A DNA stretch of 64,000 nt from an uncultured Muribaculaceae bacterium. GTDB lineage: Bacteria > Bacillota_I > Bacilli_A > RF39 > UBA660. Under the pieces are notes generated by a model that worked only from the letters and a program-made list of their open reading frames with translations, was not told the origin of the DNA and did no database searches. The stretch is taken from NCBI GenBank assembly GCA_964473455.1, contig CAYYQX010000002.1, positions 45,086-109,085 on the forward strand, in the 5' to 3' direction. The position numbers and the translations under genes are program-made. Below, piece by piece: positions 1-64,000 of this stretch (positions within the stretch are counted from its first letter, which is position 1; every line of letters starts with the position of its first letter).

Positions 1-1
1 A

Positions 2-2134
2 ATGAAAAAAATTATGGATTTTTTAGTTAATAAAAGGTTATTTGTAATAATTACTATGACAATTGCTTTAATAGTGAGTGTATTTTTAATAAACAAAGTT
101 AATATTAATTATGATATGACGTTATATTTACCAGATAGCTCTAATACTAAACAAGGAATAAATATTATGAATGATGAGTTTCAAGACGAAGCTTCATCTT
201 CTTTTAATATAATGTTTGTTGATTTAAATGATACTGAAAAAAGCTCTATTTATAATGATTTATTAACTATAAATGGAGTTAGTAGTGTTTCATATGACAA
301 TAGTGAAAAATATAATAAAGAAAATTATACTCTTTATCAAATATATGTTAAAGATGTTAGTGATTCTACTACTGCTAAAGATGTTTATAACGATATAACC
401 GAAAAATACAATGATTATGAAGTATATACGAGTGGCGAAATATCTGACGTTTTTAAACCTGTTTTACCAAACTTAATGATAATTATTGTTATAATAGTTG
501 CCTTAATCATTTTATTTGTTATGTCTAGTTCTTATATCGAGCCACTTTTATTTTTAATTACTATAGGTGTTGCGATTCTTTTAAATATGGGTTCAAATTA
601 TTTTTTTGATAGTGTTTCTAATCAAACAAATTCAGTTTCAGCTCTTTTACAAGCTGTATTATCTATTGATTACGCTATAATGCTTGCTAATAGATATAAG
701 CAAGAAAGAAAAACAAGCGAGAAAGTAAATTCAATGAAGAAAGCTTTGTTAAACAGTTTTAAATCAATATTTAGTAGTTCTTTTACAACTATTATTAGTT
801 TACTTTGTCTAATATTTATGACTAATTCAATTGGTAAAGATATGGGTTTAGTTCTTGCTAAAGGTGTCTTTATTAGTTTAATATGTGTGTTTACTGTTCT
901 ACCTTCATTAATACTAGTATTTGATAAAATAATTACCAAAACCTCTAAAAAGGTATTAAATTTTAGATTTAACTTTTTAGGTAATTTTTGTTATAAATTT
1001 AGAAAAGCAATATTAATAGTTTTTTTAGTTATTTTAGCTAGTAGTTTTTACTTTAAAGGAACTATGAATATTTCATATTTATTTAACACCAGTCAAAAAA
1101 TAGAAGATGTTTTTGGTAAAAGTAATCAAATAATTGTTGTTTATAATAATGCTGATGAAAGTAAAGTACCTGAGTTAATAGGCGAACTAAGTAGTGTAGA
1201 AAACACTAGTATTACAGCTTACGCCAATACCTTTGGGGTTAGATTATCTAGTACTGAATTAGCTCTACAAACCGGAACCAATGAGGGTTTAATTAGTCAA
1301 ATATATAATTATTATTTTCTAGTTAATGGCGTAACAGATGGCAAAATTGCCGTTGTTGATATTATTAATTTTGTTAATGATTATGTTTTAAATAATAGTG
1401 CGTTTTCTGCTTATTTAACTGACGAAGTAGTATATACCTTTAATGCTGCCAAAAGTACGATGGATTCCAGCATTAAAAGCTTAGTTGGATTAGATCACTC
1501 TAGAATGATCATTGATACGACAATAGAGTCCGAAACACAAGAAATGACAGATTTACTAAGTAAATTAGAAGAGAAAATGCCGAGTTTATACTTAGTAGGT
1601 AATTCTGCTATGGCTTACGAAATGAATAAGACATTTAATGAAGAATTAACTTTAATTACTATATTGATAGCTGTTTCTATCTTTCTAGTAGTTCTTATAA
1701 CTTTCAAATCATTATCAATTTCTATAATTTTGGTTGCCATAATTCAAACCGCTGTATTCCTATTAATGACAATAACTGCTTTTGCAGGTATTGATATGAA
1801 TTATTTGGCCCTTATAATTGTTCAAAGTATATTAATGGGCGCTACTATTGATTACGCGATTTTATATACTTCATATTACAAAGAAAATAGAGATAAATTT
1901 GATATTAAACAAAGTATCATCGAAACATACAATAAATCTTCTCATACAATATTAACTTCATCATTTATTCTGATATTTGTAACATTTATTGTTGGAATTT
2001 CAGCTATTAGTCCTTCAATAGGAGAGATATGCTTAACTATATCTAAAGGTACAGTATGTGCGGTTTTATTGATATTATTTGTCTTACCGGGGATTATCTC
2101 AATGTTTGATAAATTAGTATATAAAAATAAGTAA
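2..2134 (+). CDS. MMPL/RND-superfamily membrane transporter (YdfJ-like putative lipid/glycolipid exporter)
   Basis: 710 aa. Two repeated modules, each a hydrophobic bundle followed by a soluble domain. Internal repeat motifs IDYAIMLANRYKQE and IDYAILYTSYYKEN are typical of MMPL domains. N-terminal TM segment present. Confidence 0.5.
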   Translation: MKKIMDFLVNKRLFVIITMTIALIVSVFLINKVNINYDMTLYLPDSSNTKQGINIMNDEFQDEASSSFNIMFVDLNDTEKSSIYNDLLTINGVSSVSYDNSEKYNKENYTLYQIYVKDVSDSTTAKDVYNDITEKYNDYEVYTSGEISDVFKPVLPNLMIIIVIIVALIILFVMSSSYIEPLLFLITIGVAILLNMGSNYFFDSVSNQTNSVSALLQAVLSIDYAIMLANRYKQERKTSEKVNSMKKALLNSFKSIFSSSFTTIISLLCLIFMTNSIGKDMGLVLAKGVFISLICVFTVLPSLILVFDKIITKTSKKVLNFRFNFLGNFCYKFRKAILIVFLVILASSFYFKGTMNISYLFNTSQKIEDVFGKSNQIIVVYNNADESKVPELIGELSSVENTSITAYANTFGVRLSSTELALQTGTNEGLISQIYNYYFLVNGVTDGKIAVVDIINFVNDYVLNNSAFSAYLTDEVVYTFNAAKSTMDSSIKSLVGLDHSRMIIDTTIESETQEMTDLLSKLEEKMPSLYLVGNSAMAYEMNKTFNEELTLITILIAVSIFLVVLITFKSLSISIILVAIIQTAVFLLMTITAFAGIDMNYLALIIVQSILMGATIDYAILYTSYYKENRDKFDIKQSIIETYNKSSHTILTSSFILIFVTFIVGISAISPSIGEICLTISKGTVCAVLLILFVLPGIISMFDKLVYKNK

Positions 2135-2143
2135 ATTATAAAA

Positions 2144-3559
2144 ATGGAGTGGGGAAGTATGCTAAAAAAAGTATTTAATTATATCAAAAATAACGAATTA
2201 AAATGGGGTTACATTGTTGCTTTTGGATTATGTCTAGTAATGGCTTTAATTTATGTTTATGCTGATTTAAAAAGCTTAACAATTTGGTCGACAAATATGT
2301 TAGATGTAACATACGATTTAAACATCAGATCATATTTTGAATATACAGCTTTAAATATTTATAATGTGCCTCATCAATATGTTTCTGGCTCAATTTTTTA
2401 TATGATTCCTTGGGCTGTTTGGAATATTCCTATTTGGATTTTACAGAGATTTTTTAGTATAAGTATTGTAACATCGCCACTTTCCTTAGTATGGTCAAAA
2501 TTGTTTTTAGTATCTTGTCTTGTTTTAACTTTGTATTTTGCTTACAAAATAGTCAAAGACTTAACACATGATAGTAAAAAAGCCAATTGGGTCGTTTTTC
2601 TATCTTTATCTTTTTTCTATACTTTTGTAGGCATTTTCTATGCAGGACAAACAGATATTATGATTTGTTTATTTGGCACACTAAGTGTTTACTATTTAAT
2701 TAAGAAAAAGAATATCCCTTTTCTGGTCTGCTCAATGATTGCCATTTCTATTAAGTGGTTTTTCTTGTTTCCTTATATTGCCTTAATTTTATTAACAGAA
2801 AAAGATATTTTAAAAGTTATTAAAAAGATTTTTTTAGGAATTTTACCGGTTTTAGTATTTGCTGTAATTTGCCATTTTTTACCGATGTATAATGTTTCTA
2901 TGGACGCTAATCCTTTTAATACAATGATTAGTGGGCTTGTAAATGGAACAATTAGTCTTTTTAACGAAGGAAAGCTTTCATTATTTATACTTAGTTTATT
3001 TATTATTTATTTTGCGGCTTATTTTACCAAAATAAAAGACAAAGTAGAAGAAAATAAGTTTGTAATTTATTTTGTAACAGTTACTTTTTTAGCTATGTTT
3101 ATGTTTACAACATATGAATTTTATCGTGTGATTTTACTTATGCCTTTCTTATTCATTTTAATCTCATTAGATGATAAAAAATGGAAACTAAATATTTTAC
3201 TTGAATTTATTATGTTAGTTTCTAGCGTCTTTGTTATGCTTAATCATAATGCTTGGAATTTCTTTTCATCCACCGGGTCTTTAGATGGTGGGGTCTTTGC
3301 AAGCATCTTTAATGTAGGCAACAATATTTTCAGTGTTCATATGGTTAGTTATGTAATTCCTTTCTACAGTGTCTTAGTTAATGTTTTTGCCACAGTATTT
3401 ATTGCTTGTTCATTAGCACTCATCATAATTAATCATCCAAAATTAAGTAATAAAATTAGCTTAATTGAACCCAAAATAAATATTAAATTTCTGATATATC
3501 TAAGATTATTATTTATTTTGCCATTTATTTTATTTACTATTCTTACAGCGTTTATTTAA
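2144..3559 (+). CDS. polytopic membrane protein, putative GT-C-type glycosyltransferase (Gtr-type/YfhO-like) of a three-component glycosylation module
   Basis: 471 aa with about 11-13 predicted TM helices and loops. Sits immediately upstream of a GtrB/ArnC-like GT2 and two small 4-TM proteins. No sequence motif was recognised firmly; the call rests on context and topology. Confidence 0.3.
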   Translation: MEWGSMLKKVFNYIKNNELKWGYIVAFGLCLVMALIYVYADLKSLTIWSTNMLDVTYDLNIRSYFEYTALNIYNVPHQYVSGSIFYMIPWAVWNIPIWILQRFFSISIVTSPLSLVWSKLFLVSCLVLTLYFAYKIVKDLTHDSKKANWVVFLSLSFFYTFVGIFYAGQTDIMICLFGTLSVYYLIKKKNIPFLVCSMIAISIKWFFLFPYIALILLTEKDILKVIKKIFLGILPVLVFAVICHFLPMYNVSMDANPFNTMISGLVNGTISLFNEGKLSLFILSLFIIYFAAYFTKIKDKVEENKFVIYFVTVTFLAMFMFTTYEFYRVILLMPFLFILISLDDKKWKLNILLEFIMLVSSVFVMLNHNAWNFFSSTGSLDGGVFASIFNVGNNIFSVHMVSYVIPFYSVLVNVFATVFIACSLALIIINHPKLSNKISLIEPKINIKFLIYLRLLFILPFILFTILTAFI

Positions 3560-3569
3560 GGAGGAAGTT

Positions 3570-4499
3570 ATGGAAAAAATTAGTTTTGTAATACCCTGTT
3601 ACGGAAGTGAAGGAACAATTGAAAATGTTTGCGAAGAAATCATCAAGGAAGTTGGTAAAAAAAAGTATGATTATGAGATTATACTAATTAACGATCACTC
3701 TTATGATAATGTTTGGAGCGTTATTGAAAAACTTGCTAAAAACAAAAGAATCAAAGCTTTAAATTTATCAAAAAACATGAATAAACCAGGAGCTTTAATG
3801 GCTGGTTTAAATTTTGTAACAGGTGATTATGTTGTTTTACTAGATGACGATATGCAGTGCCCAATGAATGAATTTTGGAAACTTTTTGAGCCAATTCACA
3901 CTCACGATGTTGTTTATGCTAAATACCAAGTTAAAAAGCAAAGTAAATTTAAAAACTTTGGTAGTTTTTTAAATAAGAAAATGGCTGAATTTTTAATTGG
4001 TAAACCAAAGGAACTATATTTTAATAACTTTTGTGTTATTAGAAAATATGTGGTTGATGAGGTCATAAAATACAATAATCCATTTCCATATGTTGAAGGT
4101 TTAATATTAAGAGTAACAAATGATATTGTAAACGTTTTACTTGAAGAAAGAGAAAGAACTGTTGGCAAATCTAATTTTACTTTTAAGAAGATGGTTAAAA
4201 TGTGGGTTAATGGTTTTACTTCTTTTTCAGTTAAACCACTAAGAATGGCTATGTATTTTGGTTTTATATCTGCTTTAATAGGCTTTATTTATGGTATAGT
4301 AATCATATTTGAAAGAATAAGTGGAAATATTGGCATAAGTGGTTATTCTTCTATTATGGCCGCTTTACTATTTATTGGTGGAGTTATCATGATTCTTTTA
4401 GGTTTAATTGGTGAATATGTTGGTAGAATATACATCAGTATTAATAAAGCGCCACAATTTGTCATAAAAGAAAGGATAAATATCTATGAAGAAAATTAA
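3570..4499 (+). CDS. GT2 polyprenyl-phosphate sugar transferase (GtrB/ArnC/CsbB/DPM1-like)
   Basis: 309 aa. N-terminal GT-A fold with FVIPCYGSEG and DDD-type motif (VVLLDDDMQ), plus two C-terminal TM helices. This is the classic bactoprenol glycosyltransferase architecture. Confidence 0.7.
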   Translation: MEKISFVIPCYGSEGTIENVCEEIIKEVGKKKYDYEIILINDHSYDNVWSVIEKLAKNKRIKALNLSKNMNKPGALMAGLNFVTGDYVVLLDDDMQCPMNEFWKLFEPIHTHDVVYAKYQVKKQSKFKNFGSFLNKKMAEFLIGKPKELYFNNFCVIRKYVVDEVIKYNNPFPYVEGLILRVTNDIVNVLLEERERTVGKSNFTFKKMVKMWVNGFTSFSVKPLRMAMYFGFISALIGFIYGIVIIFERISGNIGISGYSSIMAALLFIGGVIMILLGLIGEYVGRIYISINKAPQFVIKERINIYEEN

Positions 4500-4827
4500 A
4501 AAATATGCTTTTCTTCATTTGTTATTACTTCTTTTTTCTTTTTGTGGTGTATTTTCAAAACTAGCTAGTAATGAAGAGTTTTTAAGTCAAAAATTTATCA
4601 TTTATTATGGAATTTCTTTATTTATTTTAGGTGTTTTTGCGGTTTTATGGCAACAAGTATTAAAAGTAATGCCTTTAAATACAGCATTCTTAAATAAAGC
4701 GATAACTGTTATTTGGGGGATGGTTTTAGGTTCAATCATATTTAGTGAAGTCATTACTATTAACATGATTATTGGATCAATTATCGTTTTAAGTGGGATT
4801 TTTATTGTGGTGATGGAACATGAATAG
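4486..4827 (+). CDS. small 4-TM SMR/EamA-like membrane protein (ArnE/GtrA-type lipid-linked sugar flippase subunit)
   Basis: 113 aa, four hydrophobic helices. Its start overlaps the upstream GT2 stop. Paired with a second 112-aa paralog, like the ArnE/ArnF heterodimer. Confidence 0.45.
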   Translation: MKKIKKYAFLHLLLLLFSFCGVFSKLASNEEFLSQKFIIYYGISLFILGVFAVLWQQVLKVMPLNTAFLNKAITVIWGMVLGSIIFSEVITINMIIGSIIVLSGIFIVVMEHE

Positions 4828-5158
4828 TATTTATATATTGATTTATATTTTTGGTGTACTTATTTCATCTATTGCGCAAATTATGCTGAAAAAAGCTGCT
4901 CAAGTAAGCTATGCCAATAAAATAAAAGAATATCTTAATTCAAAAACAATATTTGCTTATTTTATATTTTTTCTTGCAACTGTAGTTACTGTTTTCGCTT
5001 ATAAAGGTATTCCACTGATTTATGGGGCTCTTATAGGTACTAGTGAGTATATTTTTGTAACAGTTTTTAGTGGTTTATTTTTAAAAGAAAAAATAAGTAA
5101 GAAAAAAGTATTAGGTCTTGTTTTAATTATAGTAGGAATTATTTTTTTTGTATTATAA
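4820..5158 (+). CDS. small 4-TM SMR/EamA-like membrane protein (ArnF-like partner subunit)
   Basis: 112 aa, four TM helices. Overlaps the previous gene by 8 nt, which suggests translational coupling. Confidence 0.45.
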   Translation: MNSIYILIYIFGVLISSIAQIMLKKAAQVSYANKIKEYLNSKTIFAYFIFFLATVVTVFAYKGIPLIYGALIGTSEYIFVTVFSGLFLKEKISKKKVLGLVLIIVGIIFFVL

Positions 5159-5235
5159 GATACTTAAAATTTATTCATTTTTATTTACACAAACAATAAA
5201 AAATGATATACTTTTAACAGTTCGGAGAATATAAA

Positions 5236-5844
5236 ATGAAGAATATAATTAGAATTATTTTAATAACAGTAATATTAGTTTTAGGTTATTTTCTTATAAC
5301 ATATGTTATTAATATTTTTGATAATAGACAAGTAGAAAACACCAAGACCGTAGATTCTATTGAAAACTATGGTTATAATTTAACTAGTAGAGATAGTAAA
5401 CTATATAATACGTTTTTTAACGAATTAAAGGGTGTTTTAGAAGCTGTTTTGGTTGATGAAGACAAATATGTCTCTTTGATTTCTAAGTTGTTTATAATTG
5501 ATTTCTACACGTTAGAAAATAAGTTAAATAATAAAGATATTGGAGGATTAGAATTTGTACACACATTAATTACTGAAAATTTTAAGTTAAAAGCCAAAGA
5601 TACCATTTATAAGTACGTTAAATCAAACTTATATAACAATCGAAATCAAGAGTTACCTGTTGTAAGTGGCGTAAGTGTTGATGAAGTAAAAATTATTACT
5701 TATAAGCTTAATAATTATACAGATGATAAAGCTTACGGAGTAAAGGTTAGTATGACTTATGATAAGGATTTAGGATATGAAACTAGTAAAACATTATATT
5801 TTATCCACGAAGAAAGTAAACTTAGTTTAGTAGAAATAAAATAA
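5236..5844 (+). CDS. hypothetical membrane-anchored/secreted protein
   Basis: 202 aa with a single N-terminal TM or signal anchor. No recognisable motifs. A good RBS-like sequence (ggagaat) lies upstream. Confidence 0.4.
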   Translation: MKNIIRIILITVILVLGYFLITYVINIFDNRQVENTKTVDSIENYGYNLTSRDSKLYNTFFNELKGVLEAVLVDEDKYVSLISKLFIIDFYTLENKLNNKDIGGLEFVHTLITENFKLKAKDTIYKYVKSNLYNNRNQELPVVSGVSVDEVKIITYKLNNYTDDKAYGVKVSMTYDKDLGYETSKTLYFIHEESKLSLVEIK

Positions 5845-5866
5845 TTGAAAGTAGTTGAAGAAGTAA

Positions 5867-7084
5867 ATGAAAATATTATTTATATCGTCTGATTATCCAA
5901 GGCCTGAAAAGAGTTCAAACATATATACTGATTTAGCCAAAGAGATTAATAATCAGAACCATATTATAAAGGTAGTTGTAACAGAAGAAAAGAAAAACAT
6001 TGCAAAAACTACCTTGTTTGAAGAAAATGGGGTCCCTGTATTAAGAGTTAAAACCGGCAATATTTATGAAGTAGGTTTTACTGAAAAAACTATTACTTTT
6101 TTAACTTTAAGTAGGAATTTAATTAACGGAATAAATAAATATTTTTCAGGTGAGACATTTGATTTGATTTTGTTTCAGTCACCTCCAGTAACCTTTAATA
6201 AAGTTATTAAGTGGGCAACGAAGAAGTATAACTGTAAGTCTTATTTAATACTAAAGGATATTTTCCCTCAAAACGGAGTTGATATTGGGTTATATTCAAA
6301 ATTAAGCCCTATATATTTATATTTTAGAAATCAAGAAAAAGCTTTATATAAAATTAGTGATTATATAGGGTGTATGTCTAAAGGAAATGTCGATTATATA
6401 CTAGCACACAACAATCTTAAAAAAGAAAAAGTGGAGATATTTCCAAATTGTGAGATTATTGAAAAAATGCCAACGCTTTCATTAATAAATAAAAACAAGA
6501 TACGAAAGAAATATGGTTTAGAAAAAAATGATGTTGTGGCTATATTTGGTGGTAATTTTGGTAAACCACAAGGACTTGATTTTTTATTGGAAATTTTAAA
6601 TGAATACAAGTATTCTAAAAATATTAAATTTGTTTTAATTGGGCGAGGTACAGAAAAACATAGAATATTTAGTATAATAAAGGAAAAAAATTATAAAAAC
6701 GTCTTTACTTTTAATTTTATTCCAAGAAAAGATTATGATACGTTAACTCTTTCTTGTGATGTTGGGCTGATCTTTTTAGATAAAAGATTTACTATTCCTA
6801 ATTTTCCATCTAAAACGCTCTCTTACTTTAAAAATTCCTTACCAATTATGGCTTCTATTGATAAAAATACAGATTATAGTAGAATGCTTGAAGCAACAGA
6901 CGCTGGGTTTTGGGTTGAAAATGGTGATTTAAAAGCGTTTAAAAATAAATTTAAACTATTAACAGGGGATGCGAAATTAAGAACGAAAATGGGGAAGAAT
7001 GGTCGAAATTATTATGAAAAAGAATGTGATGTTAAAAAGTTTGTCAAATTATTAGAAAAATGTGTGGAGGATAACAATGTTTAA
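5867..7084 (+). CDS. GT4-family glycosyltransferase (WbuB-like)
   Basis: 405 aa with a GT-B C-terminal domain and conserved acidic residues. Lies directly upstream of the FnlA/FnlB-like genes, as is typical for L-FucNAc/L-PneNAc transferases. Confidence 0.55.
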   Translation: MKILFISSDYPRPEKSSNIYTDLAKEINNQNHIIKVVVTEEKKNIAKTTLFEENGVPVLRVKTGNIYEVGFTEKTITFLTLSRNLINGINKYFSGETFDLILFQSPPVTFNKVIKWATKKYNCKSYLILKDIFPQNGVDIGLYSKLSPIYLYFRNQEKALYKISDYIGCMSKGNVDYILAHNNLKKEKVEIFPNCEIIEKMPTLSLINKNKIRKKYGLEKNDVVAIFGGNFGKPQGLDFLLEILNEYKYSKNIKFVLIGRGTEKHRIFSIIKEKNYKNVFTFNFIPRKDYDTLTLSCDVGLIFLDKRFTIPNFPSKTLSYFKNSLPIMASIDKNTDYSRMLEATDAGFWVENGDLKAFKNKFKLLTGDAKLRTKMGKNGRNYYEKECDVKKFVKLLEKCVEDNNV

Positions 7085-8072
7085 AGATAAAGTTTTATTA
7101 ATTACTGGAGGTACTGGTTCTTTTGGAAACGCTGTATTAGAAAAATTCTTAGATTCTGATATAAAAGAAATTAGAATCTTTTCAAGAGACGAGAAAAAAC
7201 AAGATGATATGAGAAAGAAGTATAACAACGCTAAAATAAAGTTTTATATTGGTGATGTTAGAGATTATAACAGTATTGATGATGCGATGGATGGGGTTAA
7301 TTTAGTTTTTCACGCGGCAGCTTTAAAACAGGTTCCATCTTGTGAATTTTTTCCTATTGAAGCCGTTAAAACGAACGTTCTTGGAACTAATAATGTGCTT
7401 GAAGCTGCAATTAACCATAATGTTGAAAAGGTAATTGTTTTAAGTACTGATAAAGCTGCTTATCCAATTAATGCGATGGGTATGAGTAAAGCTTTAATGG
7501 AAAAGGTAGCTGTTGCTAAAGGTAGAAACTTAAAGACTGGCTCTACTGTAATTTGTCGTACAAGATATGGCAATGTAATGGCTAGTAGAGGATCTGTTAT
7601 ACCTTTGTTTTTAGAACAAATCAAAGAAGGTAAAGATTTAACTATAACTAACCCTAATATGACTAGATTTATGATGACTTTGGAAGATGCGGTTAATTTA
7701 GTAGTGTATGCTTTTAAGAATGGTCAACAAGGAGACTTGTTTGTTCAAAAAGCTCCTGCGGCTACTGTTCAAGTTTTAGCAGAAGCAATGAAGAAATTAA
7801 CAAACAGTAATGTTGGGATTAAAAACATTGGAACAAGGCATGGTGAAAAGTTATATGAAGTATTAGTTACTAAAGAAGAGATGGCAACAGCTATTGATCT
7901 TGGAGAATACTTTAGAGTTCCAGCTGATAATAGAGACCTTAATTACGCTAAATATGAATCAAAAGGTAATACAAAACTTGAAGATTTTATTGAATATAAT
8001 TCTGATAATACAAAAAGACTTGATGTTGATGGAATGATAGATTTATTAAAAAAATTAGATTTATTTAAGTAG
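7062..8072 (+). CDS. UDP-N-acetylglucosamine 4,6-dehydratase/5-epimerase (FnlA/CapE/WbjB family)
   Basis: 336 aa. Begins KVLLITGGTGSFGNAV. The internal ATG at 7077 is the probable true start. SDR extended fold with a CapE-type active-site region. Confidence 0.75.
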   Translation: MWRITMFKDKVLLITGGTGSFGNAVLEKFLDSDIKEIRIFSRDEKKQDDMRKKYNNAKIKFYIGDVRDYNSIDDAMDGVNLVFHAAALKQVPSCEFFPIEAVKTNVLGTNNVLEAAINHNVEKVIVLSTDKAAYPINAMGMSKALMEKVAVAKGRNLKTGSTVICRTRYGNVMASRGSVIPLFLEQIKEGKDLTITNPNMTRFMMTLEDAVNLVVYAFKNGQQGDLFVQKAPAATVQVLAEAMKKLTNSNVGIKNIGTRHGEKLYEVLVTKEEMATAIDLGEYFRVPADNRDLNYAKYESKGNTKLEDFIEYNSDNTKRLDVDGMIDLLKKLDLFK

Positions 8073-8079
8073 GTGAATT

Positions 8080-9183
8080 ATGAAGGTATTAATAACTGGT
8101 TCAGACGGATTTATTGGTAAGAATTTACTTGTCCATTTAAGAGAAATAAAAGAAGTTGAAATAGTTACTTTTGATGTTAAGGATGATTTTTCTAAGATTG
8201 AAAAAAGTATTGATTCGATTGATTTTATTTTTCATTTTGCCGGTGTTAATAGACCTGTTAGTGTAGAGGATTTTTATAAAGGTAATACTGATTTAACTAA
8301 ACAAATAGTAGATTTAATAAAGGGTAAGAATATACCACTATTAATTACTTCTAGTATTCAAGCTATCAAGGATAATGATTATGGTAAGAGTAAAAAGTTA
8401 GCAGAAGATTATATAAAGGCTAATTTAACTAATTATTATATTTATCGACTTCATAATGTTTTTGGTAAGTGGTGTCGCCCTAACTATAATTCAGTCATTG
8501 CAACTTTTTGTTATAATATTGCCAATAATTTAGAGATAAAAGTTGATAATAGAGAAACTGAAATAACCTTTGTTTATATTGATGACATTATGAATGAATT
8601 TATTAATGTTTTAAATGGTAAAAAATCTGATGAGGTAATAGATGATATTTGTTATATTAATCCAAAATATAGTGTTACTTTAGGGTATATAGCTGATAAA
8701 TTGCATGAGTTTAATGATTGTTTAAATTCAATTTATGTTCCAAATACTGGTAATGATTTTGTTAAAAAATTATATTCTACTTTTATTAGTTATTTACCAA
8801 TGGATAGATTAGTTACACAAGCTGAGAAAAAAGAAGATGAAAGAGGATTCTTTGTTGAGTTAGTTAGAACAAAGGACAGTGGTCAATTTTCTATATCTTA
8901 TAGTAAAGCAGGGGTTTCTAGGGGTGATCATTATCACCACACTAAATCAGAAAGATTTATGGTTGTTAAAGGTAAAGCTAAAATTAGTTTTTCTTCTGCA
9001 ATTACTAATGATAAGTATTCGTTTATAGTAGATGATAAAGTAATTAAGATTATTACTATTCCTGTTGGATATAGTCATAAAATAGAAAATATTGGCAAGA
9101 AAGAACTTGTTTTAGCGTTGTGGTGTAATGAAGTGTTTGATATAAATAGGCCTGATACATATTATATGAAAGTAGTGGAGTAA
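8080..9183 (+). CDS. Cap5F/FnlB/WbjC-like UDP-2-acetamido-2,6-dideoxy-hexose reductase (SDR N-domain plus C-terminal cupin)
   Basis: 367 aa. N-terminal MKVLITGSDGFIGKNL Rossmann motif. C-terminal roughly 100 aa is cupin-like with an HYHH motif. Size and architecture match Cap5F. Confidence 0.6.
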   Translation: MKVLITGSDGFIGKNLLVHLREIKEVEIVTFDVKDDFSKIEKSIDSIDFIFHFAGVNRPVSVEDFYKGNTDLTKQIVDLIKGKNIPLLITSSIQAIKDNDYGKSKKLAEDYIKANLTNYYIYRLHNVFGKWCRPNYNSVIATFCYNIANNLEIKVDNRETEITFVYIDDIMNEFINVLNGKKSDEVIDDICYINPKYSVTLGYIADKLHEFNDCLNSIYVPNTGNDFVKKLYSTFISYLPMDRLVTQAEKKEDERGFFVELVRTKDSGQFSISYSKAGVSRGDHYHHTKSERFMVVKGKAKISFSSAITNDKYSFIVDDKVIKIITIPVGYSHKIENIGKKELVLALWCNEVFDINRPDTYYMKVVE

Positions 9184-10367
9184 TGAAGAAATTAGTACAA
9201 ATTAACGTTGTTTGTAATGGTTCTACTGGTAGAATTATGTGTGATATAGCAAAAGAAGCAAGTGATTTTGAGTCTTTTTGCTTTTTTGGTAGAGGAAAAC
9301 CTAACAAAGAACTTAATTGTATTAAAATTGATAATAAATTAGAAGTTTATTTTCATGTTTTTTTAACTAGAGTCTTTAATAAGCATGGACATGGATCATA
9401 CTTTGCTACTAAAAGAATGATTAAGAAATTAAAAAAAATCAATCCTGATGTTATCCATATGCACAATATTCATGGATATTATCTTAATTTAAAGTTGTTA
9501 TTTAATTATTTAAAGAATGATTATAAAGGTAAAACTATTTGGACTCTTCATGACTGTTGGCCTTTTACGGGTCACTGTAGCCATTTTACGATTGTTAAAT
9601 GTAATAAATGGAAAAAGGTATGTGGGAATTGTCCGCAAGTAAAAGAGTACCCAAAAGCCCTAATACTTGACACTTCAAAAGAAGAGTTTTTATTTAAAAA
9701 AGAATTGTTTACTAATGTTAATAATTTAACAATTGTTACGCCTTCTAAATGGTTAGCTAATTTAGTAAAAAAATCTTTTTTGAAAAAGTATAACGTTGAA
9801 GTTATAAATAATGGCATTGATTTAAATGTTTTTAAACCGACTTATGATGAAAGTATATATAATAAATATAGTATACCAAGAGATAAGAAAATAATACTCG
9901 GTGTAGCAAGTATTTGGACAGAAAAAAAAGGTCTAAATGACTTTATTAAACTCGCAAAATTTATTAGTAATGAATATGTTATAGTATTAGTAGGGAAGTT
10001 ATTGAAAAAAGGTATATTTCCTTCTAATATAATTCACATTAACAGGACTGATGATGCGGTGGAGTTAGCTAAGATATATACTATAGCTCATGTGTTTTTT
10101 AATCCGTCACATGAAGAAACTTTTTCACTAACTATTGCCGAAGCAAAAAATTGTGGCCTAGAGTCAATTGTTTTTGACACATCAGCACCAAAAGAGATCA
10201 CAAACAAAAATGATTGTGTTATAAAAAAGGCAATGTATAAAAAAGGTGACGATATATTTAATGAAATGAAAAAGTATATTGAAGAATTAAAACACGATAA
10301 AATTAAATTAACAAAAAAATATGATAAAAGTAGCATGATTGACGAGTATGTTTTTTTATATAGATAG
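9183..10367 (+). CDS. GT4-family glycosyltransferase
   Basis: 394 aa. N-domain motif HMHNIHGYY...TLHDCWPFTGHC and a C-terminal GT-B domain. Start overlaps the upstream stop. Confidence 0.5.
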   Translation: MKKLVQINVVCNGSTGRIMCDIAKEASDFESFCFFGRGKPNKELNCIKIDNKLEVYFHVFLTRVFNKHGHGSYFATKRMIKKLKKINPDVIHMHNIHGYYLNLKLLFNYLKNDYKGKTIWTLHDCWPFTGHCSHFTIVKCNKWKKVCGNCPQVKEYPKALILDTSKEEFLFKKELFTNVNNLTIVTPSKWLANLVKKSFLKKYNVEVINNGIDLNVFKPTYDESIYNKYSIPRDKKIILGVASIWTEKKGLNDFIKLAKFISNEYVIVLVGKLLKKGIFPSNIIHINRTDDAVELAKIYTIAHVFFNPSHEETFSLTIAEAKNCGLESIVFDTSAPKEITNKNDCVIKKAMYKKGDDIFNEMKKYIEELKHDKIKLTKKYDKSSMIDEYVFLYR

Positions 10368-12830
10368 GTGATGCAAATGAATATATTATACATTTCAACA
10401 GTTTGTTCAAATAAAAAATATAGTGAACTTTTTAAGTTATGTAACGGAAAAGTGTTTCCATCAATTCAGAACTTTCATAGTTCGATTTTATCAGGTTTAA
10501 AACAAAATGGTTGCAATATAACTGCTTTGTCTGGACTTACAGTTTCTCAAAAAACAACAAAAAAGATATTTTTTAAATATGATCACGAAATTGAAAATGG
10601 CATTACATACCGTTATCCGTTTTTTATTAATTTGATTGGTTTTAAACAATTCTTTATTGCATTTCAAATGTTAGTATTTATCATATTTTGGTTCTTTAAA
10701 AACACAAAAAAAGAAAAGTTTGTTATAATAGACTCATCTTATGTTTCTGTTTCATTTATTAGTTTATTTATCTCAAAAATATTAAATTTAAAAGTTGCTG
10801 CTATTGTTGCTGACATATATGACTATATGTCTGATAAGATTAATAAAAATAAGTCTTTACTAAAAAGAATTTTATCTTTTTTTTCAAGATTCTGTTGGAC
10901 TCATTATGATTTTTTTATTTTGTTAACAGAAGCAATGAACTTAGTTATTAATCAAAAGAATAAGCCATATTTTGTTATGGAAGGTATTGTTGAAAATGAT
11001 AAATTTTCAAATATTCCTAGTATAAAAAAACAATCGTCCGATGAAGTGATTTTTATGTATGCAGGCGGATTGCATAAAAAGTATGGTCTGAAAAGATTTA
11101 TAGATGCTTTTATAGAAATAGATAATCCAAAATTACAATTATGGCTTTTTGGCAGTGGTGATTTAGACTCATATATTGAAAAACTTAGCAAAAAAAACAT
11201 AATTTATTGGGGAAAAATGCCAAACGAAAAAATTTTAGAAATGGAAAAAAAAGCAGATATACTTATTAATCCTAGATTTTCTAAATCAGAATATACTAAA
11301 TATTCTTTCCCATCCAAAATTATTGAATATATGGCATCAGGAACACCTGTTCTAACTACTAAATTACCAGGAGTTCCAAAAGAATATGATAACTATATTT
11401 ATTGTTTTGATAGGGAAACAAAAAAAGGATTTATTGATAAAATAAATGAAATGATAAACATTTCAAGAGAAAAACTTATTGCAAAAGGAAAAACAGCCCA
11501 GGAGTTTATTTTTAAAAACAAGAATAGTACAGTTCAAACAAAAAAAATATTAAATAATATAAAAGAGATTAGTAATAAAAGCGAAAATTATATCGTTCCA
11601 AAAATTTCAAACAAAATATTTCAAACATATTTGTTAGTATTATTTGTAATGTTTTTATTCTTAAGTAGAAACACTTTATATTCTTCTTTATATCTTGGAG
11701 TTGAAAATTCTTATTATATTTTATTGGTAATGTCACTCCCTTTGTTATACAAATATTTTAAGAATACATTTGCTAGCGATATAAAAACCAGATTATTCAA
11801 AACATTCTGTACTTTTATAGCTTTTATTGTGGTGGTTACGCTTCTAAAAGGAGACTTTCAATCATATATATTTTCTACTATTGTTTCCCTTTGCATAGGA
11901 TATATTTATTCTAGAATGATCATTTTTGAAAAATTCAAAAGATTTTTTGTTCTTGTAATATGCCTGTTATCAATATCTTCCATTGTAAACCTCGTATTTA
12001 TAAAAACGCTTAGTGTAAATTCAACGATTTTAGAGTTTTTAAGAACCACAGGATTATATAAAATTAACTCGAGTGGAACACCATTTTTTTGCTTATTTAC
12101 TTCTTTTGTAGCGGACTTTAAAAACTATTTTAGAAATTTTTCGATTTTTACTGAGCCTGCTTTCTTTCAATTTTATATATTTTTTGCTTTTTTAATTGAA
12201 ATCTTTTCACAAAACAAAAACAAAATCAAAAAAATAATTATTTTATTATTAGCAGTTTTTTCCACTTTTTCTGCCGCTGGAATAATAATGCTTATCCTTA
12301 CATTTATATATTTTATTATCTATGGCATAGTATATAAAAAAAAGGAATATTTTTTGTGGATTTTTATAATCATATTAGCATTAGGAACAATTATGTTTTT
12401 TAACCATAACATATATATTTTATTTATTAATTCAGCAAAGAAAATATATACTTTTAATCAATCATCTGTTGCAAGATATGGTAGTATTTTGAATAATATT
12501 GTTGAATTTGTAAAAAGCCCAATAATAGGAAATAAATTTGATTTCATTATTATGGGAAGAACAATAACTAATACATTTTTTTCGTCCGCAGCTATTTTCG
12601 GTTTTGCTTTTCCTATATTCTTAATGACTATAATGTACAATACCGTGTCTAATATTTCAAAAAACAAATGGAATAAACTTTTTGCTTTTATTATTTTATT
12701 TTTGTCAATTAATAACCATATATTTTTTGGAGTCCAGTCCTTTTGGATTATATTTTTGCCGTTTGCTTTTGCAAATAAAAACACAATGACTAAGCCAAAT
12801 ACAAGCGAGAATGTTAATGGAAAAAATTAG
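10368..12830 (+). CDS. fusion protein: N-terminal GT4 glycosyltransferase plus C-terminal Wzy/O-antigen-polymerase-like polytopic domain
   Basis: 820 aa. Residues 1-400 carry GT4 motifs (GGLHKKYGLKRFIDAF, EYMASGTPVLTT). Residues about 400-820 have roughly 10 TM helices and a large loop (FTEPAFFQFYIFFAFL) resembling a Wzy_C domain. Confidence 0.5.
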   Translation: MMQMNILYISTVCSNKKYSELFKLCNGKVFPSIQNFHSSILSGLKQNGCNITALSGLTVSQKTTKKIFFKYDHEIENGITYRYPFFINLIGFKQFFIAFQMLVFIIFWFFKNTKKEKFVIIDSSYVSVSFISLFISKILNLKVAAIVADIYDYMSDKINKNKSLLKRILSFFSRFCWTHYDFFILLTEAMNLVINQKNKPYFVMEGIVENDKFSNIPSIKKQSSDEVIFMYAGGLHKKYGLKRFIDAFIEIDNPKLQLWLFGSGDLDSYIEKLSKKNIIYWGKMPNEKILEMEKKADILINPRFSKSEYTKYSFPSKIIEYMASGTPVLTTKLPGVPKEYDNYIYCFDRETKKGFIDKINEMINISREKLIAKGKTAQEFIFKNKNSTVQTKKILNNIKEISNKSENYIVPKISNKIFQTYLLVLFVMFLFLSRNTLYSSLYLGVENSYYILLVMSLPLLYKYFKNTFASDIKTRLFKTFCTFIAFIVVVTLLKGDFQSYIFSTIVSLCIGYIYSRMIIFEKFKRFFVLVICLLSISSIVNLVFIKTLSVNSTILEFLRTTGLYKINSSGTPFFCLFTSFVADFKNYFRNFSIFTEPAFFQFYIFFAFLIEIFSQNKNKIKKIIILLLAVFSTFSAAGIIMLILTFIYFIIYGIVYKKKEYFLWIFIIILALGTIMFFNHNIYILFINSAKKIYTFNQSSVARYGSILNNIVEFVKSPIIGNKFDFIIMGRTITNTFFSSAAIFGFAFPIFLMTIMYNTVSNISKNKWNKLFAFIILFLSINNHIFFGVQSFWIIFLPFAFANKNTMTKPNTSENVNGKN

Positions 12831-12855
12831 GTAAAATTAAATAAGGAGAAAAAGC

Positions 12856-13728
12856 GTGAAAAATAGTGAGTTGAAAAATTTATCAAAAAGAAAAGCAGAA
12901 TTTTTAAAAGGATTACATGAGTGTGAACTAAATATATTAAAAGAAGTAACTAGAGTTTGCAAAAAACTAAATATAAAATACTATCTTGATGGTGGTACAA
13001 TGTTAGGTGCAATTAGACATCAAGGATTTATTCCATGGGATGATGATATTGATGTTTTCATGCTAAGAGAGGATTACGAGAGGTTTTTAATAGAAGCCCC
13101 AAAACATCTAAATAAAAAATACTTTTTACAAACATATAACAGTGATAAAAATTACTTAAATTCTTTTGCAAAAATGAGGAACAGCGAAACAACTTTTATT
13201 GAAAAGACTGTAAAAAAAGTAAACTCAAATCACGGAGTATATATTGACATTTTTGTATATGATAATTATAACCCAGTACTTAGTGTTAATAACACCATAC
13301 TAAACCTATTGCTGAAATGGTATAACTTAAAATTATACAAATATTACTGTGTATCAACACGAAAACGAAAAATAAAAAGTGCAATATCTAAAACTTTGTT
13401 CTTCTATTTCAAATCTATCACAAAACAACTCATAAAAAAAGATAAAATTATTCAATATTATAAAAATAAACCCTGTAAATATGTAAGAAGTTATTCTTCA
13501 ACTTATTCATTAGAAAGAGCTATCTTTAAAAAAGAATGGCTTGGAAAAGGCAAACTAGTAAAATTTGAAGATATTGAAGCATACGTTCCTGAAAATTATG
13601 ATATGTGGTTAAAAACCATATATGGTGATTATATGAAATTACCTCCAAAAGAAAAAAGAAAACCTCATCATGATTGTGAAATGATTGATCTAAACAAATC
13701 ATATTTGGAATATAAAAAAGGAAAGTGA
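12856..13728 (+). CDS. LicD-family phosphotransferase (polyol-phosphate or phosphocholine transferase)
   Basis: 290 aa. Canonical LicD motif YYLDGGTMLGAIRHQGFIPWDDDIDVFM. The gene ends with a TGA stop, which confirms genetic code 11. Confidence 0.8.
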   Translation: MKNSELKNLSKRKAEFLKGLHECELNILKEVTRVCKKLNIKYYLDGGTMLGAIRHQGFIPWDDDIDVFMLREDYERFLIEAPKHLNKKYFLQTYNSDKNYLNSFAKMRNSETTFIEKTVKKVNSNHGVYIDIFVYDNYNPVLSVNNTILNLLLKWYNLKLYKYYCVSTRKRKIKSAISKTLFFYFKSITKQLIKKDKIIQYYKNKPCKYVRSYSSTYSLERAIFKKEWLGKGKLVKFEDIEAYVPENYDMWLKTIYGDYMKLPPKEKRKPHHDCEMIDLNKSYLEYKKGK

Positions 13729-13737
13729 GAAATAAGT

Positions 13738-14463
13738 ATGAATATAGCAATTATAACTGCTGGTGGGATTGGGGCAAGAATGGGCAACAAAACGCCAAAA
13801 CAATTTATAAAAATAAATAAAAAACCAATAATCGTTTATACACTAGAAAGATTTGAAAATAATGATAATATTGATAAAATTATATTAGTTTGTTTAAAAA
13901 AATGGCAAAAAAAACTAGAAAAATTTACTATAGATTATAACATTACAAAAGTGTGCTCAATAATAGAAGGCGGGGAAACTAACTTTGAAAGTATAAAAAA
14001 AGGTGTAATGGAAGCACATAGCAAATTTAAAGATGATGATATTGTTATAATGCACGATGGTATTAGGCCAAATGTCTCAGGCGAAGTCATAGATGACTCG
14101 CTTAGAGTTTGCAAAGAATTTGGGAATAGCACATCAGTAATACAATGTGTTGAAGTAATGATGCTTACAGAAGATAAAATATGTTCTACAAGTCATGTTC
14201 ATAGAGATAAGCTAATGAGAGCGCAAACTCCACAAGCTTTCCATATTGGAGAACTTATTGAATTATACAAAGAGGCAGATAAAAAAGGAATTACTAATTC
14301 TACTTCGTTGTGCTCACTGTTTGTGGAACTAGGAAGAAAAGTATATTTATCAAAAGGATCAGAAGCAAATATAAAATTAACAGTCCCAGTAGATATAGAA
14401 ATACTTAAAACACTATTAAAAAATGAAAGAAGAGTTAATAATGCTAGAAAAAATGAAAAATAA
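13738..14463 (+). CDS. tarI: ribitol-5-phosphate cytidylyltransferase-like (TarI/IspD family, CDP-polyol synthase)
   Basis: 241 aa. N-terminus IAIITAGGIGARMGN..PKQF...KPII matches the TarI/IspD signature closely (TarI: AGGIGSRMGN..PKQF..KPIL). Confidence 0.75.
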   Translation: MNIAIITAGGIGARMGNKTPKQFIKINKKPIIVYTLERFENNDNIDKIILVCLKKWQKKLEKFTIDYNITKVCSIIEGGETNFESIKKGVMEAHSKFKDDDIVIMHDGIRPNVSGEVIDDSLRVCKEFGNSTSVIQCVEVMMLTEDKICSTSHVHRDKLMRAQTPQAFHIGELIELYKEADKKGITNSTSLCSLFVELGRKVYLSKGSEANIKLTVPVDIEILKTLLKNERRVNNARKNEK

Positions 14464-15355
14464 AATAGTTTTTATAAGTGGTGCTGGGGGAATGATTGGA
14501 AAGTCTTTGACTGATTACTTATTGAAAAACAACGCTAAAGTAATCGCAAATACAAGAAGTCCAATGGAAACAAAAGCAATTAACCATATTCAAGATATAA
14601 CAGAGCCTTTAAATTATAAAGGAAAAATTGACTATATAATTCATTTAGGTGCATTATCAAATCCTAAAGCATTTAAAGAAAATCCAGTTGAAGTAATGAC
14701 TTCTAACTTTCTTGGCATAAAAAACTTATTAGATTACGCAAAAGTAAATAAAGAAACTAGAGTTTTGTATGTATCAAGCGGTGAAATTTATGGCATAACA
14801 GAAGAGGAATTAAAAGAAGAAGTAACAGGATACGTAGAAATATTAAATTCTAGGAGTTGTTATCCTATGAGTAAAAGGGCAAGCGAAACACTATGTATTA
14901 GCTATATGCAGGAATATGGTGTTGATGTTGTTATTGCAAGACCTTGCCATATATTTGGTATACCTACAGAACAAGATAATAGAGTATACGCTCAATTTAT
15001 AAAAAATATAGAAAATGATGAAGATATTGTTTTAAAAAGTGAAGGAAAAGATATAAGAAGCTATTGTTATGTAAAAGATTGTGTTACAGCTCTTATAACG
15101 ATTCTTTTAAAAGGTAAAAAAGGCGAAGCATATAATATAGCAAATGGTAAAATTTCAATTAAAGAATTAGCAAATATCATTGCCAAAATTGGTAATAAAA
15201 AAGTTATATATAAAATACCAACTTCAGATGAAATAAAGGTTTTTAACCCGATGAGCAACGCTTCCTTAAACTATGATAAATTAAAAAATTTAGGATGGGA
15301 GCCAAAATATACTGTTGAACAAGGATTTAGAGAAATAATAAAAAAACATAAGTAA
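14441..15355 (+). CDS. SDR-family NAD(P)-dependent oxidoreductase, putative polyol-phosphate (ribulose-5-P) reductase, like the Bcs1 reductase half
   Basis: ORF track gives 14423..15355. The internal start MLEKMKNKIVFISGAGGMIGKSL is probably the true start. Extended SDR fold. Overlaps the end of the TarI-like gene, suggesting an operon for CDP-polyol synthesis. Confidence 0.45.
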   Translation: MLEKMKNKIVFISGAGGMIGKSLTDYLLKNNAKVIANTRSPMETKAINHIQDITEPLNYKGKIDYIIHLGALSNPKAFKENPVEVMTSNFLGIKNLLDYAKVNKETRVLYVSSGEIYGITEEELKEEVTGYVEILNSRSCYPMSKRASETLCISYMQEYGVDVVIARPCHIFGIPTEQDNRVYAQFIKNIENDEDIVLKSEGKDIRSYCYVKDCVTALITILLKGKKGEAYNIANGKISIKELANIIAKIGNKKVIYKIPTSDEIKVFNPMSNASLNYDKLKNLGWEPKYTVEQGFREIIKKHK

Positions 15356-15369
15356 TTAACTTATGTTTT

Positions 15370-17160
15370 TTATTGACTATTATCCGCAACATACTTAGAT
15401 ATATACAAAATAATACTCTTATTACTAATCTTATCCAATCTTTTATTTGCTGGAATAGATTGACCTATAATAGTTCCATTAGAAGAACTACTTTCCTTAG
15501 ATACAAACGAAACACTAAATCCATTATTAGTAAGCCAGTTTTTCGCACTTACTTGCGTATATGACGTAAAATTAGGCAAAACACTATAAAATGTATTACT
15601 AGTAAACTCTGATCCAATAATAGGCTTTAAATAGGTATTATTAGGACTATAGTTAAATGAAGTAGAGTAATTGTTTGTAATGCCTAAATTATTCTTCATC
15701 GAACTTACTACCGCATTAACACTGTCTTTATTTAAAATATAATCCCATAATACTAATTGCATATTCTCATCATATATCATTTGACCATTACCTTGAAGAA
15801 GTAGGGAATCAATATTTACTTCATTATTATTAGTAATTAATATTTCTTTAGCTAAATCATAAAACGATAATATCTGATTAGTAGTAAAATTGGTATCAAC
15901 ATTATTTGCTATAGCCTCTAATACCTTAGATACTTGATCAACACTATTAACTGTTTTTAACTTTTCAATAATTGAATTGATTAATAATTGTTGATTTTGT
16001 TCACGATCTAAATCTCCATTAGTTAAACTATTTCTATTTCTAGCAAGCACTAAAGCTTGCTCACCGTTTAATGTTTGAAGGCCTTTATTAATACAAACAG
16101 CAGTACTACTACGATCACTGTCTCCTGTACACAAATATTGAGGAACATCAACTGTAACGCCACCTAACGCATTAACAAGTTTAACAACGCCTTTAAAATT
16201 AATCATTACGTAATAATCAACAGGAATATCAAAGTAAGCTTCTATTGTATCAATAGTACAACTAGCTCCATACCAAGAAGAGTGGGTGATTTTGTTTTCT
16301 ATTTTATCTTCAAAACAAGTAATAGGAACATAACTATCTCTTGGAATACTAACCATTGTAATATTTGAAGTATTAGGGTTTATTGTAAGTAAAATTAACG
16401 AGTCACCATTAGCTGTACTACTGTTGATACCTTCGCTTTCTGAATCAACACCAATTAGTAATATACTAAAAGGATCATTGATATCTTTGTTAGAAATTAT
16501 TTCTTCTTTTTCTAATTCTTTTGTTTTTGTAACAATAGTTTTAGTTTCTGAACTAATGTTAATAAATTTTTCAATTGAAGTAAACATAGAAATATAGTTA
16601 CTAGTAATGAATATTGCTTCAACTTCTTTATCATATAAAGCTGATAATAAAGTCGCAAAACTACTATATGTTTGTAAATCTAAGTTAAGATTATTTTCAG
16701 TTATTATTTCATTACTAATAACATATCCTTCAATAGAAGTGACATCATCTATAATACCGACCTTTTTAGTATTAATGTTTTCTAGAGTTACTGTAGAATC
16801 AGATAGAACAACTAAGCTAGTAGAGTAGGTTGAAAAGTTTTTACTAACTTCATCAATAGATGAATATACTTTATTTATAATTAAACTTCCAAAAACATTT
16901 ACGACGATATAAACAATTAGAAAAAGCATAAAAATAGTATATCCAGTAAATTTCTGCTTCTTTTTTAAAAAGTTAATCATTTCTGTAAATATTAAAACAT
17001 CTAGTGCTAGTAAAAGACCCATACCTAGATATCTACCTGTATTTTCAATACCATTTAGTAAAAATACATTATATAATAAATAGGCATTAGTAACTAAAGC
17101 TACTATTGATAATAAAAAAATGTTTAATTTTTTAAAAACCACTTTTTTTTGCTTTTTCAT
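15370..17160 (-). CDS. LytR-CpsA-Psr (LCP) family glycopolymer-to-peptidoglycan ligase with a C-terminal PASTA-like domain
   Basis: 596 aa. N-terminal TM helices. LCP core motif DSLILLTINPNTSNITMVSIPRDSYVPI. The C-terminal roughly 70 aa (AKNWLTNNGFSVSF...GTIIGQSIPANKRL...ILYIS) fits a PASTA fold. Confidence 0.7.
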   Translation of the reverse strand: MKKQKKVVFKKLNIFLLSIVALVTNAYLLYNVFLLNGIENTGRYLGMGLLLALDVLIFTEMINFLKKKQKFTGYTIFMLFLIVYIVVNVFGSLIINKVYSSIDEVSKNFSTYSTSLVVLSDSTVTLENINTKKVGIIDDVTSIEGYVISNEIITENNLNLDLQTYSSFATLLSALYDKEVEAIFITSNYISMFTSIEKFINISSETKTIVTKTKELEKEEIISNKDINDPFSILLIGVDSESEGINSSTANGDSLILLTINPNTSNITMVSIPRDSYVPITCFEDKIENKITHSSWYGASCTIDTIEAYFDIPVDYYVMINFKGVVKLVNALGGVTVDVPQYLCTGDSDRSSTAVCINKGLQTLNGEQALVLARNRNSLTNGDLDREQNQQLLINSIIEKLKTVNSVDQVSKVLEAIANNVDTNFTTNQILSFYDLAKEILITNNNEVNIDSLLLQGNGQMIYDENMQLVLWDYILNKDSVNAVVSSMKNNLGITNNYSTSFNYSPNNTYLKPIIGSEFTSNTFYSVLPNFTSYTQVSAKNWLTNNGFSVSFVSKESSSSNGTIIGQSIPANKRLDKISNKSIILYISKYVADNSQ

Positions 17161-17306
17161 ATGTTCACCTTCTTAATTATATATTATATAAAAAGTTTAG
17201 TAAAGAATTAAAAAATGATAAATATTTATTGTATTTAATTTAACAAAATTTCAGTATGTCGGAAATTCAGGCACACTGAAAAAGATAACAAAAGAGTAGT
17301 TGAGTT

Positions 17307-17323
17307 GTCGCAAATTTTGCGAC
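17307..17323. promoter_or_regulatory. inverted repeat gtcgcaaa-t-tttgcgac (8-bp perfect arms) in the divergent intergenic region; putative operator
   Basis: Read directly from the sequence. Lies between the LCP gene start (17160) and the 17428 gene. Additional hairpins at 17249-17280 and 17335-17360. Confidence 0.35.
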
Positions 17324-17427
17324 ACTTCAAAAAGAGAGAACAAGCAGGATCTTGCTCTTCTACTGGAATTTTCGGTAGAAATTAAAAAAGAAATTAAAAA
17401 GTAATTTAATTTAATGAAAAAATTAAT

Positions 17428-19434
17428 ATGATGTGTTATACTAAAAATGTGATGAATATGAAAAGGTATCTCAATAAATTAAATGTGATTTCATTAATTA
17501 TTGCCATATATCTTGTTGTTGGAACAGCAACATTTTTTAGTGACAGCAGTATAAGTAGTATTTTATTTTTAATTGCTTTAATTATTCCTTTATTTTTTTT
17601 AGTTAGATTATTATTAAAATACTTATTAAAAAAAGAAATAAAATTAGAGAAGAACCCTAAAATAAATAAAAAAGAAATATTTATTTATTTTTTAGTAATC
17701 TTCTTTTCTTTTTTAATATACTATTTAGCTTTTTATCCTGGTGGCACATCACCTGATGTTTTAAATCAATGGAAACAAGTAATTACAAACTCATATAATG
17801 ATTGGCACCCCTTTATTCATACGTTGCTTTTTTTTAAACTTCCTTCCTTAATCACTCAAAATATTACTGTTACAGTCTTATTTCAAATAGTTTTTATATC
17901 AATCATTTTAACATTTACCTTATATTTGTTGAGAAAATTAGGTTTTAGCAAAAAAATAATGTTTATATTTATTATTCTATTTATGTTAAACCCAGAAAAT
18001 GGGCGAATGGCAACTATGCCTTGGAAAGATATACCATATTCTTACATGATTTTAACTTTAACCGTTATGTTGATGCACATAGTAAAAACAAATGGAGCTT
18101 GGTTAAAGGAGAATAAAAATCTAATAATGTTAGCTATCTTTTCTTTCTTAATGATCATGTTTAGACATAATGGTATATTGTGTTTCATTCCTTTATTTTT
18201 AAGTATAATTTTATTTTACAAAGAAAAAAGGAAATTAGTGTCTGTTATCTTTATTGGAATATTAGTATTTAAATTCATTTTAACAGGCCCAATATACGGC
18301 TTAATTGGAGTAGGAAACCATTCAGCAACATTTTCTGAATCAATGGGTATTCCGAATAATCAAATAGCTTACATAGTAGTAAACAACGGTTATATAACAG
18401 AAGAACAAATGAAAACTTTTAATAAATTTGGTGATGTTGATAGTTGGAAAACATATTTTCACCCAACTAGTTTCAATGATATAAAATACTACGCCATCTA
18501 TAACAGAAAATTTGCTGAAGAAAACAAAACGGAATATTTAAAATTTTATTTGGCATTAGTAAAGCAAAATACAGGCATGGCTATAAAGTCTTATATATAT
18601 GTTACAAGTCCGATATGGAGTTTAAAATATATTTCTCAAGGCACATATAAAGAAAGTTTTTTACTTGATAATTCGTTGCCTAGCAAGATATCAAAAGCTT
18701 TAAATGATAATATTAACAACTACGAAACTTGGCTTCAAAAACTAGGAATAGCTAATATCTTCTTTAGCTATGGTGCAAGTTTATTTATAATAATGTTCTC
18801 TCTATTACTAATTACTTTAAAATCTAAATTTTATTTAAAAAAACATTTACCATATATACTAGTAATATTTAATACAATAGCTATCTCTCTATTAATAACG
18901 GGCGGGGAGTTAAGATTTGTTTACTGCAACATATTATGTGTAATTCCAATAATTTTATACGGCTTAACTAATATTACTAAAACAAACGAAAACAGCGATA
19001 ATAAGACACTTTTATACACATTATTTGTTCAAAAAACAAAGAATTCTTGGTTACAATTATTTAGATATTTGTTCGTTGGCGGGATCGCAGCTGTTGTAAA
19101 TATTGGTTCTTTATATATATTTACGTCATGGTTAAATATCTACTATATAATATCAAATATCTTAGGCTTTATATTAGGCTTAATTGTAAATTATTTATTA
19201 AGCAAAGCATTCATTTTTACTGATTGTAAGGTAAATAAGAAAAAAGAATTTTTTGATTATACAGTTATTGGCATTATAGGAGTTTGTATAGATACACTAC
19301 TAATGTTTGTCTTTACGTCATGGATTGGGTTATTTTATTTAATCAGTAAAATAATTTCAACACTGTTAACCTTTATTTGGAACTTTGTTGCGAGAAAATT
19401 TATGTATAAAATATATGAAAGAAGGATAAAATGA
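17428..19434 (+). CDS. large polytopic membrane protein (GT-C-like) fused to a C-terminal GtrA-family domain
   Basis: 668 aa. The last roughly 125 aa ([22 protein letters not shown]....[12 protein letters not shown]) form a 4-TM GtrA-like module. The N-terminal roughly 540 aa have more than 10 TM helices with motifs FYPGGTSPD and NDWHP. The true start may be the internal ATG near 17455. Confidence 0.5.
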
Positions 19435-20969
19435 AAAAAGTAGTAATAATTGGGGCAGGCCCAGCTGGGTTAGCGGCAGCTTATAAACTTTTAAAAGAAG
19501 GTAAAAACAAATTTAGTGTAACAATTTTAGAAGAAACTAACGATATTGGTGGAATCTCTAAAACCGTTGAATATAAAGGCAATAGGATAGATATTGGAGG
19601 ACACCGCTTTTTTACAAAGTCAAAAGAAGTAAATGACTTTTGGAGTGAAATTTTACCCAAACAAGGCTTTCCAGCCTATGATGATAAAATATTAAATAAT
19701 AATAAAGAGTTTTTAGGTAAAAAAGATCCTGAAAAAGAAGATAATGTAATGCTTCTTAGAAATAGAGTATCTAGAATATATTACTTAAAAAAGTTTTTTG
19801 ATTATCCAATTGCGCTAAAGTTACAAACATTTAAAAACATGGGTATTAAAAATACAATTATATCTGGATTTAGTTATATTAAGTCTATGGCCATTAAAAA
19901 AGAAGAGACAAACTTGGAAAACTTTTTTACAAATCGTTTTGGTAAAAAGTTATATAGTATGTTTTTTGAAAAATATACTGAAAAGCTTTGGGGTAGACAC
20001 CCGAGAGAAATTGATGCTTCTTGGGGAGCTCAAAGAGCTAAAGGATTGTCTATTAAAGAAGTATTAAAAAATGCTTTTGGTAAAATATTAAAGAAAAAAA
20101 ATTCAACAGTTGAAACATCTTTAATTGAGCAATTTGAATATCCAAAGTATGGACCAGGACAATTATATGAAGAAGCTGCGAAGAAAATTGAGGCAATGGG
20201 TGGTGTTATTTTAAAAACACACAAAGTAATAAAAATAAATAACAAAGATAATAAAATTGTGTCTTTGGAATGTGAGAATAAAGTTACTATAACTGGAGAT
20301 ATCTTTTTAAGTTCAATGCCTATTAAAGATTTAGTTAATAATATGAATAATGTATCAAAAAACATTATTAGGATTGCTGATAAATTGCCATATAGAGATT
20401 TTATTACTGTTGGCTTATTACTTAAAAAAATAAATCTTAAAAATGAAACAAACATTAAAACACTAAATAATATTATTCCAGATAACTGGGTATATGTTCA
20501 AGATCCTAGTGTTAGAATGTGTCGTTTCCAAGTCTTTAATAATTGGTCGCCTTATTTAGTAAAAGATATTACAAAATACGTTTGGATTGGGTTAGAGTAT
20601 GTTTGTAGTGAGACTGATGATCTTTGGACTAAGACAGATGTAGAGTTTAAAAGTTTTGCAATAGATGAAATGATTAGTATGAACATTATTGATAAAAAAG
20701 ATGTTGTTGACTCACATGTTATTAAAGTAAAAAAAGCCTATCCGGCTTACTTTGATACATATAATGAATTAGATAAAGTGATAAAATATCTAAATGCTTT
20801 TGACAATTTATATTGTATTGGTAGAAACGGTCAACACCGCTATAACAATATGGATCATTCTATTTTAACTGGTTTTGTTGCCGTAGACAATATTTTGAAA
20901 AACAAGAAAGATAAAGCTAATCTTTGGCAAGTAAATGCTGAACAAGAATATCATGAGGCTAAGAAATAA
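19431..20969 (+). CDS. FAD/NAD(P)-binding flavoenzyme, UDP-galactopyranose-mutase-like (possible pyranose-furanose mutase)
   Basis: 512 aa. N-terminal [17 protein letters not shown] dinucleotide-binding motif. C-terminal [13 protein letters not shown] resembles the UGM C-terminal GRxGxYxYxxMD motif. The size is closer to eukaryote-type UGMs than to bacterial ones. Overlaps the upstream gene by 4 nt. Confidence 0.4.
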
Positions 20970-21000
20970 TCTTAGTTTTTTTGTTTATATAAAGTTTAAT

Positions 21001-21840
21001 TTATTTATTTTTTTTCAAAGTAAAACAATCACCCAAATATGGAATATCAGGGATAGATTCATATTTATTATTAACCAACATTTCAAAAAATATTTTTATA
21101 TCATTTAAAACTTTAATTTGCTCCGCTTTTTCAGCATATAATTTATTTGAAACAAAATAAATTTCCATTTCAAATATCTTATACCAAAAGCTTAATAAAA
21201 AGGCCAAACGGTCTGTATTCGTATTAATATATTTTGGGGAGTAGTCTAAACACATATTATAGAAAAAATTGCTTAGCAATGTAGAAATACTCGAAAAATT
21301 AAAACCACCAATAGAACAACAATCCACATCAACAAAATAATGATTCGAACACGCATCAATTATAATATTATCAAAACTAAAATCACCAAGAATGATTTGA
21401 TTATTGTGAATTTGTTTTAATGTTTCAGAAATATTTTTAATTATTTCTAAATACATTTCGAATGGTAGTTTTGTGTCATTTATATCAAACAAAGGGTTTG
21501 CTCCTCGTATATAAGGCATAACACAACCAACTAATATAGAATTTTTATCAATTATTTTGTGTGTTGGGATAACAACATTTGCTAGTCCGTTTTTTAAAAA
21601 TAATAGTTCAAGTTTTTGCTCTCTATTAAAGCAACCAATATCATTATATAATTTATACAAAAAGTCTCCACACACAAATAAAGCACTTTCTGAATAAGAA
21701 ACATTAGTTAAAAGTGTCAATTCTTTAAAATTAATATCTTCTAATCTTAAAACTTTCATATTTTCCCCGCTTTTATAGTGCTTATTATAAGCAAATTGTA
21801 TTAAGCTGTCAATAAAGAGTTTTTTTGAGCTAAAAAACAA
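21001..21840 (-). CDS. protein-kinase-like fold protein (choline/ethanolamine kinase or APH family, LicA-like?)
   Basis: 279 aa. Brenner-type catalytic loop ILGDFSFDNIII, with G replacing the usual H, and a downstream FVDVDCCSIGG that resembles the DxD/DFE metal-binding motif. Confidence 0.35.
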   Translation of the reverse strand: MFFSSKKLFIDSLIQFAYNKHYKSGENMKVLRLEDINFKELTLLTNVSYSESALFVCGDFLYKLYNDIGCFNREQKLELLFLKNGLANVVIPTHKIIDKNSILVGCVMPYIRGANPLFDINDTKLPFEMYLEIIKNISETLKQIHNNQIILGDFSFDNIIIDACSNHYFVDVDCCSIGGFNFSSISTLLSNFFYNMCLDYSPKYINTNTDRLAFLLSFWYKIFEMEIYFVSNKLYAEKAEQIKVLNDIKIFFEMLVNNKYESIPDIPYLGDCFTLKKNK

Positions 21841-21873
21841 ACTTTATAGTATAATACTACTAGGAAGTGACTT

Positions 21874-22929
21874 ATGAAAGTAATACCAATTATTCCATCT
21901 TTAAACCCAGATAATAAACTAATTCTTTATATAGAAGAACTAATAAAGATTGGTTTTAAAAAAATAATTATTGTCAATGATGGTAGTTCAAAAAGATATG
22001 ACAAATATTTTGAAGAGTTGAAAAGCCATAAAGAATGTATAGTACTAACACATATTAAAAACCAAGGCAAAGGAAGAGCTTTAAAAACAGCCTTTAACTA
22101 TTACTTAGAAAACTATAGTAATTACTTTGGGGTTGTGACAGCTGATGCGGATGGTCAACACAGTCCAAAAGACACTTTAAATACGGCAAAAGAACTAATT
22201 AAAAACAAAACTTCACTAATTTTAGGTGTTAGAAACTTTAATTTAAAAAATGTCCCTTTAAGGAGTAAAGTAGGGAATAAAATAACTAAAATTGTCTTTT
22301 CTATTTTTAACGGCAAAATTATTAGTGATACTCAAACTGGTCTTAGAGGAATACCAAATGATTTAATAAAAGAATATCTTAATTTAGATGGAGAGCGCTT
22401 TGAATACGAAATGAATATGCTTATTCATTCTATTATAAATAAAAAGACTATTGTTGAAGTTCCAATAGAAACAATATATATTAGAAAAAATAGGAGCTCA
22501 CACTTTAGTATCCTTTTAGATTCAATAAAAATATATAAAATGATTATAAGAGAGTTTTTTAGATTTTCTTATACTAGCTTTATGGCTTTTTTAGTAGATA
22601 TTTTATTGTTCTTTATTTCCATAAAACTTATTTTTAGTGGTCTAAATATCTCTTTAGCAATTATTCTTTCAACCATTTTAGCTAGAGTAGCATCTTCATA
22701 TGTCAATTATATTTTAACTAAAAAAGTAGTGTTTAACTGTAGTAAAAAACACAAAGAATTATTGGTAAAATATTACGGGCTTACTGTTGTTCAAACATTT
22801 ACCTCAGCTCTACTTGTAATAATAGTAACTAATATCTTTATTGACGAAACTATCAGTAAAATAGTAGTGGATTCCTTACTTTTTATAATAAGCTACAATA
22901 TTCAGAAAAAATGGATATTTAAAAAATAA
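21874..22929 (+). CDS. GT2 glycosyltransferase (DPM1/GtrB-like) fused to a C-terminal GtrA-like 4-TM domain
   Basis: 351 aa. N-terminal IIPSLNPDNK...IIIVNDGSSK and DADGQH motifs of GT-A polyprenyl-P sugar transferases. C-terminal roughly 120 aa are hydrophobic and GtrA-like (FFRFSYTSFMAFLVDILLF...). Confidence 0.7.
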   Translation: MKVIPIIPSLNPDNKLILYIEELIKIGFKKIIIVNDGSSKRYDKYFEELKSHKECIVLTHIKNQGKGRALKTAFNYYLENYSNYFGVVTADADGQHSPKDTLNTAKELIKNKTSLILGVRNFNLKNVPLRSKVGNKITKIVFSIFNGKIISDTQTGLRGIPNDLIKEYLNLDGERFEYEMNMLIHSIINKKTIVEVPIETIYIRKNRSSHFSILLDSIKIYKMIIREFFRFSYTSFMAFLVDILLFFISIKLIFSGLNISLAIILSTILARVASSYVNYILTKKVVFNCSKKHKELLVKYYGLTVVQTFTSALLVIIVTNIFIDETISKIVVDSLLFIISYNIQKKWIFKK

Positions 22930-22947
22930 TATTTAGGGGGAATTAAT

Positions 22948-23739
22948 TTGAAAGATGAACAAAATTTTATAAGACAAATTGTTAAAAATAAAAATCCTAA
23001 GTTTATTTATGGCTATAACGGAGAAGTAAGAGCTAAGTTTTTAAAAAGATTGGCGTCTTCTTTTCCAGTAATTACTGATGCAAAAAACAAAATAGGAATT
23101 GGTGTTTATATTGAAGGAAGAAGTCTTCCTATAACAAATCAAAACCTAAATCCTATAGTAAATACTTTTTATAGTCAAACGTATCTTAATTTATTAATTA
23201 TTTATAATATTTTAAATACACTTATAGAACAAATAGATAGTAAAAATTTGGAAAGTCGTTCGAAAAGCTTTCTAAAAGAAATTAATACAAAAATCAATTT
23301 ACCTCTGCACATAAATAGTTTAAATAAATTAAGAGATACCTTTAAAAAAGACTTAGATAATGTTTATGAAAAATACTGTGACTATTTAACTAAAGGTGAG
23401 TCTGCCCTTGATGAGGTTCCTTGTTTAATACCAACAGAATATTCGTTACTAGAAATCTATTTAAGCTTGTTATTAAAAATGTTAAATACTAATGCTTATT
23501 TTATTCTAATATTTGATCAACAAGAAAAGTTTTCAGACGAAACTAAAAAGGAAATTATAAATCTTACAACGTCTGAAATTATCGAATACATTTCAATAAA
23601 TATTGCTTGTGAGCCAAATGAGTGGCAAACATTTGAAGAAGACTTAAAATATAACGAGGCAATAAGTTCTTTTACGACTATTGAAATAGATGATTGCTTT
23701 AAAGATACAAAAGGAAAAGCAAAAACTCTGAATATATAA
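22948..23739 (+). CDS. hypothetical protein, paralog A of a tandem pair (degenerate AAA+/DnaC-like motifs?)
   Basis: 263 aa. Shares with the next ORF the blocks KFIYGYNGE.RA.FLK, IG.YIEG..LP, Y.NLLII.NILN..IEQ, YF.IIFDQQ and ACEPNEW.T.E. Followed by a hairpin terminator at 23740-23766. Confidence 0.5.
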   Translation: MKDEQNFIRQIVKNKNPKFIYGYNGEVRAKFLKRLASSFPVITDAKNKIGIGVYIEGRSLPITNQNLNPIVNTFYSQTYLNLLIIYNILNTLIEQIDSKNLESRSKSFLKEINTKINLPLHINSLNKLRDTFKKDLDNVYEKYCDYLTKGESALDEVPCLIPTEYSLLEIYLSLLLKMLNTNAYFILIFDQQEKFSDETKKEIINLTTSEIIEYISINIACEPNEWQTFEEDLKYNEAISSFTTIEIDDCFKDTKGKAKTLNI

Positions 23740-23766
23740 GTTCACTAAATACTAGTGAACTTTTTA
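23740..23766 (+). terminator. rho-independent terminator hairpin gttcactaaatactagtgaac followed by a T-run
   Basis: Perfect 8-bp inverted repeat immediately after the TAA stop at 23737-23739, followed by TTTTTATT. Confidence 0.6.
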
Positions 23767-23812
23767 TTAATAATTATATGTGATTTTTTTCAAATGTGAT
23801 AAAATAATATGA

Positions 23813-24625
23813 ATGACACGTAAGTTGGGGGAATTTATGGAAAGCAATCAATATTTGTATGAAAGAATAATTGGAAGAAGTAGTCATAAATTCATTTATG
23901 GCTATAACGGGGAAGAAAGAGCAAGTTTTTTAAAAAAGGCTGCCCTTGCTTATTCAATTAATGGTGAATCCAATACACCAATTGGCATTTATATTGAAGG
24001 TGAACAATTGCCTGTACCAAATAAAAGCCTTGAAAGGGAAGCTGTTGTGACTTTCTCACATCAATGCTATATCAACTTGTTAATAATTTTAAATATTTTA
24101 AATGCGATTATCGAACAAGGTGACAGACAAATTTCTAAAGACCGTTTAAAAAAGTTTTTTAATAATCTTCAAAAAGTATTTGGTTTATCTAAAGACATAA
24201 ATAATTTAAGTGCCTTAAGAGCTAGCTTAAAAAGTGAACTAGATGCTTGTTATAATAAATATGTTAAATATATAAATACAGGCAATTTACAAGAATATCT
24301 TGCCCAACCAACAACTAAATATGTAATACTAGATATATACTTAAGACATTTTAAAATTCTTTTAAATACTGATTCATACTTTGCTATAATCTTTGATCAG
24401 CAAACTATGTTTTCTACTTTAACCCAAAAAACAATTAATAGCCTTATTGGTCACAGAAATAATAGTGATATTGCCATTAATGTTGCTTGTGAACCAAATG
24501 AATGGGAAACACTAGAAGGACTGAATAATAATTTTATTAACGCTATGCATGATTTTGATTATGTTAAGTTAGATGCTTGTTATCAAGAAACCGTTAATGG
24601 AGCCAAAAGACGTACATTAAAATAA
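23813..24625 (+). CDS. hypothetical protein, paralog B of the tandem pair
   Basis: 270 aa. Colinear similarity to 22948..23739 across the whole length (see the motifs listed for paralog A). Confidence 0.5.
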   Translation: MTRKLGEFMESNQYLYERIIGRSSHKFIYGYNGEERASFLKKAALAYSINGESNTPIGIYIEGEQLPVPNKSLEREAVVTFSHQCYINLLIILNILNAIIEQGDRQISKDRLKKFFNNLQKVFGLSKDINNLSALRASLKSELDACYNKYVKYINTGNLQEYLAQPTTKYVILDIYLRHFKILLNTDSYFAIIFDQQTMFSTLTQKTINSLIGHRNNSDIAINVACEPNEWETLEGLNNNFINAMHDFDYVKLDACYQETVNGAKRRTLK

Positions 24626-24669
24626 TTTATTAATGTTAATTTAATAAAAATATGTTAAACTATTTGTAG

Positions 24670-25923
24670 GTGACATTTATGATTTTACCAGCAGATACTT
24701 ATATTGTTATTAATAAAACTATCTTGCACAACAGTGACAGACGTCTTTTAACTATGCTTTATCAGCCAATTATTGGCAGTACTTCTATTAGTTTATATTA
24801 TTCATTATGGGCTTATTTAGATAAGCTAGAGCTAATGTCAACTTCTTGGACCTTTCACCACTTAATGGCTAGTACTAAATTAAGTTTAAGTGAAATATTG
24901 AAAGCTAAAGATTTGCTTGAAGGTATAGGTCTAATTAAAACTTATAAAGAAATGGAAAATAATAATTATATTTTTGAAATTTATTCACCAATTTCCGCAT
25001 ATGAATTTTTATCAAATCCAATTCTATCAACCATTCTATACAACAATATTGGCGAACTTGAATACAACCGTACTATAAAATATTTTAAAAGTATTAACGT
25101 TAATATGGAAAAGTATGAAGATATTACAAAAAACTTTAATAATGTATTTGAAAAATTAAACAATGTTAACTATGATATAATATGTGATGAAATAAGGAAG
25201 AGTAGCAAAAGAAACTTAGAAATAGTTTCTAATATTGATTTTGATGGCTTAATGTCTAAATTTCCAGATGAATTATTAAATAAAAAGAAAATAAACAAAG
25301 ACCTAATTAATAATTTAGCGTTTATATATAATTTTAATCAGAATGATTTAGAAAAAATCATTTTAGATTCAATTAATGATAAAAAGATAATTGATGAAGA
25401 ATTACTAAAAGTAAATGCCAGAAAATACTATAAATTTGAAAACAGTGGCAAGTTACCTAATTTAGTATATAAAGAAAACAATATTAAATTAACCGATGAA
25501 TCAAATAAAAGCAAACTAATATATCAATTTGAAACAACAAGCCCTTATAAGTTTTTGTGTAGTAAACAAGGTGGAACTAGGTTAGCAAACCATGATACTG
25601 CAATTTTGGAATACTTAGTTTTAGAACTAAAATTGAACCCTGGAGTAGTTAATGTTTTAATTGATTTTGTATTAAAAATAAACAATAATAAGCTAACTAA
25701 ATCATACGTTGATACAATTGCTTCTCAGTGGAAGAGGAGTAATATTAATACAGCTGAAGAAGCAATAAGTTTTGTTTTAAAAGAAAAGTTTAAGAAAAAA
25801 AATACTAAGCAACAAGTAAAACCAAAATGGTTTGATGAAAAAATAGAAAATAAAGAAATGTCTTTAGAAGAACAAAAAGAATTTGAAAACTTATTAAAGG
25901 AGTTAAAAAATGAAAAAAATTGA
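24670..25923 (+). CDS. replication initiation and membrane attachment protein (Bacillus DnaB-like, DnaD-domain family)
   Basis: 417 aa. C-terminal DDBH2-type motif YVDTIASQW (YxxxIxxxW). Lies directly upstream of dnaI and overlaps it, matching the Bacillus dnaB-dnaI arrangement. Confidence 0.6.
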   Translation: MTFMILPADTYIVINKTILHNSDRRLLTMLYQPIIGSTSISLYYSLWAYLDKLELMSTSWTFHHLMASTKLSLSEILKAKDLLEGIGLIKTYKEMENNNYIFEIYSPISAYEFLSNPILSTILYNNIGELEYNRTIKYFKSINVNMEKYEDITKNFNNVFEKLNNVNYDIICDEIRKSSKRNLEIVSNIDFDGLMSKFPDELLNKKKINKDLINNLAFIYNFNQNDLEKIILDSINDKKIIDEELLKVNARKYYKFENSGKLPNLVYKENNIKLTDESNKSKLIYQFETTSPYKFLCSKQGGTRLANHDTAILEYLVLELKLNPGVVNVLIDFVLKINNNKLTKSYVDTIASQWKRSNINTAEEAISFVLKEKFKKKNTKQQVKPKWFDEKIENKEMSLEEQKEFENLLKELKNEKN

Positions 25924-26824
25924 TGAAGCAATAAATAACTTGGGTTTTTCATTTGATGAAAAGTTACTAGTTGATGAGTATAGGAAAGCTTGTAAAGACC
26001 CTTATTTTAAAGACATGGTTAAAGAACTTAAAATAGAAGAAGAAAAGCTCTTAAAAAGAACTTCTGTTTTACAAGAATGCAGTTTAGAATTAAAAAACTG
26101 TTTAAATTGTAAAAGTATTCTTGAATGTAAAAATAAAATTTTAGGTTATGCCTATACACCAATGGTTTTTAATGATGAACTAATATTTAACTATGTTGCT
26201 TGTAAACATAAAGAAAACCTTGAAAAAGAAGAAGAGTATAAGAAAAACATTTATTTATATGATATTCCAAAAGAAATAAGAGAAGCTTCTTTAACTGATG
26301 TATATTCCGATATTAGTAGAACTCCTATTTTAAAGTGGTTTAATTCATTTATGAAAAACTTTGGCGTTGAACCTAATTTAAAGGGCCTATATTTGAGTGG
26401 TAGCTTTGGTTGTGGGAAAACTTATCTCGTTTCAGCAATGTTTAATGAATTAGCTAAAAAAGGCGTTAAATCAGCCATCATATATTTTCCAGAATTCTTA
26501 AGAGATTTAAAAAGTTCATTTAAAGATGACTTTGATGAAAAATATGATTATATTAAAAAAGTTCCTTTACTTTTACTAGATGATATTGGAGCAGAAAACT
26601 TATCTCCTTGGAGTAGGGATGAGATTCTTGGAACAATTTTACAATATAGAATGCAAGAAAGAAAACCAACATTTTTTACATCTAATTTAAATATGGAGGA
26701 ACTTGAAAACCACTTTCAAATGACAAAAAACTCATCTGACATTGTAAAAGCAAGAAGAATAATTGAAAGAATAAAACAACTAACTGATACTATAGAATAT
26801 ATTGGAAAAAATTTAAGAAAATAA
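25910..26824 (+). CDS. dnaI: primosomal protein DnaI (helicase loader, AAA+)
   Basis: 304 aa. N-terminal Cys cluster (CLNCKSILECKNK), Walker A GSFGCGKTYL and Walker B LLLLDDIGAE. Confidence 0.75.
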   Translation: MKKIDEAINNLGFSFDEKLLVDEYRKACKDPYFKDMVKELKIEEEKLLKRTSVLQECSLELKNCLNCKSILECKNKILGYAYTPMVFNDELIFNYVACKHKENLEKEEEYKKNIYLYDIPKEIREASLTDVYSDISRTPILKWFNSFMKNFGVEPNLKGLYLSGSFGCGKTYLVSAMFNELAKKGVKSAIIYFPEFLRDLKSSFKDDFDEKYDYIKKVPLLLLDDIGAENLSPWSRDEILGTILQYRMQERKPTFFTSNLNMEELENHFQMTKNSSDIVKARRIIERIKQLTDTIEYIGKNLRK

Positions 26825-26835
26825 AAAGATAGAAA

Positions 26836-27015
26836 CTAATTTGATTTTTCTATCTTTTTTAATGTTCTAAGTTCTCTTGAACTAACTCTTATACTATTTC
26901 CGTTTCCATCAGTTATCTTTTGTAAGTTTGGCTTTTGAGCATGCTTTGTTGCTCTACATGAATGGGAACGTTTATTACCAAATAAAGGTTTTTTATCTGT
27001 ACATTTTTTTGCCAC
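26836..27015 (-). CDS. rpmB: 50S ribosomal protein L28
   Basis: Core sequence KKCTDKKPLFGNKRSHSCRATKHAQKPNLQK matches L28. The ORF-track start at 27054 is probably too far upstream. A GTG at 27015 with GGAGG 8 nt upstream gives a 59-aa product starting MAKKC, similar to Bacillus L28. Confidence 0.75.
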   Translation of the reverse strand: MAKKCTDKKPLFGNKRSHSCRATKHAQKPNLQKITDGNGNSIRVSSRELRTLKKIEKSN

Positions 27016-27045
27016 TTTTGTTTCCTCCTTGCCTTGCTTCGTTAA

Positions 27046-27057
27046 CTTTATCACAAT
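27046..27057 (-). promoter_or_regulatory. extended -10 promoter (minus-strand TTGTGATAAAGT) for rpmB
   Basis: Reads TGTGATAAAGT on the minus strand about 30 nt upstream of the rpmB GTG. The same TGTGATAAA-type element recurs upstream of three other minus-strand genes. Confidence 0.4.
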
Positions 27058-27168
27058 ATATATAAATAGTCAATTAACAAACGATAAAATAATGTTTTTT
27101 TTATATTTTTTTAGTAATTATTGCTTACAAAACTTTTGTTTGGTATACTTAATTTAGAAGGTGAAATT

Positions 27169-30045
27169 ATGAATTATATTCCTCTAAATATAAAAACTAA
27201 TTATTATTTACTTCATAGTTTAATAAAAATAGATGATTTAATTGATTTTGCCAAAAAAAATAAGTTAAACGCTCTTACTATAACTGACAATAATATGTAT
27301 GGAGTAGTGGAGTTTTACTATAAATGTATGAAAAATAACATTAAGCCAATAATTGGTTTAGAATTATCTTATCCAAAAGCTATTATATTGTATGCGAAAA
27401 ATTATAACGGGTATAAGAATTTATTGAAAATACAAACTAAAAATAGTGAGAAAAGTATAAACAATGACTTCTTGTCACAACACAACAGTGACTTAATTTG
27501 TATCATTCCTTTTGAAAATAGATCTATTTATAATGAATTAAAGGCTATTTATAGTGAAGTTTATATTGGTTTTAAAGATGAAGTTGAAAAAGAAGAGATT
27601 AAAGTAAAAGATAAACTATATATGGATGAAATTTTGTGTTTGGAAAACATTGATAACAAATACTTAAGATATTTAAAGGCTATCAAAGAGAAAAAAATAA
27701 TAACAGAAATAGAAATAATTCAAAATAAACATTTAAAATTAATAGACATTGATCTTACAAACAATGAAATATTTAATAAATGTAATGTCGTTTTTCCTAC
27801 CTTTGACAAATCTTTACCTAAGTTTTTAGAAAAGGGAAGCTTTGAATATTTAAAGACTTTGTGTAAAGAAGGATTAATAAGAATCTTTGGAAAAAAAGTT
27901 AATAAAATATATATTGATAGACTAAAGTATGAGTTAGATGTCATACATAATATGGGCTTTGAAGACTATTTTTTAATTGTTTTTGATTATGTTAAATTTG
28001 CCAAAGAACAAGGCATTTTAGTAGGTCCTGGAAGAGGGAGTGCGGCAGGGAGTTTGGTTTCATACTTACTTGACATAACAACGGTTGATCCAATTAAGTA
28101 TGATTTGTTGTTTGAAAGATTTTTAAATCCAAGTCGTATTACAATGCCGGATATTGATATTGATTTTGATGCGGATAGAAAAGATGAAGTAATTAATTAT
28201 TGCATTAAAAAATATGGCGCTAAAAAAGTAGCTCCTATCATCACTTTTACAACATTAAAAGCTCGTCAAGTAATAAAAGATGTTGCACGAGCTCTAGGTA
28301 ATGAAACAAAAATTGTAGACATTTTATGTAGTATGTTAGATCGAACTAAAAGTCTTTTAGAAAATTATAAAAGTGAAAAAATCAAAAGCTTTATGAATGT
28401 TAATCCTGAATTAAATGATATATATAAAATTGCGATTAAATTAGAAAATCTAAAAAGACAGACTTCAATTCATGCTTCCAGTATTGTCATAAACGATGTT
28501 GATTTAGAAGAAGTAATTCCACTAGATAAACATGAAGATATTTATTTGACTGGTTATTCTATGGATTATTTGGAAGACTTGGGACTACTTAAGATGGATC
28601 TTTTAAGTATTTCTTTTCTAACACTTATTAGTGATATATTAAAAGACATCAAAAAAACATATAAAAAAGAAATTGACTTTAATGATATTGATTTAAATGA
28701 TCAAAAGGTCTACGATATCTTTAAATCTGGAAACACTATAGGAATATTTCAATTTGAATCTCGAGGAATGATTAACTTTTTAAAGAAATTAAAACCTAAC
28801 TCTTTTGACGATATAGTTGCGGCAATTGCTTTGTTTAGACCTGGTCCAATGAGTAATATTGACGATTATATTAAAAGAAAAAACGGTTTAAAATTTAGCT
28901 ATATGGTTAAAGAATTAGAACCTATTTTAAAGTCGACTTATGGAATAATTATTTACCAAGAACAAATAATGAAAATTGCTAAAGATTTGGCAAACTATTC
29001 ATTAAGTGAAGCTGACTTACTTAGAAAGGCTATGAGTAAGAAAAAAGAAGACATACTAGTAAAAGAAAAAGAAAAGTTTATTGAAGGCTGTGTAGCTAAT
29101 CATATTTCAAATGATAAAGCCCTTGAAATATATAATCTGATTTTTAAGTTTGCTTCATATGGCTTTAATAAATCTCATTCTGTAGCTTATTCTATTATTG
29201 CTTACAGAATGGCGTATTTAAAGCTATATTACCCTGAAATATTTTTAAAGAACTTACTTTCTAAATTTTCTAACAATACTGATAAAATGAAAGATTATAT
29301 TTATGAATGTAAATTGAATAATGTCTTATTTTTAGCCCCAGATATTAATACTAGTACAACTGAATTTGTAACTGAAAATAAAAAATTAAGGTTTCCACTT
29401 TCTAACATAAGAAATATTGGTTATTTAACAGCTAATGAAATAGTTAAAAAAAGAGAGATTCCTTTTAAAGATATTTTTGATTTTGTTAAAAAAACAAATA
29501 AAGTAATTAATAAAAAAGTTATTGAGTCTTTAATCTATGCGGGTTGTTTTGACAGCTTAAATTATAATAGAAAAACATTAATTGAAAACTTAGATATTAT
29601 AATGAACTATAGTGAAATAGGAGATATTTTAGCTAATGAAAGGGATTTTAAGCCTGTTTTAACTATTAAGGAAGAATACAGTGAGAAGGAATTACTACAG
29701 CAAGAATTAGATATTTTTGGCTTTTATCTTACTAATCATCCAATTTCAAAATATAAAGATGATACTTATGATTTAAAAGATTTAAGTGTGTATTTTAATA
29801 AAATTATTAGTCCGGTTTTATATGTTCAAAAAATCAAAGAAATAAATACAAAGAATAATCAAAAAATGATGTTTGTCGTTGGAAGTGACGAGATAAATTT
29901 AATCGACATTGTTGTTTTTCCAGATGTTATTATGAATAAAGTTTTGGAAGTAGGGGATATTGTTAGATTTACGGGTAGAATAGAAAAAAGATTTGATAAA
30001 TTTAGTTTGATTACAACTGATTTTGTAAAAATAACTACTAATTAA
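27169..30045 (+). CDS. dnaE: DNA polymerase III alpha subunit DnaE
   Basis: ORF track starts at 27121. An ATG at 27169 (MNYIPLNIKTNYYLLHS) is preceded by a GAAGGTGA RBS. Carries PHP domain and polymerase core motifs (GPGRGSAAGSLVSYLL, PDIDIDF). Confidence 0.9.
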   Translation: MNYIPLNIKTNYYLLHSLIKIDDLIDFAKKNKLNALTITDNNMYGVVEFYYKCMKNNIKPIIGLELSYPKAIILYAKNYNGYKNLLKIQTKNSEKSINNDFLSQHNSDLICIIPFENRSIYNELKAIYSEVYIGFKDEVEKEEIKVKDKLYMDEILCLENIDNKYLRYLKAIKEKKIITEIEIIQNKHLKLIDIDLTNNEIFNKCNVVFPTFDKSLPKFLEKGSFEYLKTLCKEGLIRIFGKKVNKIYIDRLKYELDVIHNMGFEDYFLIVFDYVKFAKEQGILVGPGRGSAAGSLVSYLLDITTVDPIKYDLLFERFLNPSRITMPDIDIDFDADRKDEVINYCIKKYGAKKVAPIITFTTLKARQVIKDVARALGNETKIVDILCSMLDRTKSLLENYKSEKIKSFMNVNPELNDIYKIAIKLENLKRQTSIHASSIVINDVDLEEVIPLDKHEDIYLTGYSMDYLEDLGLLKMDLLSISFLTLISDILKDIKKTYKKEIDFNDIDLNDQKVYDIFKSGNTIGIFQFESRGMINFLKKLKPNSFDDIVAAIALFRPGPMSNIDDYIKRKNGLKFSYMVKELEPILKSTYGIIIYQEQIMKIAKDLANYSLSEADLLRKAMSKKKEDILVKEKEKFIEGCVANHISNDKALEIYNLIFKFASYGFNKSHSVAYSIIAYRMAYLKLYYPEIFLKNLLSKFSNNTDKMKDYIYECKLNNVLFLAPDINTSTTEFVTENKKLRFPLSNIRNIGYLTANEIVKKREIPFKDIFDFVKKTNKVINKKVIESLIYAGCFDSLNYNRKTLIENLDIIMNYSEIGDILANERDFKPVLTIKEEYSEKELLQQELDIFGFYLTNHPISKYKDDTYDLKDLSVYFNKIISPVLYVQKIKEINTKNNQKMMFVVGSDEINLIDIVVFPDVIMNKVLEVGDIVRFTGRIEKRFDKFSLITTDFVKITTN

Positions 30046-30097
30046 TTTTAATTGACTTAAAAACAATTGATGTTTATACTAATTATAGGAGAAATGT

Positions 30098-30625
30098 ATG
30101 AAAAAAGGTTTTACTTTACTAGAAATGTTAACCGTTTTGGTTTTAATTACTTTAATAGTTTCTATTACTTATTCTGTTTTTCAAAAACAAATAGAAACTT
30201 CTAAGCAAAAACTATACGATAATCAAATAAATATGATTGAAAAAGCTGGCAAGGATTATAACTTGATGAATTTAAATATCAAAGGAGTAATGATATCTAC
30301 ACTATTGGGAACTGATTTAATCAGCAATGAAACAATTGTTAATCCAATAGATAAGAGTACTATTACTGGATGTGTTATTTTTGATGAAAATAGTTATAAT
30401 CAAACAGAATATGTATATGAAAGTGACTTAAATACTTGCTTAGTTAATGCTTACAACAGTTATAACGTGTTATATGACAGTGAGGTTGTTCTTTTAACTG
30501 AACTAGTAAATACTAATTATATTAGTTTAAGTGATATTACAATAAGTGGTAATGTTATGACGGGTTGTATGATGTTAGTGAATGATGAAGTTATTTATGA
30601 AAGCAATGTTTCAAACTGTAATTAA
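30098..30625 (+). CDS. type IV pilin-like / competence pseudopilin (prepilin-type N-terminal cleavage-methylation domain)
   Basis: 175 aa. N-terminus MKKGFTLLEMLTVLVLITLIV is the classic G|FTLLE prepilin motif followed by a hydrophobic helix. Confidence 0.6.
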   Translation: MKKGFTLLEMLTVLVLITLIVSITYSVFQKQIETSKQKLYDNQINMIEKAGKDYNLMNLNIKGVMISTLLGTDLISNETIVNPIDKSTITGCVIFDENSYNQTEYVYESDLNTCLVNAYNSYNVLYDSEVVLLTELVNTNYISLSDITISGNVMTGCMMLVNDEVIYESNVSNCN

Positions 30626-30639
30626 TAACTTCTTTTTTC

Positions 30640-30667
30640 TTGATTTATTTATGTTTTATTGTATAAT
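30640..30667 (+). promoter_or_regulatory. sigma-A type promoter for the tRNA pair: -35 TTGATT, 16-nt spacer, extended -10 TGTATAAT
   Basis: Read from the sequence. tRNA-Gln begins 8 nt downstream of the -10 element. Confidence 0.6.
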
Positions 30668-30675
30668 GTTTATAT

Positions 30676-30749
30676 TGCCTCATGGCCAAGTGGTAAGGCA
30701 GTAGACTCTGACTCTACGATCGTTAGTTCGAATCTGACTGAGGCAGCCA
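30676..30749 (+). tRNA. tRNA-Gln, anticodon CUG
   Basis: Manual cloverleaf. Acceptor stem TGCCTCA/TGAGGCA, D-arm GCCAAGTGGTAAGGC as in Gln tRNAs, anticodon stem GTAGA/TCTAC, anticodon loop CT-CTG-AC, T-arm GTTAG-TTCGAAT-CTGAC, 3' GCCA. Confidence 0.7.
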
Positions 30750-30752
30750 AAC

Positions 30753-30828
30753 GACCTGTTGGTGAAGCGGTTAACACATTGCCCTCTCAAGGCAACATTC
30801 ATGGGTTCAAATCCCATACAGGTTACCA
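30753..30828 (+). tRNA. tRNA-Glu, anticodon CUC
   Basis: Strong similarity to Bacillus tRNA-Glu (GTTGGT.AAGCGGTTAA...GGGTTC.AATCCC.TAC.GGT.ACCA). Anticodon stem TTGCC/GGCAA, anticodon loop CT-CTC-AA, 3' ACCA. Confidence 0.7.
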
Positions 30829-30890
30829 ATATTTGTGATATAATAAAAAGAGGAGGATATTATACCAATTCTTATTTAATAAAGGACTTA

Positions 30891-31220
30891 TTGGTTGTTC
30901 ATGTTTTTAAATTTTTACCAGATGTAGAAAGTGAATCAGATATGAGAGTAGGGCCTATTTCTACCGGACCAACAATGAGCGACGAATACTTAACCGTTAT
31001 AACTAAAATAGATGGGCAATACTATGATTTAAAATACTCTAATAGGGAAATAAGCTTGTCTTTCTTATCAACAGATAATACACCTTATTATGCTTCTCAA
31101 ATAGAACCACTAAGTCTTTATTATCAGTCAGAAAATGGCTGCATTTCTAAAAAAGATTTATTAGCTTTTATTGAAAAAATGCAGAATGAAGAAAAGCAAA
31201 ACTTGAAACATCAAAGATAA
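30891..31220 (+). CDS. hypothetical protein (start uncertain)
   Basis: The ORF-track frame 30759..31220 begins inside tRNA-Glu, so the 5' part is not coding. An AGGAGG sits at 30851-30856, but no canonical start codon lies at proper spacing. A TTG at 30891 or a later ATG is possible. Confidence 0.3.
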   Translation: MVVHVFKFLPDVESESDMRVGPISTGPTMSDEYLTVITKIDGQYYDLKYSNREISLSFLSTDNTPYYASQIEPLSLYYQSENGCISKKDLLAFIEKMQNEEKQNLKHQR

Positions 31221-31233
31221 AATACTAAACTTA

Positions 31234-31256
31234 AACACTAGTTAATAGTGTTTTTT
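31234..31256 (+). terminator. rho-independent terminator (aacactagttaatagtgtt plus a T6 run), copy 1 of a repeated 28-nt element
   Basis: Hairpin with a 7-bp stem followed by TTTTTT. An identical 28-nt string cttaaacactagttaatagtgtttttta recurs at 32138-32165. Confidence 0.55.
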
Positions 31257-31310
31257 AATTGCTAAGCTTTTTACGTTGTGATATACTTTTTTTATAATAA
31301 AGGAGAAAAA

Positions 31311-32135
31311 ATGGAAGAAAAAAGTTCAAAAAGTTATGTTTTAGTGGTTATCCTGTTTGTGTTAGTAGTAGGGTTAGGGGGATATATTGCTTATGATAAA
31401 ATAATAGGTGATGGCAAAGAAAATGAAGAAGTGGTTAACGAAAAGGAGACTGTCGACTATAAAATTGCAGACTATATTACCATTAAGGACGTAGAAATTG
31501 ACTATAAAAGTGGAATTACCTGTTCAACCTGCACAGTTGAAATAAAGGGAAAAACAATTGAATTTACTGATTTACCGCTTGGTACAACAATAGAGTTTTT
31601 AAAACTACATAAAAAGTTTCTTGCCCCAACCATTCCAGATGGTTTAGTTGCAACTTTTTCGAATAGCATAATTTATGAAGTCGACAACAATATTTTGTCC
31701 ATTTATACAGAGGAAGAATACAGAGAAGAAGACTGGCTTTATGGAATGTTTTGGAACAGATATAGCTTAAACATTGATTTAAATAATAAAAAAATAATAA
31801 CAAACGAAGAGTTAATAAATATATATGGCTTAAATATTAATACAATTTATGAAAAAATATTAAATAATATTGCAACAACAATTAAAATTGAAGAACTCTC
31901 TTTAAACAATTTGGGCATTTGTAGTGAGCAAACCATTAAAATAACAGACTTTGCAAAAAATATCCCCGAATATTCTGAGATGTTAAACAACAGATATGAT
32001 ATTTTTACTTTATACTTAAAGGACAACAAAGTATATTGTGCTTATAAAATATATGACGTAATAGCACTATTAGGTATGGGAACTTGCGGTGGTATGGAAC
32101 TTGCTGAAAACGAACAAACAATTGTTTTAAACTAA
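31311..32135 (+). CDS. hypothetical membrane-anchored protein
   Basis: ORF track gives 31278..32135. The internal start MEEKSSKSY (31311) follows an AAAGGAGAAAAA RBS. One N-terminal TM helix, then a roughly 240-aa extracytoplasmic domain. Confidence 0.45.
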   Translation: MEEKSSKSYVLVVILFVLVVGLGGYIAYDKIIGDGKENEEVVNEKETVDYKIADYITIKDVEIDYKSGITCSTCTVEIKGKTIEFTDLPLGTTIEFLKLHKKFLAPTIPDGLVATFSNSIIYEVDNNILSIYTEEEYREEDWLYGMFWNRYSLNIDLNNKKIITNEELINIYGLNINTIYEKILNNIATTIKIEELSLNNLGICSEQTIKITDFAKNIPEYSEMLNNRYDIFTLYLKDNKVYCAYKIYDVIALLGMGTCGGMELAENEQTIVLN

Positions 32136-32141
32136 ATCTTA

Positions 32142-32166
32142 AACACTAGTTAATAGTGTTTTTTAT
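32142..32166 (+). terminator. rho-independent terminator, copy 2 of the repeated element
   Basis: Same hairpin and T-run as 31234-31256, lying 6 nt after the stop at 32133-32135. Confidence 0.55.
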
Positions 32167-32196
32167 ATGTTATAATAGTTTTAATAGGAGAATTCT

Positions 32197-33087
32197 ATGA
32201 CATACTTACTATATGGAACAAACAATTATTTAATAAAAGAAAAAATTAATGAAATAATTGCAGATAATCTAATTGACTCTGATTCCATTTCAAAATATTC
32301 TTTTGAAAACACAATTGAAGAAATAATAGATGATATTACGTCTTTACCTCTTTTTAGTGATAAAAAGTTAGTTATTGTAGAAGACTTTACCTTTGACAAT
32401 ACTAAAGAACTAGAACAATATTTGGAAAAAGAAAATGAGCAAGTTGTATTAGTAATTATTATTAATAGTGAAACAATAGATAAAAGAAGGAAACTTTTCA
32501 AATCAATTAAAAATGTCTTTGAATACAATAAAGCAGATGCATTTAATATTGCCAAAAAAATGTTTGAAGATTATAAGATAAGTGATAATACAATTAGACT
32601 TCTAATAAATAGGGTAGGAAACAGTATAGATAACCTTAAAAATGAAATTGATAAATTAAAATTATACAAAATAGAGGAAAAAGAAATAAAGGAAGAAGAC
32701 ATTTTAACAACAATAAAATATATTAGTGATGACATATTTTATTTTATAGACAATGTTGTAAACAAAAACAATGAAGTTGTATTTGAAATATATGAAGAAA
32801 TGTTAAAGAAAAAAACTGATCCATCTGGAATAATAGTCCTTCTAGCTAATCAAATTAGATTAATGTATCAAGTAAAAAAACTAGTCAATCAATATAACGT
32901 TGATTCTATTGCCGAAATTTTAGAAGTTCACCCATATAGAGTGAAGCTTGCTGTTGAAAAAAGCAAAATGTATTCAAGTGAAGTTTTACTAAGTTTACTA
33001 GAAAAGTTAGCTAACTTAGACATTGATATTAAAAGTGGTAAAGTAGAACCTGAAATAGGCATAGAATTATTCTTACTAGGAATATAA
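32197..33087 (+). CDS. holA: DNA polymerase III delta subunit (HolA/YqeN-like)
   Basis: 296 aa. N-terminal LYGTNNYLIKEKINEI and overall clamp-loader delta architecture. Low-complexity match only. Confidence 0.55.
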   Translation: MTYLLYGTNNYLIKEKINEIIADNLIDSDSISKYSFENTIEEIIDDITSLPLFSDKKLVIVEDFTFDNTKELEQYLEKENEQVVLVIIINSETIDKRRKLFKSIKNVFEYNKADAFNIAKKMFEDYKISDNTIRLLINRVGNSIDNLKNEIDKLKLYKIEEKEIKEEDILTTIKYISDDIFYFIDNVVNKNNEVVFEIYEEMLKKKTDPSGIIVLLANQIRLMYQVKKLVNQYNVDSIAEILEVHPYRVKLAVEKSKMYSSEVLLSLLEKLANLDIDIKSGKVEPEIGIELFLLGI

Positions 33088-33096
33088 AAAAAGAAC

Positions 33097-34305
33097 TTAA
33101 TCGTTCTTTTTTGTTATATTATCATAAATACTTTTTAATGTTTGTTCATATTTATTATCTTTTGGAGCATAGTATTTAACTCCTTTTAAATTTGTAGGCA
33201 AATATTCTTGTTTAACATAACTATTTTTATAGTTATGTGGGTAAAGATATGTTGTACTATTTATTTTTATACTGTTTGGAATATCGCCTGTATTTCCTTT
33301 TTTAATGTCATTGATAGCTTCATTAATAGCGACGCATCCACTATTTGATTTTGGCGATAAACACATTTCAATAATAGTTACGCCAAGTGGGATAACAGCT
33401 TCTGGAAAACCAACACGCTCACAAGCATTAATACAAGCATCTATTTTAAGATTAATACTCGGGTTTGCAAGGCCAATATCTTCATAACCAATAACAGTCA
33501 TTCTTCGGTATATACTTTCATAATCTTCCATTTCTAGTAGTCTTGCAAGATAGTGAAGGGAAGCATTCACATCACTTCCTCTAATAGATTTTTGAAAAGC
33601 CGACAATAAATTATAATGATCACTTTCGTTTTTGTCGCCTAACATACTAGGTTTATTATTAATGTTTTTTAGAACGTCTAAAGTAATATTAAAGTCACTT
33701 GTCGAATAATACGCAATTTCAAGCATATTATAGGCAAATCTTAAATCGCCATTGGCCAGTTTAGCAATATATTTTATACATGCTTTATTAATCTTTATAT
33801 CTTTTAATTCGCCACTTTTTACAGCTCTATTAAGTCCTTCTTCTATTTCTTCTTCAGTTAATTCTTTTAATTCAAATATTTGACATCTACTTCTAATCGC
33901 AGGATTAATTTTATGAAAAGGATTAGAAGAAGTTAAGCCAATTAAAGTAATTAAACCACTTTCTAAGTAGGGTAGAAGTAAGTCTTGTTTATCTTTGTTC
34001 AAACGATGTATTTCATCCATTATAACAATAAGACCGTTATACATTTTTGCTTCTTCAACAACAATATCAAAGTCTTTCTTATTATTAATTACAGCATTTA
34101 AAAATTTATGTCTTAAATTTAATTCGCCAATAATGGCGTAAGCAATTGTAGTTTTTCCAATGCCGGCTTTCCCATACAAAATCATCGAAAATAGTCGTTT
34201 GTTTTTAACCATGTTTCTAATAACTTTATTTTCACCTAAAAGATGTTTTTGACCAATTACGTCATCAATTTTATTTGGTCTTAATTTTATAGCTAAAAGT
34301 TCCAT
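33097..34305 (-). CDS. rarA: replication-associated recombination protein A (RarA/MgsA AAA+ ATPase)
   Basis: 402 aa. Walker A GKAGIGKTT, Walker B VIMDEIHR, and a C-terminal MgsA helical domain (HYNLLSAFQKSIRGSD). Confidence 0.8.
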   Translation of the reverse strand: MELLAIKLRPNKIDDVIGQKHLLGENKVIRNMVKNKRLFSMILYGKAGIGKTTIAYAIIGELNLRHKFLNAVINNKKDFDIVVEEAKMYNGLIVIMDEIHRLNKDKQDLLLPYLESGLITLIGLTSSNPFHKINPAIRSRCQIFELKELTEEEIEEGLNRAVKSGELKDIKINKACIKYIAKLANGDLRFAYNMLEIAYYSTSDFNITLDVLKNINNKPSMLGDKNESDHYNLLSAFQKSIRGSDVNASLHYLARLLEMEDYESIYRRMTVIGYEDIGLANPSINLKIDACINACERVGFPEAVIPLGVTIIEMCLSPKSNSGCVAINEAINDIKKGNTGDIPNSIKINSTTYLYPHNYKNSYVKQEYLPTNLKGVKYYAPKDNKYEQTLKSIYDNITKKND

Positions 34306-34373
34306 AACATCACCAATACTTATTTTAGCAGATTTATTAGTAATTTGAAAGCAAATGATGTATAATTAAGATA

Positions 34374-35276
34374 GTGAGAAATATGAAAATAATTAAATTT
34401 AAAAACGAAATTGATGACTTTTTAGACTATATTAAAATGGTTAGAATGTATAGTGAGAATACATATTTGAGTTATTATGAGGAACTTAAACCATTTAACA
34501 CCTTTTTTAACGGTAGTATTTTAAAATTAAGTGGTTTAGATATTTTAAAATATTTGGAAACAAAAGTTAAATTAAGCGGAAAGTCTCTTACTCATAGCAT
34601 TAGTGTTTTAAATGAATTATATAAATACTTTATCATGGAAGAATATCTTTTTCACAATCCAATTGATAATATAGATAGGCCTAAATTAGGGAAAAGTTTG
34701 CCTACCATCCTTAGTAAGAGGGAAGTAGAGAGTCTACTTGATATTACATTAAATAATAAGTTTGATTATCGAAATAAAGCTATGTTGGAACTGATGTATT
34801 CAACAGGCATTAGAATTAGTGAATTAATTAATATTAAGATTTTTGATGTTGATTTTGAAAATAGATATTTAAAAGTAATAGGGAAGGGGAACAAAGAAAG
34901 AGTAATACCTTTAAGTAATATTGGAATTGAATATTTAAAAATATATATTAACAATTATAGAAATTCTTTTCTAAAAGAAAGAACATCTGATTTTTTATTT
35001 TTAAATACTACCGGTAATAAGTTAACTAGGCAAGGGTTTTTTCTTATTTTAAGTAATATAGCTAAAATCAAAGGTATTAAGACTAAATTATCCCCACATA
35101 CAATAAGGCATTCTTTTGCCACTCACTTATTGGATAATGGAGCTGATCTTAGGAGTATTCAAGAGCTTTTAGGACATGCTTCTATTTCTACTACACAAAT
35201 ATATACGCATGTATCAAATAAGCATTTAAGAGATGTTTATGATAAATATCACGAAGAAGGAGAAAAAAATGATTAA
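34374..35276 (+). CDS. tyrosine recombinase XerC/XerD family
   Basis: 300 aa. Catalytic-region motifs ELMYSTGIRISEL, HTIRHSFATHLL and LLGHASISTTQIYTHV. Confidence 0.8.
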   Translation: MRNMKIIKFKNEIDDFLDYIKMVRMYSENTYLSYYEELKPFNTFFNGSILKLSGLDILKYLETKVKLSGKSLTHSISVLNELYKYFIMEEYLFHNPIDNIDRPKLGKSLPTILSKREVESLLDITLNNKFDYRNKAMLELMYSTGIRISELINIKIFDVDFENRYLKVIGKGNKERVIPLSNIGIEYLKIYINNYRNSFLKERTSDFLFLNTTGNKLTRQGFFLILSNIAKIKGIKTKLSPHTIRHSFATHLLDNGADLRSIQELLGHASISTTQIYTHVSNKHLRDVYDKYHEEGEKND

Positions 35277-35937
35277 TTTAGTTCGATATGATTCAAGCAA
35301 TAATACTTACCAATATACAGTATGTAATATTAAGGCAATAAATGAAAGTAGTGAAACCAAGTTAAGTAATATTCTTAACAATCCACGTATTTTAAAACCA
35401 GCAAAGCAAAGAATATCAAGAGATATTGCTTTAGAAGCAACAGATAAGACAAATTCTATTAGTTTATTTAATACTCTAAGATTTACTGATTTCTTTGATT
35501 ATTTAAAAAGTTCTTTTTTAAATGAAAAAACAAATGATAGGGGATTAATCGATGCTTTAGGAAAATTAGTTAGTGAAAATGAAGCTCAAGTAGAAAAGGA
35601 TTCTTCTTTTCATGGATTACCATCTAAATATTTTGGTAATATCCTTGAATATAGTAACTTGACTGTATCTCCGTTAGAAGATCTATTGGGATTTGTCGAT
35701 TATGTTCTTCCAAATATAAAATTTATGGTTCTTAATAGCTCTAAGCCTATACCTGCAAAAGATTTTAAAGAAACACATGAAACAGTAGCACGTCGTGTTG
35801 TAAATAATTTCTTTGATATTACATATGATAATTTCAAATTATTACAATTAATGTATAGAATAAGAAAATTAAGAATTAAAGCTCATATATTAGAAGAAGA
35901 GAGTGAAACAATAGGAACAGACCAAAGAATTATATAA
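35269..35937 (+). CDS. hypothetical protein
   Basis: ORF track gives 35233..35937. The probable start is MINLVRYD at 35269. No recognisable motifs. Confidence 0.35.
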   Translation: MINLVRYDSSNNTYQYTVCNIKAINESSETKLSNILNNPRILKPAKQRISRDIALEATDKTNSISLFNTLRFTDFFDYLKSSFLNEKTNDRGLIDALGKLVSENEAQVEKDSSFHGLPSKYFGNILEYSNLTVSPLEDLLGFVDYVLPNIKFMVLNSSKPIPAKDFKETHETVARRVVNNFFDITYDNFKLLQLMYRIRKLRIKAHILEEESETIGTDQRII

Positions 35938-35984
35938 TAAACTTAACATAATATAAATTATAGGAACAAGTTATTGATTAATAA

Positions 35985-36007
35985 AAACAGCTTAAATTGC
36001 TGTTTTT
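35985..36007. terminator. bidirectional hairpin terminator aaacagcttaaattgctgttt between convergent genes
   Basis: 7-bp perfect stem, flanked by A-rich sequence upstream and T-rich sequence downstream. Overlaps the stop codon of the minus-strand regulator gene. Confidence 0.5.
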
Positions 36008-36786
36008 CTTGACTCTATTTCGGCCATTTTGCCAAATACTTCCGCACCGTTTTCTTCAGTAACAACTGTATATCCAAGTTCTTTTAGTGCTTGTAATTTC
36101 ATTGTTTCAAGTTCTTTTGTGCGTCCAAGTATCTCCTCTATTTTATGTTCAATTTGTGTTACAAATCTTTTATGTGATTCAACTAAGCGCGTTTTAGATA
36201 GATTTGTTTTAGAAACATCTCCATCGTTATATAAAACCATTGCCGAAAACAAAATACTTTCAAACGTAAATTGATCTGTTTCATCAAATACAAATTCATT
36301 AGGCTTAGTAAAGCCTTTTATTTTACTAACGTATGCTAGAGTATATTTTAATTCTTTAGCATTATCAATTGACTGCATATAGTGATACAAGTATTTAATA
36401 ATGTTGTATCCTTCAACATCTTTTTCGTCTTCTAGTTTTTCTTTTAATAATTCAAATAAGTTTTTTAATAATTCAGCGCTTTTTCTATTCAAATCATTAA
36501 CTGAAACTTCAGAATTAAAGTCCTTTTTTTCTGTTATTTGTAATAAGCTGCTCAATTTAGCTTCAACTGTTAATATGTAATCTGTATCTACTTTTATATC
36601 ATTTATCTCTTCAGCAGTCTTAATACCAAGTAAATTAAATAATAGTACTTTTTTATCTTTTGGCCACTTATTTACATCGTTTAATTCTAAATAATTATAT
36701 ACCATTTGTCTAGATACGCCTAAAAATTTAGCTAATTTTACTTTAGATATACCTAGTTCATGTAATATTTCGTCTAATTTTTCCAC
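35992..36786 (-). CDS. XRE-family helix-turn-helix transcriptional regulator with a roughly 200-aa C-terminal domain
   Basis: 264 aa. N-terminal LGISKVKLAKFLGVSRQMVYNYL is a clear HTH_XRE motif. The C-terminal domain is uncharacterised. Confidence 0.6.
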   Translation of the reverse strand: MEKLDEILHELGISKVKLAKFLGVSRQMVYNYLELNDVNKWPKDKKVLLFNLLGIKTAEEINDIKVDTDYILTVEAKLSSLLQITEKKDFNSEVSVNDLNRKSAELLKNLFELLKEKLEDEKDVEGYNIIKYLYHYMQSIDNAKELKYTLAYVSKIKGFTKPNEFVFDETDQFTFESILFSAMVLYNDGDVSKTNLSKTRLVESHKRFVTQIEHKIEEILGRTKELETMKLQALKELGYTVVTEENGAEVFGKMAEIESRKTAI

Positions 36787-36802
36787 AGTACCCTCCTATA
36801 TA

Positions 36803-36814
36803 ATTTTATCACAA
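36803..36814 (-). promoter_or_regulatory. extended -10 promoter (minus-strand TGTGATAAAAT) of the regulator gene
   Basis: Lies about 17 nt upstream of the GGAGGG RBS and start at 36786. TGTCAA direct repeats immediately upstream (36815-36830) may be an operator. Confidence 0.4.
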
Positions 36815-36851
36815 TAGTGTCAATTGTCAAGTGTAAAGTAAAAGTAAACAA

Positions 36852-36883
36852 AAGCTTTGAGATGTTTTATAAACTCAAAGCTT
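36852..36883 (-). terminator. hairpin terminator aagctttgag-N12-ctcaaagctt downstream of the 36907..37449 gene
   Basis: 10-bp perfect stem, with A-rich flank on the plus side and T-rich flank on the minus side. Confidence 0.5.
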
Positions 36884-36906
36884 ATTTTAATTTAAATAAA
36901 AATATT

Positions 36907-37449
36907 TTATTTGCCATTTTCTTGTATAAATAATCCATCACTTCTTGGAGATACTAATGTGTGTTTCATTGTATAAGAAATATCTTTTTCATAAAAAATT
37001 TGAAAAAAATCGCTGTCAAGCTCTTTCATAAAAGTTAAAAATTTTTCACAAATTTCAGAATCAGCATTACCAAAAGATACTATTAATTCAGCTATTGCGT
37101 TGTTGGAATCAGAATCGTATTTAGATTTATAATCTTTTTTAAGACTTTCCAAAAAGTCTATAGCAGCTGCTAAAATAATCCAAGAATTTTCTTTTATGAT
37201 TTTTTCTGTCGTGCTAGCTTTCGTATGGTTATATTGTGTGTGAAAAAATAAGTATCGCCAGCCGCTGCTGCCAGAGTATTCTTTTTTTGGAGTTAAAACT
37301 TTTTCAAAAATTTCTTTTGCGCTTTTTTCAATTTTTATATACTCTAAATATTCTGGCTTTTTTCTTAGGACACGTATTGTTTCTTCTATTGATAACTGGC
37401 TTAATAAGTTTATTACATCTTTGATCATTATATATGTACCCTCTTTCAA
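36907..37449 (-). CDS. hypothetical protein
   Basis: 180 aa. No motifs recognised. Has its own terminator. Confidence 0.4.
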   Translation of the reverse strand: MKEGTYIMIKDVINLLSQLSIEETIRVLRKKPEYLEYIKIEKSAKEIFEKVLTPKKEYSGSSGWRYLFFHTQYNHTKASTTEKIIKENSWIILAAAIDFLESLKKDYKSKYDSDSNNAIAELIVSFGNADSEICEKFLTFMKELDSDFFQIFYEKDISYTMKHTLVSPRSDGLFIQENGK

Positions 37450-37512
37450 TTAAATATTGATTTCTATTATAACCAAATTATTATAATATTGCAAGATTTT
37501 TTAATAATACAT

Positions 37513-38622
37513 TTATAAATACCAGAGTTTCTTGCCATTCATTCTAACTTCTTTTATTATTCCCCCACCAAGACACTCTTCACCTAAGTAAAAGACACAT
37601 GCTTGACCTGGAGTCACAGCTTTACTTTTTTCACTATATTTTACTATTATTTCATCATTTAAATATTGTAAATTAACTTTAACATCTTCTTGCCTATATC
37701 TAAATTTAGCCGTACATTCAAGTGGTTTTTCATCTGATAGCCAATTAATTGAAGTTATTAGTGCTTCATCAGAATATAAGTACTGTGTATTACCAAAAGT
37801 AGTATACAATATGTTTTTACTTACATCTTTGCCAACAACAAACAATCTATCATCATTACCACCAATATTAAGTCCTTTTCTTTGACCAATCGTATAATAC
37901 ATTAAACCATTATGAATTCCAATAACTTTATTTGTATCAATATCAACTATATCCCCTTTTTTACTTGGCAAATAATTTGCTAAAAACTTTTTAAAATTTC
38001 TTTCGCCAATAAAACAAATCCCCGTCGAATCTTTCTTATCAGCAGTTACTAATCCATATTTACTAGCAATTTTTCTAACTTCACTTTTGTTCAAATCCCC
38101 TACTGGAAATAGTATTTTTTTAAATACTTCCTTTTTAACTTGCGATAAAAAGTATGTTTGATCTTTGTTACTATCAACACCTCTCAGTAATTTGTTATCT
38201 ACTATTCTAGCATAATGACCCGTTGCGATATAGTCTGCCCCTAACCTTTCGGCTTCTTTAATGAAATAATCAAATTTTATATATTTATTGCACATAATAT
38301 CTGGATTTGGAGTTCTACCTTGTTTTAGTTCATCTAAAAAATAAGTAAAAACATATTCCCAATATTCTTTGATAAAGTCTACTCTGTGAAGGGGAATGTT
38401 TAATTTCTCACAAACTGCTAAAGCATCATTATAGTCTCTTTCCTGAGGGCAAATATTACTATTTAATGTAGGGTTACCTAACACATCATTGTTTAAAGAA
38501 CTATCCCAATTACGCATAAAAAGGCCTATTACATTATAGCCCTTCTCTTTTAGTAAGATAGCAGTAACACTACTGTCTACTCCTCCACTCATTCCAACTA
38601 CTACTGTTTTCATATTTATCAC
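37513..38622 (-). CDS. mnmA: tRNA-specific 2-thiouridylase MnmA
   Basis: 369 aa. PP-loop VVVGMSGGVDSSV and MnmA-specific blocks (DKKDSTGICFIGE, RYRQ). Confidence 0.9.
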   Translation of the reverse strand: MINMKTVVVGMSGGVDSSVTAILLKEKGYNVIGLFMRNWDSSLNNDVLGNPTLNSNICPQERDYNDALAVCEKLNIPLHRVDFIKEYWEYVFTYFLDELKQGRTPNPDIMCNKYIKFDYFIKEAERLGADYIATGHYARIVDNKLLRGVDSNKDQTYFLSQVKKEVFKKILFPVGDLNKSEVRKIASKYGLVTADKKDSTGICFIGERNFKKFLANYLPSKKGDIVDIDTNKVIGIHNGLMYYTIGQRKGLNIGGNDDRLFVVGKDVSKNILYTTFGNTQYLYSDEALITSINWLSDEKPLECTAKFRYRQEDVKVNLQYLNDEIIVKYSEKSKAVTPGQACVFYLGEECLGGGIIKEVRMNGKKLWYL

Positions 38623-39035
38623 TTTCTATATGCATTATCAAAGATTTGAACGTTATCTTTTACAACTTTTTGTTGAAAATTGACCTTATAGCCCTCTTCA
38701 TCAGTAATCTCTTTTGTTGCCCAAACAACAGTTGGCCTTATTCTATCATATAATTCATCTACTTCACCATCAAAAGTCATATATGGTTCTTCTCCCATAA
38801 ATGTTGATAGAACTTTTGTTAGTTCAATTAAAAACTTACGACTTGTTTTGTTATCAGAAGTATCTATTTCTAGTTCCCCAAATTTGCTTTGATACCTAAT
38901 TCTTATTAAAGATCCGTTAATAAAACATGAGAATTTTTCATAAATGTTTTCCTCATCAATATATTCTGATCTGTATCCTAGATTAGATAATACTAAATTT
39001 GGAAATTTTTCTCTTAAAAACTCAAGTATGCTCAT
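38619..39035 (-). CDS. hypothetical protein (co-operonic with mnmA and xseB by overlapping stops and starts)
   Basis: 138 aa. No motifs recognised. Confidence 0.4.
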   Translation of the reverse strand: MSILEFLREKFPNLVLSNLGYRSEYIDEENIYEKFSCFINGSLIRIRYQSKFGELEIDTSDNKTSRKFLIELTKVLSTFMGEEPYMTFDGEVDELYDRIRPTVVWATKEITDEEGYKVNFQQKVVKDNVQIFDNAYRK

Positions 39036-39253
39036 TTTTCCTCTATTTCAAAATCCTTTAAGCCATTTTCTGTTGCAATTTTACTAACTTGTTCTTCGAT
39101 TGTTTTTAATTTTTTATCACAAAGTTTAACTAACTCCATTGCTTTAGTATATTTTGTAATTGAATCTTCTAAATCAATCTCGCCATTTTCAAGATCATTA
39201 ATAATTTCTTCTAACTCTTTAATATTCTCTTCAAACTTCTTTTCTTTAGTCAT
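39032..39253 (-). CDS. xseB: exodeoxyribonuclease VII small subunit
   Basis: 73 aa coiled-coil protein with motif EENIKELEEIINDLENGEIDLEDSI. Lies immediately downstream of xseA. Confidence 0.75.
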   Translation of the reverse strand: MTKEKKFEENIKELEEIINDLENGEIDLEDSITKYTKAMELVKLCDKKLKTIEEQVSKIATENGLKDFEIEEK

Positions 39254-40518
39254 TTTTCCTCCTTTTTAGTAACTGTTGCCAGTAAATTACCTTTATTAAA
39301 CTTTATTCTTATTTCATCATTTATTTTAACATTTGTAATATTTTTAATTATTCTATCACCTACATAAGTTAAAGTGTAGCCTCGTTTTAATATTGAAAGT
39401 GGATTTAAAAGTTCTAATTTATCAATTATATTATCCAGTTCTTTTATGTTATCAACATACAAGCTATTAGGATTTTTTAAAATATAATTGTTTTTTATAT
39501 TATTAAATCTATCTTGAGTTTTAGAAAACTTAAATTTTATTAAATTATTTATTTTTTCTCTTTTTATGTCTAATTCTTGTTTTTTGTTTTCATACATTAT
39601 TAAAGGATTTTTAATAACAAAGGAATTTTTAATTGAATCTAAGTAAAGTTTATTGTAATTTACTTTTTTATATATATTTTCGTTTAATCTTATTTTATAT
39701 TGATTAAGCATTTTTGTAACGTCAATTATATTTGGTACTATCATTTCGGCAGCTCCTGTTGGCGTTGGAGCACGAAGATCAGCCACATAATCAGCAATTG
39801 TAAAATCAATTTCATGTCCTACAGCGCTTACAATAGGTATTTTACTATCAAAGATAGCTCTCGCTACTATTTCTTCGTTAAATGGCCAAAGGTCTTCAAT
39901 AGAACCTCCACCTCTACCCAAAATTATTACATCAAGTTCATAAGTATTAGCAAGTTGAATGTTTTTAACAATGTCGTCTTTAGCATTCTCTCCTTGCACT
40001 AAACTTGGAAATAAAATAGTTTGTGTAATAGGAAATCTTCTTTGAATTGTTGAAATTATATCTTTGATAGCTGCCCCAGTAGGTGCGGTTATTATACCTA
40101 CTCTACTTGGTATTTTGGGAATTGGTTTTTTATATTTTGCATCAAATAAGCCTTCTTTTGAAAGTTTTTCTTTTAGCTTTTCAAAAGCAATATATAAGTT
40201 ACCTACTCCATCTTCAATCATTTCTTCAACATATATTTGATAATTTCCTGTTGCTTCATAAATAGATATTCTACCAGCCACTAAAACATTAGTACCTTCT
40301 TTTGCCTCAAATAAAAGCTTTTTTGCACTGCTGCTAAACATAATAGCATTAATTTTACTTGTTTCATCTTTCAAAGAAAAATACATATGACCACTTGAAT
40401 GATACTTTAAATTAGAAATTTCTCCTTTTAAAAAAACTTGTCTAAGGTTTTCATCATTATCAAATTTGTGTTTTAAATATTTAGTCAAAGCACTTATTGT
40501 TAAATATTTTTCTTCCAT
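39250..40518 (-). CDS. xseA: exodeoxyribonuclease VII large subunit
   Basis: 422 aa. N-terminal OB-fold region (LKGEISNLKYHSSGHMYFSLKDE) and catalytic core (IILGRGGGSIEDLWPFNEE). Confidence 0.85.
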   Translation of the reverse strand: MEEKYLTISALTKYLKHKFDNDENLRQVFLKGEISNLKYHSSGHMYFSLKDETSKINAIMFSSSAKKLLFEAKEGTNVLVAGRISIYEATGNYQIYVEEMIEDGVGNLYIAFEKLKEKLSKEGLFDAKYKKPIPKIPSRVGIITAPTGAAIKDIISTIQRRFPITQTILFPSLVQGENAKDDIVKNIQLANTYELDVIILGRGGGSIEDLWPFNEEIVARAIFDSKIPIVSAVGHEIDFTIADYVADLRAPTPTGAAEMIVPNIIDVTKMLNQYKIRLNENIYKKVNYNKLYLDSIKNSFVIKNPLIMYENKKQELDIKREKINNLIKFKFSKTQDRFNNIKNNYILKNPNSLYVDNIKELDNIIDKLELLNPLSILKRGYTLTYVGDRIIKNITNVKINDEIRIKFNKGNLLATVTKKEEK

Positions 40519-40928
40519 TATTTATCCTTATATATCTTATCTAAAGTAGCATTAACCATTTTTACTATTTTATCATCGCTGTATTTTTTAGCCAGTTCGA
40601 TTGCTTCATTAATTGAAACTATCTCTGGAGTATCTGTATATAATAGTTCATAAGTGCCTAGTCTTAATATAGCTATGTCAGTAAGCCCTAGCCTACTTAA
40701 TTTCCACTCTATTAAGTGTGTGTTTATAACTTTATCTATCTCTTTTTCATAAGTTGTAATCCCATATACACAGTTTTTAACAAACTCATTATCTATTTCA
40801 ATATTGTTTTTTATTAACTCATCTATATCATATTCTATCTTATTTTTTTTATATAGTTCAATTTGATATAGAATTGTCATTATTTTTTCTCTTAGTTCAC
40901 TTCTGTTAATTTTTATCATAATATTCAC
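40518..40928 (-). CDS. nusB: transcription antitermination factor NusB
   Basis: 136 aa. All-helical with RSELREKIMTILYQIEL, and lies upstream of xseA as in Bacillus. Confidence 0.7.
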   Translation of the reverse strand: MNIMIKINRSELREKIMTILYQIELYKKNKIEYDIDELIKNNIEIDNEFVKNCVYGITTYEKEIDKVINTHLIEWKLSRLGLTDIAILRLGTYELLYTDTPEIVSINEAIELAKKYSDDKIVKMVNATLDKIYKDK

Positions 40929-40970
40929 CTACTTAATTTTAACATAATTAAAAAAAATAGTATATATATA

Positions 40971-41729
40971 CTATTCTCTGTCGGATGTTTTTTCTCTTAC
41001 AAATTTTTTTCTTTTTTCGTGTTTGCTTTTTTCAGCTTCTTTGTTAATTCTTTGAATTCTTTGAATTATTTCACCAAAAGATACCCCGTGACCAAACACA
41101 AATTTATCTCCCGAATAACAATCAAATAATGCTGATTCTATTATTTCTCCATATTCATTAATTACACAAACTACTTTACCATAAACTTCATTTTCTTCAG
41201 ATAAACACATATTAATAACTGCCGTAGCTCTTTTTTCCTTTGTTCCATCTTTAAGTTCTACTTCTGTAAAAGCGCCAATTTCGCTAAGTCTTTCTGAAAT
41301 ATACTCGTCTAATAGAACATTGTATAAAACTGAAACACCATCTCCTATAAATACGTTAGTCGTGTTGTTTACTTTTATACATTCAGAAAAGTTCAATGGT
41401 TTTATAAAAAAAATTTCTTCTTTTCCTTCAACTTTTTTTATTTTTCTATGTATGCTTTCTTTCATGAAAACATTTCCACCATCTGGAGTGGCATATTTAC
41501 TTTCAAAAAAATTACCTTCAGCAAAAAGTTGAATATCAGTATACCATTGTTGGAACGGATATATTGTTTCAAATTTTTCGTTAACTATTCCTATAATATT
41601 ATCGCCGTAAAAATCATATTCTGTTTCATAAGGTATTGTGCAGACTGCGTAACCATCAACAAAAGTGAGGCTACTTTTCTCTATTTTAAATGTTTCTCCA
41701 TCATACTCAACAACAAATACTTCTTTCAT
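40971..41729 (-). CDS. hypothetical protein
   Basis: 252 aa. No motifs recognised. An AT-only hairpin (atagtatatatatactat) follows its stop. Confidence 0.4.
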   Translation of the reverse strand: MKEVFVVEYDGETFKIEKSSLTFVDGYAVCTIPYETEYDFYGDNIIGIVNEKFETIYPFQQWYTDIQLFAEGNFFESKYATPDGGNVFMKESIHRKIKKVEGKEEIFFIKPLNFSECIKVNNTTNVFIGDGVSVLYNVLLDEYISERLSEIGAFTEVELKDGTKEKRATAVINMCLSEENEVYGKVVCVINEYGEIIESALFDCYSGDKFVFGHGVSFGEIIQRIQRINKEAEKSKHEKRKKFVREKTSDRE

Positions 41730-41798
41730 TTTTTCTCCTTTTTGCCATTTATTATAGTTAATATTTTATATTAAGTCAAACAAAAATCACTATTTTTA

Positions 41799-42035
41799 TT
41801 ATAGTTTCTTTTTCTCTAACCTCTTTTGTGCTTGATCAACTAATAATCTTGAAATGAATTTATAATGTCCTGTTTGAATAAAAAATAAAATTTCTGATAT
41901 TTGGTAAGCATTAATATATAGAAAATCATTGTATTTATTCATTTTAAGTAATATTTCTCTTAATTGTTTATAAATTAAATAGTTTGCTTTTTCTTGATCA
42001 GTTAATGAATATCCTGTTGTTTTCTTGTCAGCCAT
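41799..42035 (-). CDS. hypothetical small protein
   Basis: 78 aa. Preceded by an AAAAGGGG RBS and a TGTGATAAAAT-type extended -10 (plus strand 42066-42077). Confidence 0.35.
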   Translation of the reverse strand: MADKKTTGYSLTDQEKANYLIYKQLREILLKMNKYNDFLYINAYQISEILFFIQTGHYKFISRLLVDQAQKRLEKKKL

Positions 42036-42252
42036 TTTATGCCCCTTTTCAAAATCTATTTATTATTTTATCACAATTAAAAAAAATAGTATATTAAATA
42101 CTATCTTGATTTAGAGCCGAAAAATTCTTTTATTCTTCTACCTAGTTCTTGAAAAAGCCCTAAAGTTTTTTCTCCGTTTGATAAATAAGTTAGTCCTTCT
42201 TTTCTTGCTTCTTCGTCCAATGGTTTACTTGCTGATTTTTGTTCTTCCATTT

Positions 42253-42669
42253 TTATTTCTCCTTCCTTATTTTAGTATTGTTTTTTATATACTTTTCAGC
42301 ATTTCCTTCATATATGGCAACAATAATCCATATATTTAAGTATATAAACATAACTGTAAATAATGTCCAACCTATTATTGGAACAATCAATAAAAGCAAC
42401 CATATAAAGGGTGACATATAATATTCACTGCCTTTAACATTTAACCTTTTTGCTGTTTCACATATTATTTGAATATAAAATATCCCTGCCATAATAAATA
42501 CTGGAAAAATAAATATAATTGCTCCAATAATCCAATTCTTTGGTTTCGCATACCAAGCCTTTTTATCAAAAACATCTACCATAGCTCCTAGAACAATATT
42601 GCTCGTTCCATTAGTAAAAATAAGTAACAATAACCAAATCCAATAGTTCTCTTTTTTCAATAAATTCAT
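42253..42669 (-). CDS. small membrane protein, translationally coupled to mutS
   Basis: 138 aa with 3-4 TM helices. Its start overlaps the mutS stop by 4 nt. Confidence 0.4.
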   Translation of the reverse strand: MNLLKKENYWIWLLLLIFTNGTSNIVLGAMVDVFDKKAWYAKPKNWIIGAIIFIFPVFIMAGIFYIQIICETAKRLNVKGSEYYMSPFIWLLLLIVPIIGWTLFTVMFIYLNIWIIVAIYEGNAEKYIKNNTKIRKEK

Positions 42670-45200
42670 TTTATCTTCTCCTTCAATTTATATAATATAT
42701 TTAGGGCTTCTAAAGGGGTTACATTTAAAATGTCTAATTCTTTTATCTCTTCTTCAATAGCTGATGCGATTTCAACAACTAAAGGAAGTTCTGCTTGAAC
42801 TACTCTTTCTCTTTTTTGTTCTGTTTCTTCATATACTTTAAGTATACTATCAGCTCTTTTTAATAATTCTTTTGGCATGCCAGCAAGAGACGCTACATGG
42901 ATTCCATAACTTTTACTTGCACTCCCCTTTTTTATTTTGTGCAGGAAAGTAATGTTGCCATTTTCTTCAATTGTACTAACATGAATATTTTTTAAATGAT
43001 TTAAAGAGTTATCTAAATCTGTTAATTCGTGATAATGAGTTGAAAATAAGGTTTTACACTTTATTTCATTATGAATGTATTCAATAATTGATTGCGCAAT
43101 AGCCATCCCATCAAAAGTTGAAGTTCCTCTTCCTAATTCATCAAACAAAATTAAACTATTTTCTGTAGCATTAGTTAGAGCTTCATTTGCTTCAATCATT
43201 TCAACCATAAAAGTTGATTCTCCGCTTACTAAATCATCTGCAGCTCCAATTCTTGTGTATATAGCGTCAAACACAGGTAATATTGCTTCCTTAGCAGGCA
43301 CAAAACAGCCTATTTGAGCCATAATAACGGTTATAGCCAGTTGACGTATATAAGTAGATTTACCGGCCATATTTGGGCCTGTTATGATGTTAATATACGT
43401 ATCTTCATCTAACATGATATCATTTGGAGTAAATATGTTATTTACTTTTTCAACAACAGGATGTCTACTATCAACTAAATATATATTTCTTTCTTTTTTA
43501 ATAGTTGGTCTAACATACTTGTTTTCATTAGAAACAATTGAAAAAGATAATAAGACATCAATCTCTGCAAGAATATTGGCGGTTTCTTGTAATTTTGGAA
43601 TGTATTTTTTTATTTCATCTTTTACTTTAATAAATAAATCATATTCTAAATTAACAATCTTTTCTTCGGCGTTTAATATTAAGTCTTCTTTCTCTTTCAA
43701 AATTTTACTAATATATCTCTCACAATTACTTAATGTTTGGCGTCTTTCATACCCATATTCTTCTTTTACATCTTTTACTTGGCCTTTAGATATTTCAATA
43801 TAATATCCAAATACTCTGTTATAGCCAACTTTAAGAGTTTTTATTCCTGTTCTTATTCGTTCTTCTTTTTCAAAAGTGGCGATAAAGTTTTTGCCACCTT
43901 TTCTTATTTCTTTTAATTCATCTAATTCTTTATCAAACCCTGTTTTTATTAAATATCCTTCTTTAATAGAAATTGGAGCATCTTCATATATACTAACTTC
44001 AAGTAGGTCAAATAACTTATTAAATGTTTCAATATTCTTGTAACTTAATTGTTTTAAGATTTCATTTATATCTGGTAAGAACTTAAGAGAGTTTTTTAAT
44101 TGAATAAGATCTCTTGCATTAGCGCTTCCAAACGCAATTTTTCCGACCAATCTTTCAATGTCATAAACATTATAAAGGTGTTCTCCAAGCTCACTTGCCA
44201 TCATAAATTCATTGGAAAGTATTTCAACGGTGTCGTATCTATCGTTTATTTTTTTGATATCAGTTAATGGTTCTTCAATATATCTTTTTAGTAGTCTACT
44301 TCCCATCGCTGTTTTTGTTTTATCAAGTAACCAAATAAGCGAATAAGTGCGATCTTTATGTCTGATTGTTTCAGTTAATTCAAGATTATTTTTTGTATGC
44401 ATATTCATCTTTAAATAGTTATTGTTTTCTTTTACTATTACTTCTTGAAGATGATTTAAACTTCTTTTTTGAGTATCAATTATGTAAGAAATTAGTAATT
44501 TAATTGTTTCAATGTGCCTTATATCTTCTATTTTATTAAATAAATGTTCATAGCTTTTTATATCTAAAATATTATCGTATATTGAAATTGTAGTGTTGTA
44601 TTGTTTTTTTAAATAAGAAGTTATCTCTTTATCAAAGCTTGATTTTACAATTATTTCTTTGATACTTTTTTTAGCTATTTCATTTACTAAATCTGTTTTT
44701 TTATGATTAACAAACATAGTATAGATATTTCCTGTTGTAATGTCACTGTAGCATAGGCAATATAAGTGCTTAAAATCTATTATTGCACCAATATAATTGT
44801 TCTCTTTTTCATTTAAGCTTTCATTTAAAATAGTTCCTTTACTAACTATTTGAATTAGTTCTCTTTTTACTATTCCCTTAGCAAGCTTAGGATCTTCCAT
44901 TTGTTCACAAATACCAACTTTATAGCCTTTGTCAATTAGTTTTTGTAAGTAAACATTAATAGCGTGATGGGGAACACCACACATAGGAATACGAGTCTGT
45001 AGTCCTGCACTTTTGCCTGTTAAGGTTAGTTCTAGTTCTCTACTAGCTATTTCGGCATCTTCAAAAAACATTTCATAAAAATCCCCTAGCCTATAAAAAA
45101 GTATTATATCTGGATTTTCATTTTTTATTTTGATGTATTCCTTCATCATTGGAGTAACATCATCTATATTTACACTATCTAATTTCATATTAGTCACCAC
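42666..45200 (-). CDS. mutS: DNA mismatch repair protein MutS
   Basis: 844 aa. N-terminal mismatch-binding motif (TPMMKEYIKIK...GDFYEMFFEDA), Walker A GPNMAGKST and Walker B LILFDELGRGTST. Confidence 0.9.
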   Translation of the reverse strand: MVTNMKLDSVNIDDVTPMMKEYIKIKNENPDIILFYRLGDFYEMFFEDAEIASRELELTLTGKSAGLQTRIPMCGVPHHAINVYLQKLIDKGYKVGICEQMEDPKLAKGIVKRELIQIVSKGTILNESLNEKENNYIGAIIDFKHLYCLCYSDITTGNIYTMFVNHKKTDLVNEIAKKSIKEIIVKSSFDKEITSYLKKQYNTTISIYDNILDIKSYEHLFNKIEDIRHIETIKLLISYIIDTQKRSLNHLQEVIVKENNNYLKMNMHTKNNLELTETIRHKDRTYSLIWLLDKTKTAMGSRLLKRYIEEPLTDIKKINDRYDTVEILSNEFMMASELGEHLYNVYDIERLVGKIAFGSANARDLIQLKNSLKFLPDINEILKQLSYKNIETFNKLFDLLEVSIYEDAPISIKEGYLIKTGFDKELDELKEIRKGGKNFIATFEKEERIRTGIKTLKVGYNRVFGYYIEISKGQVKDVKEEYGYERRQTLSNCERYISKILKEKEDLILNAEEKIVNLEYDLFIKVKDEIKKYIPKLQETANILAEIDVLLSFSIVSNENKYVRPTIKKERNIYLVDSRHPVVEKVNNIFTPNDIMLDEDTYINIITGPNMAGKSTYIRQLAITVIMAQIGCFVPAKEAILPVFDAIYTRIGAADDLVSGESTFMVEMIEANEALTNATENSLILFDELGRGTSTFDGMAIAQSIIEYIHNEIKCKTLFSTHYHELTDLDNSLNHLKNIHVSTIEENGNITFLHKIKKGSASKSYGIHVASLAGMPKELLKRADSILKVYEETEQKRERVVQAELPLVVEIASAIEEEIKELDILNVTPLEALNILYKLKEKIK

Positions 45201-45256
45201 TAATAATTATTATACAATAAATGAAGAATTTAATAAACACAAAAAAAGAATTAGAT

Positions 45257-45982
45257 CTAATTCTTTTTACCTTTTTGTTCCCTCTTTTTTACAAGTCTTC
45301 TTGCTTGCCCGTTTTTATAAAGCTCAGAACTTTCTTTGCGCAAAAGAAATACGTTTGCTGCTGTTCCCCAAATTATTGTTTTAATGAATAACATAGCTTT
45401 ATCTGTGTCTTCATCAAATTGTGATTTACCAACTATAATATAGTCATTTTTATCACTTTCATATATTTGGGCAGTCATAAGTGGTTCTTCAAGTTGTTGC
45501 GTTTCACCATAAGGCATAAAATACGTCTTGGGATCACCAATTTTTTCTTGGCAAGCTGAAAAATCATTTTCACTTATAGCGTATTTTACATATTCTATAG
45601 CCTCTTCTTCAAAGTAATATTTATCAATTCTACCTTCATAATTACCTTCTGACACTTCATAGGTTGGATAACAATAATATAATGTTCCCCAATTCCTTGC
45701 CATTCTTTCATCAACATATGTAGACTCAGTAGACTCTAGTTGATTATTCTCATCTGTTGTAATATATGAAGTCGTTCTTTGAACTTGTTTTCTATAATCG
45801 TTAGCCAAAGGATTCATTTCTACAAACGTGAGAATGGCAGATACAATGCCACCGGTTACTAAATACATGGCTGTTCCAGCTGCAATAATTTTTTTTAATA
45901 ACTTTCTATTTTTAATTTGAAGTTCTGATATTCCTTTTTTTTGCATAAAATAACCCCTTTTCATTGGCATGTATACTATCAC
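45257..45982 (-). CDS. hypothetical membrane-anchored protein
   Basis: 241 aa with one TM helix near the N-terminus. Confidence 0.35.
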   Translation of the reverse strand: MIVYMPMKRGYFMQKKGISELQIKNRKLLKKIIAAGTAMYLVTGGIVSAILTFVEMNPLANDYRKQVQRTTSYITTDENNQLESTESTYVDERMARNWGTLYYCYPTYEVSEGNYEGRIDKYYFEEEAIEYVKYAISENDFSACQEKIGDPKTYFMPYGETQQLEEPLMTAQIYESDKNDYIIVGKSQFDEDTDKAMLFIKTIIWGTAANVFLLRKESSELYKNGQARRLVKKREQKGKKN

Positions 45983-46018
45983 TTTAAAAAAGAAAAGTCA
46001 ATTTTATTATAAATTGAA

Positions 46019-47134
46019 CTATCTTTCAATATATTTTATTCCTAAAGATTCTACATAATATTTTATCTTTATTTCACTAATTCTCTTCCAGTTTTCTAAA
46101 TTGTAATACCAATAAAAGTTGTTTGAATTACTCATATAGGCATGTTCATATAAAGAAACATTGACATTAAATATATCCTTTGGAACTCTAATAACCGCAT
46201 AATAGTCTATATAACTATATACTTGACCTTGTGTTTTATCATACCTTTCATAAGTTATACTGTCTTTTGAATACAACGTAAATTGATTATTTATTAAATA
46301 GACTGGATATATACTCATAATACTATCAAAGATTTGCTTTTCAGGAGTACCTATTACATTAACAGAGTTTGAAACAATGAGTTCAAAGCCACTGTCATAT
46401 TTACTATAAGAAGAGTTAGTATGGTTACTATAAGCTATTTTAGAAACAACCCCATAATAACCTACCGCATTACTTCTTTTTTGAATTAAAGTCCATTCAT
46501 CGTTCTCAATAGTGATGCCATAGGTATCATCTTCTCTTGTTAAAAGAACTTTTAAACCGTGTTCAATATACCTTTCTTTTTCATATAAAGAAACCATTAA
46601 ATTCAAGTCTTTTTCATACATGGTTGAATTGGATGCACCTACATCTACCCCACCATGTCCTACATCTATTAAAATATCATATGCATAATTAAAATTTTCT
46701 ATTTTAATTTTTTCTATTTCTTCTTCATATATAAAAGTTATTAATTTGTCGTTTAGTTTTGTTCTGTTTAGCTTGGTTAAATCGTCCAATATAGTTGTTA
46801 AGTAATAATACTTGTCTGTTTTAATATATATATTGTATTCTCCATTTTCTAAAGTTGTTAAATCAAGATCTATATAGTAATTTTCTTCTGCCTTAATTAG
46901 TTCATATTCAATATTGTTTATAACTAAATAAGGGGTTAGTTCACTTTCAATAAACATTTCCAAATGTACACCATTTTGTATATAGGAGTTCTTTGTAATA
47001 TAGAAATTGTCCGTTACTAATTCGGCACTAATAGTATTTTCTTTTGGTTCTTTAACAAAAAAAGAGTTTACTATAAAATAAACACCACTTATTATAAGTA
47101 ATATTAAAATAAGAATAAAAACCTTTTTTATCAT
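46019..47134 (-). CDS. N-acetylmuramoyl-L-alanine amidase (Amidase_3 domain) with an N-terminal membrane anchor and an uncharacterised middle domain
   Basis: 371 aa. Amidase_3 signature IDVGHGGVDVGASNSTMYEKDLNLMVSL...LKVLLTREDD. Confidence 0.55.
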   Translation of the reverse strand: MIKKVFILILILLIISGVYFIVNSFFVKEPKENTISAELVTDNFYITKNSYIQNGVHLEMFIESELTPYLVINNIEYELIKAEENYYIDLDLTTLENGEYNIYIKTDKYYYLTTILDDLTKLNRTKLNDKLITFIYEEEIEKIKIENFNYAYDILIDVGHGGVDVGASNSTMYEKDLNLMVSLYEKERYIEHGLKVLLTREDDTYGITIENDEWTLIQKRSNAVGYYGVVSKIAYSNHTNSSYSKYDSGFELIVSNSVNVIGTPEKQIFDSIMSIYPVYLINNQFTLYSKDSITYERYDKTQGQVYSYIDYYAVIRVPKDIFNVNVSLYEHAYMSNSNNFYWYYNLENWKRISEIKIKYYVESLGIKYIER

Positions 47135-47171
47135 TGTTCTCCTTAAAAAGAAAATGCATTAAATGCATTTT

Positions 47172-47792
47172 TTAAAACAAATAATATTGTAATACGTAGA
47201 TTAGTGTTATAGCAGATAAAGCGTAAAATATAAAATTTGTTTTGTTTTTGAATTTTAATTTGTCTTCGATATTAATACTTATAATTGCAAAAGAGTAAAG
47301 ACTTCCTGCAAATAGTATAAATAAATATAGTGGACTATAGATTAATCCTAAAAGTGGTCCTACTATCATTGTTGATGCGATAAATGGAACAAGAGCTAAT
47401 AAAACTAGTCTTAATACGTCCATAAATTCAATGCTTTTTTTAAATACTAAAGCCAAAACATAATAAATAACTACAATTGCTGCGATAAATACTGTGAATA
47501 ATAAGAAATATCTAAATATTTCGTTCACATAGTCTACTTTTCCAAGTTGATTAAAGTCAACTACTGTTTTGCATGTTCCTGTCCAAAAATCACATTTTGG
47601 AACTAATACTGCACTAACCATAGCAGTAATTAAATGAACAACCATCATAACCGCCGACATAATTAAAGTTAAAATTAGTGTCTTTTGGGTAGTATTAAAC
47701 TTTTTTGTAATATTTTCTGAACTTTCGATTGGGTTAATTATTGATTCCTTAACTAATTGAAAAACTTCCATACCCTTTTCTTTTTTTGCCAT
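47172..47792 (-). CDS. polytopic membrane protein (Yip1-like?)
   Basis: 206 aa with about 5 TM helices. Confidence 0.35.
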   Translation of the reverse strand: MAKKEKGMEVFQLVKESIINPIESSENITKKFNTTQKTLILTLIMSAVMMVVHLITAMVSAVLVPKCDFWTGTCKTVVDFNQLGKVDYVNEIFRYFLLFTVFIAAIVVIYYVLALVFKKSIEFMDVLRLVLLALVPFIASTMIVGPLLGLIYSPLYLFILFAGSLYSFAIISINIEDKLKFKNKTNFIFYALSAITLIYVLQYYLF

Positions 47793-48009
47793 TTTATCAA
47801 TCTCCTCTTATAAGAATTATAGTATATATATTTTTATTTTTCAAGGCTTATTGGATAATATTATTTATTTCGTCGTATTTGCCTTCTAATTCTTTATTTA
47901 TTTTAAACATTTCTGCGATAAAGTTGATTGTAACAAATAAAAAGATAAAAGCAAAAATAATTATTAATGTTATAACTATTTTTCTTGATCCTGGTCTTTC
48001 ATTCATAAC

Positions 48010-48825
48010 TTACTCCTTATCATATGTGTCTAAAAAATTATATTGTTTTTTCTCATCATGACTACCTATTATACAGTTTAGATTAACGTTTTCAAGAGCT
48101 CTATAGATGTTTTCTTCGATATCTTTATTTTTAAATGATTTTAATAATTTCTTTATTTCTTCTCGCTTGCTTAAGCTTTTGTGATACTCATCGGTATATT
48201 TACAAGTACATTTATTGAATCTTAAATTATTATATTCACACCAATTAATAATATCTTCTTCTTTTACTAAGCAAAGTGGTCTGATAAGTTCAAGGCCAAC
48301 AAAGTTTTTGCTTTTTAGCTTTGGCATCATTGTTTTTACTTCTGCTCCATAAAAGATAGATAAAAGTGTTGTTTCAATAAAGTCATTAAAGTGATGTCCT
48401 AGGGCAATTTTGTTGCACCCTATTTCTCTTGCTTTATCGTAAAGGTACCCTCTTCTCATTTTAGCGCATAAGTAACAAGGGTATCCCTCTTTAACATTAT
48501 TTATGATTTTAAATATAGGCGTTTCAAAAATTTCTAAGTTTATGTTTAAATCTTTGATTGTTTTTTTCATTTTATCTAAATCACTTTTCTTATATCCAGG
48601 ATCCATTAAGACATATCTTAAATTAAATTTAATCTTACCGTGTTTTTGAGCTTCTTCTAAGCATTTAGCAAGTAATACTGAATCTTTTCCACCTGATATA
48701 CAAACCATAATGTTGTCGTTCTCACTAATTAGTTCGTATTTTTTAATAGCTTTTAAAAATTTACTATATATAGTTTTTTTATATTTGGTAATTATGCTTC
48801 TCTCTATTTCTTGATATTTTTCCAT
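48010..48825 (-). CDS. ttcA: PP-loop ATPase, tRNA 2-thiocytidine synthetase TtcA-like
   Basis: 271 aa. SGGKDS PP-loop and Cys pairs (CYLCAKMRRG, CTCK) typical of TtcA Fe-S thiolases. Confidence 0.55.
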   Translation of the reverse strand: MEKYQEIERSIITKYKKTIYSKFLKAIKKYELISENDNIMVCISGGKDSVLLAKCLEEAQKHGKIKFNLRYVLMDPGYKKSDLDKMKKTIKDLNINLEIFETPIFKIINNVKEGYPCYLCAKMRRGYLYDKAREIGCNKIALGHHFNDFIETTLLSIFYGAEVKTMMPKLKSKNFVGLELIRPLCLVKEEDIINWCEYNNLRFNKCTCKYTDEYHKSLSKREEIKKLLKSFKNKDIEENIYRALENVNLNCIIGSHDEKKQYNFLDTYDKE

Positions 48826-48916
48826 AAAACAACCTCTCTACGAAGACTATATATAAAGTATATCACAATAAATTTAAGTAAAAATAAATTTTTTGTTTTA
48901 ATTTATTAAATAGGTA

Positions 48917-48925
48917 TGCTATAAT
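48917..48925 (+). promoter_or_regulatory. extended -10 promoter TGCTATAAT of pyrG
   Basis: Read from the sequence. Implies that the ORF-track start at 48924 is inside the promoter and the true start is the ATG at 48975. Confidence 0.45.
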
Positions 48926-48974
48926 GAATAAGAGCCTATATGAAACTCTCTTTGGAAGGAGATTTTTTTTATTT

Positions 48975-50576
48975 ATGACAAAATATGTTTTTGTAACAGG
49001 TGGCGTTTGTTCAGGACTTGGTAAAGGCATAACTGCTTCATCTATTGCCCTGCTTTTAAAAGGTAAAGGTTATAAGGTTTTTATGCAAAAGTTTGATCCT
49101 TATATGAATGTTGATCCAGGTACTATGTCACCCATCCAACACGGTGAAGTTTTTGTTACTGCCGATGGTTGTGAGACTGACTTAGATCTTGGACATTATG
49201 AAAGATTTATTGATGAAGAACTAAATTATACTTCAAATATTACAAGTGGAAAGATTTATTCTTCAGTTATTGAAAAAGAAAGACGTGGAGATTTTTTAGG
49301 TGCGACTATTCAAATAGTTCCCCACATTTCAAATGAGATAAAACATAAAATATATGAAGCTGGAACATCTAGTAAGGCAGATATCGTAATAACAGAAATT
49401 GGTGGGACAGTTGGCGATATTGAGTCGGCTGTAATGTTAGAATCATTAAGACAATTTAAAATGGAAAAAAAAGATGATGTCTTATTTGTTCATACAACTT
49501 TAATCCCCTATTTATATGGTTCTAATGAGCTAAAAACCAAACCAACACAAAATAGTATTATTGAGCTTAGAAAGATTGGTATTCAAGCAGATATTATTGT
49601 TACTAGAGCGTCTATCCCACTAGACGAGTCTATCAAAGAAAAAATAAGCTTATTTGGAAGTATTCCAAAAGAAAACATTATTGAAGCAATTGACGTTAAA
49701 AATATTTATCAAATACCACTAAACTTTCACAATCAAAATATTGAAGAAATTATTCTTAAACATTTTAAATTAAAAAATACTAAAAGTGAGATTAAGTACT
49801 GGGAAGACCTAGTTAATAAAGTAAATAACCTTGATAATGAGATAGAAATAGCGTTAGTTGGTAAATATACTAAGTTAGAGGATGCTTATCTGTCTGTTAA
49901 AGAAAGCCTTAAACACGCCGGATACAAGTATGATACCAAGATTAATATAAAATGGATAGAGTCTGAAACTCTTGAAGAAGAAAAAGCTAATTTAAAAGAA
50001 ATATTTAAAAACAGTAGTGGCATTATCGTTCCAGGCGGATTTGGTTCTCGCGGTATTAAGGGAATGATTAATGCGGTTGAGTATGCTAGAACAAATAATA
50101 TTCCTTTTCTAGGACTTTGTCTTGGTTTACAAATATCTATCATTGAATTTGCCAGAAATGTTTGTGGCCTAAAAGACGCTGATTCTACTGAATTTAATGA
50201 GAATACATCAAACCCAATAATTGATTTGATGGCCGAACAAAAACACATTATTAATATGGGTGGAACGCTTAGACTTGGTAATTATGAATGTCATATTAAG
50301 AAAAATACTTTGGCCTTTAAAGATTATAAAAGTGAAGATATCCTAGAGCGTCATCGCCATCGTTATGAATTTAATAATAAATATAAAGAATTATTAGAAA
50401 ATAAAGGTATGGTTTTTTCAGGAATAAATTTAAAAAGTAACTTGATAGAAATAATTGAACTTCCTAGCCATAAACATTTTATTGCCTGTCAGTTTCACCC
50501 TGAATTTAAGAGTAGACCAAATAGACCACATCCATTATTTGATTCATTTGTTAAAGCAAGTATTAAAAAAAATTAG
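48975..50576 (+). CDS. pyrG: CTP synthase
   Basis: Begins MTKYVFVTGGVCSGLGKG after a GGAAGGAG RBS. Glutamine amidotransferase C-terminal domain present (GLCLGLQ, HRHRYEFN). Confidence 0.9.
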   Translation: MTKYVFVTGGVCSGLGKGITASSIALLLKGKGYKVFMQKFDPYMNVDPGTMSPIQHGEVFVTADGCETDLDLGHYERFIDEELNYTSNITSGKIYSSVIEKERRGDFLGATIQIVPHISNEIKHKIYEAGTSSKADIVITEIGGTVGDIESAVMLESLRQFKMEKKDDVLFVHTTLIPYLYGSNELKTKPTQNSIIELRKIGIQADIIVTRASIPLDESIKEKISLFGSIPKENIIEAIDVKNIYQIPLNFHNQNIEEIILKHFKLKNTKSEIKYWEDLVNKVNNLDNEIEIALVGKYTKLEDAYLSVKESLKHAGYKYDTKINIKWIESETLEEEKANLKEIFKNSSGIIVPGGFGSRGIKGMINAVEYARTNNIPFLGLCLGLQISIIEFARNVCGLKDADSTEFNENTSNPIIDLMAEQKHIINMGGTLRLGNYECHIKKNTLAFKDYKSEDILERHRHRYEFNNKYKELLENKGMVFSGINLKSNLIEIIELPSHKHFIACQFHPEFKSRPNRPHPLFDSFVKASIKKN

Positions 50577-50594
50577 AATTTAACTTCTAATTTT

Positions 50595-51125
50595 TTATTT
50601 ATAAAAAATTGATATTACTTTTGAAAATTTCATAATAATATCTGTACTATTCCTCATTGCAAAACTTTTACCCATGGCTTTTAATCCAATAGTAAGTGAA
50701 GCAATTAATGAAGTTGTAACTAGCGCAACTATAACTTCATAACCAACAAAAATTTTGTTTAATGATGTAATCAACATAACTCCAATACTACCAGAAATAA
50801 TTCCACAGATATCTCCAATAACATCGTTACAGAAGCTAGATACTTTATGAGCATTTTTGATTAATCTAATACCTACTTTTGCTTCTTTAACTTTTCTAGA
50901 GCTTTTAGCATGAAAAGGCATTTCATCAGCTGAAGTTACAGCTACACCTATCATATCAAATACAACACCTAAAAGTATTACAAAAAATAGCACTAATATT
51001 CCGCCAAATAAATTAATTTTTGGCATTATGTTTTCAGTTGCTCCAGAGAATATAAAAGAAATAATAAAGGATAAAAAAATAATTTTTATTATCCAATTAG
51101 TTTGATTGTCTTTTTTCTTTGCCAT
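50595..51125 (-). CDS. hypothetical membrane protein
   Basis: 176 aa with about 4 TM helices. No motif recognised. Confidence 0.35.
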   Translation of the reverse strand: MAKKKDNQTNWIIKIIFLSFIISFIFSGATENIMPKINLFGGILVLFFVILLGVVFDMIGVAVTSADEMPFHAKSSRKVKEAKVGIRLIKNAHKVSSFCNDVIGDICGIISGSIGVMLITSLNKIFVGYEVIVALVTTSLIASLTIGLKAMGKSFAMRNSTDIIMKFSKVISIFYK

Positions 51126-51178
51126 TTTTAAAACCTCTTATTTATCGTAACATAATTTAATTTAAGTGTAAATAATAT

Positions 51179-51931
51179 TTAGTGTAGTCTGGCTTTATAG
51201 CTTTTTCCTTCCATTTGTGCATCTATAATGCTTGCAAATGTTTTATGTAGTCCTTCCAATTGAACTTCATCCATGTCAATACACATTTCTCTTTCAACAT
51301 AACTTTCTATATCAAAAATCATTTCTTTCAAAAAATTATAATTATAATTTAAAACACAAAAATTTTTTATAAACTTAATAACACAAATAAACAGCAAGCT
51401 TATTTTATTACTATATTTAAATATTTCTGCCTTACTACTTCCTGCATTTATTGTAAGAGCAGTTATCCACATTGCTTCGGTACAATAAGTTATAATATTA
51501 TAAATAAAAGGATTATATTTTTTCATTTTATCAATTTCGTCAAAACCATTTATAATGCAGAAGTTGATTACAGAGATAAGATTTTCTGCAAATAAAACGC
51601 TACCTGTTTCAATTGATTCTTCATCTGCAGAATCAAACATTTTTTCGTAATCAACAGAAAAAAATATGAGTAAATCGTTAAAAGCGCTAGAAAAGTCTTT
51701 TCTTGAAGAATATCCTTGTTTAAAAATATGGCGAGCAAATTCACGAAGTGTTTCAATCAAATTTGCATCAGGATTTAATTTAGAGTCTACGTACTTATAA
51801 AGTAACGTTTTTAAAACTTCTTCACGACAAAACCAATTTATTCTTTTGTCATGCGCAGTTTTATTTAAAATAATCATAATATACTGTTTTGTATAATATT
51901 CGTTAGTTAAATTTTTTCCCATATTTCTCAC
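51179..51931 (-). CDS. hypothetical protein
   Basis: 250 aa, soluble. No motifs recognised. Confidence 0.35.
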   Translation of the reverse strand: MRNMGKNLTNEYYTKQYIMIILNKTAHDKRINWFCREEVLKTLLYKYVDSKLNPDANLIETLREFARHIFKQGYSSRKDFSSAFNDLLIFFSVDYEKMFDSADEESIETGSVLFAENLISVINFCIINGFDEIDKMKKYNPFIYNIITYCTEAMWITALTINAGSSKAEIFKYSNKISLLFICVIKFIKNFCVLNYNYNFLKEMIFDIESYVEREMCIDMDEVQLEGLHKTFASIIDAQMEGKSYKARLH

Positions 51932-51974
51932 TCGAAGTTATATTCTAATACTAATTTTAATTTTTTGCAATAAA

Positions 51975-52550
51975 AAAAACATATGTAAAACATATATTTT
52001 ATTATGTATGGACTTTAATATAGTTAACTTTATGTCTTAGGTCAAGTAGGTTTTCCCTTATTTCTACTAACAATTACTCATTAGCAGTTCCCTTTTAAAG
52101 AAATAAATGCAAAGTCGCCTATTGCATGACTTGATTACCACTTAGTACATACTGTAATCTTATATTATAATGACACTCTAGGAGATTTCCTCAGCAATTT
52201 CGTTTATTATTAATCCTTTTTTGCAAGTATGGTTTCAATTACAGTATTTAAATCAATTTGGCCAAACTAATTTAAATAGAACTAATTATCCCCCATATTC
52301 ACTCAAGGCAAGCTACACTACCCGTAACGTTAGCCACATGGTAGGTTTAATCCCGTTTCATAGTAAACTATGAAATAGGTCTCAACTAAATTCTGGGTCA
52401 TATGTCGTATGCCATTACGGTTGCCCAAAATCTATTTCTTTCAGCACTCACCCAAGACTGGGCGTCTAAAGCAAGCACAAAAAGCTTCATCGGTATGCTC
52501 TTTAACGGTATTTTAACCCCGTCTTCATAACAAACTATTTTGACTAGAAT
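51975..52550 (-). ncRNA. candidate large structured non-coding RNA (~570 nt), identity unknown
   Basis: An ORF-free stretch in all six frames, with clearly higher GC than its flanks. Contains many hairpins, e.g. UUCAUAG-UUUAC-CUAUGAA, CCCAGUCUUGGG and CUACC...UAACGUUA...GGUAG. On the minus strand there is an extended -10-like TGTTATGAA near 52520-52528 followed by GGGG. At the low-coordinate end there is an intrinsic terminator AUAUAUG-UUUUA-CAUAUGU plus U8 (plus strand 51975-52003). tagO appears to have its own terminator at 52565-52604. Confidence 0.3.
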
Positions 52551-52640
52551 AATGTACCATCACATATATTTAGAAAAAAATAGCGATAGGAAAATATTAC
52601 CGTATTTTCCCATCTCTGTTAACATATTAGCACTTTTTAG

Positions 52641-53723
52641 CTATTTTGTCAAATTTTTCCTTTCAAATATAACATTTGTCTTAAGGACAAACAGTGTGAC
52701 AATAACAAATAATACCGCATAAATTATATAACCTAATACTCGATTATTTATAACATATACAATAGAAGCTAGAGAAAAAAGGACATTAATTACATAAATT
52801 ATTAAAACTGTTTTTGGATGTGAAAATTTTTTATTTAATAATTGATGATGAATGTGACACTTGTCTGGCATTGATACTTTTTGACCTTTTAATTTTCTTC
52901 TTAAAATGGCAAATAATGTATCTAATATTGGAATGGCTAGTATTAATAAAGGAACAACTATGGCAGAAGCTAATACGTTTTTAAAGCCTAACAAAGTTAT
53001 TATTGAAATAATAAAGCCTAAGAATAAAGATCCAGAGTCACCCATAAATATCTTAGCTGGATAGAAATTATGAATCAAAAACCCTAAACAAGCTCCAAGC
53101 ATGATAAAAGTAAGCTGAAAAGGAAGTGCGAACTGTCCTAATATTACAGTTATAATTCCAATAGTTAAAAAATAAATTGAACTAATTCCTGCCGCAAGAC
53201 CATCTAACCCGTCAATCAAATTCATACAGTTAATACAACCAAGCATAAATAAAATAGTAATCGGATAAGCAAAAATACCAAAATTTATATAAATACCAAA
53301 AGCATTAATTTCATTTAAAATAATCCCACCATAAACTACTACTATCAATGAGGCGATAAATTGAAAAAGAAGCTTTATTTTTGCAGAAATAGGTTTTATA
53401 TCATCCATTATACCAATAAATACAATAATAAAACTTCCAATTAATATAGATATCATTTTGTCATTAATAATCCCAAAAACCATATAGCCAAATAAAAATG
53501 CAGTATATATCGCAAGGCCGCCCATTCTTGGCATTGGAACCTTATGAACTTTTCTCTCATCAGGCTTGTCCATCGCACCAATATAAATCGCTAATTTTTT
53601 AATAATTGGGACAATTAAAACAGAAATTAAGAATGCAGATGAGATCATAAGTAATATTTCAAGAACTATTTTATCCATAAACTTCACCATGCTAATATTA
53701 ACACAATTTCTAAAACTTGACAA
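52641..53723 (-). CDS. tagO: undecaprenyl-phosphate N-acetylhexosamine-1-phosphate transferase (TagO/WecA family, PNPT superfamily)
   Basis: 360 aa with about 10-11 TM helices. Cytoplasmic loop motifs DDIKPISAKIKL and MPDKCHIHHQLL (HIHH). Size matches TagO/WecA rather than MraY. Confidence 0.7.
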   Translation of the reverse strand: MSSFRNCVNISMVKFMDKIVLEILLMISSAFLISVLIVPIIKKLAIYIGAMDKPDERKVHKVPMPRMGGLAIYTAFLFGYMVFGIINDKMISILIGSFIIVFIGIMDDIKPISAKIKLLFQFIASLIVVVYGGIILNEINAFGIYINFGIFAYPITILFMLGCINCMNLIDGLDGLAAGISSIYFLTIGIITVILGQFALPFQLTFIMLGACLGFLIHNFYPAKIFMGDSGSLFLGFIISIITLLGFKNVLASAIVVPLLILAIPILDTLFAILRRKLKGQKVSMPDKCHIHHQLLNKKFSHPKTVLIIYVINVLFSLASIVYVINNRVLGYIIYAVLFVIVTLFVLKTNVIFERKNLTK

Positions 53724-53763
53724 TATTTTGTTTAACTTTAAATATATTTATTATATAATAGAT

Positions 53764-55482
53764 ATGGTGAATGATATGAAGGAAAAAAATATTTTTATAA
53801 GCATTGTAGAAATACTATTGTTAGTAACTGCTGTTGCTTATTTTGTGATAACTATATTTTTTATTGAAGATAATAAAATATTTCATTTAATTAGTGCTGC
53901 TCTTTTATCAAGTGGTTTAATTATTCGCTTTATTGAAAACGTATCTAAAAAAAAGTCTTTATATAAAATTTTGTTTTCTTTTATTATTAGTGCTTTTGTA
54001 ATTTTTAATATCTTGCACGTTTTTGGATTTTTTTATGAAAATAAAACTTTATTTGGAGATTTTTATAACACTTCAATAAACAATTTACTTTCTTTTGCGG
54101 AACAAAATAATATTACTGTTGAACAAAGCTATGAATATAGTGACACTGTTGAAGAATTTAACATTATTAGTCAAAGTGTTTTTGCTAATACTGAATTAAC
54201 AGAAGTAACTTCTGTTCGAATAGTTGTATCTTTAGGTCCCAATTATGATAAGGAAGTAATTGTTCCTAATTTAATTGGACAAACAATAAATGATTTGTTA
54301 TTAATCAAAAAAGAATTGTTTTTAAATAACATTGTTGTTAATTATGAAACAAGTGATCAGTACGCTAAAGATGTTATTATTGATCAGTCTTTTAAAGGGC
54401 AATGTAAAAGAAATACTTTAATAACATTTACTATTTCTCTTGGCAGTGAAGTTTTAGAAACAAATATGATTTCACTAAAAGACATGTCTTTGTTTGATGC
54501 TACTTTATGGTTAAAACAAAATGGAATAAAATATAATTTAACTTATGAATTTAATGATGTTAAAAGAAATTATATTGTTAGTCAAGATATTCAAGAAGGG
54601 ACTTCAGTTAATTCTTCTATGACAATCAATCTTATTGTCTCAAAAGGTAAAAGCATAACTGTACCAAATTTACTCGATATGACAAGTGATGAAGTTATAA
54701 ATTGGATAATAGACAATGAACTAAAAATTGAATTTAGTGATAGCTATGATACTGCTATTCCTCTTGGAAAAATCATTAGTGCTAATTATAATGAAGGAGA
54801 CATAATTGAAGTTCAAACACTAGTTAAAATAGTAACTTCTAAAGGACAATTACTTTTTCCTGGATTTACTTCTTTAAATGATTTTAGAACTTGGGCTAGT
54901 AAAAATAGTATAAACTATAACGAAGAATATCAAATGAGTACTACTGTTGCTAAAGGCAATATCATTAGCTTTTCAGTTGGTACTAGCGCTATTATTGACG
55001 TTAATAGTAACATTACTGTTTATGTTTCTAGTGGTCGCCCTGTTACTGTTCCAAACTTTTATGGCCAATCACAAAGCAATATTACTAATACTTGTAATAA
55101 TATAGGCTTAACTTGTGCTTTTTATGAATCTGGTTATTCTAGTGTTAGTGCAGGTAGTTCAATTGGCCAAAGTATTAAAAGTGGTGTTGTAGTGGTTGAA
55201 GCAACTTATCTTTCAATTGGCCTAAGTAAAGGACCAGCTCAAAATTTCACTGTTCAGATAAATCAAAGTTCAATTCAAAGCTGTATTGGAAATTCTGACT
55301 GTACTATTAACTATTTAAGACAATTATTTGCAAATAATTATCCCGGTGTGACTGTTAATTTTGTTTTAAAAACAAGTAGTGTTTTCCAATTTGCCGGTAA
55401 TATTCATGAAGATTCAGCAATTAAAGATGGTTCGCTTGTTACGCAAGGAAAAACATATACAATTACAATTACTAAATCATAA
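53764..55482 (+). CDS. membrane protein with 5-6 tandem PASTA-like domains (no kinase or transpeptidase domain)
   Basis: ORF track gives 53689..55482. The probable start is MVNDMKEKN at 53764. Four N-terminal TM helices, then repeats beginning VPNLIGQTINDL, MISLKDMSLFDATLWLKQNG, VPNLLDMTSDEVINWI, PGFTSLNDFRTWASKNS and VPNFYGQSQSNITNTCNNIG, each about 65-70 aa with a PASTA-like pattern. Confidence 0.55.
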   Translation: MVNDMKEKNIFISIVEILLLVTAVAYFVITIFFIEDNKIFHLISAALLSSGLIIRFIENVSKKKSLYKILFSFIISAFVIFNILHVFGFFYENKTLFGDFYNTSINNLLSFAEQNNITVEQSYEYSDTVEEFNIISQSVFANTELTEVTSVRIVVSLGPNYDKEVIVPNLIGQTINDLLLIKKELFLNNIVVNYETSDQYAKDVIIDQSFKGQCKRNTLITFTISLGSEVLETNMISLKDMSLFDATLWLKQNGIKYNLTYEFNDVKRNYIVSQDIQEGTSVNSSMTINLIVSKGKSITVPNLLDMTSDEVINWIIDNELKIEFSDSYDTAIPLGKIISANYNEGDIIEVQTLVKIVTSKGQLLFPGFTSLNDFRTWASKNSINYNEEYQMSTTVAKGNIISFSVGTSAIIDVNSNITVYVSSGRPVTVPNFYGQSQSNITNTCNNIGLTCAFYESGYSSVSAGSSIGQSIKSGVVVVEATYLSIGLSKGPAQNFTVQINQSSIQSCIGNSDCTINYLRQLFANNYPGVTVNFVLKTSSVFQFAGNIHEDSAIKDGSLVTQGKTYTITITKS

Positions 55483-55510
55483 AAAAATCACTTATAATTA
55501 GTGATTTTTT

Positions 55511-58500
55511 TTATACCTCTTCAACTGTTAGTTCAACTCTGAATCTGTTTTGATCATTAACTGACAAACTATATTTTTTATTACCGACTGTAACAGTGGC
55601 TGTAGCTTTTCTAAATAAGTCGTGCAATTCACCAAAGTCATCGATATTACCAGTAATTGTTCTAAAATATATTACATATTTTCCAACAGATAGTGTTGAA
55701 AGATCCACTTTACCTGTTGTATTAAACCAAGATCTTGCTTTTGATAGTCCATCATTTGTTCTTAGTATTAATTCTTCTCCTATTGTTGAACCTATGTTAT
55801 ATGTAAATTTTTCTTCTGTTACTGTATTTTCTAAGATTAAATATCTCGTAATACTTGTTGTTGAACTGTAATTACCTTGTAGATTAAATGAGTTACCAGT
55901 TATATTTAAGCTAGCTCCAGTAAAGCTAATAGATGTATATGTATTAAACATATTAGATGAAGCTTCAGGTTCAGTTTTAGAAATCAAACCTTTTTCGTAT
56001 ATGAAGAGTTCTATCGGAAAGGCTTTTTTATAATTGTTGTTTCTAAATAAATAACCTCTTTCATCACTGTCTGTTGCTTTTTTAGTTACATCTTTTAAAA
56101 ACAAATTACTAAGTATTTCTTTTGTCTCATAGTTTGAGCTTCTAGCTCTAATGTAAATAGTATATTCACCTTTGGCAACGTCTTTTAAACTGACATTTCC
56201 TCTAAACCATGTCTCAGTATAAGTATGACTTTTATCGTTATAAACAGTAGTTGGATGGTCGTTTAAATACCTTTCCAGTGGTAAAACTACTTCATAACCA
56301 TTGGTGTTGTTCTTTAGAATCAAGCTATATTGAATTAAGGTATCTTTTGTATTATTAATTCCAATCATAGCTAAGGAACCATTTATTTCCAATAAGTTAG
56401 TGTCTGAATTATATTCTAGTTTATTAAAGTATAACTCTCCTGTTAAAGTAGTATAACTAGTATTTTCAACGTATACTTTTATACTCTTTGTAGTTGTATT
56501 ATCATCAGTATCAGTTGCGCTATATGTTAAATCATATGTTCCAGCAACTGTCTTATTAACGTTATGTGTAACTTCAATTTCAGTAATGATTCCATCTTCT
56601 AAGTCAGATGCGGTTACACCTTCTAAATAAGTTAAGCTTTCATTTACTTTCATATAGATATTAGTTGTTCTGATAACTGGTTTAGCATTTGATACAACTT
56701 CAATACTAACTGTTTTTGTTGTTGTTAAATCAAGACTATTTGTTACACTATACTCTACAGTATAAGTTCCAACTGTTGTTGCATCAACATCATTACTTAT
56801 GATATCTATTTGATCAGTAATGTTACCATCTGTTGGATCTTCTGCCCCTACTCCAAAGTATGGATCAAAAGTTGTATTTTGTAATATTTGTCTATTATTA
56901 GCAACTATTTTAGGTTTATATGTTTTTGTGATTTCAACTTCTATTGTTTTGCTTACTGAAAAGTTATTATCATCAACTACGGTATATGTTAAATCAAATG
57001 TTCCATAATTAGATGTTGTAAGTTCCGGATAGTAAGTTACTTTATCAGATAAATTTCCATCTTCAGTATCGCTAGCAGTTACATCTGTTAAGAAGTCATA
57101 ATACGTATCTTGTTCAATAGTAATGTTAGAAGCTATAATCGTTGGTTGATTGTTTTTAACAAAAAGATATTCTCCTTTAATATATCCATAGCTTTTACTA
57201 AATGAATAGTTACTACTTGAAATATTTTGATCATCGTCTAATGAGGTATCAGTATATACCTTATACCAAGCATTATTACTTTCATCGTATACTTTATCAA
57301 AGACAATAAAAGGCACCATTGGAACTGAAAAAGAATTGTTTTTTATTATATATATTGTATCTGAAGTATCACTTGGTTCTTTTTTAATAGGAGTATCAGT
57401 ATTACTTACCTTAATACCTAAAGTATTGGAATTATAGTCTTGCCCGCCATACATTAAATCTCTATTGTAAGCAATTCCAGCGGCTTTTTCACCCCAATAA
57501 GGGTCTGATGCATATTTGACATTCATTCCACTACCCTTGTTGCCGTAATGGCTACCAAAGTAACGCCAATCATATGGATTACTATAGCCAGAGCCAAAAG
57601 TGCTGGCATGCGCTAGAATAGATTCTCTAATTGAAGTATATGTATTTGCACAAGTATACACGCAACCATCATTTGCTCCGTGACCAAAGATGTTAAACTT
57701 TCCAAATGATAAAGCACTTGTTCCAGTAGCAGATTCATTTATCGCTGCTGAAAACGATAAAAGGGCATTTACTCCATATGTTTCTTGAGCTTCAATAAAG
57801 TATGCACCCTGCCCATATAAAAGAGATATTCCTACTCTACTATTTGCCGTAAACGCTCCTGTTGCAGTATCAATATAATAACTTTGACTTTGTAATAAAT
57901 TAGAGCTAAAAGAAAGAGCAATTATTTGATTAAAACTAGTTGCAGTATATCCTGTTTTACTGTGAGTTGGTAAATACATATAGTAGTTATAGTAAGGGTT
58001 AGTATAATTAATACTGTTTTCATAAGTATTATTTTTATAATCATCTATCATTGTAATATAGTTTTCATAAAAATAGTTTCCATCAAAACTGTAATAGTTT
58101 TTATTAGTTAAAAACATTGTTGGCGCTGCACCTAAGTTAATATACTCAACTGAAGTGTTTTCATAATAAGCATGCCAAAATTTACCACTACTTGTTTTAG
58201 TATAGTACGTATAAACTTTTGGAATAACTTTTTCTGTTAGATTAGTCCCTGAAACATTATTGGTAATATAATTATTCATAGATATTGTCAGATTGCCAAT
58301 CAAATGATATGTTTTAACTTCTCCACTTTGAGTGATTGCGTCATATTCATAGGCTCCATTTTTATCTAGTAAAACTCCGTCATTTGTATAAACATTATCA
58401 TTATTTACAACAACATAAGTTTTTGAAATAGTAGAAATTGGAATTATATTCACATTACTTAAACTAACCCATCCAGTAAAACCACTTATTTTTATTTTAA

Positions 58501-58879
58501 CAGAGTTATAAGTGTCATTAAATTCCAAAAAGGCCATATCTAAATATGTATTTCTTCCTGTTATATAAGTATATTCTCCACTTAAATTTTCACTAGTATA
58601 AAGATAAATTAAATCAGAGCTTGTTCCAGTAGATTTTGCTAAAGCATATGATGCATTAACAATAACATCATTTTTTTTAATCACAGCAACAAGATTCGCA
58701 CTCGCTTCATAAGTTATCATTTTATTATAAGCACTAGTATAATTATCAAAAGTTTCTTCATTAGTTGGAGTTCCTGCTTTATCTACCGTATAAACTTTAT
58801 AAGTTGATGTTGCCAAAACAGAATTAGGCATTACGAAAAAAAATAATATTAAAAATATTAATAATACTACTTTTTTCAT
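55511..58879 (-). CDS. large secreted GH73-family peptidoglycan hydrolase (N-acetylglucosaminidase) with three tandem Ig-like (DUF5011-type) repeats
   Basis: 1122 aa. Signal peptide MKKVVLLIFLILFFFVMPNSVLA. GH73 core GQGAYFIEAQETYGVNALLSFSAAINESATGTSAL...FGHGA and YASDPYWGEKAAGIAYN. Three repeats of about 75 aa (TSNYGTFDLTYTVVDDNNFSVSKTIEVEI, TTVGTYTVEYSVTNSLDLTTTKTVSIEVV, TVAGTYDLTYSATDTDDNTTTKSIKVYV). Confidence 0.6.
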   Translation of the reverse strand: MKKVVLLIFLILFFFVMPNSVLATSTYKVYTVDKAGTPTNEETFDNYTSAYNKMITYEASANLVAVIKKNDVIVNASYALAKSTGTSSDLIYLYTSENLSGEYTYITGRNTYLDMAFLEFNDTYNSVKIKISGFTGWVSLSNVNIIPISTISKTYVVVNNDNVYTNDGVLLDKNGAYEYDAITQSGEVKTYHLIGNLTISMNNYITNNVSGTNLTEKVIPKVYTYYTKTSSGKFWHAYYENTSVEYINLGAAPTMFLTNKNYYSFDGNYFYENYITMIDDYKNNTYENSINYTNPYYNYYMYLPTHSKTGYTATSFNQIIALSFSSNLLQSQSYYIDTATGAFTANSRVGISLLYGQGAYFIEAQETYGVNALLSFSAAINESATGTSALSFGKFNIFGHGANDGCVYTCANTYTSIRESILAHASTFGSGYSNPYDWRYFGSHYGNKGSGMNVKYASDPYWGEKAAGIAYNRDLMYGGQDYNSNTLGIKVSNTDTPIKKEPSDTSDTIYIIKNNSFSVPMVPFIVFDKVYDESNNAWYKVYTDTSLDDDQNISSSNYSFSKSYGYIKGEYLFVKNNQPTIIASNITIEQDTYYDFLTDVTASDTEDGNLSDKVTYYPELTTSNYGTFDLTYTVVDDNNFSVSKTIEVEITKTYKPKIVANNRQILQNTTFDPYFGVGAEDPTDGNITDQIDIISNDVDATTVGTYTVEYSVTNSLDLTTTKTVSIEVVSNAKPVIRTTNIYMKVNESLTYLEGVTASDLEDGIITEIEVTHNVNKTVAGTYDLTYSATDTDDNTTTKSIKVYVENTSYTTLTGELYFNKLEYNSDTNLLEINGSLAMIGINNTKDTLIQYSLILKNNTNGYEVVLPLERYLNDHPTTVYNDKSHTYTETWFRGNVSLKDVAKGEYTIYIRARSSNYETKEILSNLFLKDVTKKATDSDERGYLFRNNNYKKAFPIELFIYEKGLISKTEPEASSNMFNTYTSISFTGASLNITGNSFNLQGNYSSTTSITRYLILENTVTEEKFTYNIGSTIGEELILRTNDGLSKARSWFNTTGKVDLSTLSVGKYVIYFRTITGNIDDFGELHDLFRKATATVTVGNKKYSLSVNDQNRFRVELTVEEV

Positions 58880-58890
58880 AATATCCTCCT

Positions 58891-60108
58891 TTATATAGAT
58901 TTATAAGGGTTTGTTTCCGTTCCTTCCCCTTTAAATTCGAACGTTTTATCAATATAAATAACTGCATAACCATTATTGGTACTACTTATACTGCTATTAG
59001 TAAAAGCACCACTTACAATACTCCAAACTGTTGTTGTATTCATACTATTAAAAGTCCAAGAGTTTTTTGCTAACCAATTATTGCTTAAACAAGCACTTGA
59101 AATATTATTTTGATTGCACGAAGAATTTATTGTAGCTTTAATAATATCGCTAACTGATAATGTGCCAATATATCCTCCAGAATTTTTTCCTTTATAAATC
59201 GTTGCTTTTTCAGAATTTATAATATTTGTTAAACTATTACCAATAACCGTTGTAATGTAACCAACATCCCAAGAAGCATCATATACTATAAGCTCATCTT
59301 CTAGATTAATGTTTAAACTGGAAAATAATAAACTGTTTGTACTTGAAGTGGCTAAATAAGCTCCACCCGACAAATAACTATCGTTTGTATAAAAAGATGT
59401 CGTATTGTCAAACTTAACATTTTGATTTAATTTCAATAAAACCTTTACGCCTTCACTTGTAACAGAAATTATCTTTCCATTGTAGTTAAACAAAGAAATA
59501 TTATTAGCTAATTCTGCTTCATTGCCTCTAAACACCAAATCCCCATTACTCATTTGATATAAGCCAGAACCACTTGTGATTACTTTGTTTCCTAGTAAAT
59601 TTTCAATTGTCGGATAATCAAATCCATTTAACTTAATGCTAGAGTATGTTTTATCGTTATATTCAGTTGCGATTATATACATATTACTATCTGGATTGTG
59701 AATTGAATTTAAATATGCGATAAACTCAGATGAAAAATTACTATTAACAAGATTTACTTTTTCTAAAGTGTATATTGCTTTATTGACATTTAATTTTGCA
59801 AAGAAAGCTTCGCAATAATCACTATCAATAAAAATGCTCGCGTCACAACTTGTTAAATCATAATACCCTGTCCCATTATAAGCTAAGTCATATGATATTT
59901 GTTCGACATCATATTGCAAAATAAATTTTTTAATTTCGTTATCTATATATAACCCATTAACACTGTTATAGTTAAGTGTTTCTGAGTAATTATTGTTAAC
60001 ATTTCTTATTTGAATGAACAAAAATATAAGCGTTATTGTAATAAAACTGGCTACAATTAAGGTTTCTGCAAGCATAAAACCTTGGCTATTTTTTTTTATC
60101 ATTATCAT
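58891..60108 (-). CDS. large prepilin-like protein (type IV pilin / pseudopilin N-terminal domain)
   Basis: 405 aa. N-terminal KKNSQGFMLAETLIVASFITITLIFLF is a G|FxLxE prepilin cleavage-methylation motif plus TM helix. The remaining roughly 370 aa are Ser/Asn/Thr-rich and uncharacterised. The gene lies 12 nt upstream of the GH73 gene on the same strand. Confidence 0.5.
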   Translation of the reverse strand: MIMIKKNSQGFMLAETLIVASFITITLIFLFIQIRNVNNNYSETLNYNSVNGLYIDNEIKKFILQYDVEQISYDLAYNGTGYYDLTSCDASIFIDSDYCEAFFAKLNVNKAIYTLEKVNLVNSNFSSEFIAYLNSIHNPDSNMYIIATEYNDKTYSSIKLNGFDYPTIENLLGNKVITSGSGLYQMSNGDLVFRGNEAELANNISLFNYNGKIISVTSEGVKVLLKLNQNVKFDNTTSFYTNDSYLSGGAYLATSSTNSLLFSSLNINLEDELIVYDASWDVGYITTVIGNSLTNIINSEKATIYKGKNSGGYIGTLSVSDIIKATINSSCNQNNISSACLSNNWLAKNSWTFNSMNTTTVWSIVSGAFTNSSISSTNNGYAVIYIDKTFEFKGEGTETNPYKSI

Positions 60109-60204
60109 ACACCTTTTCTATTGTTTTTATTCTAAATCTATTATATAATAATAAAGTAGAAAATACTAGATTAAGAGTAAAAAGAATGACAAGGGGATGA
60201 CAAA

Positions 60205-61533
60205 ATGCTTAAAGTTTTTGACTTTGAAAAACTACCAGTAGTTGAGATTGTTAATGATATTCTAGTTGATGCTTCAAAAAGAGGAGCCTCTGATATTCAT
60301 TTTGACGCTCATGATGAATTTATGAAAATTAGAATTAGAATAGACGGAAAATTAATTGATTATGCTGAAGTTCCTAATGGCATTAAGAAAAACTTAATAA
60401 CTCGTATTAAAATTATATCAGGGATGAACATTACTGAATCAAGACTTCCCCAAGATGGGGCTATTAAGAAGAATCTACAAGATATGGATTTAGACTTACG
60501 TGTTAGCTGTTTACCTACTAATTTAGGGGAAAAAATCGTTATTCGTATCTTAGACTATAGTTTAAGTTTAAATGGTATTGAACACTTGGGTTTTAGCGAG
60601 AAGAATTATCACAAAGTTTTAAAAATGATTGGTATTCCAAACGGAATAATCTTAGTAACAGGAGCAACTGGAAGTGGTAAATCTACTACTGTATATTCCG
60701 TTCTTCAAAGACTTAATAAAGAAGAAACAAACCTTGTGACTGTTGAAGACCCTATTGAAATGAACATTGAAGGTATTAACCAAGTTCAAACAAATAGTGA
60801 AATTGGTCTTACTTTTGCAACTGCCCTAAGATCTATTTTTAGACAAGACCCTGACATTATCATGATTGGAGAAATAAGAGATACTGAAACAGCTCAAATT
60901 GCCGTTAGAGCTTCAATTACAGGACATTTGGTTTTATCAACTCTGCATACTAACGACTCTTTAACAACAATTGAAAGACTTATTGATATGGGTGTTGAAA
61001 GATATTTATTATCTAGCTCACTATCTGGCATAATATCACAAAAACTCGCTCGTAAATTATGTCCAAATTGTAGAAAAAAAAGAGCTACAAATGAATATGA
61101 AAAAAAATTATTTAAAACTGTTTTAAATAAAGAGGTAAATGAAATATATGTTGCGGATGGCTGTGAAGAGTGTTCAAATGGTTATAAAGGAAGAATTGCT
61201 ATTCATGAAGTATTATTGATTAATGATGAAATAAAAAATGCTATTAATACAAACATGGACAGAGAAAAATTGAGAACTTTAGTTTATAACTCAGATGTTA
61301 TTACCTTATTACAAGACGGTCTTGAAAAAGTTGAAAGCGGTCTTACTACTGTAGAAGAGTTATTGAAGATTATTGAACTAGAAAACGATGAAAAAACAGC
61401 TGGAAAAACAGATCTAAAGTCTAGTATAGAGCTTGCCAACTTAGCTCACAGTAAAAAAGAAGAAAATAAAGTAGTTGAAAATGTAGCTGCCGAAAAAGTT
61501 GTTAATATTAATGCATTAGATAATGATTTATAA
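60205..61533 (+). CDS. type II secretion / type IV pilus assembly ATPase (GspE/PilB/ComGA family)
   Basis: 442 aa. Walker A VTGATGSGKSTT, Asp box, Walker B IIMIGEIRD, His box LVLSTLHTND, and tetracysteine motif CPNCRKK...GCEECSNGYKGR. Confidence 0.8.
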   Translation: MLKVFDFEKLPVVEIVNDILVDASKRGASDIHFDAHDEFMKIRIRIDGKLIDYAEVPNGIKKNLITRIKIISGMNITESRLPQDGAIKKNLQDMDLDLRVSCLPTNLGEKIVIRILDYSLSLNGIEHLGFSEKNYHKVLKMIGIPNGIILVTGATGSGKSTTVYSVLQRLNKEETNLVTVEDPIEMNIEGINQVQTNSEIGLTFATALRSIFRQDPDIIMIGEIRDTETAQIAVRASITGHLVLSTLHTNDSLTTIERLIDMGVERYLLSSSLSGIISQKLARKLCPNCRKKRATNEYEKKLFKTVLNKEVNEIYVADGCEECSNGYKGRIAIHEVLLINDEIKNAINTNMDREKLRTLVYNSDVITLLQDGLEKVESGLTTVEELLKIIELENDEKTAGKTDLKSSIELANLAHSKKEENKVVENVAAEKVVNINALDNDL

Positions 61534-61556
61534 GCACTAATTTTAGTGCTTTTAGT

Positions 61557-62135
61557 TTGGATGGGATTATGACAATTAAACAAAATATAATACAAGAATA
61601 TAATGTAAAAAATTCAAAATTTATTGTTTTATTAATTAAGATTGATGATTGCAATATAAAGGAGCATATCAAGAAGATAAAACAAGAATATAAGAGCGCA
61701 ACGCATTATTGTTTTGCATATATTTTTAATGATTTATATAAATATAGTGATGATAAAGAACCAAGCTTTTCAGCAGGTATTCAAATATATAACGCTCTTA
61801 ACTATAATAAGCTAAATCAAGTTCTTTGTGTTGTTGTAAGGTATTTTGGTGGAACAAAATTAGGAGTTGCAACTCTTGCCAAAACTTATTTTAATTGTGT
61901 TTTAAAAACAATTGAAAATGCAGAATTAATAGAAATATCAAATAAAATATTAATAGAACTTTCTTTTAATTATCAATTTGCTAAGCAAGTAAACTCTTTA
62001 TTGAAAAAAGAGGATATATTGAAAAAGAATTTCAATGAAAAGGTAAAATATCAGTTATATATTGAGGAAGATGAGTTTTTAAAAATTATAGATGACTTAA
62101 AACGTTTTTGTGATATAGATATTAAAAAGAGGTGA
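61557..62135 (+). CDS. yigZ: YigZ/IMPACT-family protein
   Basis: 192 aa. Motifs KNSKFIVLL, ATHYCFAYIF, EPSFSAGIQI and VVVRYFGGTKLGVATL are characteristic of UPF0029/IMPACT. Confidence 0.65.
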   Translation: MDGIMTIKQNIIQEYNVKNSKFIVLLIKIDDCNIKEHIKKIKQEYKSATHYCFAYIFNDLYKYSDDKEPSFSAGIQIYNALNYNKLNQVLCVVVRYFGGTKLGVATLAKTYFNCVLKTIENAELIEISNKILIELSFNYQFAKQVNSLLKKEDILKKNFNEKVKYQLYIEEDEFLKIIDDLKRFCDIDIKKR

Positions 62136-62137
62136 AA

Positions 62138-63013
62138 TTATTCACCTCTTATTTGTTTTTCTACTTCATCAGCAAAGTTTTCGTTTCTTTTTTCCATTCC
62201 CTCGCCTACTTCAAAGCGAATCATTTTAACAATTTTACAATTATTATCTTGAGCATATTTTCCAACTGTTTCTTTATTTTCAGCTTTAATATAAAGTTGG
62301 TCTTCTAAGCAAACATCTTCATAATATTTGATTACTTTCCCAACTAAGATTTTTTCTATTACTGCTTCATTTTTTCCTTCGTTTATTAGTTGTTCTTTCA
62401 TAATTGCTTTTTCTTTTTCTAATACTTCAGTAGGTACTTCCTCTCTTTTTGCAAAAAGAGGTCTCATTGCGGCTGTTTGCATAGCAATATTATTGGCAAC
62501 TTCTTGATTTGTTCCATCAACTAATACAACTGTGGCAATCTTACCACCCATGTGAATATAAGTACCGAATATTTGTGATTCGTTTTTTGTAATTTTTTCA
62601 AATCTTCTAAATGATAATTTTTCACCAATTTTAGAAGTTTTGGCAACTATTAAATCTCTTATTGTTTCATTGTTGTATTTTAAAGATAAAGCTTCTTCAA
62701 CTGTAACAACATTAGCATTTATAATTGTTTTTAATATCTCACTTACCATATCTATAAATTCAACGTTTTTGGCAACAAAATCTGTTTCAGCATTTACTTC
62801 TATAATTACAGCTGTGTTGTTTTCAGTTAGGATTGAAGATATTCCTTCTGCTGCGATACGATCTTGTTTTTTACCAGCTTTTGAAATACCTTTTTCTCTT
62901 AACCAATCAATTGCTTCTTCCATGTTGTTTGTTGCTTCTAAAGCGTTTTTGCAGTCTAACATTCCTGCTCCTGTTTTTTCTCTTAATTCTTTTACTAAAC
63001 TAGCGCTTACCAT
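62138..63013 (-). CDS. tsf: elongation factor Ts
   Basis: 291 aa. N-terminal VSASLVKELREKTGAGMLDCKNALE is the EF-Ts UBA-like signature. Confidence 0.9.
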   Translation of the reverse strand: MVSASLVKELREKTGAGMLDCKNALEATNNMEEAIDWLREKGISKAGKKQDRIAAEGISSILTENNTAVIIEVNAETDFVAKNVEFIDMVSEILKTIINANVVTVEEALSLKYNNETIRDLIVAKTSKIGEKLSFRRFEKITKNESQIFGTYIHMGGKIATVVLVDGTNQEVANNIAMQTAAMRPLFAKREEVPTEVLEKEKAIMKEQLINEGKNEAVIEKILVGKVIKYYEDVCLEDQLYIKAENKETVGKYAQDNNCKIVKMIRFEVGEGMEKRNENFADEVEKQIRGE

Positions 63014-63053
63014 ATATTTTCCTTTCTAAAATTAAAGATGATTTTTAATCATC

Positions 63054-64000
63054 TTACTTTAAAGCTTCTAAAAGTTCTTCTTTTTTCATAGTACTGTAAC
63101 CTTTTACTTCTTTTTCTTTAGCTCTTTTTCTTAATTCTGCTACAGTTAAGTCAGTTAAATCTTCTACTTGTTTTACTTCAGCTTTTTTAGTTTTAACAGC
63201 TTTTGTTTCTTTTTTAACTTCTTTAGTTTTTTCTTCTTTTATTACTTTTTTAACTTCAGCTTTTACTTCTTCTTTTGGTTCTACTTTTGTTTCTTTTATT
63301 TCTTGTTTTACTTCAGCTTTTACCACTTCAGCAATTGGTTCTTTTACTGGTTCAGTTGCTTTTGTTTCTGATGCGAAATCTATTATTTCTCCACCATTAG
63401 CTTCAATTATAGCGTTAGCTAAGACACTAGCAATCAATTTAATTGATTTTATAGCATCATCATTTCCTGGGATAACATAATCTACCATATCAGGATCGCA
63501 GTTTGTATCTACTATTCCAAATACTGGTATATTTAATCTTCTTGCTTCTCTAATAGCATTATATTCTTTTGAAGGATCTACGATAAACATTGCACTAGGT
63601 AATTTTGTCATTTCACGAATACCACATAAAATTCTGTTTAATTTGTCGTATTCTTTTTTTAACCCTATTACTTCTTTTTTTGGAAGTAAATCGAATATTC
63701 CATCGCTTTCCATTTTTTCTATTTCTTCTAATCTTTGAACTCTTTTTCTAATTGTTTTAAAGTTAGTTAAAGTTCCACCTAACCATCTTTCAGTTACGTA
63801 ATAAGAATTTGATCTTATTGCTTCTTCTTTTATTGCATCACTTGCTTGTTTTCTTGTACCAACAAATAATACTTTTCCTTCGTTTTTGGCTATTCCATTT
63901 AGTACTTTATAAGCTTCTTCTATCATTGCAGCTGTTTTTTGCAAATCAATGATATAAATACCATCTCTTGCTGTAAAAATGTACTCTCTCATTTTAGGGT
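63054..64000 (-). CDS. rpsB: 30S ribosomal protein S2 (5'-partial; N-terminus lies beyond the window end), with a C-terminal K/E/V-rich extension
   Basis: Starts in the window at ..[22 protein letters not shown], which corresponds to S2 residues about 25 onward. S2 core through about residue 230, then roughly 80 aa of [20 protein letters not shown] repeats, ending [34 protein letters not shown]. Confidence 0.85.

Follow-up and report, generated by a model that had tools for sequence, protein, structure and literature searches.

A flavoenzyme resembling UDP-galactopyranose mutases, coupled to a GT-C::GtrA protein, in a probable variant of three-component glycosylation

The operon at positions 17428-20969 of the window (the whole stretch of DNA analysed, 64,000 nucleotides) comprises two translationally coupled genes, one for a GT-C-type glycosyltransferase with a fused GtrA domain and one for a flavoenzyme resembling UDP-galactopyranose mutases (UGMs). 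It probably represents an uncharacterised variant of three-component glycosylation, in which (galacto)furanosyl residues are attached to a wall polymer outside the membrane. The more specific assumption that an extracytoplasmic glycosylation system centred on this operon adds a furanose, most likely galactofuranose (Galf), to the wall polymer of the upstream cluster is held with slightly more confidence than doubt.

Gene layout and the GT-C::GtrA protein

The four genes of the module proposed in the initial annotation are present as placed there, at 17428-19434 (+), 19431-20969 (+), 21001-21840 (-) and 21874-22929 (+), including the overlap of the first two by 4 nt. The third, a kinase-like gene that had been described as divergently oriented, is divergent from the GT2 gene only and convergent with the flavoenzyme gene. 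Upstream, the gene of an LCP (LytR-CpsA-Psr) ligase with PASTA (15370-17160, -; PF03816 E 5.4e-43, PASTA E 3.1e-9) is divergent from the GT-C gene, which identifies the locus as one of wall-glycopolymer assembly. The wall-glycopolymer cluster comprises GT1/GT4s, FnlA/B-like genes (7062-9183 in the window), LicD, IspD, SDR and LCP.

The 668-aa polytopic protein is a GT-C, as previously assigned, and shows the GT-C transmembrane fold. Its glycosyltransferase domain (aa 1 to ~530; 17428-19017, +) is of the DUF6020 type: PF19484 reached 28.7 bits compared to a gathering threshold of 28.3 when aa 1-519 were scanned alone, and gave no match with the full-length protein. Among the listed homologue clusters of this GT-C, 29 of 54 carry PF19484. 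With regard to the acidic residue that GT-Cs conserve in their first extracytoplasmic loop, D201 is invariant, and D110, at least 90% conserved, follows the TM helix 81-101 in a loop preceding a short helix, with the topology assigned by the positive-inside rule only. The C-terminal GtrA-like 4-TM domain (19063-19404, +) was matched by PF04138 (GtrA_DPMS_TM) on aa 546-659 with E 2.7e-22, and the structure model shows four long helices at 540-667; NCBIfam gtrA_1 gave only 24.5 bits compared to its cut-off of 50. The proposal that this protein and the GT2 both end in GtrA modules is confirmed, since PF04138 lies above its cut-off of 26.1 in both cases (79.6 and 36 bits). These fusions had been called unusual, which is not supported: GT-C::GtrA recurs in 5 of 83 surveyed loci and ~17 of 54 listed homologue clusters, and more than 7000 homologues share the GT2::GtrA architecture under the NCBI name 'bifunctional glycosyltransferase family 2/GtrA family protein'.

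The kinase-like product, a protein with a minimal protein-kinase-like fold, is most likely 252 aa long (21001-21759, -). The ORF is open to 21840 (279 aa); the start at ATG 21759 is preferred because most full-length homologues align from it and a sigma-70-type consensus promoter (21812-21784, -; TTGACA-17-TATAAT, 12/12 positions) lies ~25 nt upstream. The protein has ~280 representative homologues. The kinase fold of the initial annotation is sustained at the level of the family profile, which matched CK2alpha with E 3e-8 and more than 1100 kinase chains at an E of 0.1 or below. K36, H118 and N131 are invariant in the family and D126, D144 and D146 at least 90% conserved; the catalytic K, D, N and D of kinases are conserved. 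Pkinase was matched by 28 of 60 family members, and matches to Pkinase, RIO1, Kdo and APH are spread over the members. Among the surveyed loci the gene adjoins the module in this genome only; it is a lineage-specific neighbour outside the glycosylation machine.

Similarity of the flavoenzyme to UDP-galactopyranose mutases

The 512-aa flavoenzyme (19431-20969, +) belongs to the NCBIfam family PRK07208.1-2 (NF005546, 'hypothetical protein'), which it matched over its full length with 753.7 bits compared to a cut-off of 418. The family comprises at least 8000 candidates in the protein search and at least 600 matches in the genome scan, and the best 120 homologues among the matches listed are all at least 63% identical to the query. 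The genomes recovered are mostly those of gut and rumen Clostridia or Bacilli, and NCBI names the homologues only 'NAD(P)/FAD-dependent oxidoreductase'.

Regarding sequence and fold, the closest solved relatives are eukaryotic UGMs. The protein carries an N-terminal GxGxxG Rossmann motif and shows similarity to the T. cruzi UGM (E 1.3e-17), while the family profile aligned with the A. fumigatus UGM (AfUGM) at positions 112-497 and at the N-terminus (E 8.6e-21). In Foldseek, the top 34 matches were all eukaryotic UGMs (E 3e-31, TM 0.72-0.81). Like the enzymes of A. fumigatus and T. cruzi (PDB 3uka, 4dsg), the flavoenzyme has ~510 aa, a three-domain fold and a C-terminal GR..RY..N.DHS motif, which aligns with GRFGSWRYEVGNQDHS of AfUGM, although the identity is only ~20%. 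The UGM-like character suggested earlier is thus upheld by sequence, active-site residues and Foldseek. The flavoenzyme belongs to the same superfamily as bacterial Glf and presumably shares its chemistry, but it is ~130 aa longer and lies below the cut-offs of both curated models (TIGR00031 with 44.9 bits compared to 303.75, N-terminus only; PF03275 with 15 bits compared to 26.3, aa 178-198 only). The PF03275 check proposed in the initial annotation therefore failed to recover a GLF domain, and the likeness is carried by the eukaryotic UGMs. An amine oxidase match without a GLF domain had been regarded there as refuting a mutase. Literally this was the result (Amino_oxidase, E 1.7e-15), yet it is invalid as a test, since AfUGM, a genuine mutase, likewise yields no Pfam matches other than Amino_oxidase and NAD_binding_8.

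The Amino_oxidase match could also point to an ordinary redox enzyme of the amine-oxidase/protoporphyrinogen-oxidase/CrtI superfamily, which might, for instance, act as an oxidase on a sugar or alter the polyprenyl carrier and would not be a mutase. Foldseek matches to protoporphyrinogen oxidases and carotenoid desaturases (E 1e-20 to 1e-22), one homologue called 'protoporphyrinogen oxidase' by JGI, and the DprE1-type precedent in mycobacteria, where flavin oxidation of a lipid-linked sugar takes place beside GtrA and GT-C, are in line with this. However, the protoporphyrinogen oxidases are ~nine orders of magnitude weaker than the UGMs, the oxidase and desaturase matches cover mostly the N-terminal FAD-binding part compared to nearly the full length for the UGMs, and neither the His loop specific to UGMs nor the Arg/Tyr cage of the diphosphate varies in the family. 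Together with the Pfam profile of AfUGM, this makes a purely oxidative role very unlikely.

The active site was compared with AfUGM based on the ligand list in Table 3 of PMC3624792, and conservation was judged over 38 family members. The histidine loop G61-G62-H63 of AfUGM corresponds to G56-G57-H58 (100% invariant), and the five diphosphate ligands R182, Y317, R327, Y419 and Y453 correspond to R202, Y355, R365, Y437 and Y471, all invariant. The same holds true for the uracil stackers Y104 and F158 (Y125 and F178) and for W167, R447 and N457 (W187, R465 and N473). In contrast, galactose- and uracil-specific contacts of AfUGM are not kept: the Galp-contacting N207 is replaced by I232, an invariant Ile in the family located in a loop of low model confidence, Q107 by A128 (Ser in the family) and N163 by T183. 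Consequently, neither galactose nor the nucleotide is established for the flavoenzyme. Further differences from the eukaryotic UGMs are the exchange of Q458 to Met, as in bacterial UGMs, a conserved insertion of ~30 aa after the His loop, and the gene linkage of this bacterial family to GtrA and GT-C instead of Leloir Galf-transferases.

Conserved neighbourhood and possible sources of a lipid-linked donor

The context of the flavoenzyme was surveyed in 83 non-redundant loci. A protein with at least seven TM segments adjoins it in 51 of these and lies at most two genes away in 57, while a GtrA gene is found within two genes in 29; the homologue cluster of GtrA genes takes the place directly upstream 25 times. 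Scanning of 64 membrane neighbours revealed the GT-C families PMT_2 (21), PMT (10), DUF2079 (1) and DUF6020 (1). Over the 83 loci, the conserved unit consists of GtrA, the flavoenzyme and a variable GT-C. Overlapping genes for GT-C::GtrA and the flavoenzyme recur in relatives with 47-74% identity, and the pairing of a membrane sugar transferase with the flavoenzyme is present in dozens of gut-bacterial genomes. The idea of a single module of four genes has to be reduced accordingly to the GT-C(+GtrA)-flavoenzyme pair, as the GT2::GtrA homologues sit in other contexts and the kinase-like gene adjoins the module here only.

GtrABC and CsbB-GtcA-YfhO systems are responsible for phage O-antigen glucosylation and for LTA/WTA glycosylation in Bacillus and Listeria. 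Common to them and to the present locus are a small GtrA-family membrane module, a locus-variable polytopic GT-C and a cell-wall polymer locus, and the canonical order in relatives, GtrA - flavoenzyme - GT-C, mirrors gtrA-gtrB-gtrC with the flavoenzyme at the position of GtrB. In contrast to these systems, the middle gene encodes a UGM-like flavoenzyme where a GT2 would be expected, the neighbourhood usually lacks a GT2, and in the window GtrA is fused to a GT-C of the DUF6020 type, not YfhO/GtrC. Only 8 of 83 loci had a GT2 at a distance of up to 10 kb, and 6 had a membrane-anchored GtrB-like GT2, in a census of +/-10 kb on mostly MAG contigs that leaves room for an unlinked GT2.

Both the gene order and the 75 loci without a GT2 could be explained by a flavoenzyme that docks on GtrA and makes the lipid-linked furanose itself, replacing GtrB in a gtrABC-like operon. 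Either undecaprenyl phosphate would take the place of UDP in resolving the flavin-sugar adduct (UDP-Galp + Und-P -> Und-P-Galf + UDP), or a pre-existing Und-P-hexopyranose would be isomerised to the furanose. The insertion missing from eukaryotic UGMs would fit such a role, as would the many modules that lie among housekeeping genes (ruvB, queH, pth) outside glycan clusters. Furthermore, two arrangements are seen in analogous polysaccharide clusters of the ABC-transporter type: GT-C::GtrA with the long flavoenzyme but no polyprenyl-P-sugar-synthase-type GT2 (L008, L099), and GT-C::GT2 with DUF2304 and Glf (L100). However, neither reaction has a biochemical precedent, a plain UDP-sugar mutase would require just those residues for binding uracil and diphosphate that are conserved, the flavoenzyme contains no TM segment, the survey range allows for unlinked GT2s, and the window itself has a GT2::GtrA 0.9 kb away. 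Such a donor synthesis is considered unlikely, and still less credence is given to the prediction of a flavin-dependent 'mutase-transferase' or lipid-level mutase, by which the flavoenzyme, with GtrA presenting Und-P, would produce Und-P-galactofuranose or another Und-P-furanose without GT2.

The 351-aa GT2::GtrA protein (21874-22929, +) combines a GT2 catalytic domain of the polyprenyl-phosphate sugar synthase type (21874-22548, +; Glycos_transf_2, PF00535, on aa 6-134, E 2.3e-11) with a GtrA-like domain (22561-22920, +; PF04138 on aa 230-349, E 8.9e-9). The same architecture, a GT2 followed by four GtrA-like helices, is found in the Pyrococcus DPMS-type GT2, on which the Pfam name GtrA_DPMS_TM is based; however, the protein lies below the cut-offs of its best NCBIfam relatives AglJ (73 bits) and PpgS (51 bits) and of the Dol-P-hexose transferase models. 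With respect to the GT2 required in a GtrABC-type system, the gene lies downstream of the pair as a separate transcription unit. It has a TATAAT (-10) box and a Shine-Dalgarno sequence of its own, is set apart from the operon by a gene on the opposite strand, and is not conserved with the pair. This link by proximity alone speaks against the preferred explanation.

The separation would also result from a composite neighbourhood, in which GT-C::GtrA and the flavoenzyme use a donor synthase encoded elsewhere and GT2::GtrA serves a different decoration pathway, for example with UDP-2-acetamido-2,6-dideoxy-L-hexose from the FnlA/B-like genes. GT2::GtrA homologues with 56-58% identity are surrounded by FnlA/FnlB/Epimerase_2 genes (L092-L095), and one with 52% identity is flanked by a Mur ligase gene and murG in a dcw cluster; at 52-58% identity none of the homologues adjoined the flavoenzyme, their neighbours being FnlA/B/C genes or those of the dcw cluster. 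L092 also resembles the upstream window in gene content (GT2 + EamA pair + GT1 + FnlA + FnlB). On the other hand, GT2::GtrA is the sole candidate donor synthase near the GT-C, and a GT2 of the same PpgS/AglJ-like type forms a fusion protein with a homologous GT-C. Two different pathways are thus conceivable but not favoured; this would concern only the loading of undecaprenyl phosphate, is compatible with the preferred explanation as well as with a donor made by the flavoenzyme, and is not additive to them in probability.

This fusion protein, P0158, is clearly homologous to the GT-C of the window: it scores 276 bits against profile A1 and retains nearly all conserved residues. In P0158, a DUF6020 GT-C is joined to the polyprenyl-P-sugar-synthase-type GT2, and its gene is followed by those for DUF2304 and Glf. 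This Glf, two genes away, is bona fide with 422.5 bits for TIGR00031 compared to the cut-off of 303.75, and in L100 a canonical Glf holds the equivalent neighbourhood of the homologous GT-C. The furanose idea of the initial annotation thereby gains independent support. Based on the fused GtrA domain and on P0158, the window GT-C is predicted, with indirect support, to use a polyprenyl-phosphate-linked sugar donor.

Proposed pathway and its meaning

As suggested by its homology and its conserved active site, the flavoenzyme would use reduced FAD to convert an NDP-hexopyranose, probably UDP-Galp, to the furanose by the UGM mechanism. In the second and weakest step, the furanose would be transferred to undecaprenyl phosphate, for which the nearby GT2::GtrA is the obvious candidate. 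As expected from the family, the GtrA-type domains would carry the lipid-linked sugar to the outer leaflet, and the DUF6020-type GT-C domain, whose fold is evident, would put it on the polymer outside the membrane. The acceptor may be a wall polysaccharide or a teichoic-acid-like polymer from the upstream cluster.

Lipid-linked furanose donors for a GT-C outside the membrane have been shown for pentofuranoses (Araf, Ribf, Xylf), and in mycobacteria a flavoenzyme gene lies between GtrA and GT-C. To our knowledge, all known cases of bacterial Galf incorporation use UDP-Galf and cytoplasmic Leloir transferases; in the literature searched, no lipid-linked donor was reported for Galf with an extracytoplasmic GT-C and a polyprenyl-phosphate-Galf donor was not mentioned. 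As proposed here, a GT-C adds a furanose from a polyprenyl-phosphate donor to a finished glycan outside the membrane in the three-component pentofuranose systems (Kelly et al. 2024, PMC11127046) and in the mycobacterial Rv3789(GtrA)-DprE1-DprE2-AftA arabinofuranose pathway (summarised in the commentary PMC11194591). In contrast, their donors start from PRPP via a UbiA-like synthase, whereas no PRPP transferase is present here, and DprE1 is a VAO-type oxidase working with a reductase, compared to a mutase-type GR2-fold protein.

If, in the less likely case, the flavoenzyme made the lipid-linked furanose without a GT2, the operon of GtrA, flavoenzyme and GT-C would form a self-sufficient furanose route onto the surface polymers of gut Firmicutes that had not been recognised before. 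The mechanistic question raised by the missing GT2 is a sharp one. Galactofuranose does not occur in mammals, is immunogenic, and serves as a target for drugs and vaccines. With a mutase role coupled to GtrA and GT-C, thousands of genes would have to be re-annotated, and furanoside epitopes would be expected on the cell walls of commensals.

Family, fold and active site of the flavoenzyme

All four genes proposed in the initial annotation were recovered exactly by ORF calling, namely those for a 668-aa polytopic protein (17428-19434, forward strand), a 512-aa flavoenzyme (19431-20969, forward strand), a 279-aa kinase-like protein (21001-21840, reverse strand) and a 351-aa GT2 glycosyltransferase with a GtrA domain (GT2::GtrA; 21874-22929, forward strand), including the 4-nt overlap of the first two. 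The flavoenzyme belongs over its full length to NCBIfam PRK07208.1-2, which carries the name 'hypothetical protein' (753.7 bits). Its score for TIGR00031, the model of the bacterial UDP-galactopyranose mutase (UGM) Glf, was 44.9 bits compared to a cut-off of 303.75, and going by curated models it is not a Glf. Pfam assigned Amino_oxidase and NAD_binding_8, with a GLF match only below the threshold (aa 178-198). The initial annotation had regarded an amine oxidase match with no GLF domain as evidence against a UGM. Taken literally, this is what was found, yet the genuine UGM of A. fumigatus (AfUGM), scanned in the same way as a control, gave the identical outcome with NAD_binding_8, Amino_oxidase and no GLF. 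Since AfUGM itself yields these matches, the Pfam result cannot discriminate between amine oxidases and eukaryotic-type UGMs. The AfUGM sequence used agrees with PDB alignment segments and with the residue numbering of PMC3624792.

Sequence, fold and active site each uphold the UGM-like character claimed for the flavoenzyme. Among solved structures, the best relatives by sequence were the UGM of T. cruzi (E 1.3e-17) and AfUGM, and the family profile aligned with AfUGM almost from end to end (E 8.6e-21). The AF2 model of the flavoenzyme (pLDDT 81.5) showed low confidence at 125-138 and 200-230, and these segments are taken as probable counterparts of the mobile flaps of UGMs. In Foldseek, the 34 best matches of this model were exclusively eukaryotic UGMs (E 3e-31, TM 0.72-0.81), followed by protoporphyrinogen oxidases at approximately 1e-22.

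The family is very large, with at least 8000 candidate proteins in the protein search. The best 120 homologues listed were all 63-74% identical. Among the matches listed from the genome scan, the closest (64% flavoenzyme identity) came from MAGs of uncultured Bacilli. Two homologues (L029 10001-12925 and L053 10001-13207) carry C-terminal extensions of 450-550 aa that are rich in Glu/Lys and of low complexity. As clues to a domain fusion, these 974- and 1068-aa forms were discarded, since they bear nothing but such tails, and so was the 660-aa protein P0011, which is an internal duplication.

For the active site, the AfUGM ligand residues (Table 3 of PMC3624792) were mapped onto the flavoenzyme through the family HMM. 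The histidine loop G61-G62-H63 of AfUGM corresponds to G56-G57-H58, the diphosphate ligands R182, Y317, R327, Y419 and Y453 to R202, Y355, R365, Y437 and Y471, the uracil-stacking Y104 and F158 to Y125 and F178, the substrate-binding W167 to W187, R447 at the FAD pyrophosphate to R465, and the Galp contact N457 to N473, all of these positions being invariant in the homologues compared (n=38). In contrast to AfUGM, the Galp contact N207 is an invariant Ile in the flavoenzyme, Q107 is replaced by Ser/Ala, N163 by Thr and Q458 by Met, the latter as in bacterial UGMs, and a conserved insertion of approximately 30 aa follows the histidine loop. We conclude that the flavoenzyme is a putative pyranose-furanose mutase-type enzyme that would bind a nucleotide diphosphate sugar, galactose not being proven as this sugar.

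Conserved neighbourhood and the GT-C partner

The neighbourhood of the flavoenzyme was compared in 83 non-redundant loci, drawn from a set of 80 loci of species-representative genomes (mostly MAGs of Clostridia/Bacilli, with a few Saccharibacteria, Atopobiaceae and Chloroflexi) and from further ones obtained by contig look-ups. Their gene content was determined by ORF calling and iterative HMMs. A protein with at least 7 TM helices lies directly adjacent to the flavoenzyme in 51/83 loci and within two genes in 57/83, while a GtrA-domain gene is found within two genes in 29/83, and the GtrA gene cluster takes the immediately upstream position 25 times. Within +/-10 kb, any GT2 occurs in 8 of the 83 loci and a membrane-anchored GtrB-like GT2 in six. 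Pfam identified PMT_2 in 21 and PMT in 10 of 64 polytopic neighbours, while DUF2079, DUF6020 and DUF6541 were matched once each; of these families, PMT_2, PMT, DUF2079 and DUF6020 are GT-C. Based on these counts and GT-C matches, the canonical unit is GtrA - flavoenzyme - variable GT-C, in which, compared to gtrABC, the flavoenzyme occupies the place of GtrB. The pair in the window, a GT-C::GtrA fusion followed by the flavoenzyme, is a rearranged form in which GtrA still directly precedes the flavoenzyme. The relatives L008-L013 and L099 share this fused pair, likewise with overlapping genes. In some loci, L015 among them, two proteins of approximately 113 aa with 3-4 TM helices, not recognised by the GtrA model, lie directly upstream of the flavoenzyme and may be SMR/ArnEF-type flippase subunits replacing GtrA.

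In the 668-aa protein, a GT-C is joined to GtrA, and the GtrA-like module described at its C-terminus was found by Pfam as GtrA_DPMS_TM at aa 546-659 (E 2.7e-22). No solved-structure relative was detectable by a PDB sequence search. The N-terminal 519 aa alone barely pass DUF6020 (28.7 vs 28.3 bits), and DUF6020 is present in 29 of the 54 homologue clusters listed. D201, R246, N248 and R496 are invariant and D110, H127 and K200 nearly so. D110 sits in the loop following helix 81-101, which by the positive-inside rule would face outward; the catalytic acid of GT-C enzymes is kept on an outward-facing loop. The window GT-C matched the partner protein of the P0066 loci (524 aa) with a BLASTP E of only 0.13, and the 617-aa protein of L094 with an hhalign probability of 7%. 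Since the GT-C partners belong to diverse families, no common ancestry is claimed for them.

P0158 is clearly homologous to the window GT-C (276 bits against profile A1) and keeps nearly all conserved residues, including every invariant one. Its C-terminus is a GT2 with best matches to polyprenyl-phosphate sugar synthases (PpgS with 94.9 bits, AglJ, Dol-P-hexose transferase). Downstream of its gene follow a small DUF2304 membrane protein and a canonical Glf (L100 6001-9651; also L101), a bona fide UDP-galactopyranose mutase with 422.5 bits for TIGR00031 (cut-off 303.75). In L100, this set lies inside an ABC-transporter polysaccharide cluster, and it is a candidate for a lipid-linked galactofuranose (Galf) system of its own. 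The P0158 branch thus combines a fused GT2, a small membrane protein and Glf, and the window branch a fused GtrA and the UGM-like flavoenzyme. By analogy, the sugar moved by the window GT-C is probably a furanose and probably Galf, the P0158/Glf context being the strongest contextual argument. DUF6020 as such was rejected as a furanose-specific family, since other members occur with GtrB-like GT2, GtrA and LtaS/TagF-like genes; further members stand alone or in four-gene tandem arrays. One such array, with paralogues of 593-627 aa, lies beside a phage-type integrase (L102 1241-8755).

GT2::GtrA, the kinase-like gene and the surrounding locus

The 351-aa protein comprises Glycos_transf_2 (aa 6-134) and, as initially annotated, a GtrA-like end (GtrA_DPMS_TM, aa 230-349, E 8.9e-9); a PDB sequence search gave no solved-structure relative. 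Fusion of GtrA to both partners had been considered unusual, which did not hold: more than 7000 homologues share the GT2::GtrA architecture (NCBI name 'bifunctional glycosyltransferase family 2/GtrA family protein'), and the polytopic protein is fused to GtrA in 5/83 loci. Homologues of GT2::GtrA with 52-58% identity have FnlA/FnlB/Epimerase_2 genes as neighbours or belong to the dcw cluster, and none of them adjoins the flavoenzyme. In the window, the GT2::GtrA gene is set apart from the GT-C/flavoenzyme operon by the opposite-strand gene, and it has a -10 box and a Shine-Dalgarno sequence of its own. Given this separation and the other contexts of its homologues, GT2::GtrA is a plausible, but unproven donor synthase for the window GT-C. 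In related genomes, its closest homologues (L092-L095) stand directly among FnlA/B/C genes, which hints that it may carry a 2-acetamido-2,6-dideoxy-L-hexose instead of a furanose. The window contains an FnlA/FnlB-like pair (Polysacc_synt_2, Polysacc_synt_C; 7062-9183) without an Epimerase_2 partner.

The kinase-like ORF is real, with approximately 280 representative homologues of 240-270 aa, most full-length ones beginning at Met-28 of the 279-aa ORF. A TTGACA-17-TATAAT promoter matching the sigma-70 consensus at 12/12 positions (21784-21812, reverse strand) precedes the Met-28 ATG. This points to a minimal kinase of 252 aa that is expressed strongly and independently. The proposed protein-kinase fold was borne out by the family profile, which matches more than 1100 kinase chains (CK2alpha, E 3e-8), and by the conserved catalytic Lys, Asp, Asn and Asp. 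The gene is no part of a conserved context, as it lies beside the module only in this genome.

The four genes are surrounded by a wall-glycopolymer locus with GT1/GT4 enzymes, an FnlA/FnlB-like dehydratase and reductase, LicD, an IspD-type cytidylyltransferase and an SDR upstream. An LCP-PASTA ligase gene adjoins the GT-C gene in divergent orientation, and replication genes follow downstream. The G+C content of the window is approximately 26%. LicD, the cytidylyltransferase and the SDR are consecutive (12856-15355), adjoin the LCP ligase and look like a CDP-alditol (ribitol-phosphate-like) phosphotransfer set. A separate ArnC/ArnE/ArnF/ArnT-like module (2144-5158) comprises a 471-aa ORF without Pfam match, a GT2 of 309 aa that ends in a pair of TM helices, and two small overlapping ORFs (113 and 112 aa, 4-TM each), whose equivalents in L092 match EamA. 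Two neighbouring paralogues (22948-24625; 263 and 270 aa) had no match in the Pfam scan, the second showing an ORC-CDC6-like match in a precomputed annotation; directly after them come genes of the DnaB_2 (DnaB/DnaD-type replication initiation) and DnaI-like types. The region at approximately 34000-37000 resembles a replication terminus, with a maximum of the cumulative GC skew, a switch of gene orientation from + to - near 36 kb and a XerC/D-type recombinase gene (34374-35276) beside the skew peak.

A possible route for a lipid-linked furanose

The best-supported reading is a route of four steps; what the analysis shows are the folds and the residue conservation, and the activities are all predicted. 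The flavoenzyme would make an NDP-furanose, which a GT2, in the window perhaps GT2::GtrA, would load onto undecaprenyl phosphate (Und-P). GtrA modules would translocate the lipid-linked furanose, and outside the membrane the DUF6020 GT-C would attach it to the wall polymer.

Among described systems, those closest are gtrABC and CsbB/GtcA/YfhO, the three-component pentofuranose systems of Kelly et al. 2024 (PMC11127046) and the mycobacterial GtrA-DprE1/2-AftA pathway (PMC11194591). The searched literature contained nothing on the PRK07208 flavoenzyme family, DUF6020 or a polyprenyl-phosphate Galf (Und-P-Galf) donor, and broader searches led to no systems other than the gtr, pentofuranose and mycobacterial ones. 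A paper on an Actinoplanes GtrA cluster was dismissed as unrelated.

The four-step route leaves unexplained that the conserved GtrA - flavoenzyme - GT-C operon is almost universally devoid of a GT2. The synthase of the module may be encoded elsewhere, unlinked to it. Two further explanations, which even together appear rather improbable, are that the flavoenzyme acts on an existing Und-P-hexose, or that it passes a flavin-bound sugar to Und-P itself. If true, either of these would be new chemistry.

Follow-up and report, generated by a model that had tools for sequence, protein, structure and literature searches.

Organization of the locus

Two adjacent genes, ORF1 and ORF2, lie on the forward strand immediately 5' of dnaB and dnaI in the window, which is the whole 64-kb stretch of DNA that was analyzed (Table 1). 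The preliminary description of this DNA, in which two paralogous genes on one strand precede a dnaB-like gene and dnaI, is accurate in these respects, except that the start of ORF2 is revised. The most likely start codon of ORF2 is the ATG at 23837 rather than the one at 23813, because it has a GGGGGA ribosome-binding site 5-6 nt upstream, is aligned with the start of ORF1 and yields the 262-aa form that is the version recorded under an NCBI source.

Table 1. Positions of the genes and of the terminator-like element in the window.
Feature	Coordinates	Strand	Remarks
ORF1	22948..23739	+	263 aa; TTG start; ribosome-binding site AGGGGGA
Terminator-like hairpin and U-run	23738..23762	+	Between ORF1 and ORF2
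ORF2	23837..24625	+	262 aa; 270 aa from the alternative upstream ATG at 23813
dnaB	24670..25923	+	Firmicute-type helicase loading/DNA remodelling protein; neighbour; NF053829, DnaB_2
dnaI	25910..26824	+	AAA+ helicase loader; neighbour; NF006505, IstB_IS21

The identities of the two downstream genes are confirmed by profile matches. The dnaB product matches NCBIfam NF053829 (E 2e-67) and Pfam DnaB_2 (E 5.8e-11) and contains the motif YVDTIASQW; its start is probably the ATG at 24679, which is located behind AGGTGA. The dnaI product matches NF006505 with 276 bits against a cut-off of 228 (E 3.7e-82), in addition to Pfam IstB_IS21, and both its Walker A (GSFGCGKT) and its Walker B (LLLLDDIG) are intact.

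ORF1 and ORF2 are paralogs that share 41% identity across 261 residues (BLASTP, E 7e-51), and no third copy resembling them is present elsewhere in the window. A neighbour-joining tree with 141 members of the family groups them as sisters, with branch lengths of 0.33 for ORF1 and 0.29 for ORF2, which is consistent with a lineage-specific tandem duplication. The common blocks KFIYGYNGE(V/E)RA.FLK, IG(V/I)YIEG..LP..N, Y(L/I)NLLII.NILN.IEQ and ACEPNEW.T.E are present as originally quoted, whereas the fourth block in sequence order is one residue shorter than had been given and reads YF(I/A)(L/I)IFDQQ.

The hairpin between the two genes is the sole terminator-like site in the region 21700-27200 (-11.5 kcal/mol; z -4.55 relative to shuffled sequences), and the sequence TGaTAAAAT past the hairpin (approximately 23794-23802) may represent an extended -10-like element. 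No hairpin or terminator is found in the 44-53 nt gap between ORF2 and dnaB. A sigma-70 promoter scan returns 48 sites against 36 expected, which is uninformative because the DNA is 26% GC. ORF1 appears to be the last gene of a transcription unit that includes the glycosyltransferase gene upstream, and dnaB-dnaI may share a transcript with ORF2.

Predicted fold and degenerate nucleotide-binding motifs

High-confidence predictions give both proteins a P-loop/AAA+ α/β core (pLDDT 86.7 for ORF1). The predicted order of elements is strand 1, a short loop, helix 1, strand 2, an insert of ~110 residues, strand 3, a helix, strands 4 and 5, and a final helix, and strand 3 terminates in a conserved Asp. 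The insert after strand 2 contains three long helices (67-98, 101-115 and 124-148), plus 165-176, and is longer than the short helix-extension-helix (initiator-specific) insert that characterizes this site in the ORC/Cdc6-STAND branch. In the DSSP assignment, strand 5 is followed by a single helix (248-261) and then the stop codon, with no C-terminal lid or sensor 2 bundle. Each protein is modelled as a single α/β core of the AAA+ class, ORC/Cdc6-STAND type. The core fold resembles solved AAA+ domains, with ORC3 as the best structural neighbour and ORC5, ORC1, Cdc6, TnsC, MuB and RdrA as others; this similarity is remote, because Foldseek against the PDB gives no match at E<=1e-3 and the TM-scores are 0.3-0.4.

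The predicted topology places the quoted motifs where the preliminary description had put them: KFIYG-YNGEER spans strand 1, the loop and helix 1, at the Walker A place, and IIFDQQ forms the end of strand 3, at the Walker B place. Both motifs are degenerate, as had been proposed, since GxxxxGK[ST] is absent from ORF1, ORF2 and the family consensus, as is the Walker B Glu. The Walker A site reads G22-Y-N-G-E-E-R28-A (family consensus YGxxxxER), in which R28 occupies the place of the Walker A Lys, and column statistics show that most members carry Glu, Lys or Asn instead of the P-loop glycine that gives the phosphates room. At the Walker B site, IIFD187-QQ, the Asp is conserved in 80% of the family; the residue after it is Lys, Asn, His or Gln family-wide, with Glu outside the three commonest. 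No conserved Arg is present before strand 5 (240-244), the place assigned from the DSSP string at which ORC/Cdc6 carries the arginine finger, and the residues there are H238-D239-F/Y240, which correspond to HDY family-wide and to SSF in ORF1.

A family of single-domain proteins in low-GC Bacilli

Word-indexed searches with ORF1 or ORF2 as single proteins return only the queries themselves, and the family is detected solely by exhaustive HMMER profile search, which recovers 211 clusters at E<=1e-3 and 161 at E<=1e-10. Nearly all members of the 211 clusters are 250-270 aa in length and align end to end, with the consensus SRHQFIYGxxxxER...SYFxxIxDxxxxI...AINxxIxxRINxDISxKVAxxPxxWxTY...HDYGxVELDD. 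The sampled members are confined to low-GC Bacilli, in MAGs labelled Bacilli, Mollicutes, Tenericutes or Erysipelotrichaceae. A scan of JGI metagenomes with both paralogs adds two distant fragments only. Sequence searches of the PDB with single proteins and with the profile give nothing meaningful, NCBIfam contains no credible match, and no description of the family was found in the literature.

The preliminary description did not recognize the two proteins as a known family, which requires qualification: the 262-aa form of ORF2 matches Pfam PF24389, "ORC-CDC6-like", with 57.3 bits (E 1.6e-15; gathering threshold 27), and 25 of 99 family members also pass the threshold, with approximately three quarters below it. 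PF24389 is itself uncharacterised as far as could be found. The 270-aa form of ORF2 has no PF24389 match, and ORF1 has no Pfam match. The match of ORF2 covers positions 74-287 of the 571-position model rather than its whole length (approximately 71-294 in relatives) and takes in the helical insert and strands 3-5. The first ~70 positions of PF24389, the expected P-loop region, are unaligned with the family, and nothing in the family corresponds to the last ~280 positions, since its proteins end after strand 5.

The pair had been described as DnaC/DnaI-like pseudo-AAA+ proteins; the AAA+ core with degenerate motifs stands, whereas the specific relation to DnaC/DnaI does not. An alignment of the family profile against the DnaI of the window by hhalign gives a probability of 0.13%, no IstB, DnaC or DnaA model matches the proteins, and PF01695, NF006505 and NF005931 do not match ORF1 or ORF2 at E<=1 to 10. 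The family profile shows no similarity to DnaI, which retains both Walker motifs, and the N-terminal helicase-binding domain of the DnaI/DnaC/IstB loaders is missing from the family. Clamp-loader δ/δ' proteins consist of three domains, and a homology to them is rejected because ORF1 and ORF2 have only one.

ORC3 and ORC2, which belong to the eukaryotic origin recognition complex as AAA+-like subunits without catalytic activity, show only 6-10% sequence identity in this comparison. In addition to its core, ORC3 carries a lid, an insertion domain and a winged-helix domain, and it functions in a DNA-bound hetero-hexamer. Lid-less, Walker-less ORC/Cdc6-STAND domains have been described as non-enzymatic components, namely BrxB and the C-terminus of PglW (PMC12839542). 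The family is similar in kind to BrxB and to iSTAND domains, in that its AAA+ core has no lid and both of its Walker motifs are degenerate, but this is a resemblance and not membership: the helical insert after strand 2 is much larger than in BrxB, the genes are in chromosomal housekeeping contexts in contrast to BREX, no match to the BrxB Pfam model (DUF1788) or to a BrxB model of PADLOC is found, and brxC, pglX and pglZ are absent from the annotated neighbours.

Gene context across relatives

The position of the pair had suggested a role in replication initiation or its regulation, in which the two proteins would be accessory or regulatory pseudo-ATPases acting with DnaB and DnaI, for example as ORC3-like loading subunits. 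The location directly 5' of dnaB-dnaI on the same strand, the gap between ORF2 and dnaB without a terminator, and a predicted fold in the initiator/loader branch of AAA+, closest to ORC3, are consistent with this role. Additionally, one homologue (L025) is located 5 kb upstream of rpmB-dnaE, the same arrangement as in the window, and is the sole dnaE neighbour among the 26 other loci. However, no dnaB or dnaI gene is encountered in the roughly 6 kb around any of these 26 independent loci, the closest relatives included (L007, L026 and L001; 34-38% identity), and the family gene is single-copy in all of them. The absence of profile similarity to DnaI, and the hairpin that cuts ORF1 off from ORF2 and leaves it coupled to the glycosyltransferase gene, also argue against it. 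The pair adjoins dnaB-dnaI in this genome alone, so the co-occurrence expected of a replication function does not extend to the relatives and the argument from gene position fails. A family-wide replication role is not supported, and we consider this explanation of the pair unlikely; ORF2 may have a genome-specific link to dnaB-dnaI, and no terminator separates it from dnaB. The position beside dnaB-dnaI here is not in itself evidence of a replication function.

The neighbours in other genomes are variable, which raises the alternative that the family plays an accessory part in a system of defence or of a mobile island, comparable to BrxB as an inactive STAND protein that partners variable effectors, and that its location in the window is incidental. 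Genes of this kind do occur nearby: a resolvase, two methyltransferases and NTP_transf_6 (L001); Abi_2, one gene downstream in L011/L012 and L032 and at a greater distance on the same side in L013 and L022; a WYL-HTH regulator (L016-18); Fic and NERD-HRDC proteins (L027); HamA (L032); and a UvrD-like helicase (L008). BrxB provides a precedent for such a domain. However, PADLOC matches none of the seven members checked, PHROGs gives no meaningful match, and the family is found neither in 72,556 plasmids and 50,697 phages by tblastn nor in IMG/VR viral contigs. The proteins carry no effector domain, no BREX genes adjoin them, and the single-copy gene is on the same strand as the adjoining housekeeping genes, beside rplM-rpsI, prfB or a HisRS-like gene. 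The commonest context is rplM-rpsI upstream, in seven loci. A defence function is thus doubtful, to much the same degree as the replication role.

The degenerate pocket could alternatively bind a nucleotide-derived ligand through R28 and D187 without hydrolysis, in which case the family would be a regulator or sensor of nucleotide or phosphoester metabolism. A NUDIX gene is the first or second gene downstream in 4 of 14 MAG loci (L010, L011, L016 and L022), DHH phosphoesterases occur in L011 and L033 and a calcineurin-like phosphoesterase in L008, and the neighbours of L001 include the NTP_transf_6 protein mentioned above; one member, P0057, has an N-terminal HD domain. The NUDIX link may nevertheless be inherited synteny, because three of the four genes are orthologous (cluster C13). 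The adjoining families are common ones of diverse kinds, no gene of this type flanks the pair in the window, and the replacement of the P-loop glycine in most members is unfavourable to a ligand of this type. This reading is accordingly rated as quite improbable. No conserved partner gene that would name a scaffolded target is found among the neighbours.

Divergence of the two copies

The two copies differ in their resemblance to the family. With a family HMM built without either copy, ORF2 scores 243 bits and ORF1 172. ORF1 is changed at 8 of the ~19 most conserved positions and matches the consensus residue at 10 of 19. The conserved residues were assigned to the two edges of the sheet from the DSSP string, combined with the parallel arrangement of strands in AAA+ cores. 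ORF2 retains nearly all of the family-invariant residues. ORF1 retains Y21, G22, R28, D187, W223 and D246 on the P-loop side, together with the exact strand-1/helix-1 and ACEPNEW blocks, and lacks H17, P48, K173, N201, R207, N209, H238 and D239, which are polar residues of the N-terminal edge. The comparison indicates that ORF2 is the conserved copy and presumably the functional orthologue, and that ORF1 is a divergent copy in which many invariant residues are gone. Given this retention on one side, ORF1 most likely serves ORF2 as a one-sided partner or cap.

That ORF1 is instead a decaying, functionless duplicate and only ORF2 matters, as the lost positions, the deficit of 70 bits and the missing Pfam match might suggest, is the least probable of the explanations weighed here, since ORF1 has an intact frame with a strong ribosome-binding site, the same predicted fold, exactly preserved blocks with D187 and D246, and a branch only slightly longer than that of ORF2.

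Interpretation

We favour, with moderate confidence, the explanation that ORF1 and ORF2 arose by lineage-specific tandem duplication of a motif-less ORC/Cdc6-like AAA+ core of ~260 residues that serves as a non-catalytic scaffold. The proteins would not hydrolyse NTP, as judged from their motifs, and may act as scaffolds or adaptors in the manner of ORC3, ORC2 or BrxB. Assembly would probably occur via the usual AAA+ protomer-protomer faces without nucleotide, and ORF1 and ORF2 might form an oligomer or heterodimer, with ORF2 as the functional orthologue and ORF1 as its cap. ORF1 would be expressed with the upstream glycosyltransferase, and ORF2 perhaps in an ORF2-dnaB-dnaI unit. The conserved R28 and D187 at the old nucleotide site would be compatible with some non-canonical ligand binding.

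A more specific proposal for this lineage is that ORF2, whose gene probably shares a transcript with dnaB-dnaI, is a bacterial ORC3-like non-catalytic AAA+ subunit of the DnaB/DnaI loading machinery and ORF1 its asymmetric partner, with a nucleotide-free interface in which R28, in place of the Walker A Lys, would pair with the His-Asp that occupies the arginine-finger place in the neighbouring protomer; we regard this as very unlikely.

The contrast between ORF1 and ORF2 could reveal which surface the family uses. If the scaffold explanation is true, a compact AAA+ core without any catalytic motif or lid is yet conserved in a poorly studied clade of small-genome, low-GC gut Bacilli, and it would be an addition from a housekeeping context to the few stand-alone inactive ORC/Cdc6-STAND domains, for example BrxB, ORC2 and ORC3.

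Two paralogs from a family nearly hidden to word-based search

The two neighbouring ORFs share 41% identity across 261 residues (E 7e-51), which confirms the preliminary description of them as adjacent paralogs on one strand, and a check of the whole 64-kb window (GC approximately 26%) revealed no third copy. The sequence blocks listed there as shared are present in both ORFs, although the Walker-B-like block was slightly misquoted and reads YF(I/A)(L/I)IFDQQ. The start of ORF2 is most likely 23837 rather than 23813; it was taken as such because GGGGGA precedes this ATG, the ATG aligns with Met1 of ORF1, and an NCBI source lists the protein in the 262-aa form that this start yields (P0001). 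The TTG of ORF1 is preceded by AGGGGGA.

ORF1 and ORF2 belong to a real family that word-based search misses almost completely: when 5.8 billion proteins were searched with either sequence alone, only ORF1 and ORF2 themselves matched, and exhaustive HMMER with a two-sequence profile returned 211 clusters at E<=1e-3, of which 161 reach E<=1e-10. Members of almost all clusters are 250-270 aa long and align end to end, apart from some fragments, two proteins extended at the C terminus by unannotated sequence and one that carries an N-terminal HD domain. In the last (P0057, 429 aa), an HD phosphohydrolase domain (PF01966, E 1.8e-6) precedes the family domain; this putative fusion may be a gene-calling artefact. 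The genome matches are MAGs labelled Bacilli, Mollicutes, Tenericutes, Mycoplasma, Erysipelotrichaceae or Clostridium, and the GC content of all loci is 23-35%. Three further small contigs carrying a family gene (L007, L009 and L012; 24-28% GC) were binned as Muribaculaceae (Bacteroidota) and are probably mis-binned, as their composition and gene content resemble those of the Bacilli loci. Literature searches found no description of the family.

The family lies partly inside Pfam PF24389 ("ORC-CDC6-like"). The 262-aa form of ORF2 scores 57.3 bits (threshold 27), with only residues 49-251 aligned to profile positions 74-287 of 571, and 25 of 99 relatives match the same part of the model; ORF1 does not match PF24389. 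The 270-aa form (23813-24622), from which the 262-aa form (23837-24622) differs solely by loss of the first 8 residues, gave no Pfam match in hmmscan even at E<=1, a reproducible result that is probably a HMMER filter effect. The family would go unnoticed in an annotation pipeline that adopts the longer start.

Features of the window (+, forward strand; -, reverse strand)
Feature	Position	Strand	Description
Glycosylation cluster	17428-22929		cell envelope; 668-aa membrane protein with C-terminal GtrA domain, amine-oxidase-like flavoprotein, GT2-GtrA fusion glycosyltransferase
279-aa ORF	21001-21840	-	weak protein-kinase and RIO-like matches only, E about 0.01, below threshold
ORF1	22948-23739	+	263 aa, TTG start
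Hairpin with U-run	23738-23762	+	terminator-like; -11.5 kcal/mol, z -4.55
ORF2	23813-24625	+	270 aa in longer form; 262 aa from ATG at 23837
dnaB	3' of ORF2	+	Firmicute DnaB, NF053829, E 2e-67; DnaB_2 domain; YVDTIASQW in translation
dnaI	3' of dnaB	+	NF006505, 276 bits (cut-off 228)
rpmB-like ORF	after dnaI	-	small, beside dnaE-type gene; rpmB/dnaE pair spans 26836-30045
dnaE-type polymerase	beyond rpmB-like ORF	+	
250-aa ORF	51179-51931	-	directly downstream of OLE RNA, same strand
OLE RNA	51992-52576	-	ornate large extremophilic RNA, full-length; RF01071, 380 bits, model positions 1-616

An AAA+ core without catalytic motifs

AlphaFold2 models of the two proteins, computed on a 22-sequence alignment, are confident (pLDDT 87.8 and 86.7; pTM 0.89 and 0.88) and have a common topology. 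The predicted order is helix 4-12, strand 1 (17-21), a four-residue loop, helix 1 (26-38), strand 2 (49-52), three long helices and a connecting helix (67-176), strand 3 (182-187), a helix, strand 4 (212-218), strand 5 (240-244) and a final helix. The placement of the first shared block at the Walker-A position and of IIFDQQ at the Walker-B position agrees with the models, in which they form strand 1, loop and helix 1, and the end of strand 3, respectively.

The proposed degeneracy of these motifs extends to the whole family, as revealed by column statistics over 132 full-length members and the consensus of two family alignments (A2 and A3). The Walker-A site reads H17-x-F-I-Y-G22, a variable stretch and E-R28, without Gly-Lys-Ser/Thr; counting from G22, R28 occupies the Lys position, with Glu, Lys or Asn in place of the Gly before it. 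At the Walker-B site, the residue after hhhhD187 is Lys, Asn, His or Gln, and Glu is outside the three commonest there. Strand 5 has at its base a nearly invariant H238-D239-Y240, at the site of the arginine finger in ORC/Cdc6 proteins (PMC12839542). P48, K173, N201, R207, N209, S213, W223 and D246 are also nearly invariant. The conserved family, with members of approximately 260 aa, has an ORC/Cdc6-like AAA+ core that lacks Walker A, the Walker-B Glu, the arginine finger and the lid. Because AAA+ sheets are parallel, the topology of the models would place H17, P48, K173, R207/N209/S213 and H238-Y240 at the N-terminal sheet edge and G22/R28, D187, W223 and D246 at the C-terminal, nucleotide-site edge. 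The closest analogues described are ORC3/ORC2 and BrxB, the "inactive STAND" of BREX.

Gene context and the link to replication

ORF1 begins 18 nt after the stop of the GT2-GtrA gene. The hairpin between ORF1 and ORF2 is the sole terminator-like site of the region around the pair, which suggests that the paralogs are in different transcription units, and the 44-53 nt gap between ORF2 and dnaB is unstructured; transcription therefore probably proceeds in two units, [GT2-ORF1] and [ORF2-dnaB-dnaI]. Judged from the sequence, dnaB more likely starts at the ATG at 24679 than at the mechanical GTG at 24670, which overlaps an AGGTGA ribosome-binding site (24670-24681, +). Through putative co-transcription of ORF2 with dnaB and dnaI, a genome-specific replication role is possible.

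Of the 34 loci collected, 26 are distinct and non-self; the others are duplicates of these and L023 (the same organism in another assembly). Most commonly, at seven loci, the family gene comes after truA-rplM-rpsI, often with Abi_2 and an HtrA-like protease behind it; elsewhere its surroundings include a HisRS-like gene, prfB, acetate kinases, a WYL regulator and a resolvase/methyltransferase island. Because some neighbours are island-like (Abi_2, WYL, NERD, Fic, HamA, resolvase and methyltransferases), a defence or mobile-element component is retained as a minor alternative, but no PADLOC model matched any of the seven members tested, and the family proteins have no matches in plasmid, phage and viral-contig collections and no meaningful ones in PHROGs. 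NUDIX genes are found at +1 or +2 downstream in four MAG loci (L010, L011, L016 and L022; three orthologous in cluster C13, one of a different type), and other phosphoesterases recur loosely (DHH at L011 and L033, calcineurin-like, one HD fusion); these neighbours are a lead only. At L017 and L018, an unrelated ASCH-APH kinase-like gene adjoins the family gene, and no homology between it and the 279-aa ORF was detected.

The preliminary description also suggested for the pair, from its position 5' of dnaB and dnaI, a role in replication initiation or its regulation. The gene order is correct, but the adjacency is unseen elsewhere (none of the 26 other loci has dnaB or dnaI nearby), and a family-wide role in initiation is not supported. 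tblastn with the DnaB, DnaI, DnaE, L28-like and upstream proteins of the window found none near any homologue except at L025, where the family gene is followed at a distance of 5 kb by rpmB and dnaE, and dnaB-dnaI is missing from the interval. The divergent rpmB(-)/dnaE(+) pair (7045-8107 in L025) is common to L025 and the window, with the family gene upstream. The specific DnaC/DnaI relationship once suggested is not supported, as comparison of the family profile with DnaI revealed no similarity.

Unequal copies

Neither ORF1 nor ORF2 has a closer relative than the other, and a neighbour-joining tree pairs them as sisters, so the duplication is lineage-specific; every other locus collected has a single copy. 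Against a family HMM built without either protein, ORF2 scores 243 bits and ORF1 172. In ORF1, H17 is replaced by Pro, P48 by Gly, K173 by Leu, N201 by Ile, R207 by Glu, N209 by Ile, and H238 and D239 by Ser, and Y21, G22, R28, D187, W223 and D246 are retained; thus, the losses mainly affect N-edge residues, and those on the P-loop side are kept. Such a pattern would be expected of an interface partner able to receive but not donate, or of a copy on which selection has relaxed. The family proteins are probably scaffolds without catalytic activity, likely to assemble through interfaces of the AAA+ type; of the pair, ORF2 is most likely the copy that is conserved, and ORF1 would be its one-sided partner.

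Follow-up and report, generated by a model that had tools for sequence, protein, structure and literature searches.

OLE RNAs and their protein partners

[quoted passage not shown] The function and architecture of the family have been described in a series of studies (PMC12265935, PMC11332333, PMC12286853, PMC7936274, PMC9723947). In Halalkalibacterium halodurans the ole gene is transcribed as part of a long operon (PMC12265935, PMC9723947); OLE additionally has a promoter of its own and builds up as a discrete species of about 630 nt (PMC9723947). Within the RNA, helix P3 was proposed to traverse the membrane (PMC12265935), the A-rich loop of P4 is a dimerisation contact in the cryo-EM structures of other OLE RNAs (PMC12265935, PMC12286853), and the palindrome at the P9 tip, of which alternative versions are described, makes a kissing-loop dimer contact (PMC12286853). 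The site for OapB is defined by a P13 stem with a single-nucleotide bulge and a GNRA tetraloop (PMC7936274).

Besides the full-length type, two reduced forms have been described: variant 1 (TANB77 clade), with shorter P7, P8 and P9 and frequently lacking the OapB-site nucleotides at the P13 end, and variant 2 (RF39 clade), which has neither P7 nor P8 (PMC11332333). Regarding the protein, the best structural matches of H. halodurans OapA are CorB and CorC, and CNNM domains are reported to lack a DxxxD motif (PMC11332333).

The RNA analysed here lies in a 64-kb stretch of bacterial DNA (the window). The host would be an uncultured bacterium of the Bacilli that has a cell wall and AT-rich DNA (27% GC). 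To our knowledge, all well-characterised OLE examples come from a few cultured Firmicutes.

A full-length OLE RNA downstream of tagO

The part of the window that concerns us holds four genes on the same strand, given here in the order of transcription:

52641-53723, minus strand: tagO, a WecA/TagO-type family 4 glycosyltransferase gene (family matches, synteny), the upstream neighbour
51992-52576, minus strand: OLE RNA gene (RF01071; covariance model, covariation)
51179-51922, minus strand: orphan gene of 247 aa from the ATG at 51922 (250 aa from the GTG at 51931), between ole and oapA
50595-51125, minus strand: oapA-type gene of 176 aa (CNNM-like, four hydrophobic segments, association with OLE)

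An earlier note, made from the letters alone, had described the region between 51932 and 52640 as free of ORFs, GC-enriched and dense in hairpins, and had proposed a large structured RNA of about 570 nt on the minus strand, listing OLE, ROOL and GOLLD as candidates of matching size. An Rfam scan settled the matter in favour of OLE. The match to RF01071 (51992-52576, minus strand) scores 380.5 bits with an E value of 3.1e-108, the gathering score being 50 bits, and covers positions 1-616 of the 616-position model, that is, it is not truncated. We hold it as practically certain that this segment encodes a full-length OLE RNA, and there is no counter-evidence to this identity. Apart from two tRNAs, no other Rfam family reached its gathering score in the window, tmRNA and RNase P included, in agreement with their earlier dismissal.

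The descriptive claims also held, with corrections of detail. The Rfam match is 585 nt long, somewhat more than estimated. The longest ORF within 51932-52640, in all frames, is 50 aa (52221-52373, plus strand), a 60-aa ORF being found only across the end of tagO (52540-52722, plus strand). The GC content of the element is 0.332 against 0.269 for the whole window, a level that just 1.6% of 585-nt windows attain. The three inverted repeats that had been quoted were all found, and each maps to an OLE stem: ttcatag/ctatgaa (52357-52374) is P7, with the 4-nt loop taaa instead of the taaac originally read, cccaagactggg (52450-52461) falls within P5, and ctacc..taacgtta..ggtag (52318-52345) is P8. 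The minimum free energy (MFE) of the element is -141.7 kcal/mol, with a z score of -3.5 relative to dinucleotide shuffles.

The window RNA keeps 149 of the 159 base pairs of the model, 137 of them canonical (92% of the kept pairs), and all model stems are present except a small hairpin at model positions 424-433. The near-invariant blocks expected of an OLE RNA (about 25% of positions) were found, 211 of the 249 highly conserved (upper-case) consensus nucleotides being identical to those of RF01071. Many of the 38 deviations are common to the whole clade and belong to the clade consensus.

Conservation among relatives

An alignment of 72 sequences was built from the window RNA and 71 of its relatives in uncultured gut Bacilli. 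Across its 20 helices, 86.2% of the pair cells are paired, compared with 36-44% when the partners are slid, although projecting the structure from the window's own row inflates the first value while leaving the compensatory counts unaffected. Both sides change in a compensatory manner in 112 of the 149 pairs, and the covariation score is 0.388 against about 0.09 in the control, the observed values being reached by none of 500 shuffles. Cross-species conservation with compensatory changes, which the earlier note had proposed as a check, was therefore present in this alignment. Runs invariant in the 71 relatives include AUUAUUCUAGUC, GCCCAG, GGCAU, GUGUAGCUUG, CUAAGUGG and GACCUAAG.

In 76 of 80 genome loci, a homologous RNA directly precedes an oapA homologue and shares its strand. 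The closest OapA and OLE relatives come from MAGs that carry the labels Bacilli, Bacillota, Tenericutes or Mollicutes, and the few labelled Muribaculaceae or Bacteroidaceae probably reflect mis-binning. Clostridium sp. CAG:302 is among the MAGs of uncultured gut Bacilli/'Tenericutes' that make up the nearest relatives, a lineage that we take to be RF39.

Helices and loops of the window RNA

The stems below carry names that, for P4-P9 and P13, follow our mapping of the published descriptions onto the Rfam structure line:

52554-52566, minus strand: P1 5' strand, UAUGUGAUGGUAC, pairing with 52003-52013 (MFE fold, duplex energies)
52003-52013, minus strand: P1 3' strand (MFE fold, duplex energies)
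52527-52535, minus strand: P3 5' strand, GUUUGUUAU, forming a 9-bp duplex with 52202-52210 (AUAAUAAAC)
52504-52523, minus strand: P4 hairpin with the A-rich loop UUAAAAUA (model 54-73)
52438-52484, minus strand: P5/P5.1 hairpin with a GCCCA loop (model 93-139)
52387-52434, minus strand: P6/P6.1 hairpin with a AAUGGCAU loop (model 144-190; helices 3-5)
52352-52379, minus strand: P7, strongly shortened, with 15 model positions deleted
52318-52344, minus strand: P8 hairpin (model 249-277)
52214-52309, minus strand: P9 long arm (model 286-383; helices 9-13)
52014-52192, minus strand: domain 2, a small hairpin and the P10-P15 multi-stem region (model 404-595)

P1 and P3 are the terminal stems that close the two OLE domains in the current published model. 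Both are missing from the Rfam structure line and were predicted independently by the MFE fold. In 68 sequences the cognate P1 duplexes are more stable than non-cognate combinations of 5' and 3' strands (-10.95 versus -8.92 kcal/mol, p = 4e-9), as are those of P3 (-8.54 versus -4.39 kcal/mol, p = 1e-28). The P1 strands give the minimum 5' and 3' extent of the functional RNA, from 52566 to 52003. The candidate P2 strands are invariant and thus offer no covariation.

P4 (helix 1) is 93% paired, with both sides changing in five of its six pairs; P5/P5.1 (helix 2) is 90% and P8 (helix 8) 84% paired; and in domain 2 (helices 14-20) the values range from 91 to 100%, and in helices 15 and 18-20 all pairs show compensatory changes. 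The GCCCA loop of P5.1 is invariant in the 72 sequences, as is the P6.1 loop AAUGGCAU, which is complementary to it. The terminal loop of P9, UUUGGCCAAA, holds the palindrome GGCC at 52260-52263, and among the relatives this palindrome switches between GGCC, AGCU and GUAC. The window RNA retains in this way the predicted dimerisation loops: the A-rich L4, the complementary L5.1 and L6.1, and the GGCC of the P9 tip. The predicted OapB site is also retained, as P13 has a one-nucleotide bulge and the GNRA loop GCGA (52115-52118) in the arrangement AUGCA-A-UAG[GCGA]CUUUGCAU, with one U-U mismatch beside the loop. The second GNRA loop of domain 2 is GUAA.

Compared with the full-length OLE type of Fernando & Breaker 2024 (PMC11332333), the window RNA shares P7, P8 and P9, the P13 bulge and GNRA loop, the GGCC of the P9 tip and a downstream oapA on the same strand, and its host would likewise lie within Bacillota. 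It differs from that type in its AU- and GU-rich helices (33% GC), in an unrelated gene placed between ole and oapA, in the loss of the P4a palindrome, a reported OapA contact (ACCGAU in place of AUCGAU, missing in most relatives too), and in a P7 of about half the usual length. At 31 nt, its P7 segment is shorter than any other of the 65 measured (median 58 nt); short P7 variants are also carried by other genomes (in the measured set and in PMC11332333). The RNA does not fall into variant 2, since it has both P7 and P8 (model 198-241 and 249-277). Nor does it fall into variant 1, as both P8 and P9 have their full length and P13 keeps its loop and bulge, although the shortened P7 tends toward that form.

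The OapA-type protein

The oapA-type gene lies on the same strand 866 nt downstream of OLE and is not its immediate neighbour, whereas in relatives the median gap between the two genes is 80 nt (at most 134 nt in 64 of 76 loci). It is intact and has a good ribosome-binding site. The protein has four hydrophobic segments, a DxxxD motif at 101-105 and a loop rich in K and R, and it keeps every residue that is invariant in the family, including the motif VSSFCNDVxGD. Its score against the Pfam CNNM family is 22.3, below the threshold of 28.4. Fold comparison was employed because sequence searches of the PDB, with the protein and with a family profile, gave no match; the best structural matches of the predicted fold are CorB and CorC.

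The window protein resembles H. halodurans OapA in several features: both proteins have around 180 aa, four predicted transmembrane helices, DxxxD, a basic loop, a sub-threshold CNNM match and a CorB/CorC-like fold, and both genes lie downstream of ole. The predicted model suggests that the transmembrane fold is shared with MpfA, CorB and CorC, which are CNNM-family Mg2+ transporters; unlike them, the window protein has no CBS or CorC/HlyC domains and carries the DxxxD motif. These sequence features indicate that the product of 50595-51125 is OapA, the predicted membrane-protein partner of the OLE RNA. Of the other Oap proteins, OapB is a KOW/SBB protein and OapC belongs to the YbxF/L7Ae family; mpfA in an OLE-bearing genome would be unusual, an anticorrelation having been reported.

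The neighbouring genes

Classical ole loci are surrounded by isoprenoid, DNA-repair and translation genes. The window genes flanking OLE are instead cell-envelope genes (tagO, a PASTA protein and peptidoglycan hydrolases). The tagO gene, which ends 64 nt ahead of the Rfam match, is syntenic in five related loci (L004, L006, L052, L033 and L002). Across the clade, cell-wall polysaccharide genes recur around, and even between, ole and oapA; these encode TagO, an LtaS-like sulfatase-family protein, GT2, small EamA pairs and a polysaccharide deacetylase.

The orphan gene between ole and oapA is absent from all 80 related loci, and no flanking repeats of note, as an insertion would leave, surround it. 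Its product is predicted to be all-helical and non-membrane and belongs to no Pfam or NCBIfam family. A word-indexed search of 5.8 billion proteins returned only the protein itself, and an exhaustive HMMER search of 1.84 billion representatives gave one borderline relative, P0124, on whose contig OLE was not found; another HMMER match, P0123, was discarded as a repeat-protein artefact. The single-sequence AlphaFold model (pLDDT 38.6) was not used. The gene is probably co-transcribed with oapA.

Transcription of OLE in the window

The following candidate signals bear on how the RNA may be made:

52624-52652, minus strand: TTGACA, 17 nt, TGCTAATAT (extended -10), the best promoter-like site upstream of OLE (consensus match)
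52574-52614, minus strand: terminator-like hairpin with U7 in the gap between tagO and OLE (dG -14.6, z -4.7)
51972-52000, minus strand: AU-rich hairpin with a U-run directly 3' of OLE, a weak intrinsic-terminator candidate
51942-51970, minus strand: promoter-like TTGCAA, 17 nt, TAGAAT ahead of the orphan gene and oapA (consensus match, 9/12)

The extended -10 formerly read on the minus strand at 52520-52528 exists as a string (TGTTATGAA, around 52520-52530); it is not the promoter of OLE, because the Rfam match begins about 50 nt before it and the string thus falls in conserved RNA, where TGTTAT coincides with the 5' strand of P3 (52535-52527). Some 45 nt on its upstream side are themselves conserved, with ATGGCACATTATTCTAGTC nearly invariant among the 72 sequences, and pair with the 3' end to make P1. 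A near-consensus promoter, TTGACA-17-TGnTAnnnT, immediately precedes OLE in 68 of the 74 loci compared, which comprise 73 relatives and the window itself. At the homologous position of the window this canonical promoter was not found, only CGCTATTTT without a -35. The TTGACA/TGCTAATAT site has the form of the relatives' promoter consensus and scores 10/12 plus TG; it lies about 48 nt farther from OLE, ahead of the hairpin, and its -35 overlaps the final tagO codons. A second candidate, TTAACA-17-TAATAT (52622-52594), internal to the hairpin, was rejected, its spacing to OLE being unlike that in the relatives or in L002.

The hairpin and U-run attributed earlier to tagO do exist, some 10 nt away from the 52565-52604 first given (52614-52585, then U's to 52574). 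The core of this hairpin, GGGAAAAUACGGUAAUAUUUUCC, is common to the two nearest relatives, L002 and L004 being the only related loci with the same hairpin ahead of OLE. Because these two keep it despite a different upstream gene, it may be part of the OLE leader rather than of tagO. The AU hairpin noted at the 3' end is likewise real (52000-51976, an 11-bp stem, followed by U's to 51972), and weak (dG -7 kcal/mol, z -1.9); a terminator scan that needs at least three G-C pairs did not report it.

An independent transcript is plausible. With the usual promoter missing and a terminator-like hairpin standing between the candidate promoter and the RNA, expression of OLE is not assured. Transcription would most likely start at TTGACA/TGCTAATAT (52652-52624) or arrive by read-through from tagO, pass the leader hairpin and end at the AU hairpin with its U-run (52000-51972), while the orphan gene and oapA might be expressed by read-through or from the TTGCAA/TAGAAT site.

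It could be argued from this layout that the region is a mere 3' untranslated tail of the tagO mRNA, produced by read-through with no discrete RNA: tagO has the same orientation and stops just ahead of the match, there is no strong promoter between the hairpin and OLE, and in H. halodurans ole sits in a long operon transcript. In that organism, however, OLE also has its own promoter and forms a discrete RNA, nearly all loci of the clade have a promoter directly ahead of OLE, and P1 joins both ends of the element into a closed unit. We deem this explanation unlikely, and the identity of the RNA would in any case be unaffected by co-transcription.

Another view is that the window copy, although OLE by descent, is a decaying or silent relic that this lineage has ceased to make or use. 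The lost canonical promoter, the terminator-like hairpin in front of OLE, the shortest P7 of the set, the inserted gene that uncouples ole from oapA and the 38 deviating positions would fit such decay. However, 92% of the kept pairs are canonical, the dimerisation loops, GNRA loops and invariant blocks are intact, many of the deviations are clade-wide, short P7 variants are known elsewhere, and oapA itself is intact, with all invariant residues and a good ribosome-binding site. Taken together, a relic is very improbable. As for a decayed protein gene or another large RNA (RNase P, tmRNA, ROOL, GOLLD, raiA, 6S, SRP), the Rfam scan and the covariation refute both, given that substitutions in relatives keep base pairs and not reading frames, that the longest internal ORF is 50 aa and that only OLE and two tRNAs were matched.

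Proposed role and significance

That the segment encodes a full-length OLE RNA is practically certain, and the role of this RNA may be proposed by homology with H. halodurans and with the Clostridium cryo-EM structures. By this analogy, the folded RNA would have two domains, linked through the P3 helix, and would form a homodimer; OapA, the four-helix, CNNM-like membrane protein, would bind it and hold it at the cell membrane; and the resulting particle would help the cell against stresses such as short-chain alcohols, cold, excess Mg2+ and poor carbon sources.

A more far-reaching proposal would combine three elements: the orphan protein as a part of the OLE particle, or a regulator of it, that is specific to this lineage, promoter relocation as a source of attenuation-type control of OLE, and a tie between OLE and envelope biogenesis. 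If true, OLE synthesis would be attenuated through a promoter that now stands ahead of a conserved leader hairpin, and the placement of wall genes around ole and oapA in the clade would reflect a functional link between the particle and the building of the envelope. We consider this combination quite unlikely.

OLE RNAs are among the largest bacterial noncoding RNAs, recently proposed to span the membrane as dimers. The class is already described, the window copy is an ordinary annotation that leaves knowledge of it unchanged, and the peculiarities found here (orphan gene, promoter shift, short P7) are all minor. The assignment nevertheless annotates an otherwise blank intergenic stretch of 0.6 kb and gives the nearby 'hypothetical' membrane protein a predicted identity as OapA. 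The envelope-gene setting and the orphan gene between ole and oapA add minor comparative information, and this AU-rich, P7-truncated copy from the gut Bacilli may offer a small comparative hint as to which parts of OLE are dispensable.

Identity of the RNA

When the whole 64-kb window was scanned against Rfam 15 at curated thresholds, three matches were obtained in all: two tRNAs and one OLE (Ornate Large Extremophilic) RNA, the latter scoring 380.5 bits (gathering score 50) and running untruncated over model positions 1-616 of 616. None of the models for RNase P, tmRNA, ROOL, GOLLD, raiA, 6S and SRP reached threshold in the window. According to the parsed cmscan alignment, 149 of the model's 159 base pairs are present in the window RNA, 137 of them canonical, and 211 of the 249 upper-case consensus positions are identical. 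Only two deletions are sizeable: the stem equated with P7 has lost 15 positions distally, and a small hairpin is missing at model positions 424-433. The fold of the 585 nt has a z-score of -3.5 relative to dinucleotide shuffles. The element is an OLE RNA, a member of an already known class that a routine Rfam scan detects. This class was first described in 2006. A survey of GTDB returned 2,822 hits in Bacillota (Fernando and Breaker, PMC11332333). The two tRNA genes, the sole Rfam matches besides OLE, are adjacent (30676-30746 and 30753-30825, plus strand).

Features of the ole locus
52641-53723, minus strand: tagO-type gene, upstream neighbour of OLE
52652-52624, minus strand: best promoter-like site of the region (TTGACA, 17 nt, TGCTAATAT; consensus match)
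52614-52574, minus strand: hairpin and U7 after tagO (dG -14.6, z -4.7)
51992-52576, minus strand: OLE RNA (RF01071; Rfam scan, 380.5 bits, E 3.1e-108)
51179-51922, minus strand: orphan gene (247 aa, predicted all-helical)
50595-51125, minus strand: gene called oapA (176 aa)

The earlier note had proposed a large structured non-coding RNA at 51960-52640 on the minus strand, with OLE among the candidates and with an Rfam scan and cross-species conservation with compensatory changes as checks; the match lies on that strand, over nearly the exact interval, and bears the proposal out. Its description of the region also held. Downstream of the tagO-type gene, as far as the next ORF on the minus strand (start 51931 or 51922), the longest ORF is of 50 aa; one ORF of 60 aa straddles the tagO end. 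The GC fraction is 0.332 (0.269 over the whole window), a value reached by only 1.6% of 585-nt segments. The three inverted repeats that it quoted were all found, and equal OLE stems P7, P5 and P8, and the AU hairpin with U-run at the 3' end is located at 52000-51972 (dG -7 kcal/mol).

Homologues and covariation

For the 176-aa ORF 4,347 homologues were retrieved; apart from identical entries, the closest (59-63% identity) belong to uncultured 'Bacilli bacterium' MAGs. Among GTDB species representatives, a profile of 30 of these homologues recovered 80 loci. Almost all of them come from gut MAGs that carry the labels Bacilli, Bacillota, Tenericutes or Mollicutes, and Clostridium sp. CAG:302 is one of the sources. 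An nhmmer search with the window RNA showed that 76 of the 80 have an OLE homologue upstream of the oapA homologue and in the same orientation; the closest relatives are 78-79% identical to the window RNA. Nine of the contigs carrying OLE and oapA are filed under Bacteroidaceae or Muribaculaceae (L026, L034, L035, L067, L068, L069, L071, L078 and L081), which probably reflects mis-binning or mislabelling and echoes the 24 non-Bacillota hits set aside by Fernando and Breaker (PMC11332333).

For covariation, 72 full-length copies were aligned and the Rfam structure was projected from the window row. Standard pairs occupied 86.2% of cells versus 36-44% when the 3' partners were slid by 1-3 columns, a percentage somewhat favoured by taking the structure from a row of the alignment itself. 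The compensatory counts are not favoured in this way: 112 of the 149 pairs changed on both sides, and the covariation score was 0.388 versus about 0.09. None of 500 shuffles attained any of the observed pairing or covariation measures.

Stems, loops and OLE type

P1 and P3 belong to the current published OLE model and are missing from the Rfam structure line. They were assessed independently of the alignment, by comparing the pairing of a sequence's own 5' and 3' strands with that of strands drawn from different sequences. Cognate strands paired more stably for both P1 (mean -10.95 versus -8.92 kcal/mol, p 4e-9) and P3 (-8.54 versus -4.39 kcal/mol, p 1e-28), and the unconstrained MFE fold of the window RNA contains both stems, P3 with a 9-bp core.

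The remaining stem names were mapped onto the Rfam structure line from the text of the papers, with P4 as the hairpin with an A-rich loop, P5 and P6 as those with complementary loops, J6/7 following P6, and P9 as the long arm with a GGCC tip. The window loops are then L4 UUAAAAUA, L5.1 GCCCA, L6.1 AAUGGCAU and the P9 tip GGCC (52260-52263), the sequence features on which the published dimer contacts depend. Among the relatives the P9-tip tetranucleotide alternates between GGCC, AGCU and GUAC, all of them palindromes (columns ~395-398 of the 72-copy alignment); such switching between palindromes has been taken in the literature to support an intermolecular kissing loop, with GUAC an alternative beyond those named in the passage concerned. 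P13 has a bulge of one nucleotide and a GCGA loop, in agreement with the published description of the OapB site (PMC7936274), and is a predicted site of this kind. At P4a, where a contact with OapA has been reported, the Rfam consensus has a palindrome (CAUCGAUG); most of the clade has AUCUGUG, which is not palindromic, and the window has ACCGAUG (~52488-52499, alignment columns 101-113).

Three OLE types have been distinguished (PMC11332333). Besides the full-length RNAs there are variant 1, typically found in TANB77, in which P7-P9 are short and the OapB site is often missing, and variant 2, which lacks P7 and P8 and is common in RF39. At 31 nt, the P7 segment of the window RNA is short: across the 65 that were measured, the median is 58 nt and the longest has 89 nt. 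Unlike variant 2, the window RNA has both P7 and P8, and unlike variant 1 it retains a full P9 and the putative OapB site. On the text-based stem mapping it is therefore of the full-length type, with a truncated P7.

Promoter and leader hairpin

The extended -10 element TGTTATGAA (52520-52528), read as a promoter in the earlier note, falls within the conserved OLE RNA and was rejected: its TGTTAT forms the 3'-terminal part of the 5' strand of P3 (52535-52527), its GAA is the conserved junction before P4, and the ~45 nt upstream include the near-invariant block ATGG(C/U)ACAUUAUUCUAGUC and the P1 strand. Upstream regions were examined in 74 loci, the window and 73 relatives. TGnTAnnnT occurs within 75 nt upstream of OLE in 68 of them, mostly 16-24 nt before the conserved block, and in the relatives it is accompanied by TTGACA at the right spacing (~17 nt; consensus AATTTGACAAA-N-TGATATAAT). 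In these 68 loci a near-consensus sigma-A promoter lies directly 5' of OLE, ~20-60 nt upstream (for example at ~5300-5352 in locus L062), with a predicted transcription start ~4-11 nt before the P1 strand. At the homologous position of the window (52576-52590) nothing better than CGCTATTTT was found; the best promoter-like site (52652-52624) is ~48 nt further upstream, and the U7 hairpin lies between it and OLE.

In the earlier note this hairpin seemed to be tagO's own. The structure itself, with its U7, exists, but it may belong to the OLE leader and not to tagO. Its core, GGGAAA(A)UA(A/C)GGUAAUAUUU(U)CC, is shared by L002 and L004 alone, the two relatives nearest to the window, as part of a conserved unit in which a promoter-like AAATTTGAC..AAAAAGTGCTAWWAT is immediately followed by the hairpin (window 52574-52652, minus strand; L002 ~2170-2215; L004 ~5275-5345). 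Since the gene upstream is of the sulfatase family in both relatives and tagO in the window, the hairpin travels with the ole locus. A canonical OLE promoter follows it in L004 and not in L002. The leader hairpin may terminate transcription of the operon upstream, or it may serve as an attenuator or stabilise the 5' end.

The partner gene and the ole-oapA gap

The 176-aa protein matches the CNNM transmembrane domain below threshold (22.3 bits versus a cut-off of 28.4), and has four hydrophobic segments, a K/R-rich loop at residues 66-95 and a DxxxD motif at 101-105, within the family-invariant block VSSFCNDVxGD. Its AlphaFold model on the family alignment (pLDDT 84.7) has as best PDB matches MtCorB (7M1T, 7M1U) and the CorC transmembrane domain (7CFF, 7CFG). 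This is exactly the pattern described for OapA, with a CNNM-like score below that of MpfA, a distinctive DxxxD, four helices and CorB (7M1U) as best structural match (Fernando and Breaker, PMC11332333). On these features, including the predicted CorB/CorC-like fold, the gene is called oapA, and RNA binding by its product is predicted. A perfect-loop inverted repeat at 50567-50596, with 15-nt arms that are 93% complementary, separates it from the convergent pyrG and is likely a bidirectional terminator.

OLE and oapA are separated by at most 134 nt in 64 of the 76 related loci (median 80 nt); in the other 12, among them L026, L048, L075, L070, L043, L076, L061 and L010, the gap spans 365-5811 nt and holds same-strand genes (in L002 the region is 2825-6001). 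Genes of envelope-polysaccharide type recur there, for polysaccharide deacetylases, glycosyltransferases of family 2, small EamA proteins in pairs and proteins of ~500 aa that lack annotation; one locus has an AMP-binding enzyme and a hybrid histidine kinase.

The window gap (866 nt) contains the orphan gene, which has a plausible ribosome-binding site and a stop 53 nt before oapA. No family was found for its product, and no relative among 5.8 billion clustered proteins or in the 80 related loci. The sole borderline relative among 1.84 billion representatives is a 290-aa protein, P0124 (E 5.7e-4; 27% identity over 167 aa by BLASTP), whose Logan contig (L082) has no OLE and encodes a YtxH protein and a sigma-70 family factor beside it. 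The 935-aa P0123 (E 8e-16, ~15 tandem repeats) aligned in many short stretches and was discarded as a repeat or composition artefact. A 250-codon ORF is unlikely to arise by chance in DNA of 26% GC, and the orphan is probably a real gene, fast-evolving or recently acquired, tied to OLE by position alone.

Genomic setting

Around the locus lie pyrG and genes for a protein with PASTA repeats, a large glucosaminidase-domain surface protein and an Amidase_3 protein, together with those for MutS, a TilS-like PP-loop protein and a secretion ATPase of type II/IV. These neighbours indicate that the organism has a peptidoglycan wall. The closest synteny is with L004 (PASTA, tagO, sulfatase-family gene, OLE, oapA, FtsX/ABC pair, pyrG); there, as in L002, an LtaS-like sulfatase-family gene stands between tagO and OLE. 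Envelope genes are one neighbour category already listed for ole, and the cell wall figures in speculation already in print (PMC12265935); the window context fits both. The longest ORFs of the tagO-type gene (TTG at 53723, minus strand) and the divergent PASTA gene (ATG at 53689, plus strand) overlap head-to-head by 35 nt (53689-53723), their true starts being probably internal.

Proposed working and significance

OLE RNA is abundant in H. halodurans, where OapA, OapB, OapC and bS21 bind it and OapA keeps it at the membrane; the cells need it to withstand ethanol, cold, excess Mg2+ and poor carbon sources (PMC12265935, PMC9723947). Cryo-EM of two Clostridium OLE RNAs revealed a homodimer with contacts through A-rich L4 loops, L5/L6(/L7) loops and a palindromic P9-tip kissing loop, and the Breaker laboratory has proposed that the P3 helices span the bilayer, with domain 2 outside the cytoplasm (PMC12265935, PMC12286853). 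A few minor curiosities are left: at the window locus the P7 is minimal, the candidate promoter is displaced and comes with the leader hairpin, and an orphan gene separates ole from oapA; in the clade, envelope genes are inserted between the two. By analogy with the Clostridium structures, the window RNA may form a homodimer via L4, L5.1/L6.1 and the P9 tip, and, judging from the literature, it would work as in H. halodurans, held at the membrane by OapA and contributing to stress tolerance.

Follow-up and report, generated by a model that had tools for sequence, protein, structure and literature searches.

Genes at the locus

We analysed a window of 64,000 nucleotides (the whole stretch of DNA under study), in which a single intact open reading frame encodes a protein of 597 amino acids, here called the PASTA-array protein. 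The gene lies between a divergent tagO-like gene and a convergent gene for a large glucosaminidase, and a second PASTA-bearing gene is found elsewhere in the window. The features are given below, with residue numbers of the 597-amino-acid call.

15370..17160, − strand: LCP (LytR-CpsA-Psr) glycopolymer ligase with one C-terminal PASTA domain, from Pfam
52641..53678 (or to 53723), − strand: TagO/WecA-like GT4 polyprenyl-phosphate HexNAc-1-phosphate transferase, called as 345 aa
53689..55482, + strand: PASTA-array gene, longest open reading frame call, 597 aa, three transmembrane (TM) helices and seven PASTA domains
53791..54021, + strand: three TM helices, residues ~35-58, 63-85 and 89-111, from hydropathy
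54046..54252, + strand: PASTA 1, aa 120-188; orthologous copies 46% identical
54253..54450, + strand: PASTA 2, aa 189-254; begins VIVPNL
54451..54654, + strand: PASTA 3, aa 255-322; best Pfam stretch (262-319)
54655..54852, + strand: PASTA 4, aa 323-388; begins ITVPNL; invariant Trp
54853..55044, + strand: PASTA 5, aa 389-452; invariant Trp-Ala
55045..55242, + strand: PASTA 6, aa 453-518; begins TVPNF; invariant Cys pair
55243..55479, + strand: distal seventh domain, aa 519-597; divergent PASTA fold
55511..58879, − strand: GH73 N-acetylglucosaminidase, 1122 aa, three Ig-like domains; convergent, predicted secreted

The PASTA-array gene probably starts at M30 (53776), because the homologues begin just upstream of the first TM helix, and the protein then has 568 aa; M26 (53764) is a possible alternative. 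By inspection of the sequence, a GGTGA lies 5 nt 5' of the ATG at 53776, and a promoter-like TTAACT-16-TATAAT lies at 53732-53759, within the long open reading frame call, which is weak evidence in an AT-rich genome. Some 5-35 residues precede the first TM helix. An exact copy of the protein (P0001) is present in a Logan contig, where it is likewise called at 597 aa and is on record without a name.

Architecture of the PASTA-array protein

The original prediction had four N-terminal TM helices, but both hydropathy and the helices of an AlphaFold2 (AF2) model (6-29, 34-56 and 60-82 in the 568-aa numbering) give three, and the first of the four was in all likelihood just the extra N-terminal stretch included in the longest open reading frame call. 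The N-terminus and the loop between TM2 and TM3 are rich in Lys, which together with the three helices predicts an N-in/C-out topology with the PASTA array outside the cell. Hydropathy, the AF2 helices and the homologues all place the PASTA domains, by prediction, on the extracytoplasmic side.

The repeats had been recognised by their pattern, and an HMMER scan bears this out: the Pfam PASTA model (PF03793) matches six stretches, far above chance (E 3.3e-36, 123.5 bits against a gathering cutoff of 23.2). We set the repeat boundaries with a self-built repeat HMM, which finds six repeats of 64-69 aa each. Of the five or six repeats of about 65-70 aa that had been proposed, six are thus found by the HMM, but the protein has seven PASTA-fold domains in all, and where every repeat had been described as opening with VPN(L/F) or similar, that opening is seen in repeats 2, 4 and 6, as (V/I)(I/T)VPN(L/F). 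The invariant Cys pair of PASTA 6 consists of C469 and C476 (nt 55093-55095 and 55114-55116; C440/C447 in the 568-aa numbering). The seventh domain, which Pfam misses, contains an additional short helix and a ~20-residue loop and is the most variable ectodomain module in the family.

The full-length AF2 model (pLDDT 88.4) consists of three TM helices and seven alpha+beta modules, with the one alpha-helix packed on a three-stranded beta-sheet that characterises the PASTA fold. The fold is therefore PASTA and neither Big nor SPOR; the top Foldseek match is the ectodomain of Staphylococcus aureus Stk1/PrkC (3py9, E 2.7e-12), followed by PknB and the PASTA domains of PBP2x/PBP1. A sequence search of the PDB matched 3py9 and 3m9g only (phmmer E 5.8e-8). 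The protein is thus built from three TM helices and an ectodomain (residues 118-597) of seven PASTA-fold domains outside the cell, and it has no catalytic domain.

Conservation across a family of homologues

We found at least 508 homologues of the PASTA-array protein, 92 genomic relatives, and 711 representative clusters matching the family profile at E ≤ 1e-30. The hosts are uncultured Bacilli represented by gut and rumen MAGs, four of which are closed and measure 1.2-1.5 Mb; complete chromosomes with a family member are OZ007022.1, OZ007038.1, OZ007025.1 and JBAMOY010000001.1. The best 120 of the at least 508 homologues have in common three TM helices, six PASTA repeats and a distal tail; within these 120, three proteins score five PASTA repeats with the self-built HMM, tails measure 75-110 aa, and three TM helices are found in nearly all. 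An alignment of 27 sequences runs end-to-end; 32 of its columns are invariant, and column identity averages 44%.

Orthologous repeats are 44-52% identical, as against ~20-35% among the repeats within one protein, so that each repeat position is individually conserved, and this together with the conserved layout indicates a real gene under selection. Conservation is lowest in the TM region (24% mean pairwise identity), and the far better conservation of the ectodomain points to an extracellular function. Within the helices some Asn, Ser and Tyr positions are conserved. We observe in passing that three TM helices with conserved polar residues exceed what a simple anchor needs, which would allow for signalling or for a partner in the membrane.

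By its sequence, the protein belongs to a conserved, unnamed family of predicted wall-associated membrane proteins. Relatives at 41-60% identity carry generic names (P0002, P0006, P0026, P0031), and members from Bacilli MAGs appear at NCBI as 'PASTA domain-containing protein' and at JGI as 'beta-lactam-binding protein with PASTA domain', names that describe the domain only. Pfam and NCBIfam hold no model of the family, full-text literature searches returned no description of the family or its function, and searches on stand-alone PASTA proteins and LCP-PASTA fusions returned nothing relevant.

Relationship to PASTA kinases

The original prediction that no kinase or transpeptidase is attached stands, as Pfam and NCBIfam scans of the 597-aa protein show neither Pkinase nor transpeptidase domains. 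The NCBIfam model of the Stk1 family (NF033483) gives 138.9 bits, far below its cutoff of 450, and is covered at model positions 329-563 only, and the region aligned to its TM and PASTA part is TM3 with PASTA 1-3. The protein shares the PASTA repeats with these kinases and has neither their N-terminal Hanks kinase, nor a score above the cutoff, nor a single TM helix; it also has no transpeptidase and no dimerisation/pedestal domain N-terminal to PASTA, as in the PBP2x type. Because of the NF033483 alignment, and because kinase ectodomains are the nearest structures solved, the PASTA module of the family is probably derived from a PASTA kinase.

We searched the window and 81 loci of the family (~510,000 aa of open reading frames) for Hanks kinases, using the HRDxKxxN motif and a PrkC kinase domain, and found no real match in the window or within ~10 kb of the gene in the 81 loci. 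Two weak matches were small Bud32/Kdo-kinase-like open reading frames; small soluble kinase-fold open reading frames lie at 21001..21759 in the window and directly 3' of the homologue in locus L039. The long N-terminal extensions of P0118 (288 aa before TM1) and P0137 (346 aa) were considered as hidden kinases and rejected: they are charged and of low complexity, and PASTA is the sole Pfam match in these proteins.

The partial match to NF033483, and nothing else, would fit a gene that is the detached C-terminal part of a broken PASTA kinase gene, through frameshift or truncation as the original prediction had considered, or a chance open reading frame. The reading frame is intact, however, and the probable start codons of the divergent tagO-like and PASTA-array genes are ~97 bp apart, which leaves no room for a kinase remnant; none is seen up to tagO. 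The layout is conserved in 120 of the 120 top homologues, the same architecture recurs in more than 100 homologues that are 31-60% identical and have three TM helices where the kinases have one, and a kinase-like open reading frame is adjacent upstream in none of the 81 loci. We regard this explanation as effectively refuted and give it next to no probability.

The relationship to kinases also bears on a split sensor, in which the array would sense muropeptides or lipid II and the three-helix domain would signal to a separately encoded partner, which could be a kinase without PASTA domains of its own, a different signalling protein in the membrane or a part of the divisome. Such a role would agree with the alignment of TM3 and PASTA 1-3 to NF033483, with the kinase ectodomains as nearest structures, with the retention of three TM helices in essentially all members and some conserved polar positions, and with the kinase-fold open reading frames in the window and beside the L039 homologue. 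However, those reading frames are single cases, far under the family cutoffs, that resemble small-molecule or Bud32/Kdo-type kinases and lie in a polysaccharide cluster, and the neighbourhoods of the 81 loci share no recurrent gene for a kinase, phosphatase or other signalling protein. The poor conservation of the TM region relative to the PASTA repeats, and cytoplasmic N-termini that are missing or of low complexity, also count against this role. We consider a split sensor unlikely.

Gene neighbourhood

The divergent arrangement with a TagO/WecA gene was correctly predicted: the upstream protein is GT4 HexNAc-1-P transferase-like (Pfam Glycos_transf_4, E 8.7e-39) and by NCBIfam nearer to WecA/TagO than to MraY, with scores under both cutoffs. 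The tagO link, which had been the main functional clue, is confined to the closest relatives. It is present only in loci L001-L004 and, as L001 is identical in sequence to the window, the adjacency is kept in the three closest relatives (L002-L004); in L038 the gene is ~7.5 kb away. We therefore rejected tagO as a conserved functional partner. The upstream genes vary across the family and are wall-glycopolymer genes (GT2, GT4, Wzx, ABC-2).

Downstream, the glucosaminidase carries a signal peptide, a Glucosaminidase domain (Pfam, E 2e-12) and Bact_surface_Ig-like domains (E 9e-18), and Pfam recognises no wall-anchoring module in it. The stop codons of the two genes are 28 bp apart; being convergent, the genes are not co-transcribed, and no intrinsic terminator was found between them. 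The glucosaminidase forms the largest neighbour cluster (42 loci), and a GH73 orthologue of ~1100 aa is convergent downstream in 39 of the 63 informative loci (those whose downstream sequence extends for 2.5 kb or more), at PASTA-protein identities of 31-60%. Adjacency differs with the type of tail: in raw locus counts that leave shared phylogeny in, it holds for 29 of 29 loci with long Cys-rich tails (L036 and L058 have tails of this type) and for ~8-9 of 33 with short tails. The short-tail subgroup of the window has the adjacency in only about a quarter of its loci, and the close relative L004 is without it. A com-like pseudopilin block is also often nearby. On the basis of this gene neighbourhood, we propose the glucosaminidase as a functional partner of the PASTA-array protein; the adjacency could also be inherited synteny within a clade of small genomes.

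The LCP-PASTA fusion of the original prediction is present in the window (Pfam LytR_cpsA_psr, E 5.4e-43; PASTA, E 3.1e-9; CpsA/TagU-like in NCBIfam), and in L012, L038 and L040 the glucosaminidase gene has a homologous LCP-PASTA gene as its immediate neighbour. On the suggested unusual expansion of PASTA modules in this organism, only two PASTA proteins are seen in the window, and LCP-PASTA fusions recur in relatives.

The neighbourhood also bears on a role as an accessory of penicillin-binding proteins (PBPs), in which the array would supply in trans the PASTA domains that PBP2x-type class B PBPs of other Firmicutes carry in cis, and would guide SEDS-bPBP complexes to un-crosslinked sites in the peptidoglycan. 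The PASTA domains of PBP2x and S. aureus PBP1 match structurally, a polytopic anchor could pack on FtsW/RodA-type proteins, and PBP2x requires its PASTA domains for localisation at mid-cell (a reference cited in PMC6273383). However, PBP, FtsW/RodA and mur/div genes are absent among the recurrent neighbours, and in sequence and structure the array resembles the PASTA domains of kinases (24-25% identity) more than those of PBPs (~15%), so that we find this role quite unlikely.

A proposed scaffold for wall enzymes

The best explanation, to which we lean while holding it at slightly less than an even chance, is a kinase-independent scaffold for wall enzymes. The PASTA array would reach from the membrane into the wall or across it, over ~25 nm if it is extended like the ectodomains of PknB and Stk1, a length estimated from other PASTA ectodomains. 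By analogy with other PASTA domains it may bind peptidoglycan or its precursors, and, as a scaffold or ruler, it would recruit wall enzymes outside the cell and set their position. As a precedent, PASTA repeats do more than sense ligands and, among other things, control the thickness of the septal wall (PMC5786024). The likeliest client would be the adjacent secreted GH73 glucosaminidase, with the LCP-PASTA ligase as a possible second, and the variable membrane-distal seventh domain may be a tip specific for a partner or polymer.

A rod without clients, serving as a passive spacer or wall-thickness ruler that keeps an inner-wall zone or tethers the membrane to the wall, is another candidate explanation. 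The constant number of repeats (six and the distal domain) in the best 120 homologues suggests that length matters, giant proteins with 18-30 PASTA domains look structural or adhesive, and the PASTA repeats of StkP affect how thick the septal wall is (cited in PMC5786024). But the repeat-specific signatures, with the invariant Cys pair and Trp, argue for specific contacts over mere length, and a passive rod leaves the conserved glucosaminidase neighbour unexplained; we judge it very unlikely.

The scaffold may extend to a wider and rather doubtful picture, in which reduced-genome Bacilli have freed the PASTA module from kinases and PBPs and reuse it as an extracellular targeting device. Here the seven-PASTA rod would recruit, through its distal domain, a GH73 enzyme that separates daughter cells, and the ligase would carry a PASTA domain of its own. 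Wall enzymes would be placed by PASTA-wall and PASTA-enzyme contacts without phosphorylation, and the PASTA kinase may have been lost.

To our knowledge, PASTA domains have almost always been described as modules appended to Ser/Thr kinases or penicillin-binding proteins. The question at stake is how their role divides between ligand sensing and the physical positioning of wall enzymes, and an anchored family made only of PASTA domains takes the kinase away, offering a natural test of scaffold function and of glucosaminidase recruitment. As the hosts are uncultured, such a test calls for heterologous expression and in-vitro work.

Comparison with known PASTA systems

The ectodomains of PASTA kinases (S. 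aureus Stk1/PrkC, 3PY9/3M9G; Mycobacterium tuberculosis PknB, 2KUI/5E12; Streptococcus pneumoniae StkP, 5NOD) are likewise tandem extracellular PASTA arrays and are the best structural and sequence matches (24-25% identity in Foldseek). In contrast to these kinases, the family has no kinase domain and no juxtamembrane region, has three TM helices in place of one, and has seven PASTA-fold domains where the kinases have 3-5. The terminal domain also differs, being a divergent PASTA domain here and Ig-like in Stk1/PrkC (3PY9).

The PASTA domains of PBP2x, S. aureus PBP1 and PonA2 have the same fold and are extracellular and peptidoglycan-associated, but they are weaker structural matches (~15% identity), and these proteins carry a transpeptidase or pedestal domain where the whole ectodomain of the family protein is PASTA. 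Giant multi-PASTA proteins from the representative search (P0121, with 27 PASTA domains and Big_9/cadherin/PKD/dockerin modules; P0169, with 30; P0214, with 18) resemble the family in having no kinase, in consisting mostly of PASTA repeats and in scoring strongly with the family profile; they differ in length (1100-3300 aa), in layout and in their adhesin- or cellulosome-type modules. PASTA domains without a kinase or PBP, these giants of 18-30 repeats included, are widespread in metagenomic proteins and largely undescribed.

Not all PASTA domains bind muropeptide, lipid II or beta-lactam, and that of PonA2 does not (PMC6273383). A precedent for the proposed scaffold is StkP, whose distal PASTA4 binds the glucosaminidase LytB through the NM modules of the enzyme (KD 22 uM) and determines where LytB is placed at the septum (PMC10434722). 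There a distal PASTA domain recruits a glucosaminidase; here a glucosaminidase is the conserved neighbour and, from the gene neighbourhood, a putative client. By analogy, the family protein would perform the enzyme-positioning half of the role that StkP has with LytB in the pneumococcus, minus the signalling half.

Domain architecture of the PASTA-array protein

The PASTA-array gene lies in a very AT-rich window (25-31% G+C), and its main features, numbered on the 597-aa ORF, are as follows.

53689..55482, forward strand: PASTA-array gene, intact ORF, 597 aa
Residues 120-188, 189-254, 255-322, 323-388, 389-452 and 453-518: PASTA repeats 1 to 6 in order, from the repeat HMM
55093-55095 and 55114-55116, forward strand: codons of C469 and C476 in PASTA 6

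The original prediction began the protein at 53689, but residues 1-29 probably fall outside it: homologues start just before the first transmembrane helix and a GGTGA stands a few bases 5' of the ATG at 53776, so we favour this later start, which gives a protein of 568 aa. Hydropathy and the AlphaFold2 model both show three transmembrane helices, not the four first described. Because the N-terminus and the loop between the second and third helices are rich in lysine, the predicted topology is N-in/C-out, which would place the PASTA array outside the cell.

Pfam recognizes PF03793 in six stretches (E 3.3e-36; 123.5 bits, cutoff 23.2) and finds no catalytic domain, whether kinase, transpeptidase or any other, and the partial match to the NCBIfam Stk1-family PASTA kinase model (positions 329-563; 138.9 bits, cutoff 450) is confined to the transmembrane and PASTA part; the description of a membrane protein of PASTA repeats with neither enzyme attached therefore holds. 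An HMM made from the protein's own repeats maps six of 64-69 aa each, followed by a 79-residue tail. The AlphaFold2 model, built from a family alignment of 27 sequences (mean pLDDT 88.4, confident), consists of three long helices and then seven alpha+beta modules, and its significant Foldseek matches in the PDB are PASTA structures only: first the complete S. aureus Stk1/PrkC ectodomain (3py9, E 2.7e-12, 25% identity), then 3m9g, PknB (2kui and 5e12), and, at ~15% identity, PASTA domains from PBP1 and PBP2x. Sequence comparison with the PDB matches 3py9 and 3m9g only. The modules and the structural matches together indicate three transmembrane helices and seven PASTA-fold domains rather than the five or six repeats initially counted, the seventh being, in the model, a PASTA fold diverged past Pfam recognition. 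This last domain is not Ig-like, unlike the terminal domain of the Stk1/PrkC ectodomain. That the array supplies PASTA domains in trans to PBPs is a reading we consider quite unlikely.

Conservation and distribution of the family

A large protein search returned at least 508 relatives. Among the best 120, PF03793 is the sole Pfam domain, each protein has six PASTA matches (three score five with the repeat HMM), lengths are 494-891 aa, nearly all have three transmembrane helices, and the tail measures ~75-110 aa, fragments aside; the N-termini of longer members are charged and of low complexity, and are not kinase domains. An exhaustive profile search gave 711 representative clusters at E<=1e-30, the top 150 mostly with the same layout. 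Orthologous copies of each repeat share 44-52% identity, against only ~20-35% among the repeats inside the protein, which indicates that every array position is conserved separately; that the array is a passive spacer seems to us quite unlikely. PASTA 4 and PASTA 5 contain invariant tryptophans, and all 27 aligned members keep the PASTA 6 pair C469/C476, at a spacing of seven residues, which may form a disulfide or serve as a functional site. The distal domain shows 39% identity and the transmembrane region, the least conserved part, 24%.

The 92 relatives in species-representative genomes come almost entirely from uncultured MAGs of gut, rumen or similar origin, labelled Bacilli bacterium, Clostridium sp. 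CAG:1193, Firmicutes bacterium CAG:822, Bacillales bacterium UBA660, Candidatus Coprosoma, and "Mollicutes" or "Erysipelotrichaceae" bacterium; these names presumably fall in GTDB order RFN20 or near it. Four of the genomes are closed chromosomes of 1.20-1.54 Mb. A few of the names, Muribaculaceae and Ignavibacteriales among them, seem to reflect errors of binning or labelling. One MAG, STCSWMC_198, is assigned two different members (JAQUFI010000021.1 and JAQUFI010000111.1, with 43% and 41% identity to the query), which would be paralogues unless the bin is mixed.

The profile search also returned PASTA-rich proteins of 1100-3300 aa (P0121, P0169, P0214, P0165 and P0168). The first three, scanned with Pfam, have 18-30 PASTA domains each and no kinase or PBP domain, and P0121 additionally carries Big_9, cadherin-like, PKD and dockerin modules. 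Arrays of PASTA domains that lack both kinase and PBP are thus more widespread than this family, and largely undescribed.

Gene neighbourhood

Other wall-related and pilus-like genes of the window are listed here.

2144..23000: large wall-glycopolymer gene cluster
12856..13728: LicD gene of this cluster
13738..14463: IspD/TarI-like cytidylyltransferase gene of this cluster
15370..17160, reverse strand: LCP (LytR-CpsA-Psr) glycopolymer ligase with C-terminal PASTA domain
21001..21759, reverse strand: small soluble protein-kinase-like ORF, ~252 aa, motif ILGDFSFDNIIID...FVDVD
30098..30625, forward strand: Com/type IV pilus-like, 175-aa N_methyl pilin
58891..60108, reverse strand: Com/type IV pilus-like, 405 aa, prepilin-type N-terminus, weak ComGD match
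60205..61533, forward strand: Com/type IV pilus-like, T2SSE-family ATPase

The large cluster also encodes GT2, GT1 and GT4 transferases, a Polysacc_synt_2 dehydratase and epimerases, GtrA-domain proteins and an amine-oxidase-like flavoprotein, a content that suggests a teichoic-acid-like polymer containing ribitol- or choline-phosphate.

The PASTA-array gene is encoded among cell-wall genes, usually adjoining a GH73 glucosaminidase gene. In the window it diverges, as originally noted, from a GT4 TagO/WecA-like transferase gene (probable start codons ~97 bp apart) and converges on the gene for a secreted 1122-aa GH73 glucosaminidase with three Ig-like domains (stop codons 28 bp apart). Across 81 loci, compared over ~10 kb around each match, tagO is kept next to the gene only in the closest relatives (L002-L004) and lies 7.5 kb away in L038; the glucosaminidase is the stronger clue. 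The genes upstream, without exception on the opposite strand, are a mixed set of wall-glycopolymer genes: GT2 (28 loci), GT4, Wzx-type flippase and ABC-2 permease. The glucosaminidase, always convergent, is the best conserved neighbour: it lies downstream in 39 of the 63 loci whose downstream sequence reaches at least 2.5 kb, and for 33 of the 39 the distance is no more than 1.2 kb. Distal-domain type tracks this adjacency, in a comparison uncorrected for phylogeny: the glucosaminidase is adjacent in 29/29 loci with a long (>=87 aa), often Cys-rich tail and in ~8-9 of 33 with the short tail of the window's protein.

The LCP-PASTA fusion noticed earlier is present in the window, and in three relatives (L012:6929-9097, L038:15051-16985 and L040:15162-17423) it adjoins the glucosaminidase beside the PASTA-array gene, which makes a wall cluster of three genes. 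A com-like pseudopilin block is likewise common in the vicinity, and pseudopilin genes are frequent downstream neighbours of the PASTA gene in relatives (neighbour cluster 3, 17 loci); some of the shared arrangement may therefore be inherited gene order. In one subclade, L064:5132-7675 and 10 other loci (neighbour cluster 8) carry, upstream of the PASTA gene, another secreted wall hydrolase, which in L064 is an 848-aa product with seven ricin-B lectin repeats and a GH25 lysozyme domain.

No Hanks-type kinase near the PASTA-array gene

No Hanks-type kinase is encoded in the 64-kb window, nor within ~10 kb of the PASTA-array gene in any of the 81 loci. The gene cannot be the detached C-terminus of a frameshifted kinase gene, since upstream coding space is absent, the anchor has three helices against one in kinases, and the layout is conserved at 31-60% identity; the chance that it is a gene remnant of any kind is close to negligible. 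A split sensor, in which the array would signal through the three-helix bundle, is in our judgement unlikely.

The ORF at 21001..21759 is not a PASTA kinase. Its kinase-like matches are all weak (15.8 bits to Pfam Pkinase and 27.8 bits to NCBIfam Bud32, with further ones to Kdo-kinase and the kinase region of LanKC); it adjoins a GT2-GtrA gene in the wall-polysaccharide cluster and may encode a sugar or small-molecule kinase. In a single MAG, a kinase-fold-like ORF of 294 aa (FPDLVNPGNIIF...LLDYDG; L039:11766-12647, reverse strand) lies directly downstream of the PASTA-array homologue and convergent with it, with no Pfam match and no homology to the 21001..21759 ORF at E 1e-3.

Proposed function and relation to known systems

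The protein is conserved, anchored in the membrane and free of enzyme domains, with seven PASTA-fold domains in an array predicted to be extracellular; the original observation was essentially right, except for the numbers of helices and repeats and the start codon, and its interpretation partly so. The PASTA domain itself is known, as is the generic annotation of the protein ("PASTA domain-containing protein" in NCBI, "beta-lactam-binding protein with PASTA domain" in JGI), and no curated family model covers it. The conserved family, its pairing with the glucosaminidase and with LCP-PASTA, and the wide occurrence of PASTA arrays lacking a kinase appear to be undescribed: none of the three surfaced in the literature searched.

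We tentatively propose, at a little short of an even chance, that the array would bind peptidoglycan or its precursors and so work as a scaffold or ruler placing wall enzymes, with the variable distal domain as its specific tip. Work cited in PMC5786024 also gives PASTA repeats an influence on septal wall thickness that does not depend on muropeptide binding. A precedent for a PASTA array as a positioner of wall enzymes is pneumococcal StkP with the glucosaminidase LytB: the distal PASTA4 of StkP binds the NM modules of LytB (KD 22 uM) and determines the site of LytB action, and among streptococci the distal PASTA type co-distributes with LytB (PMC10434722).
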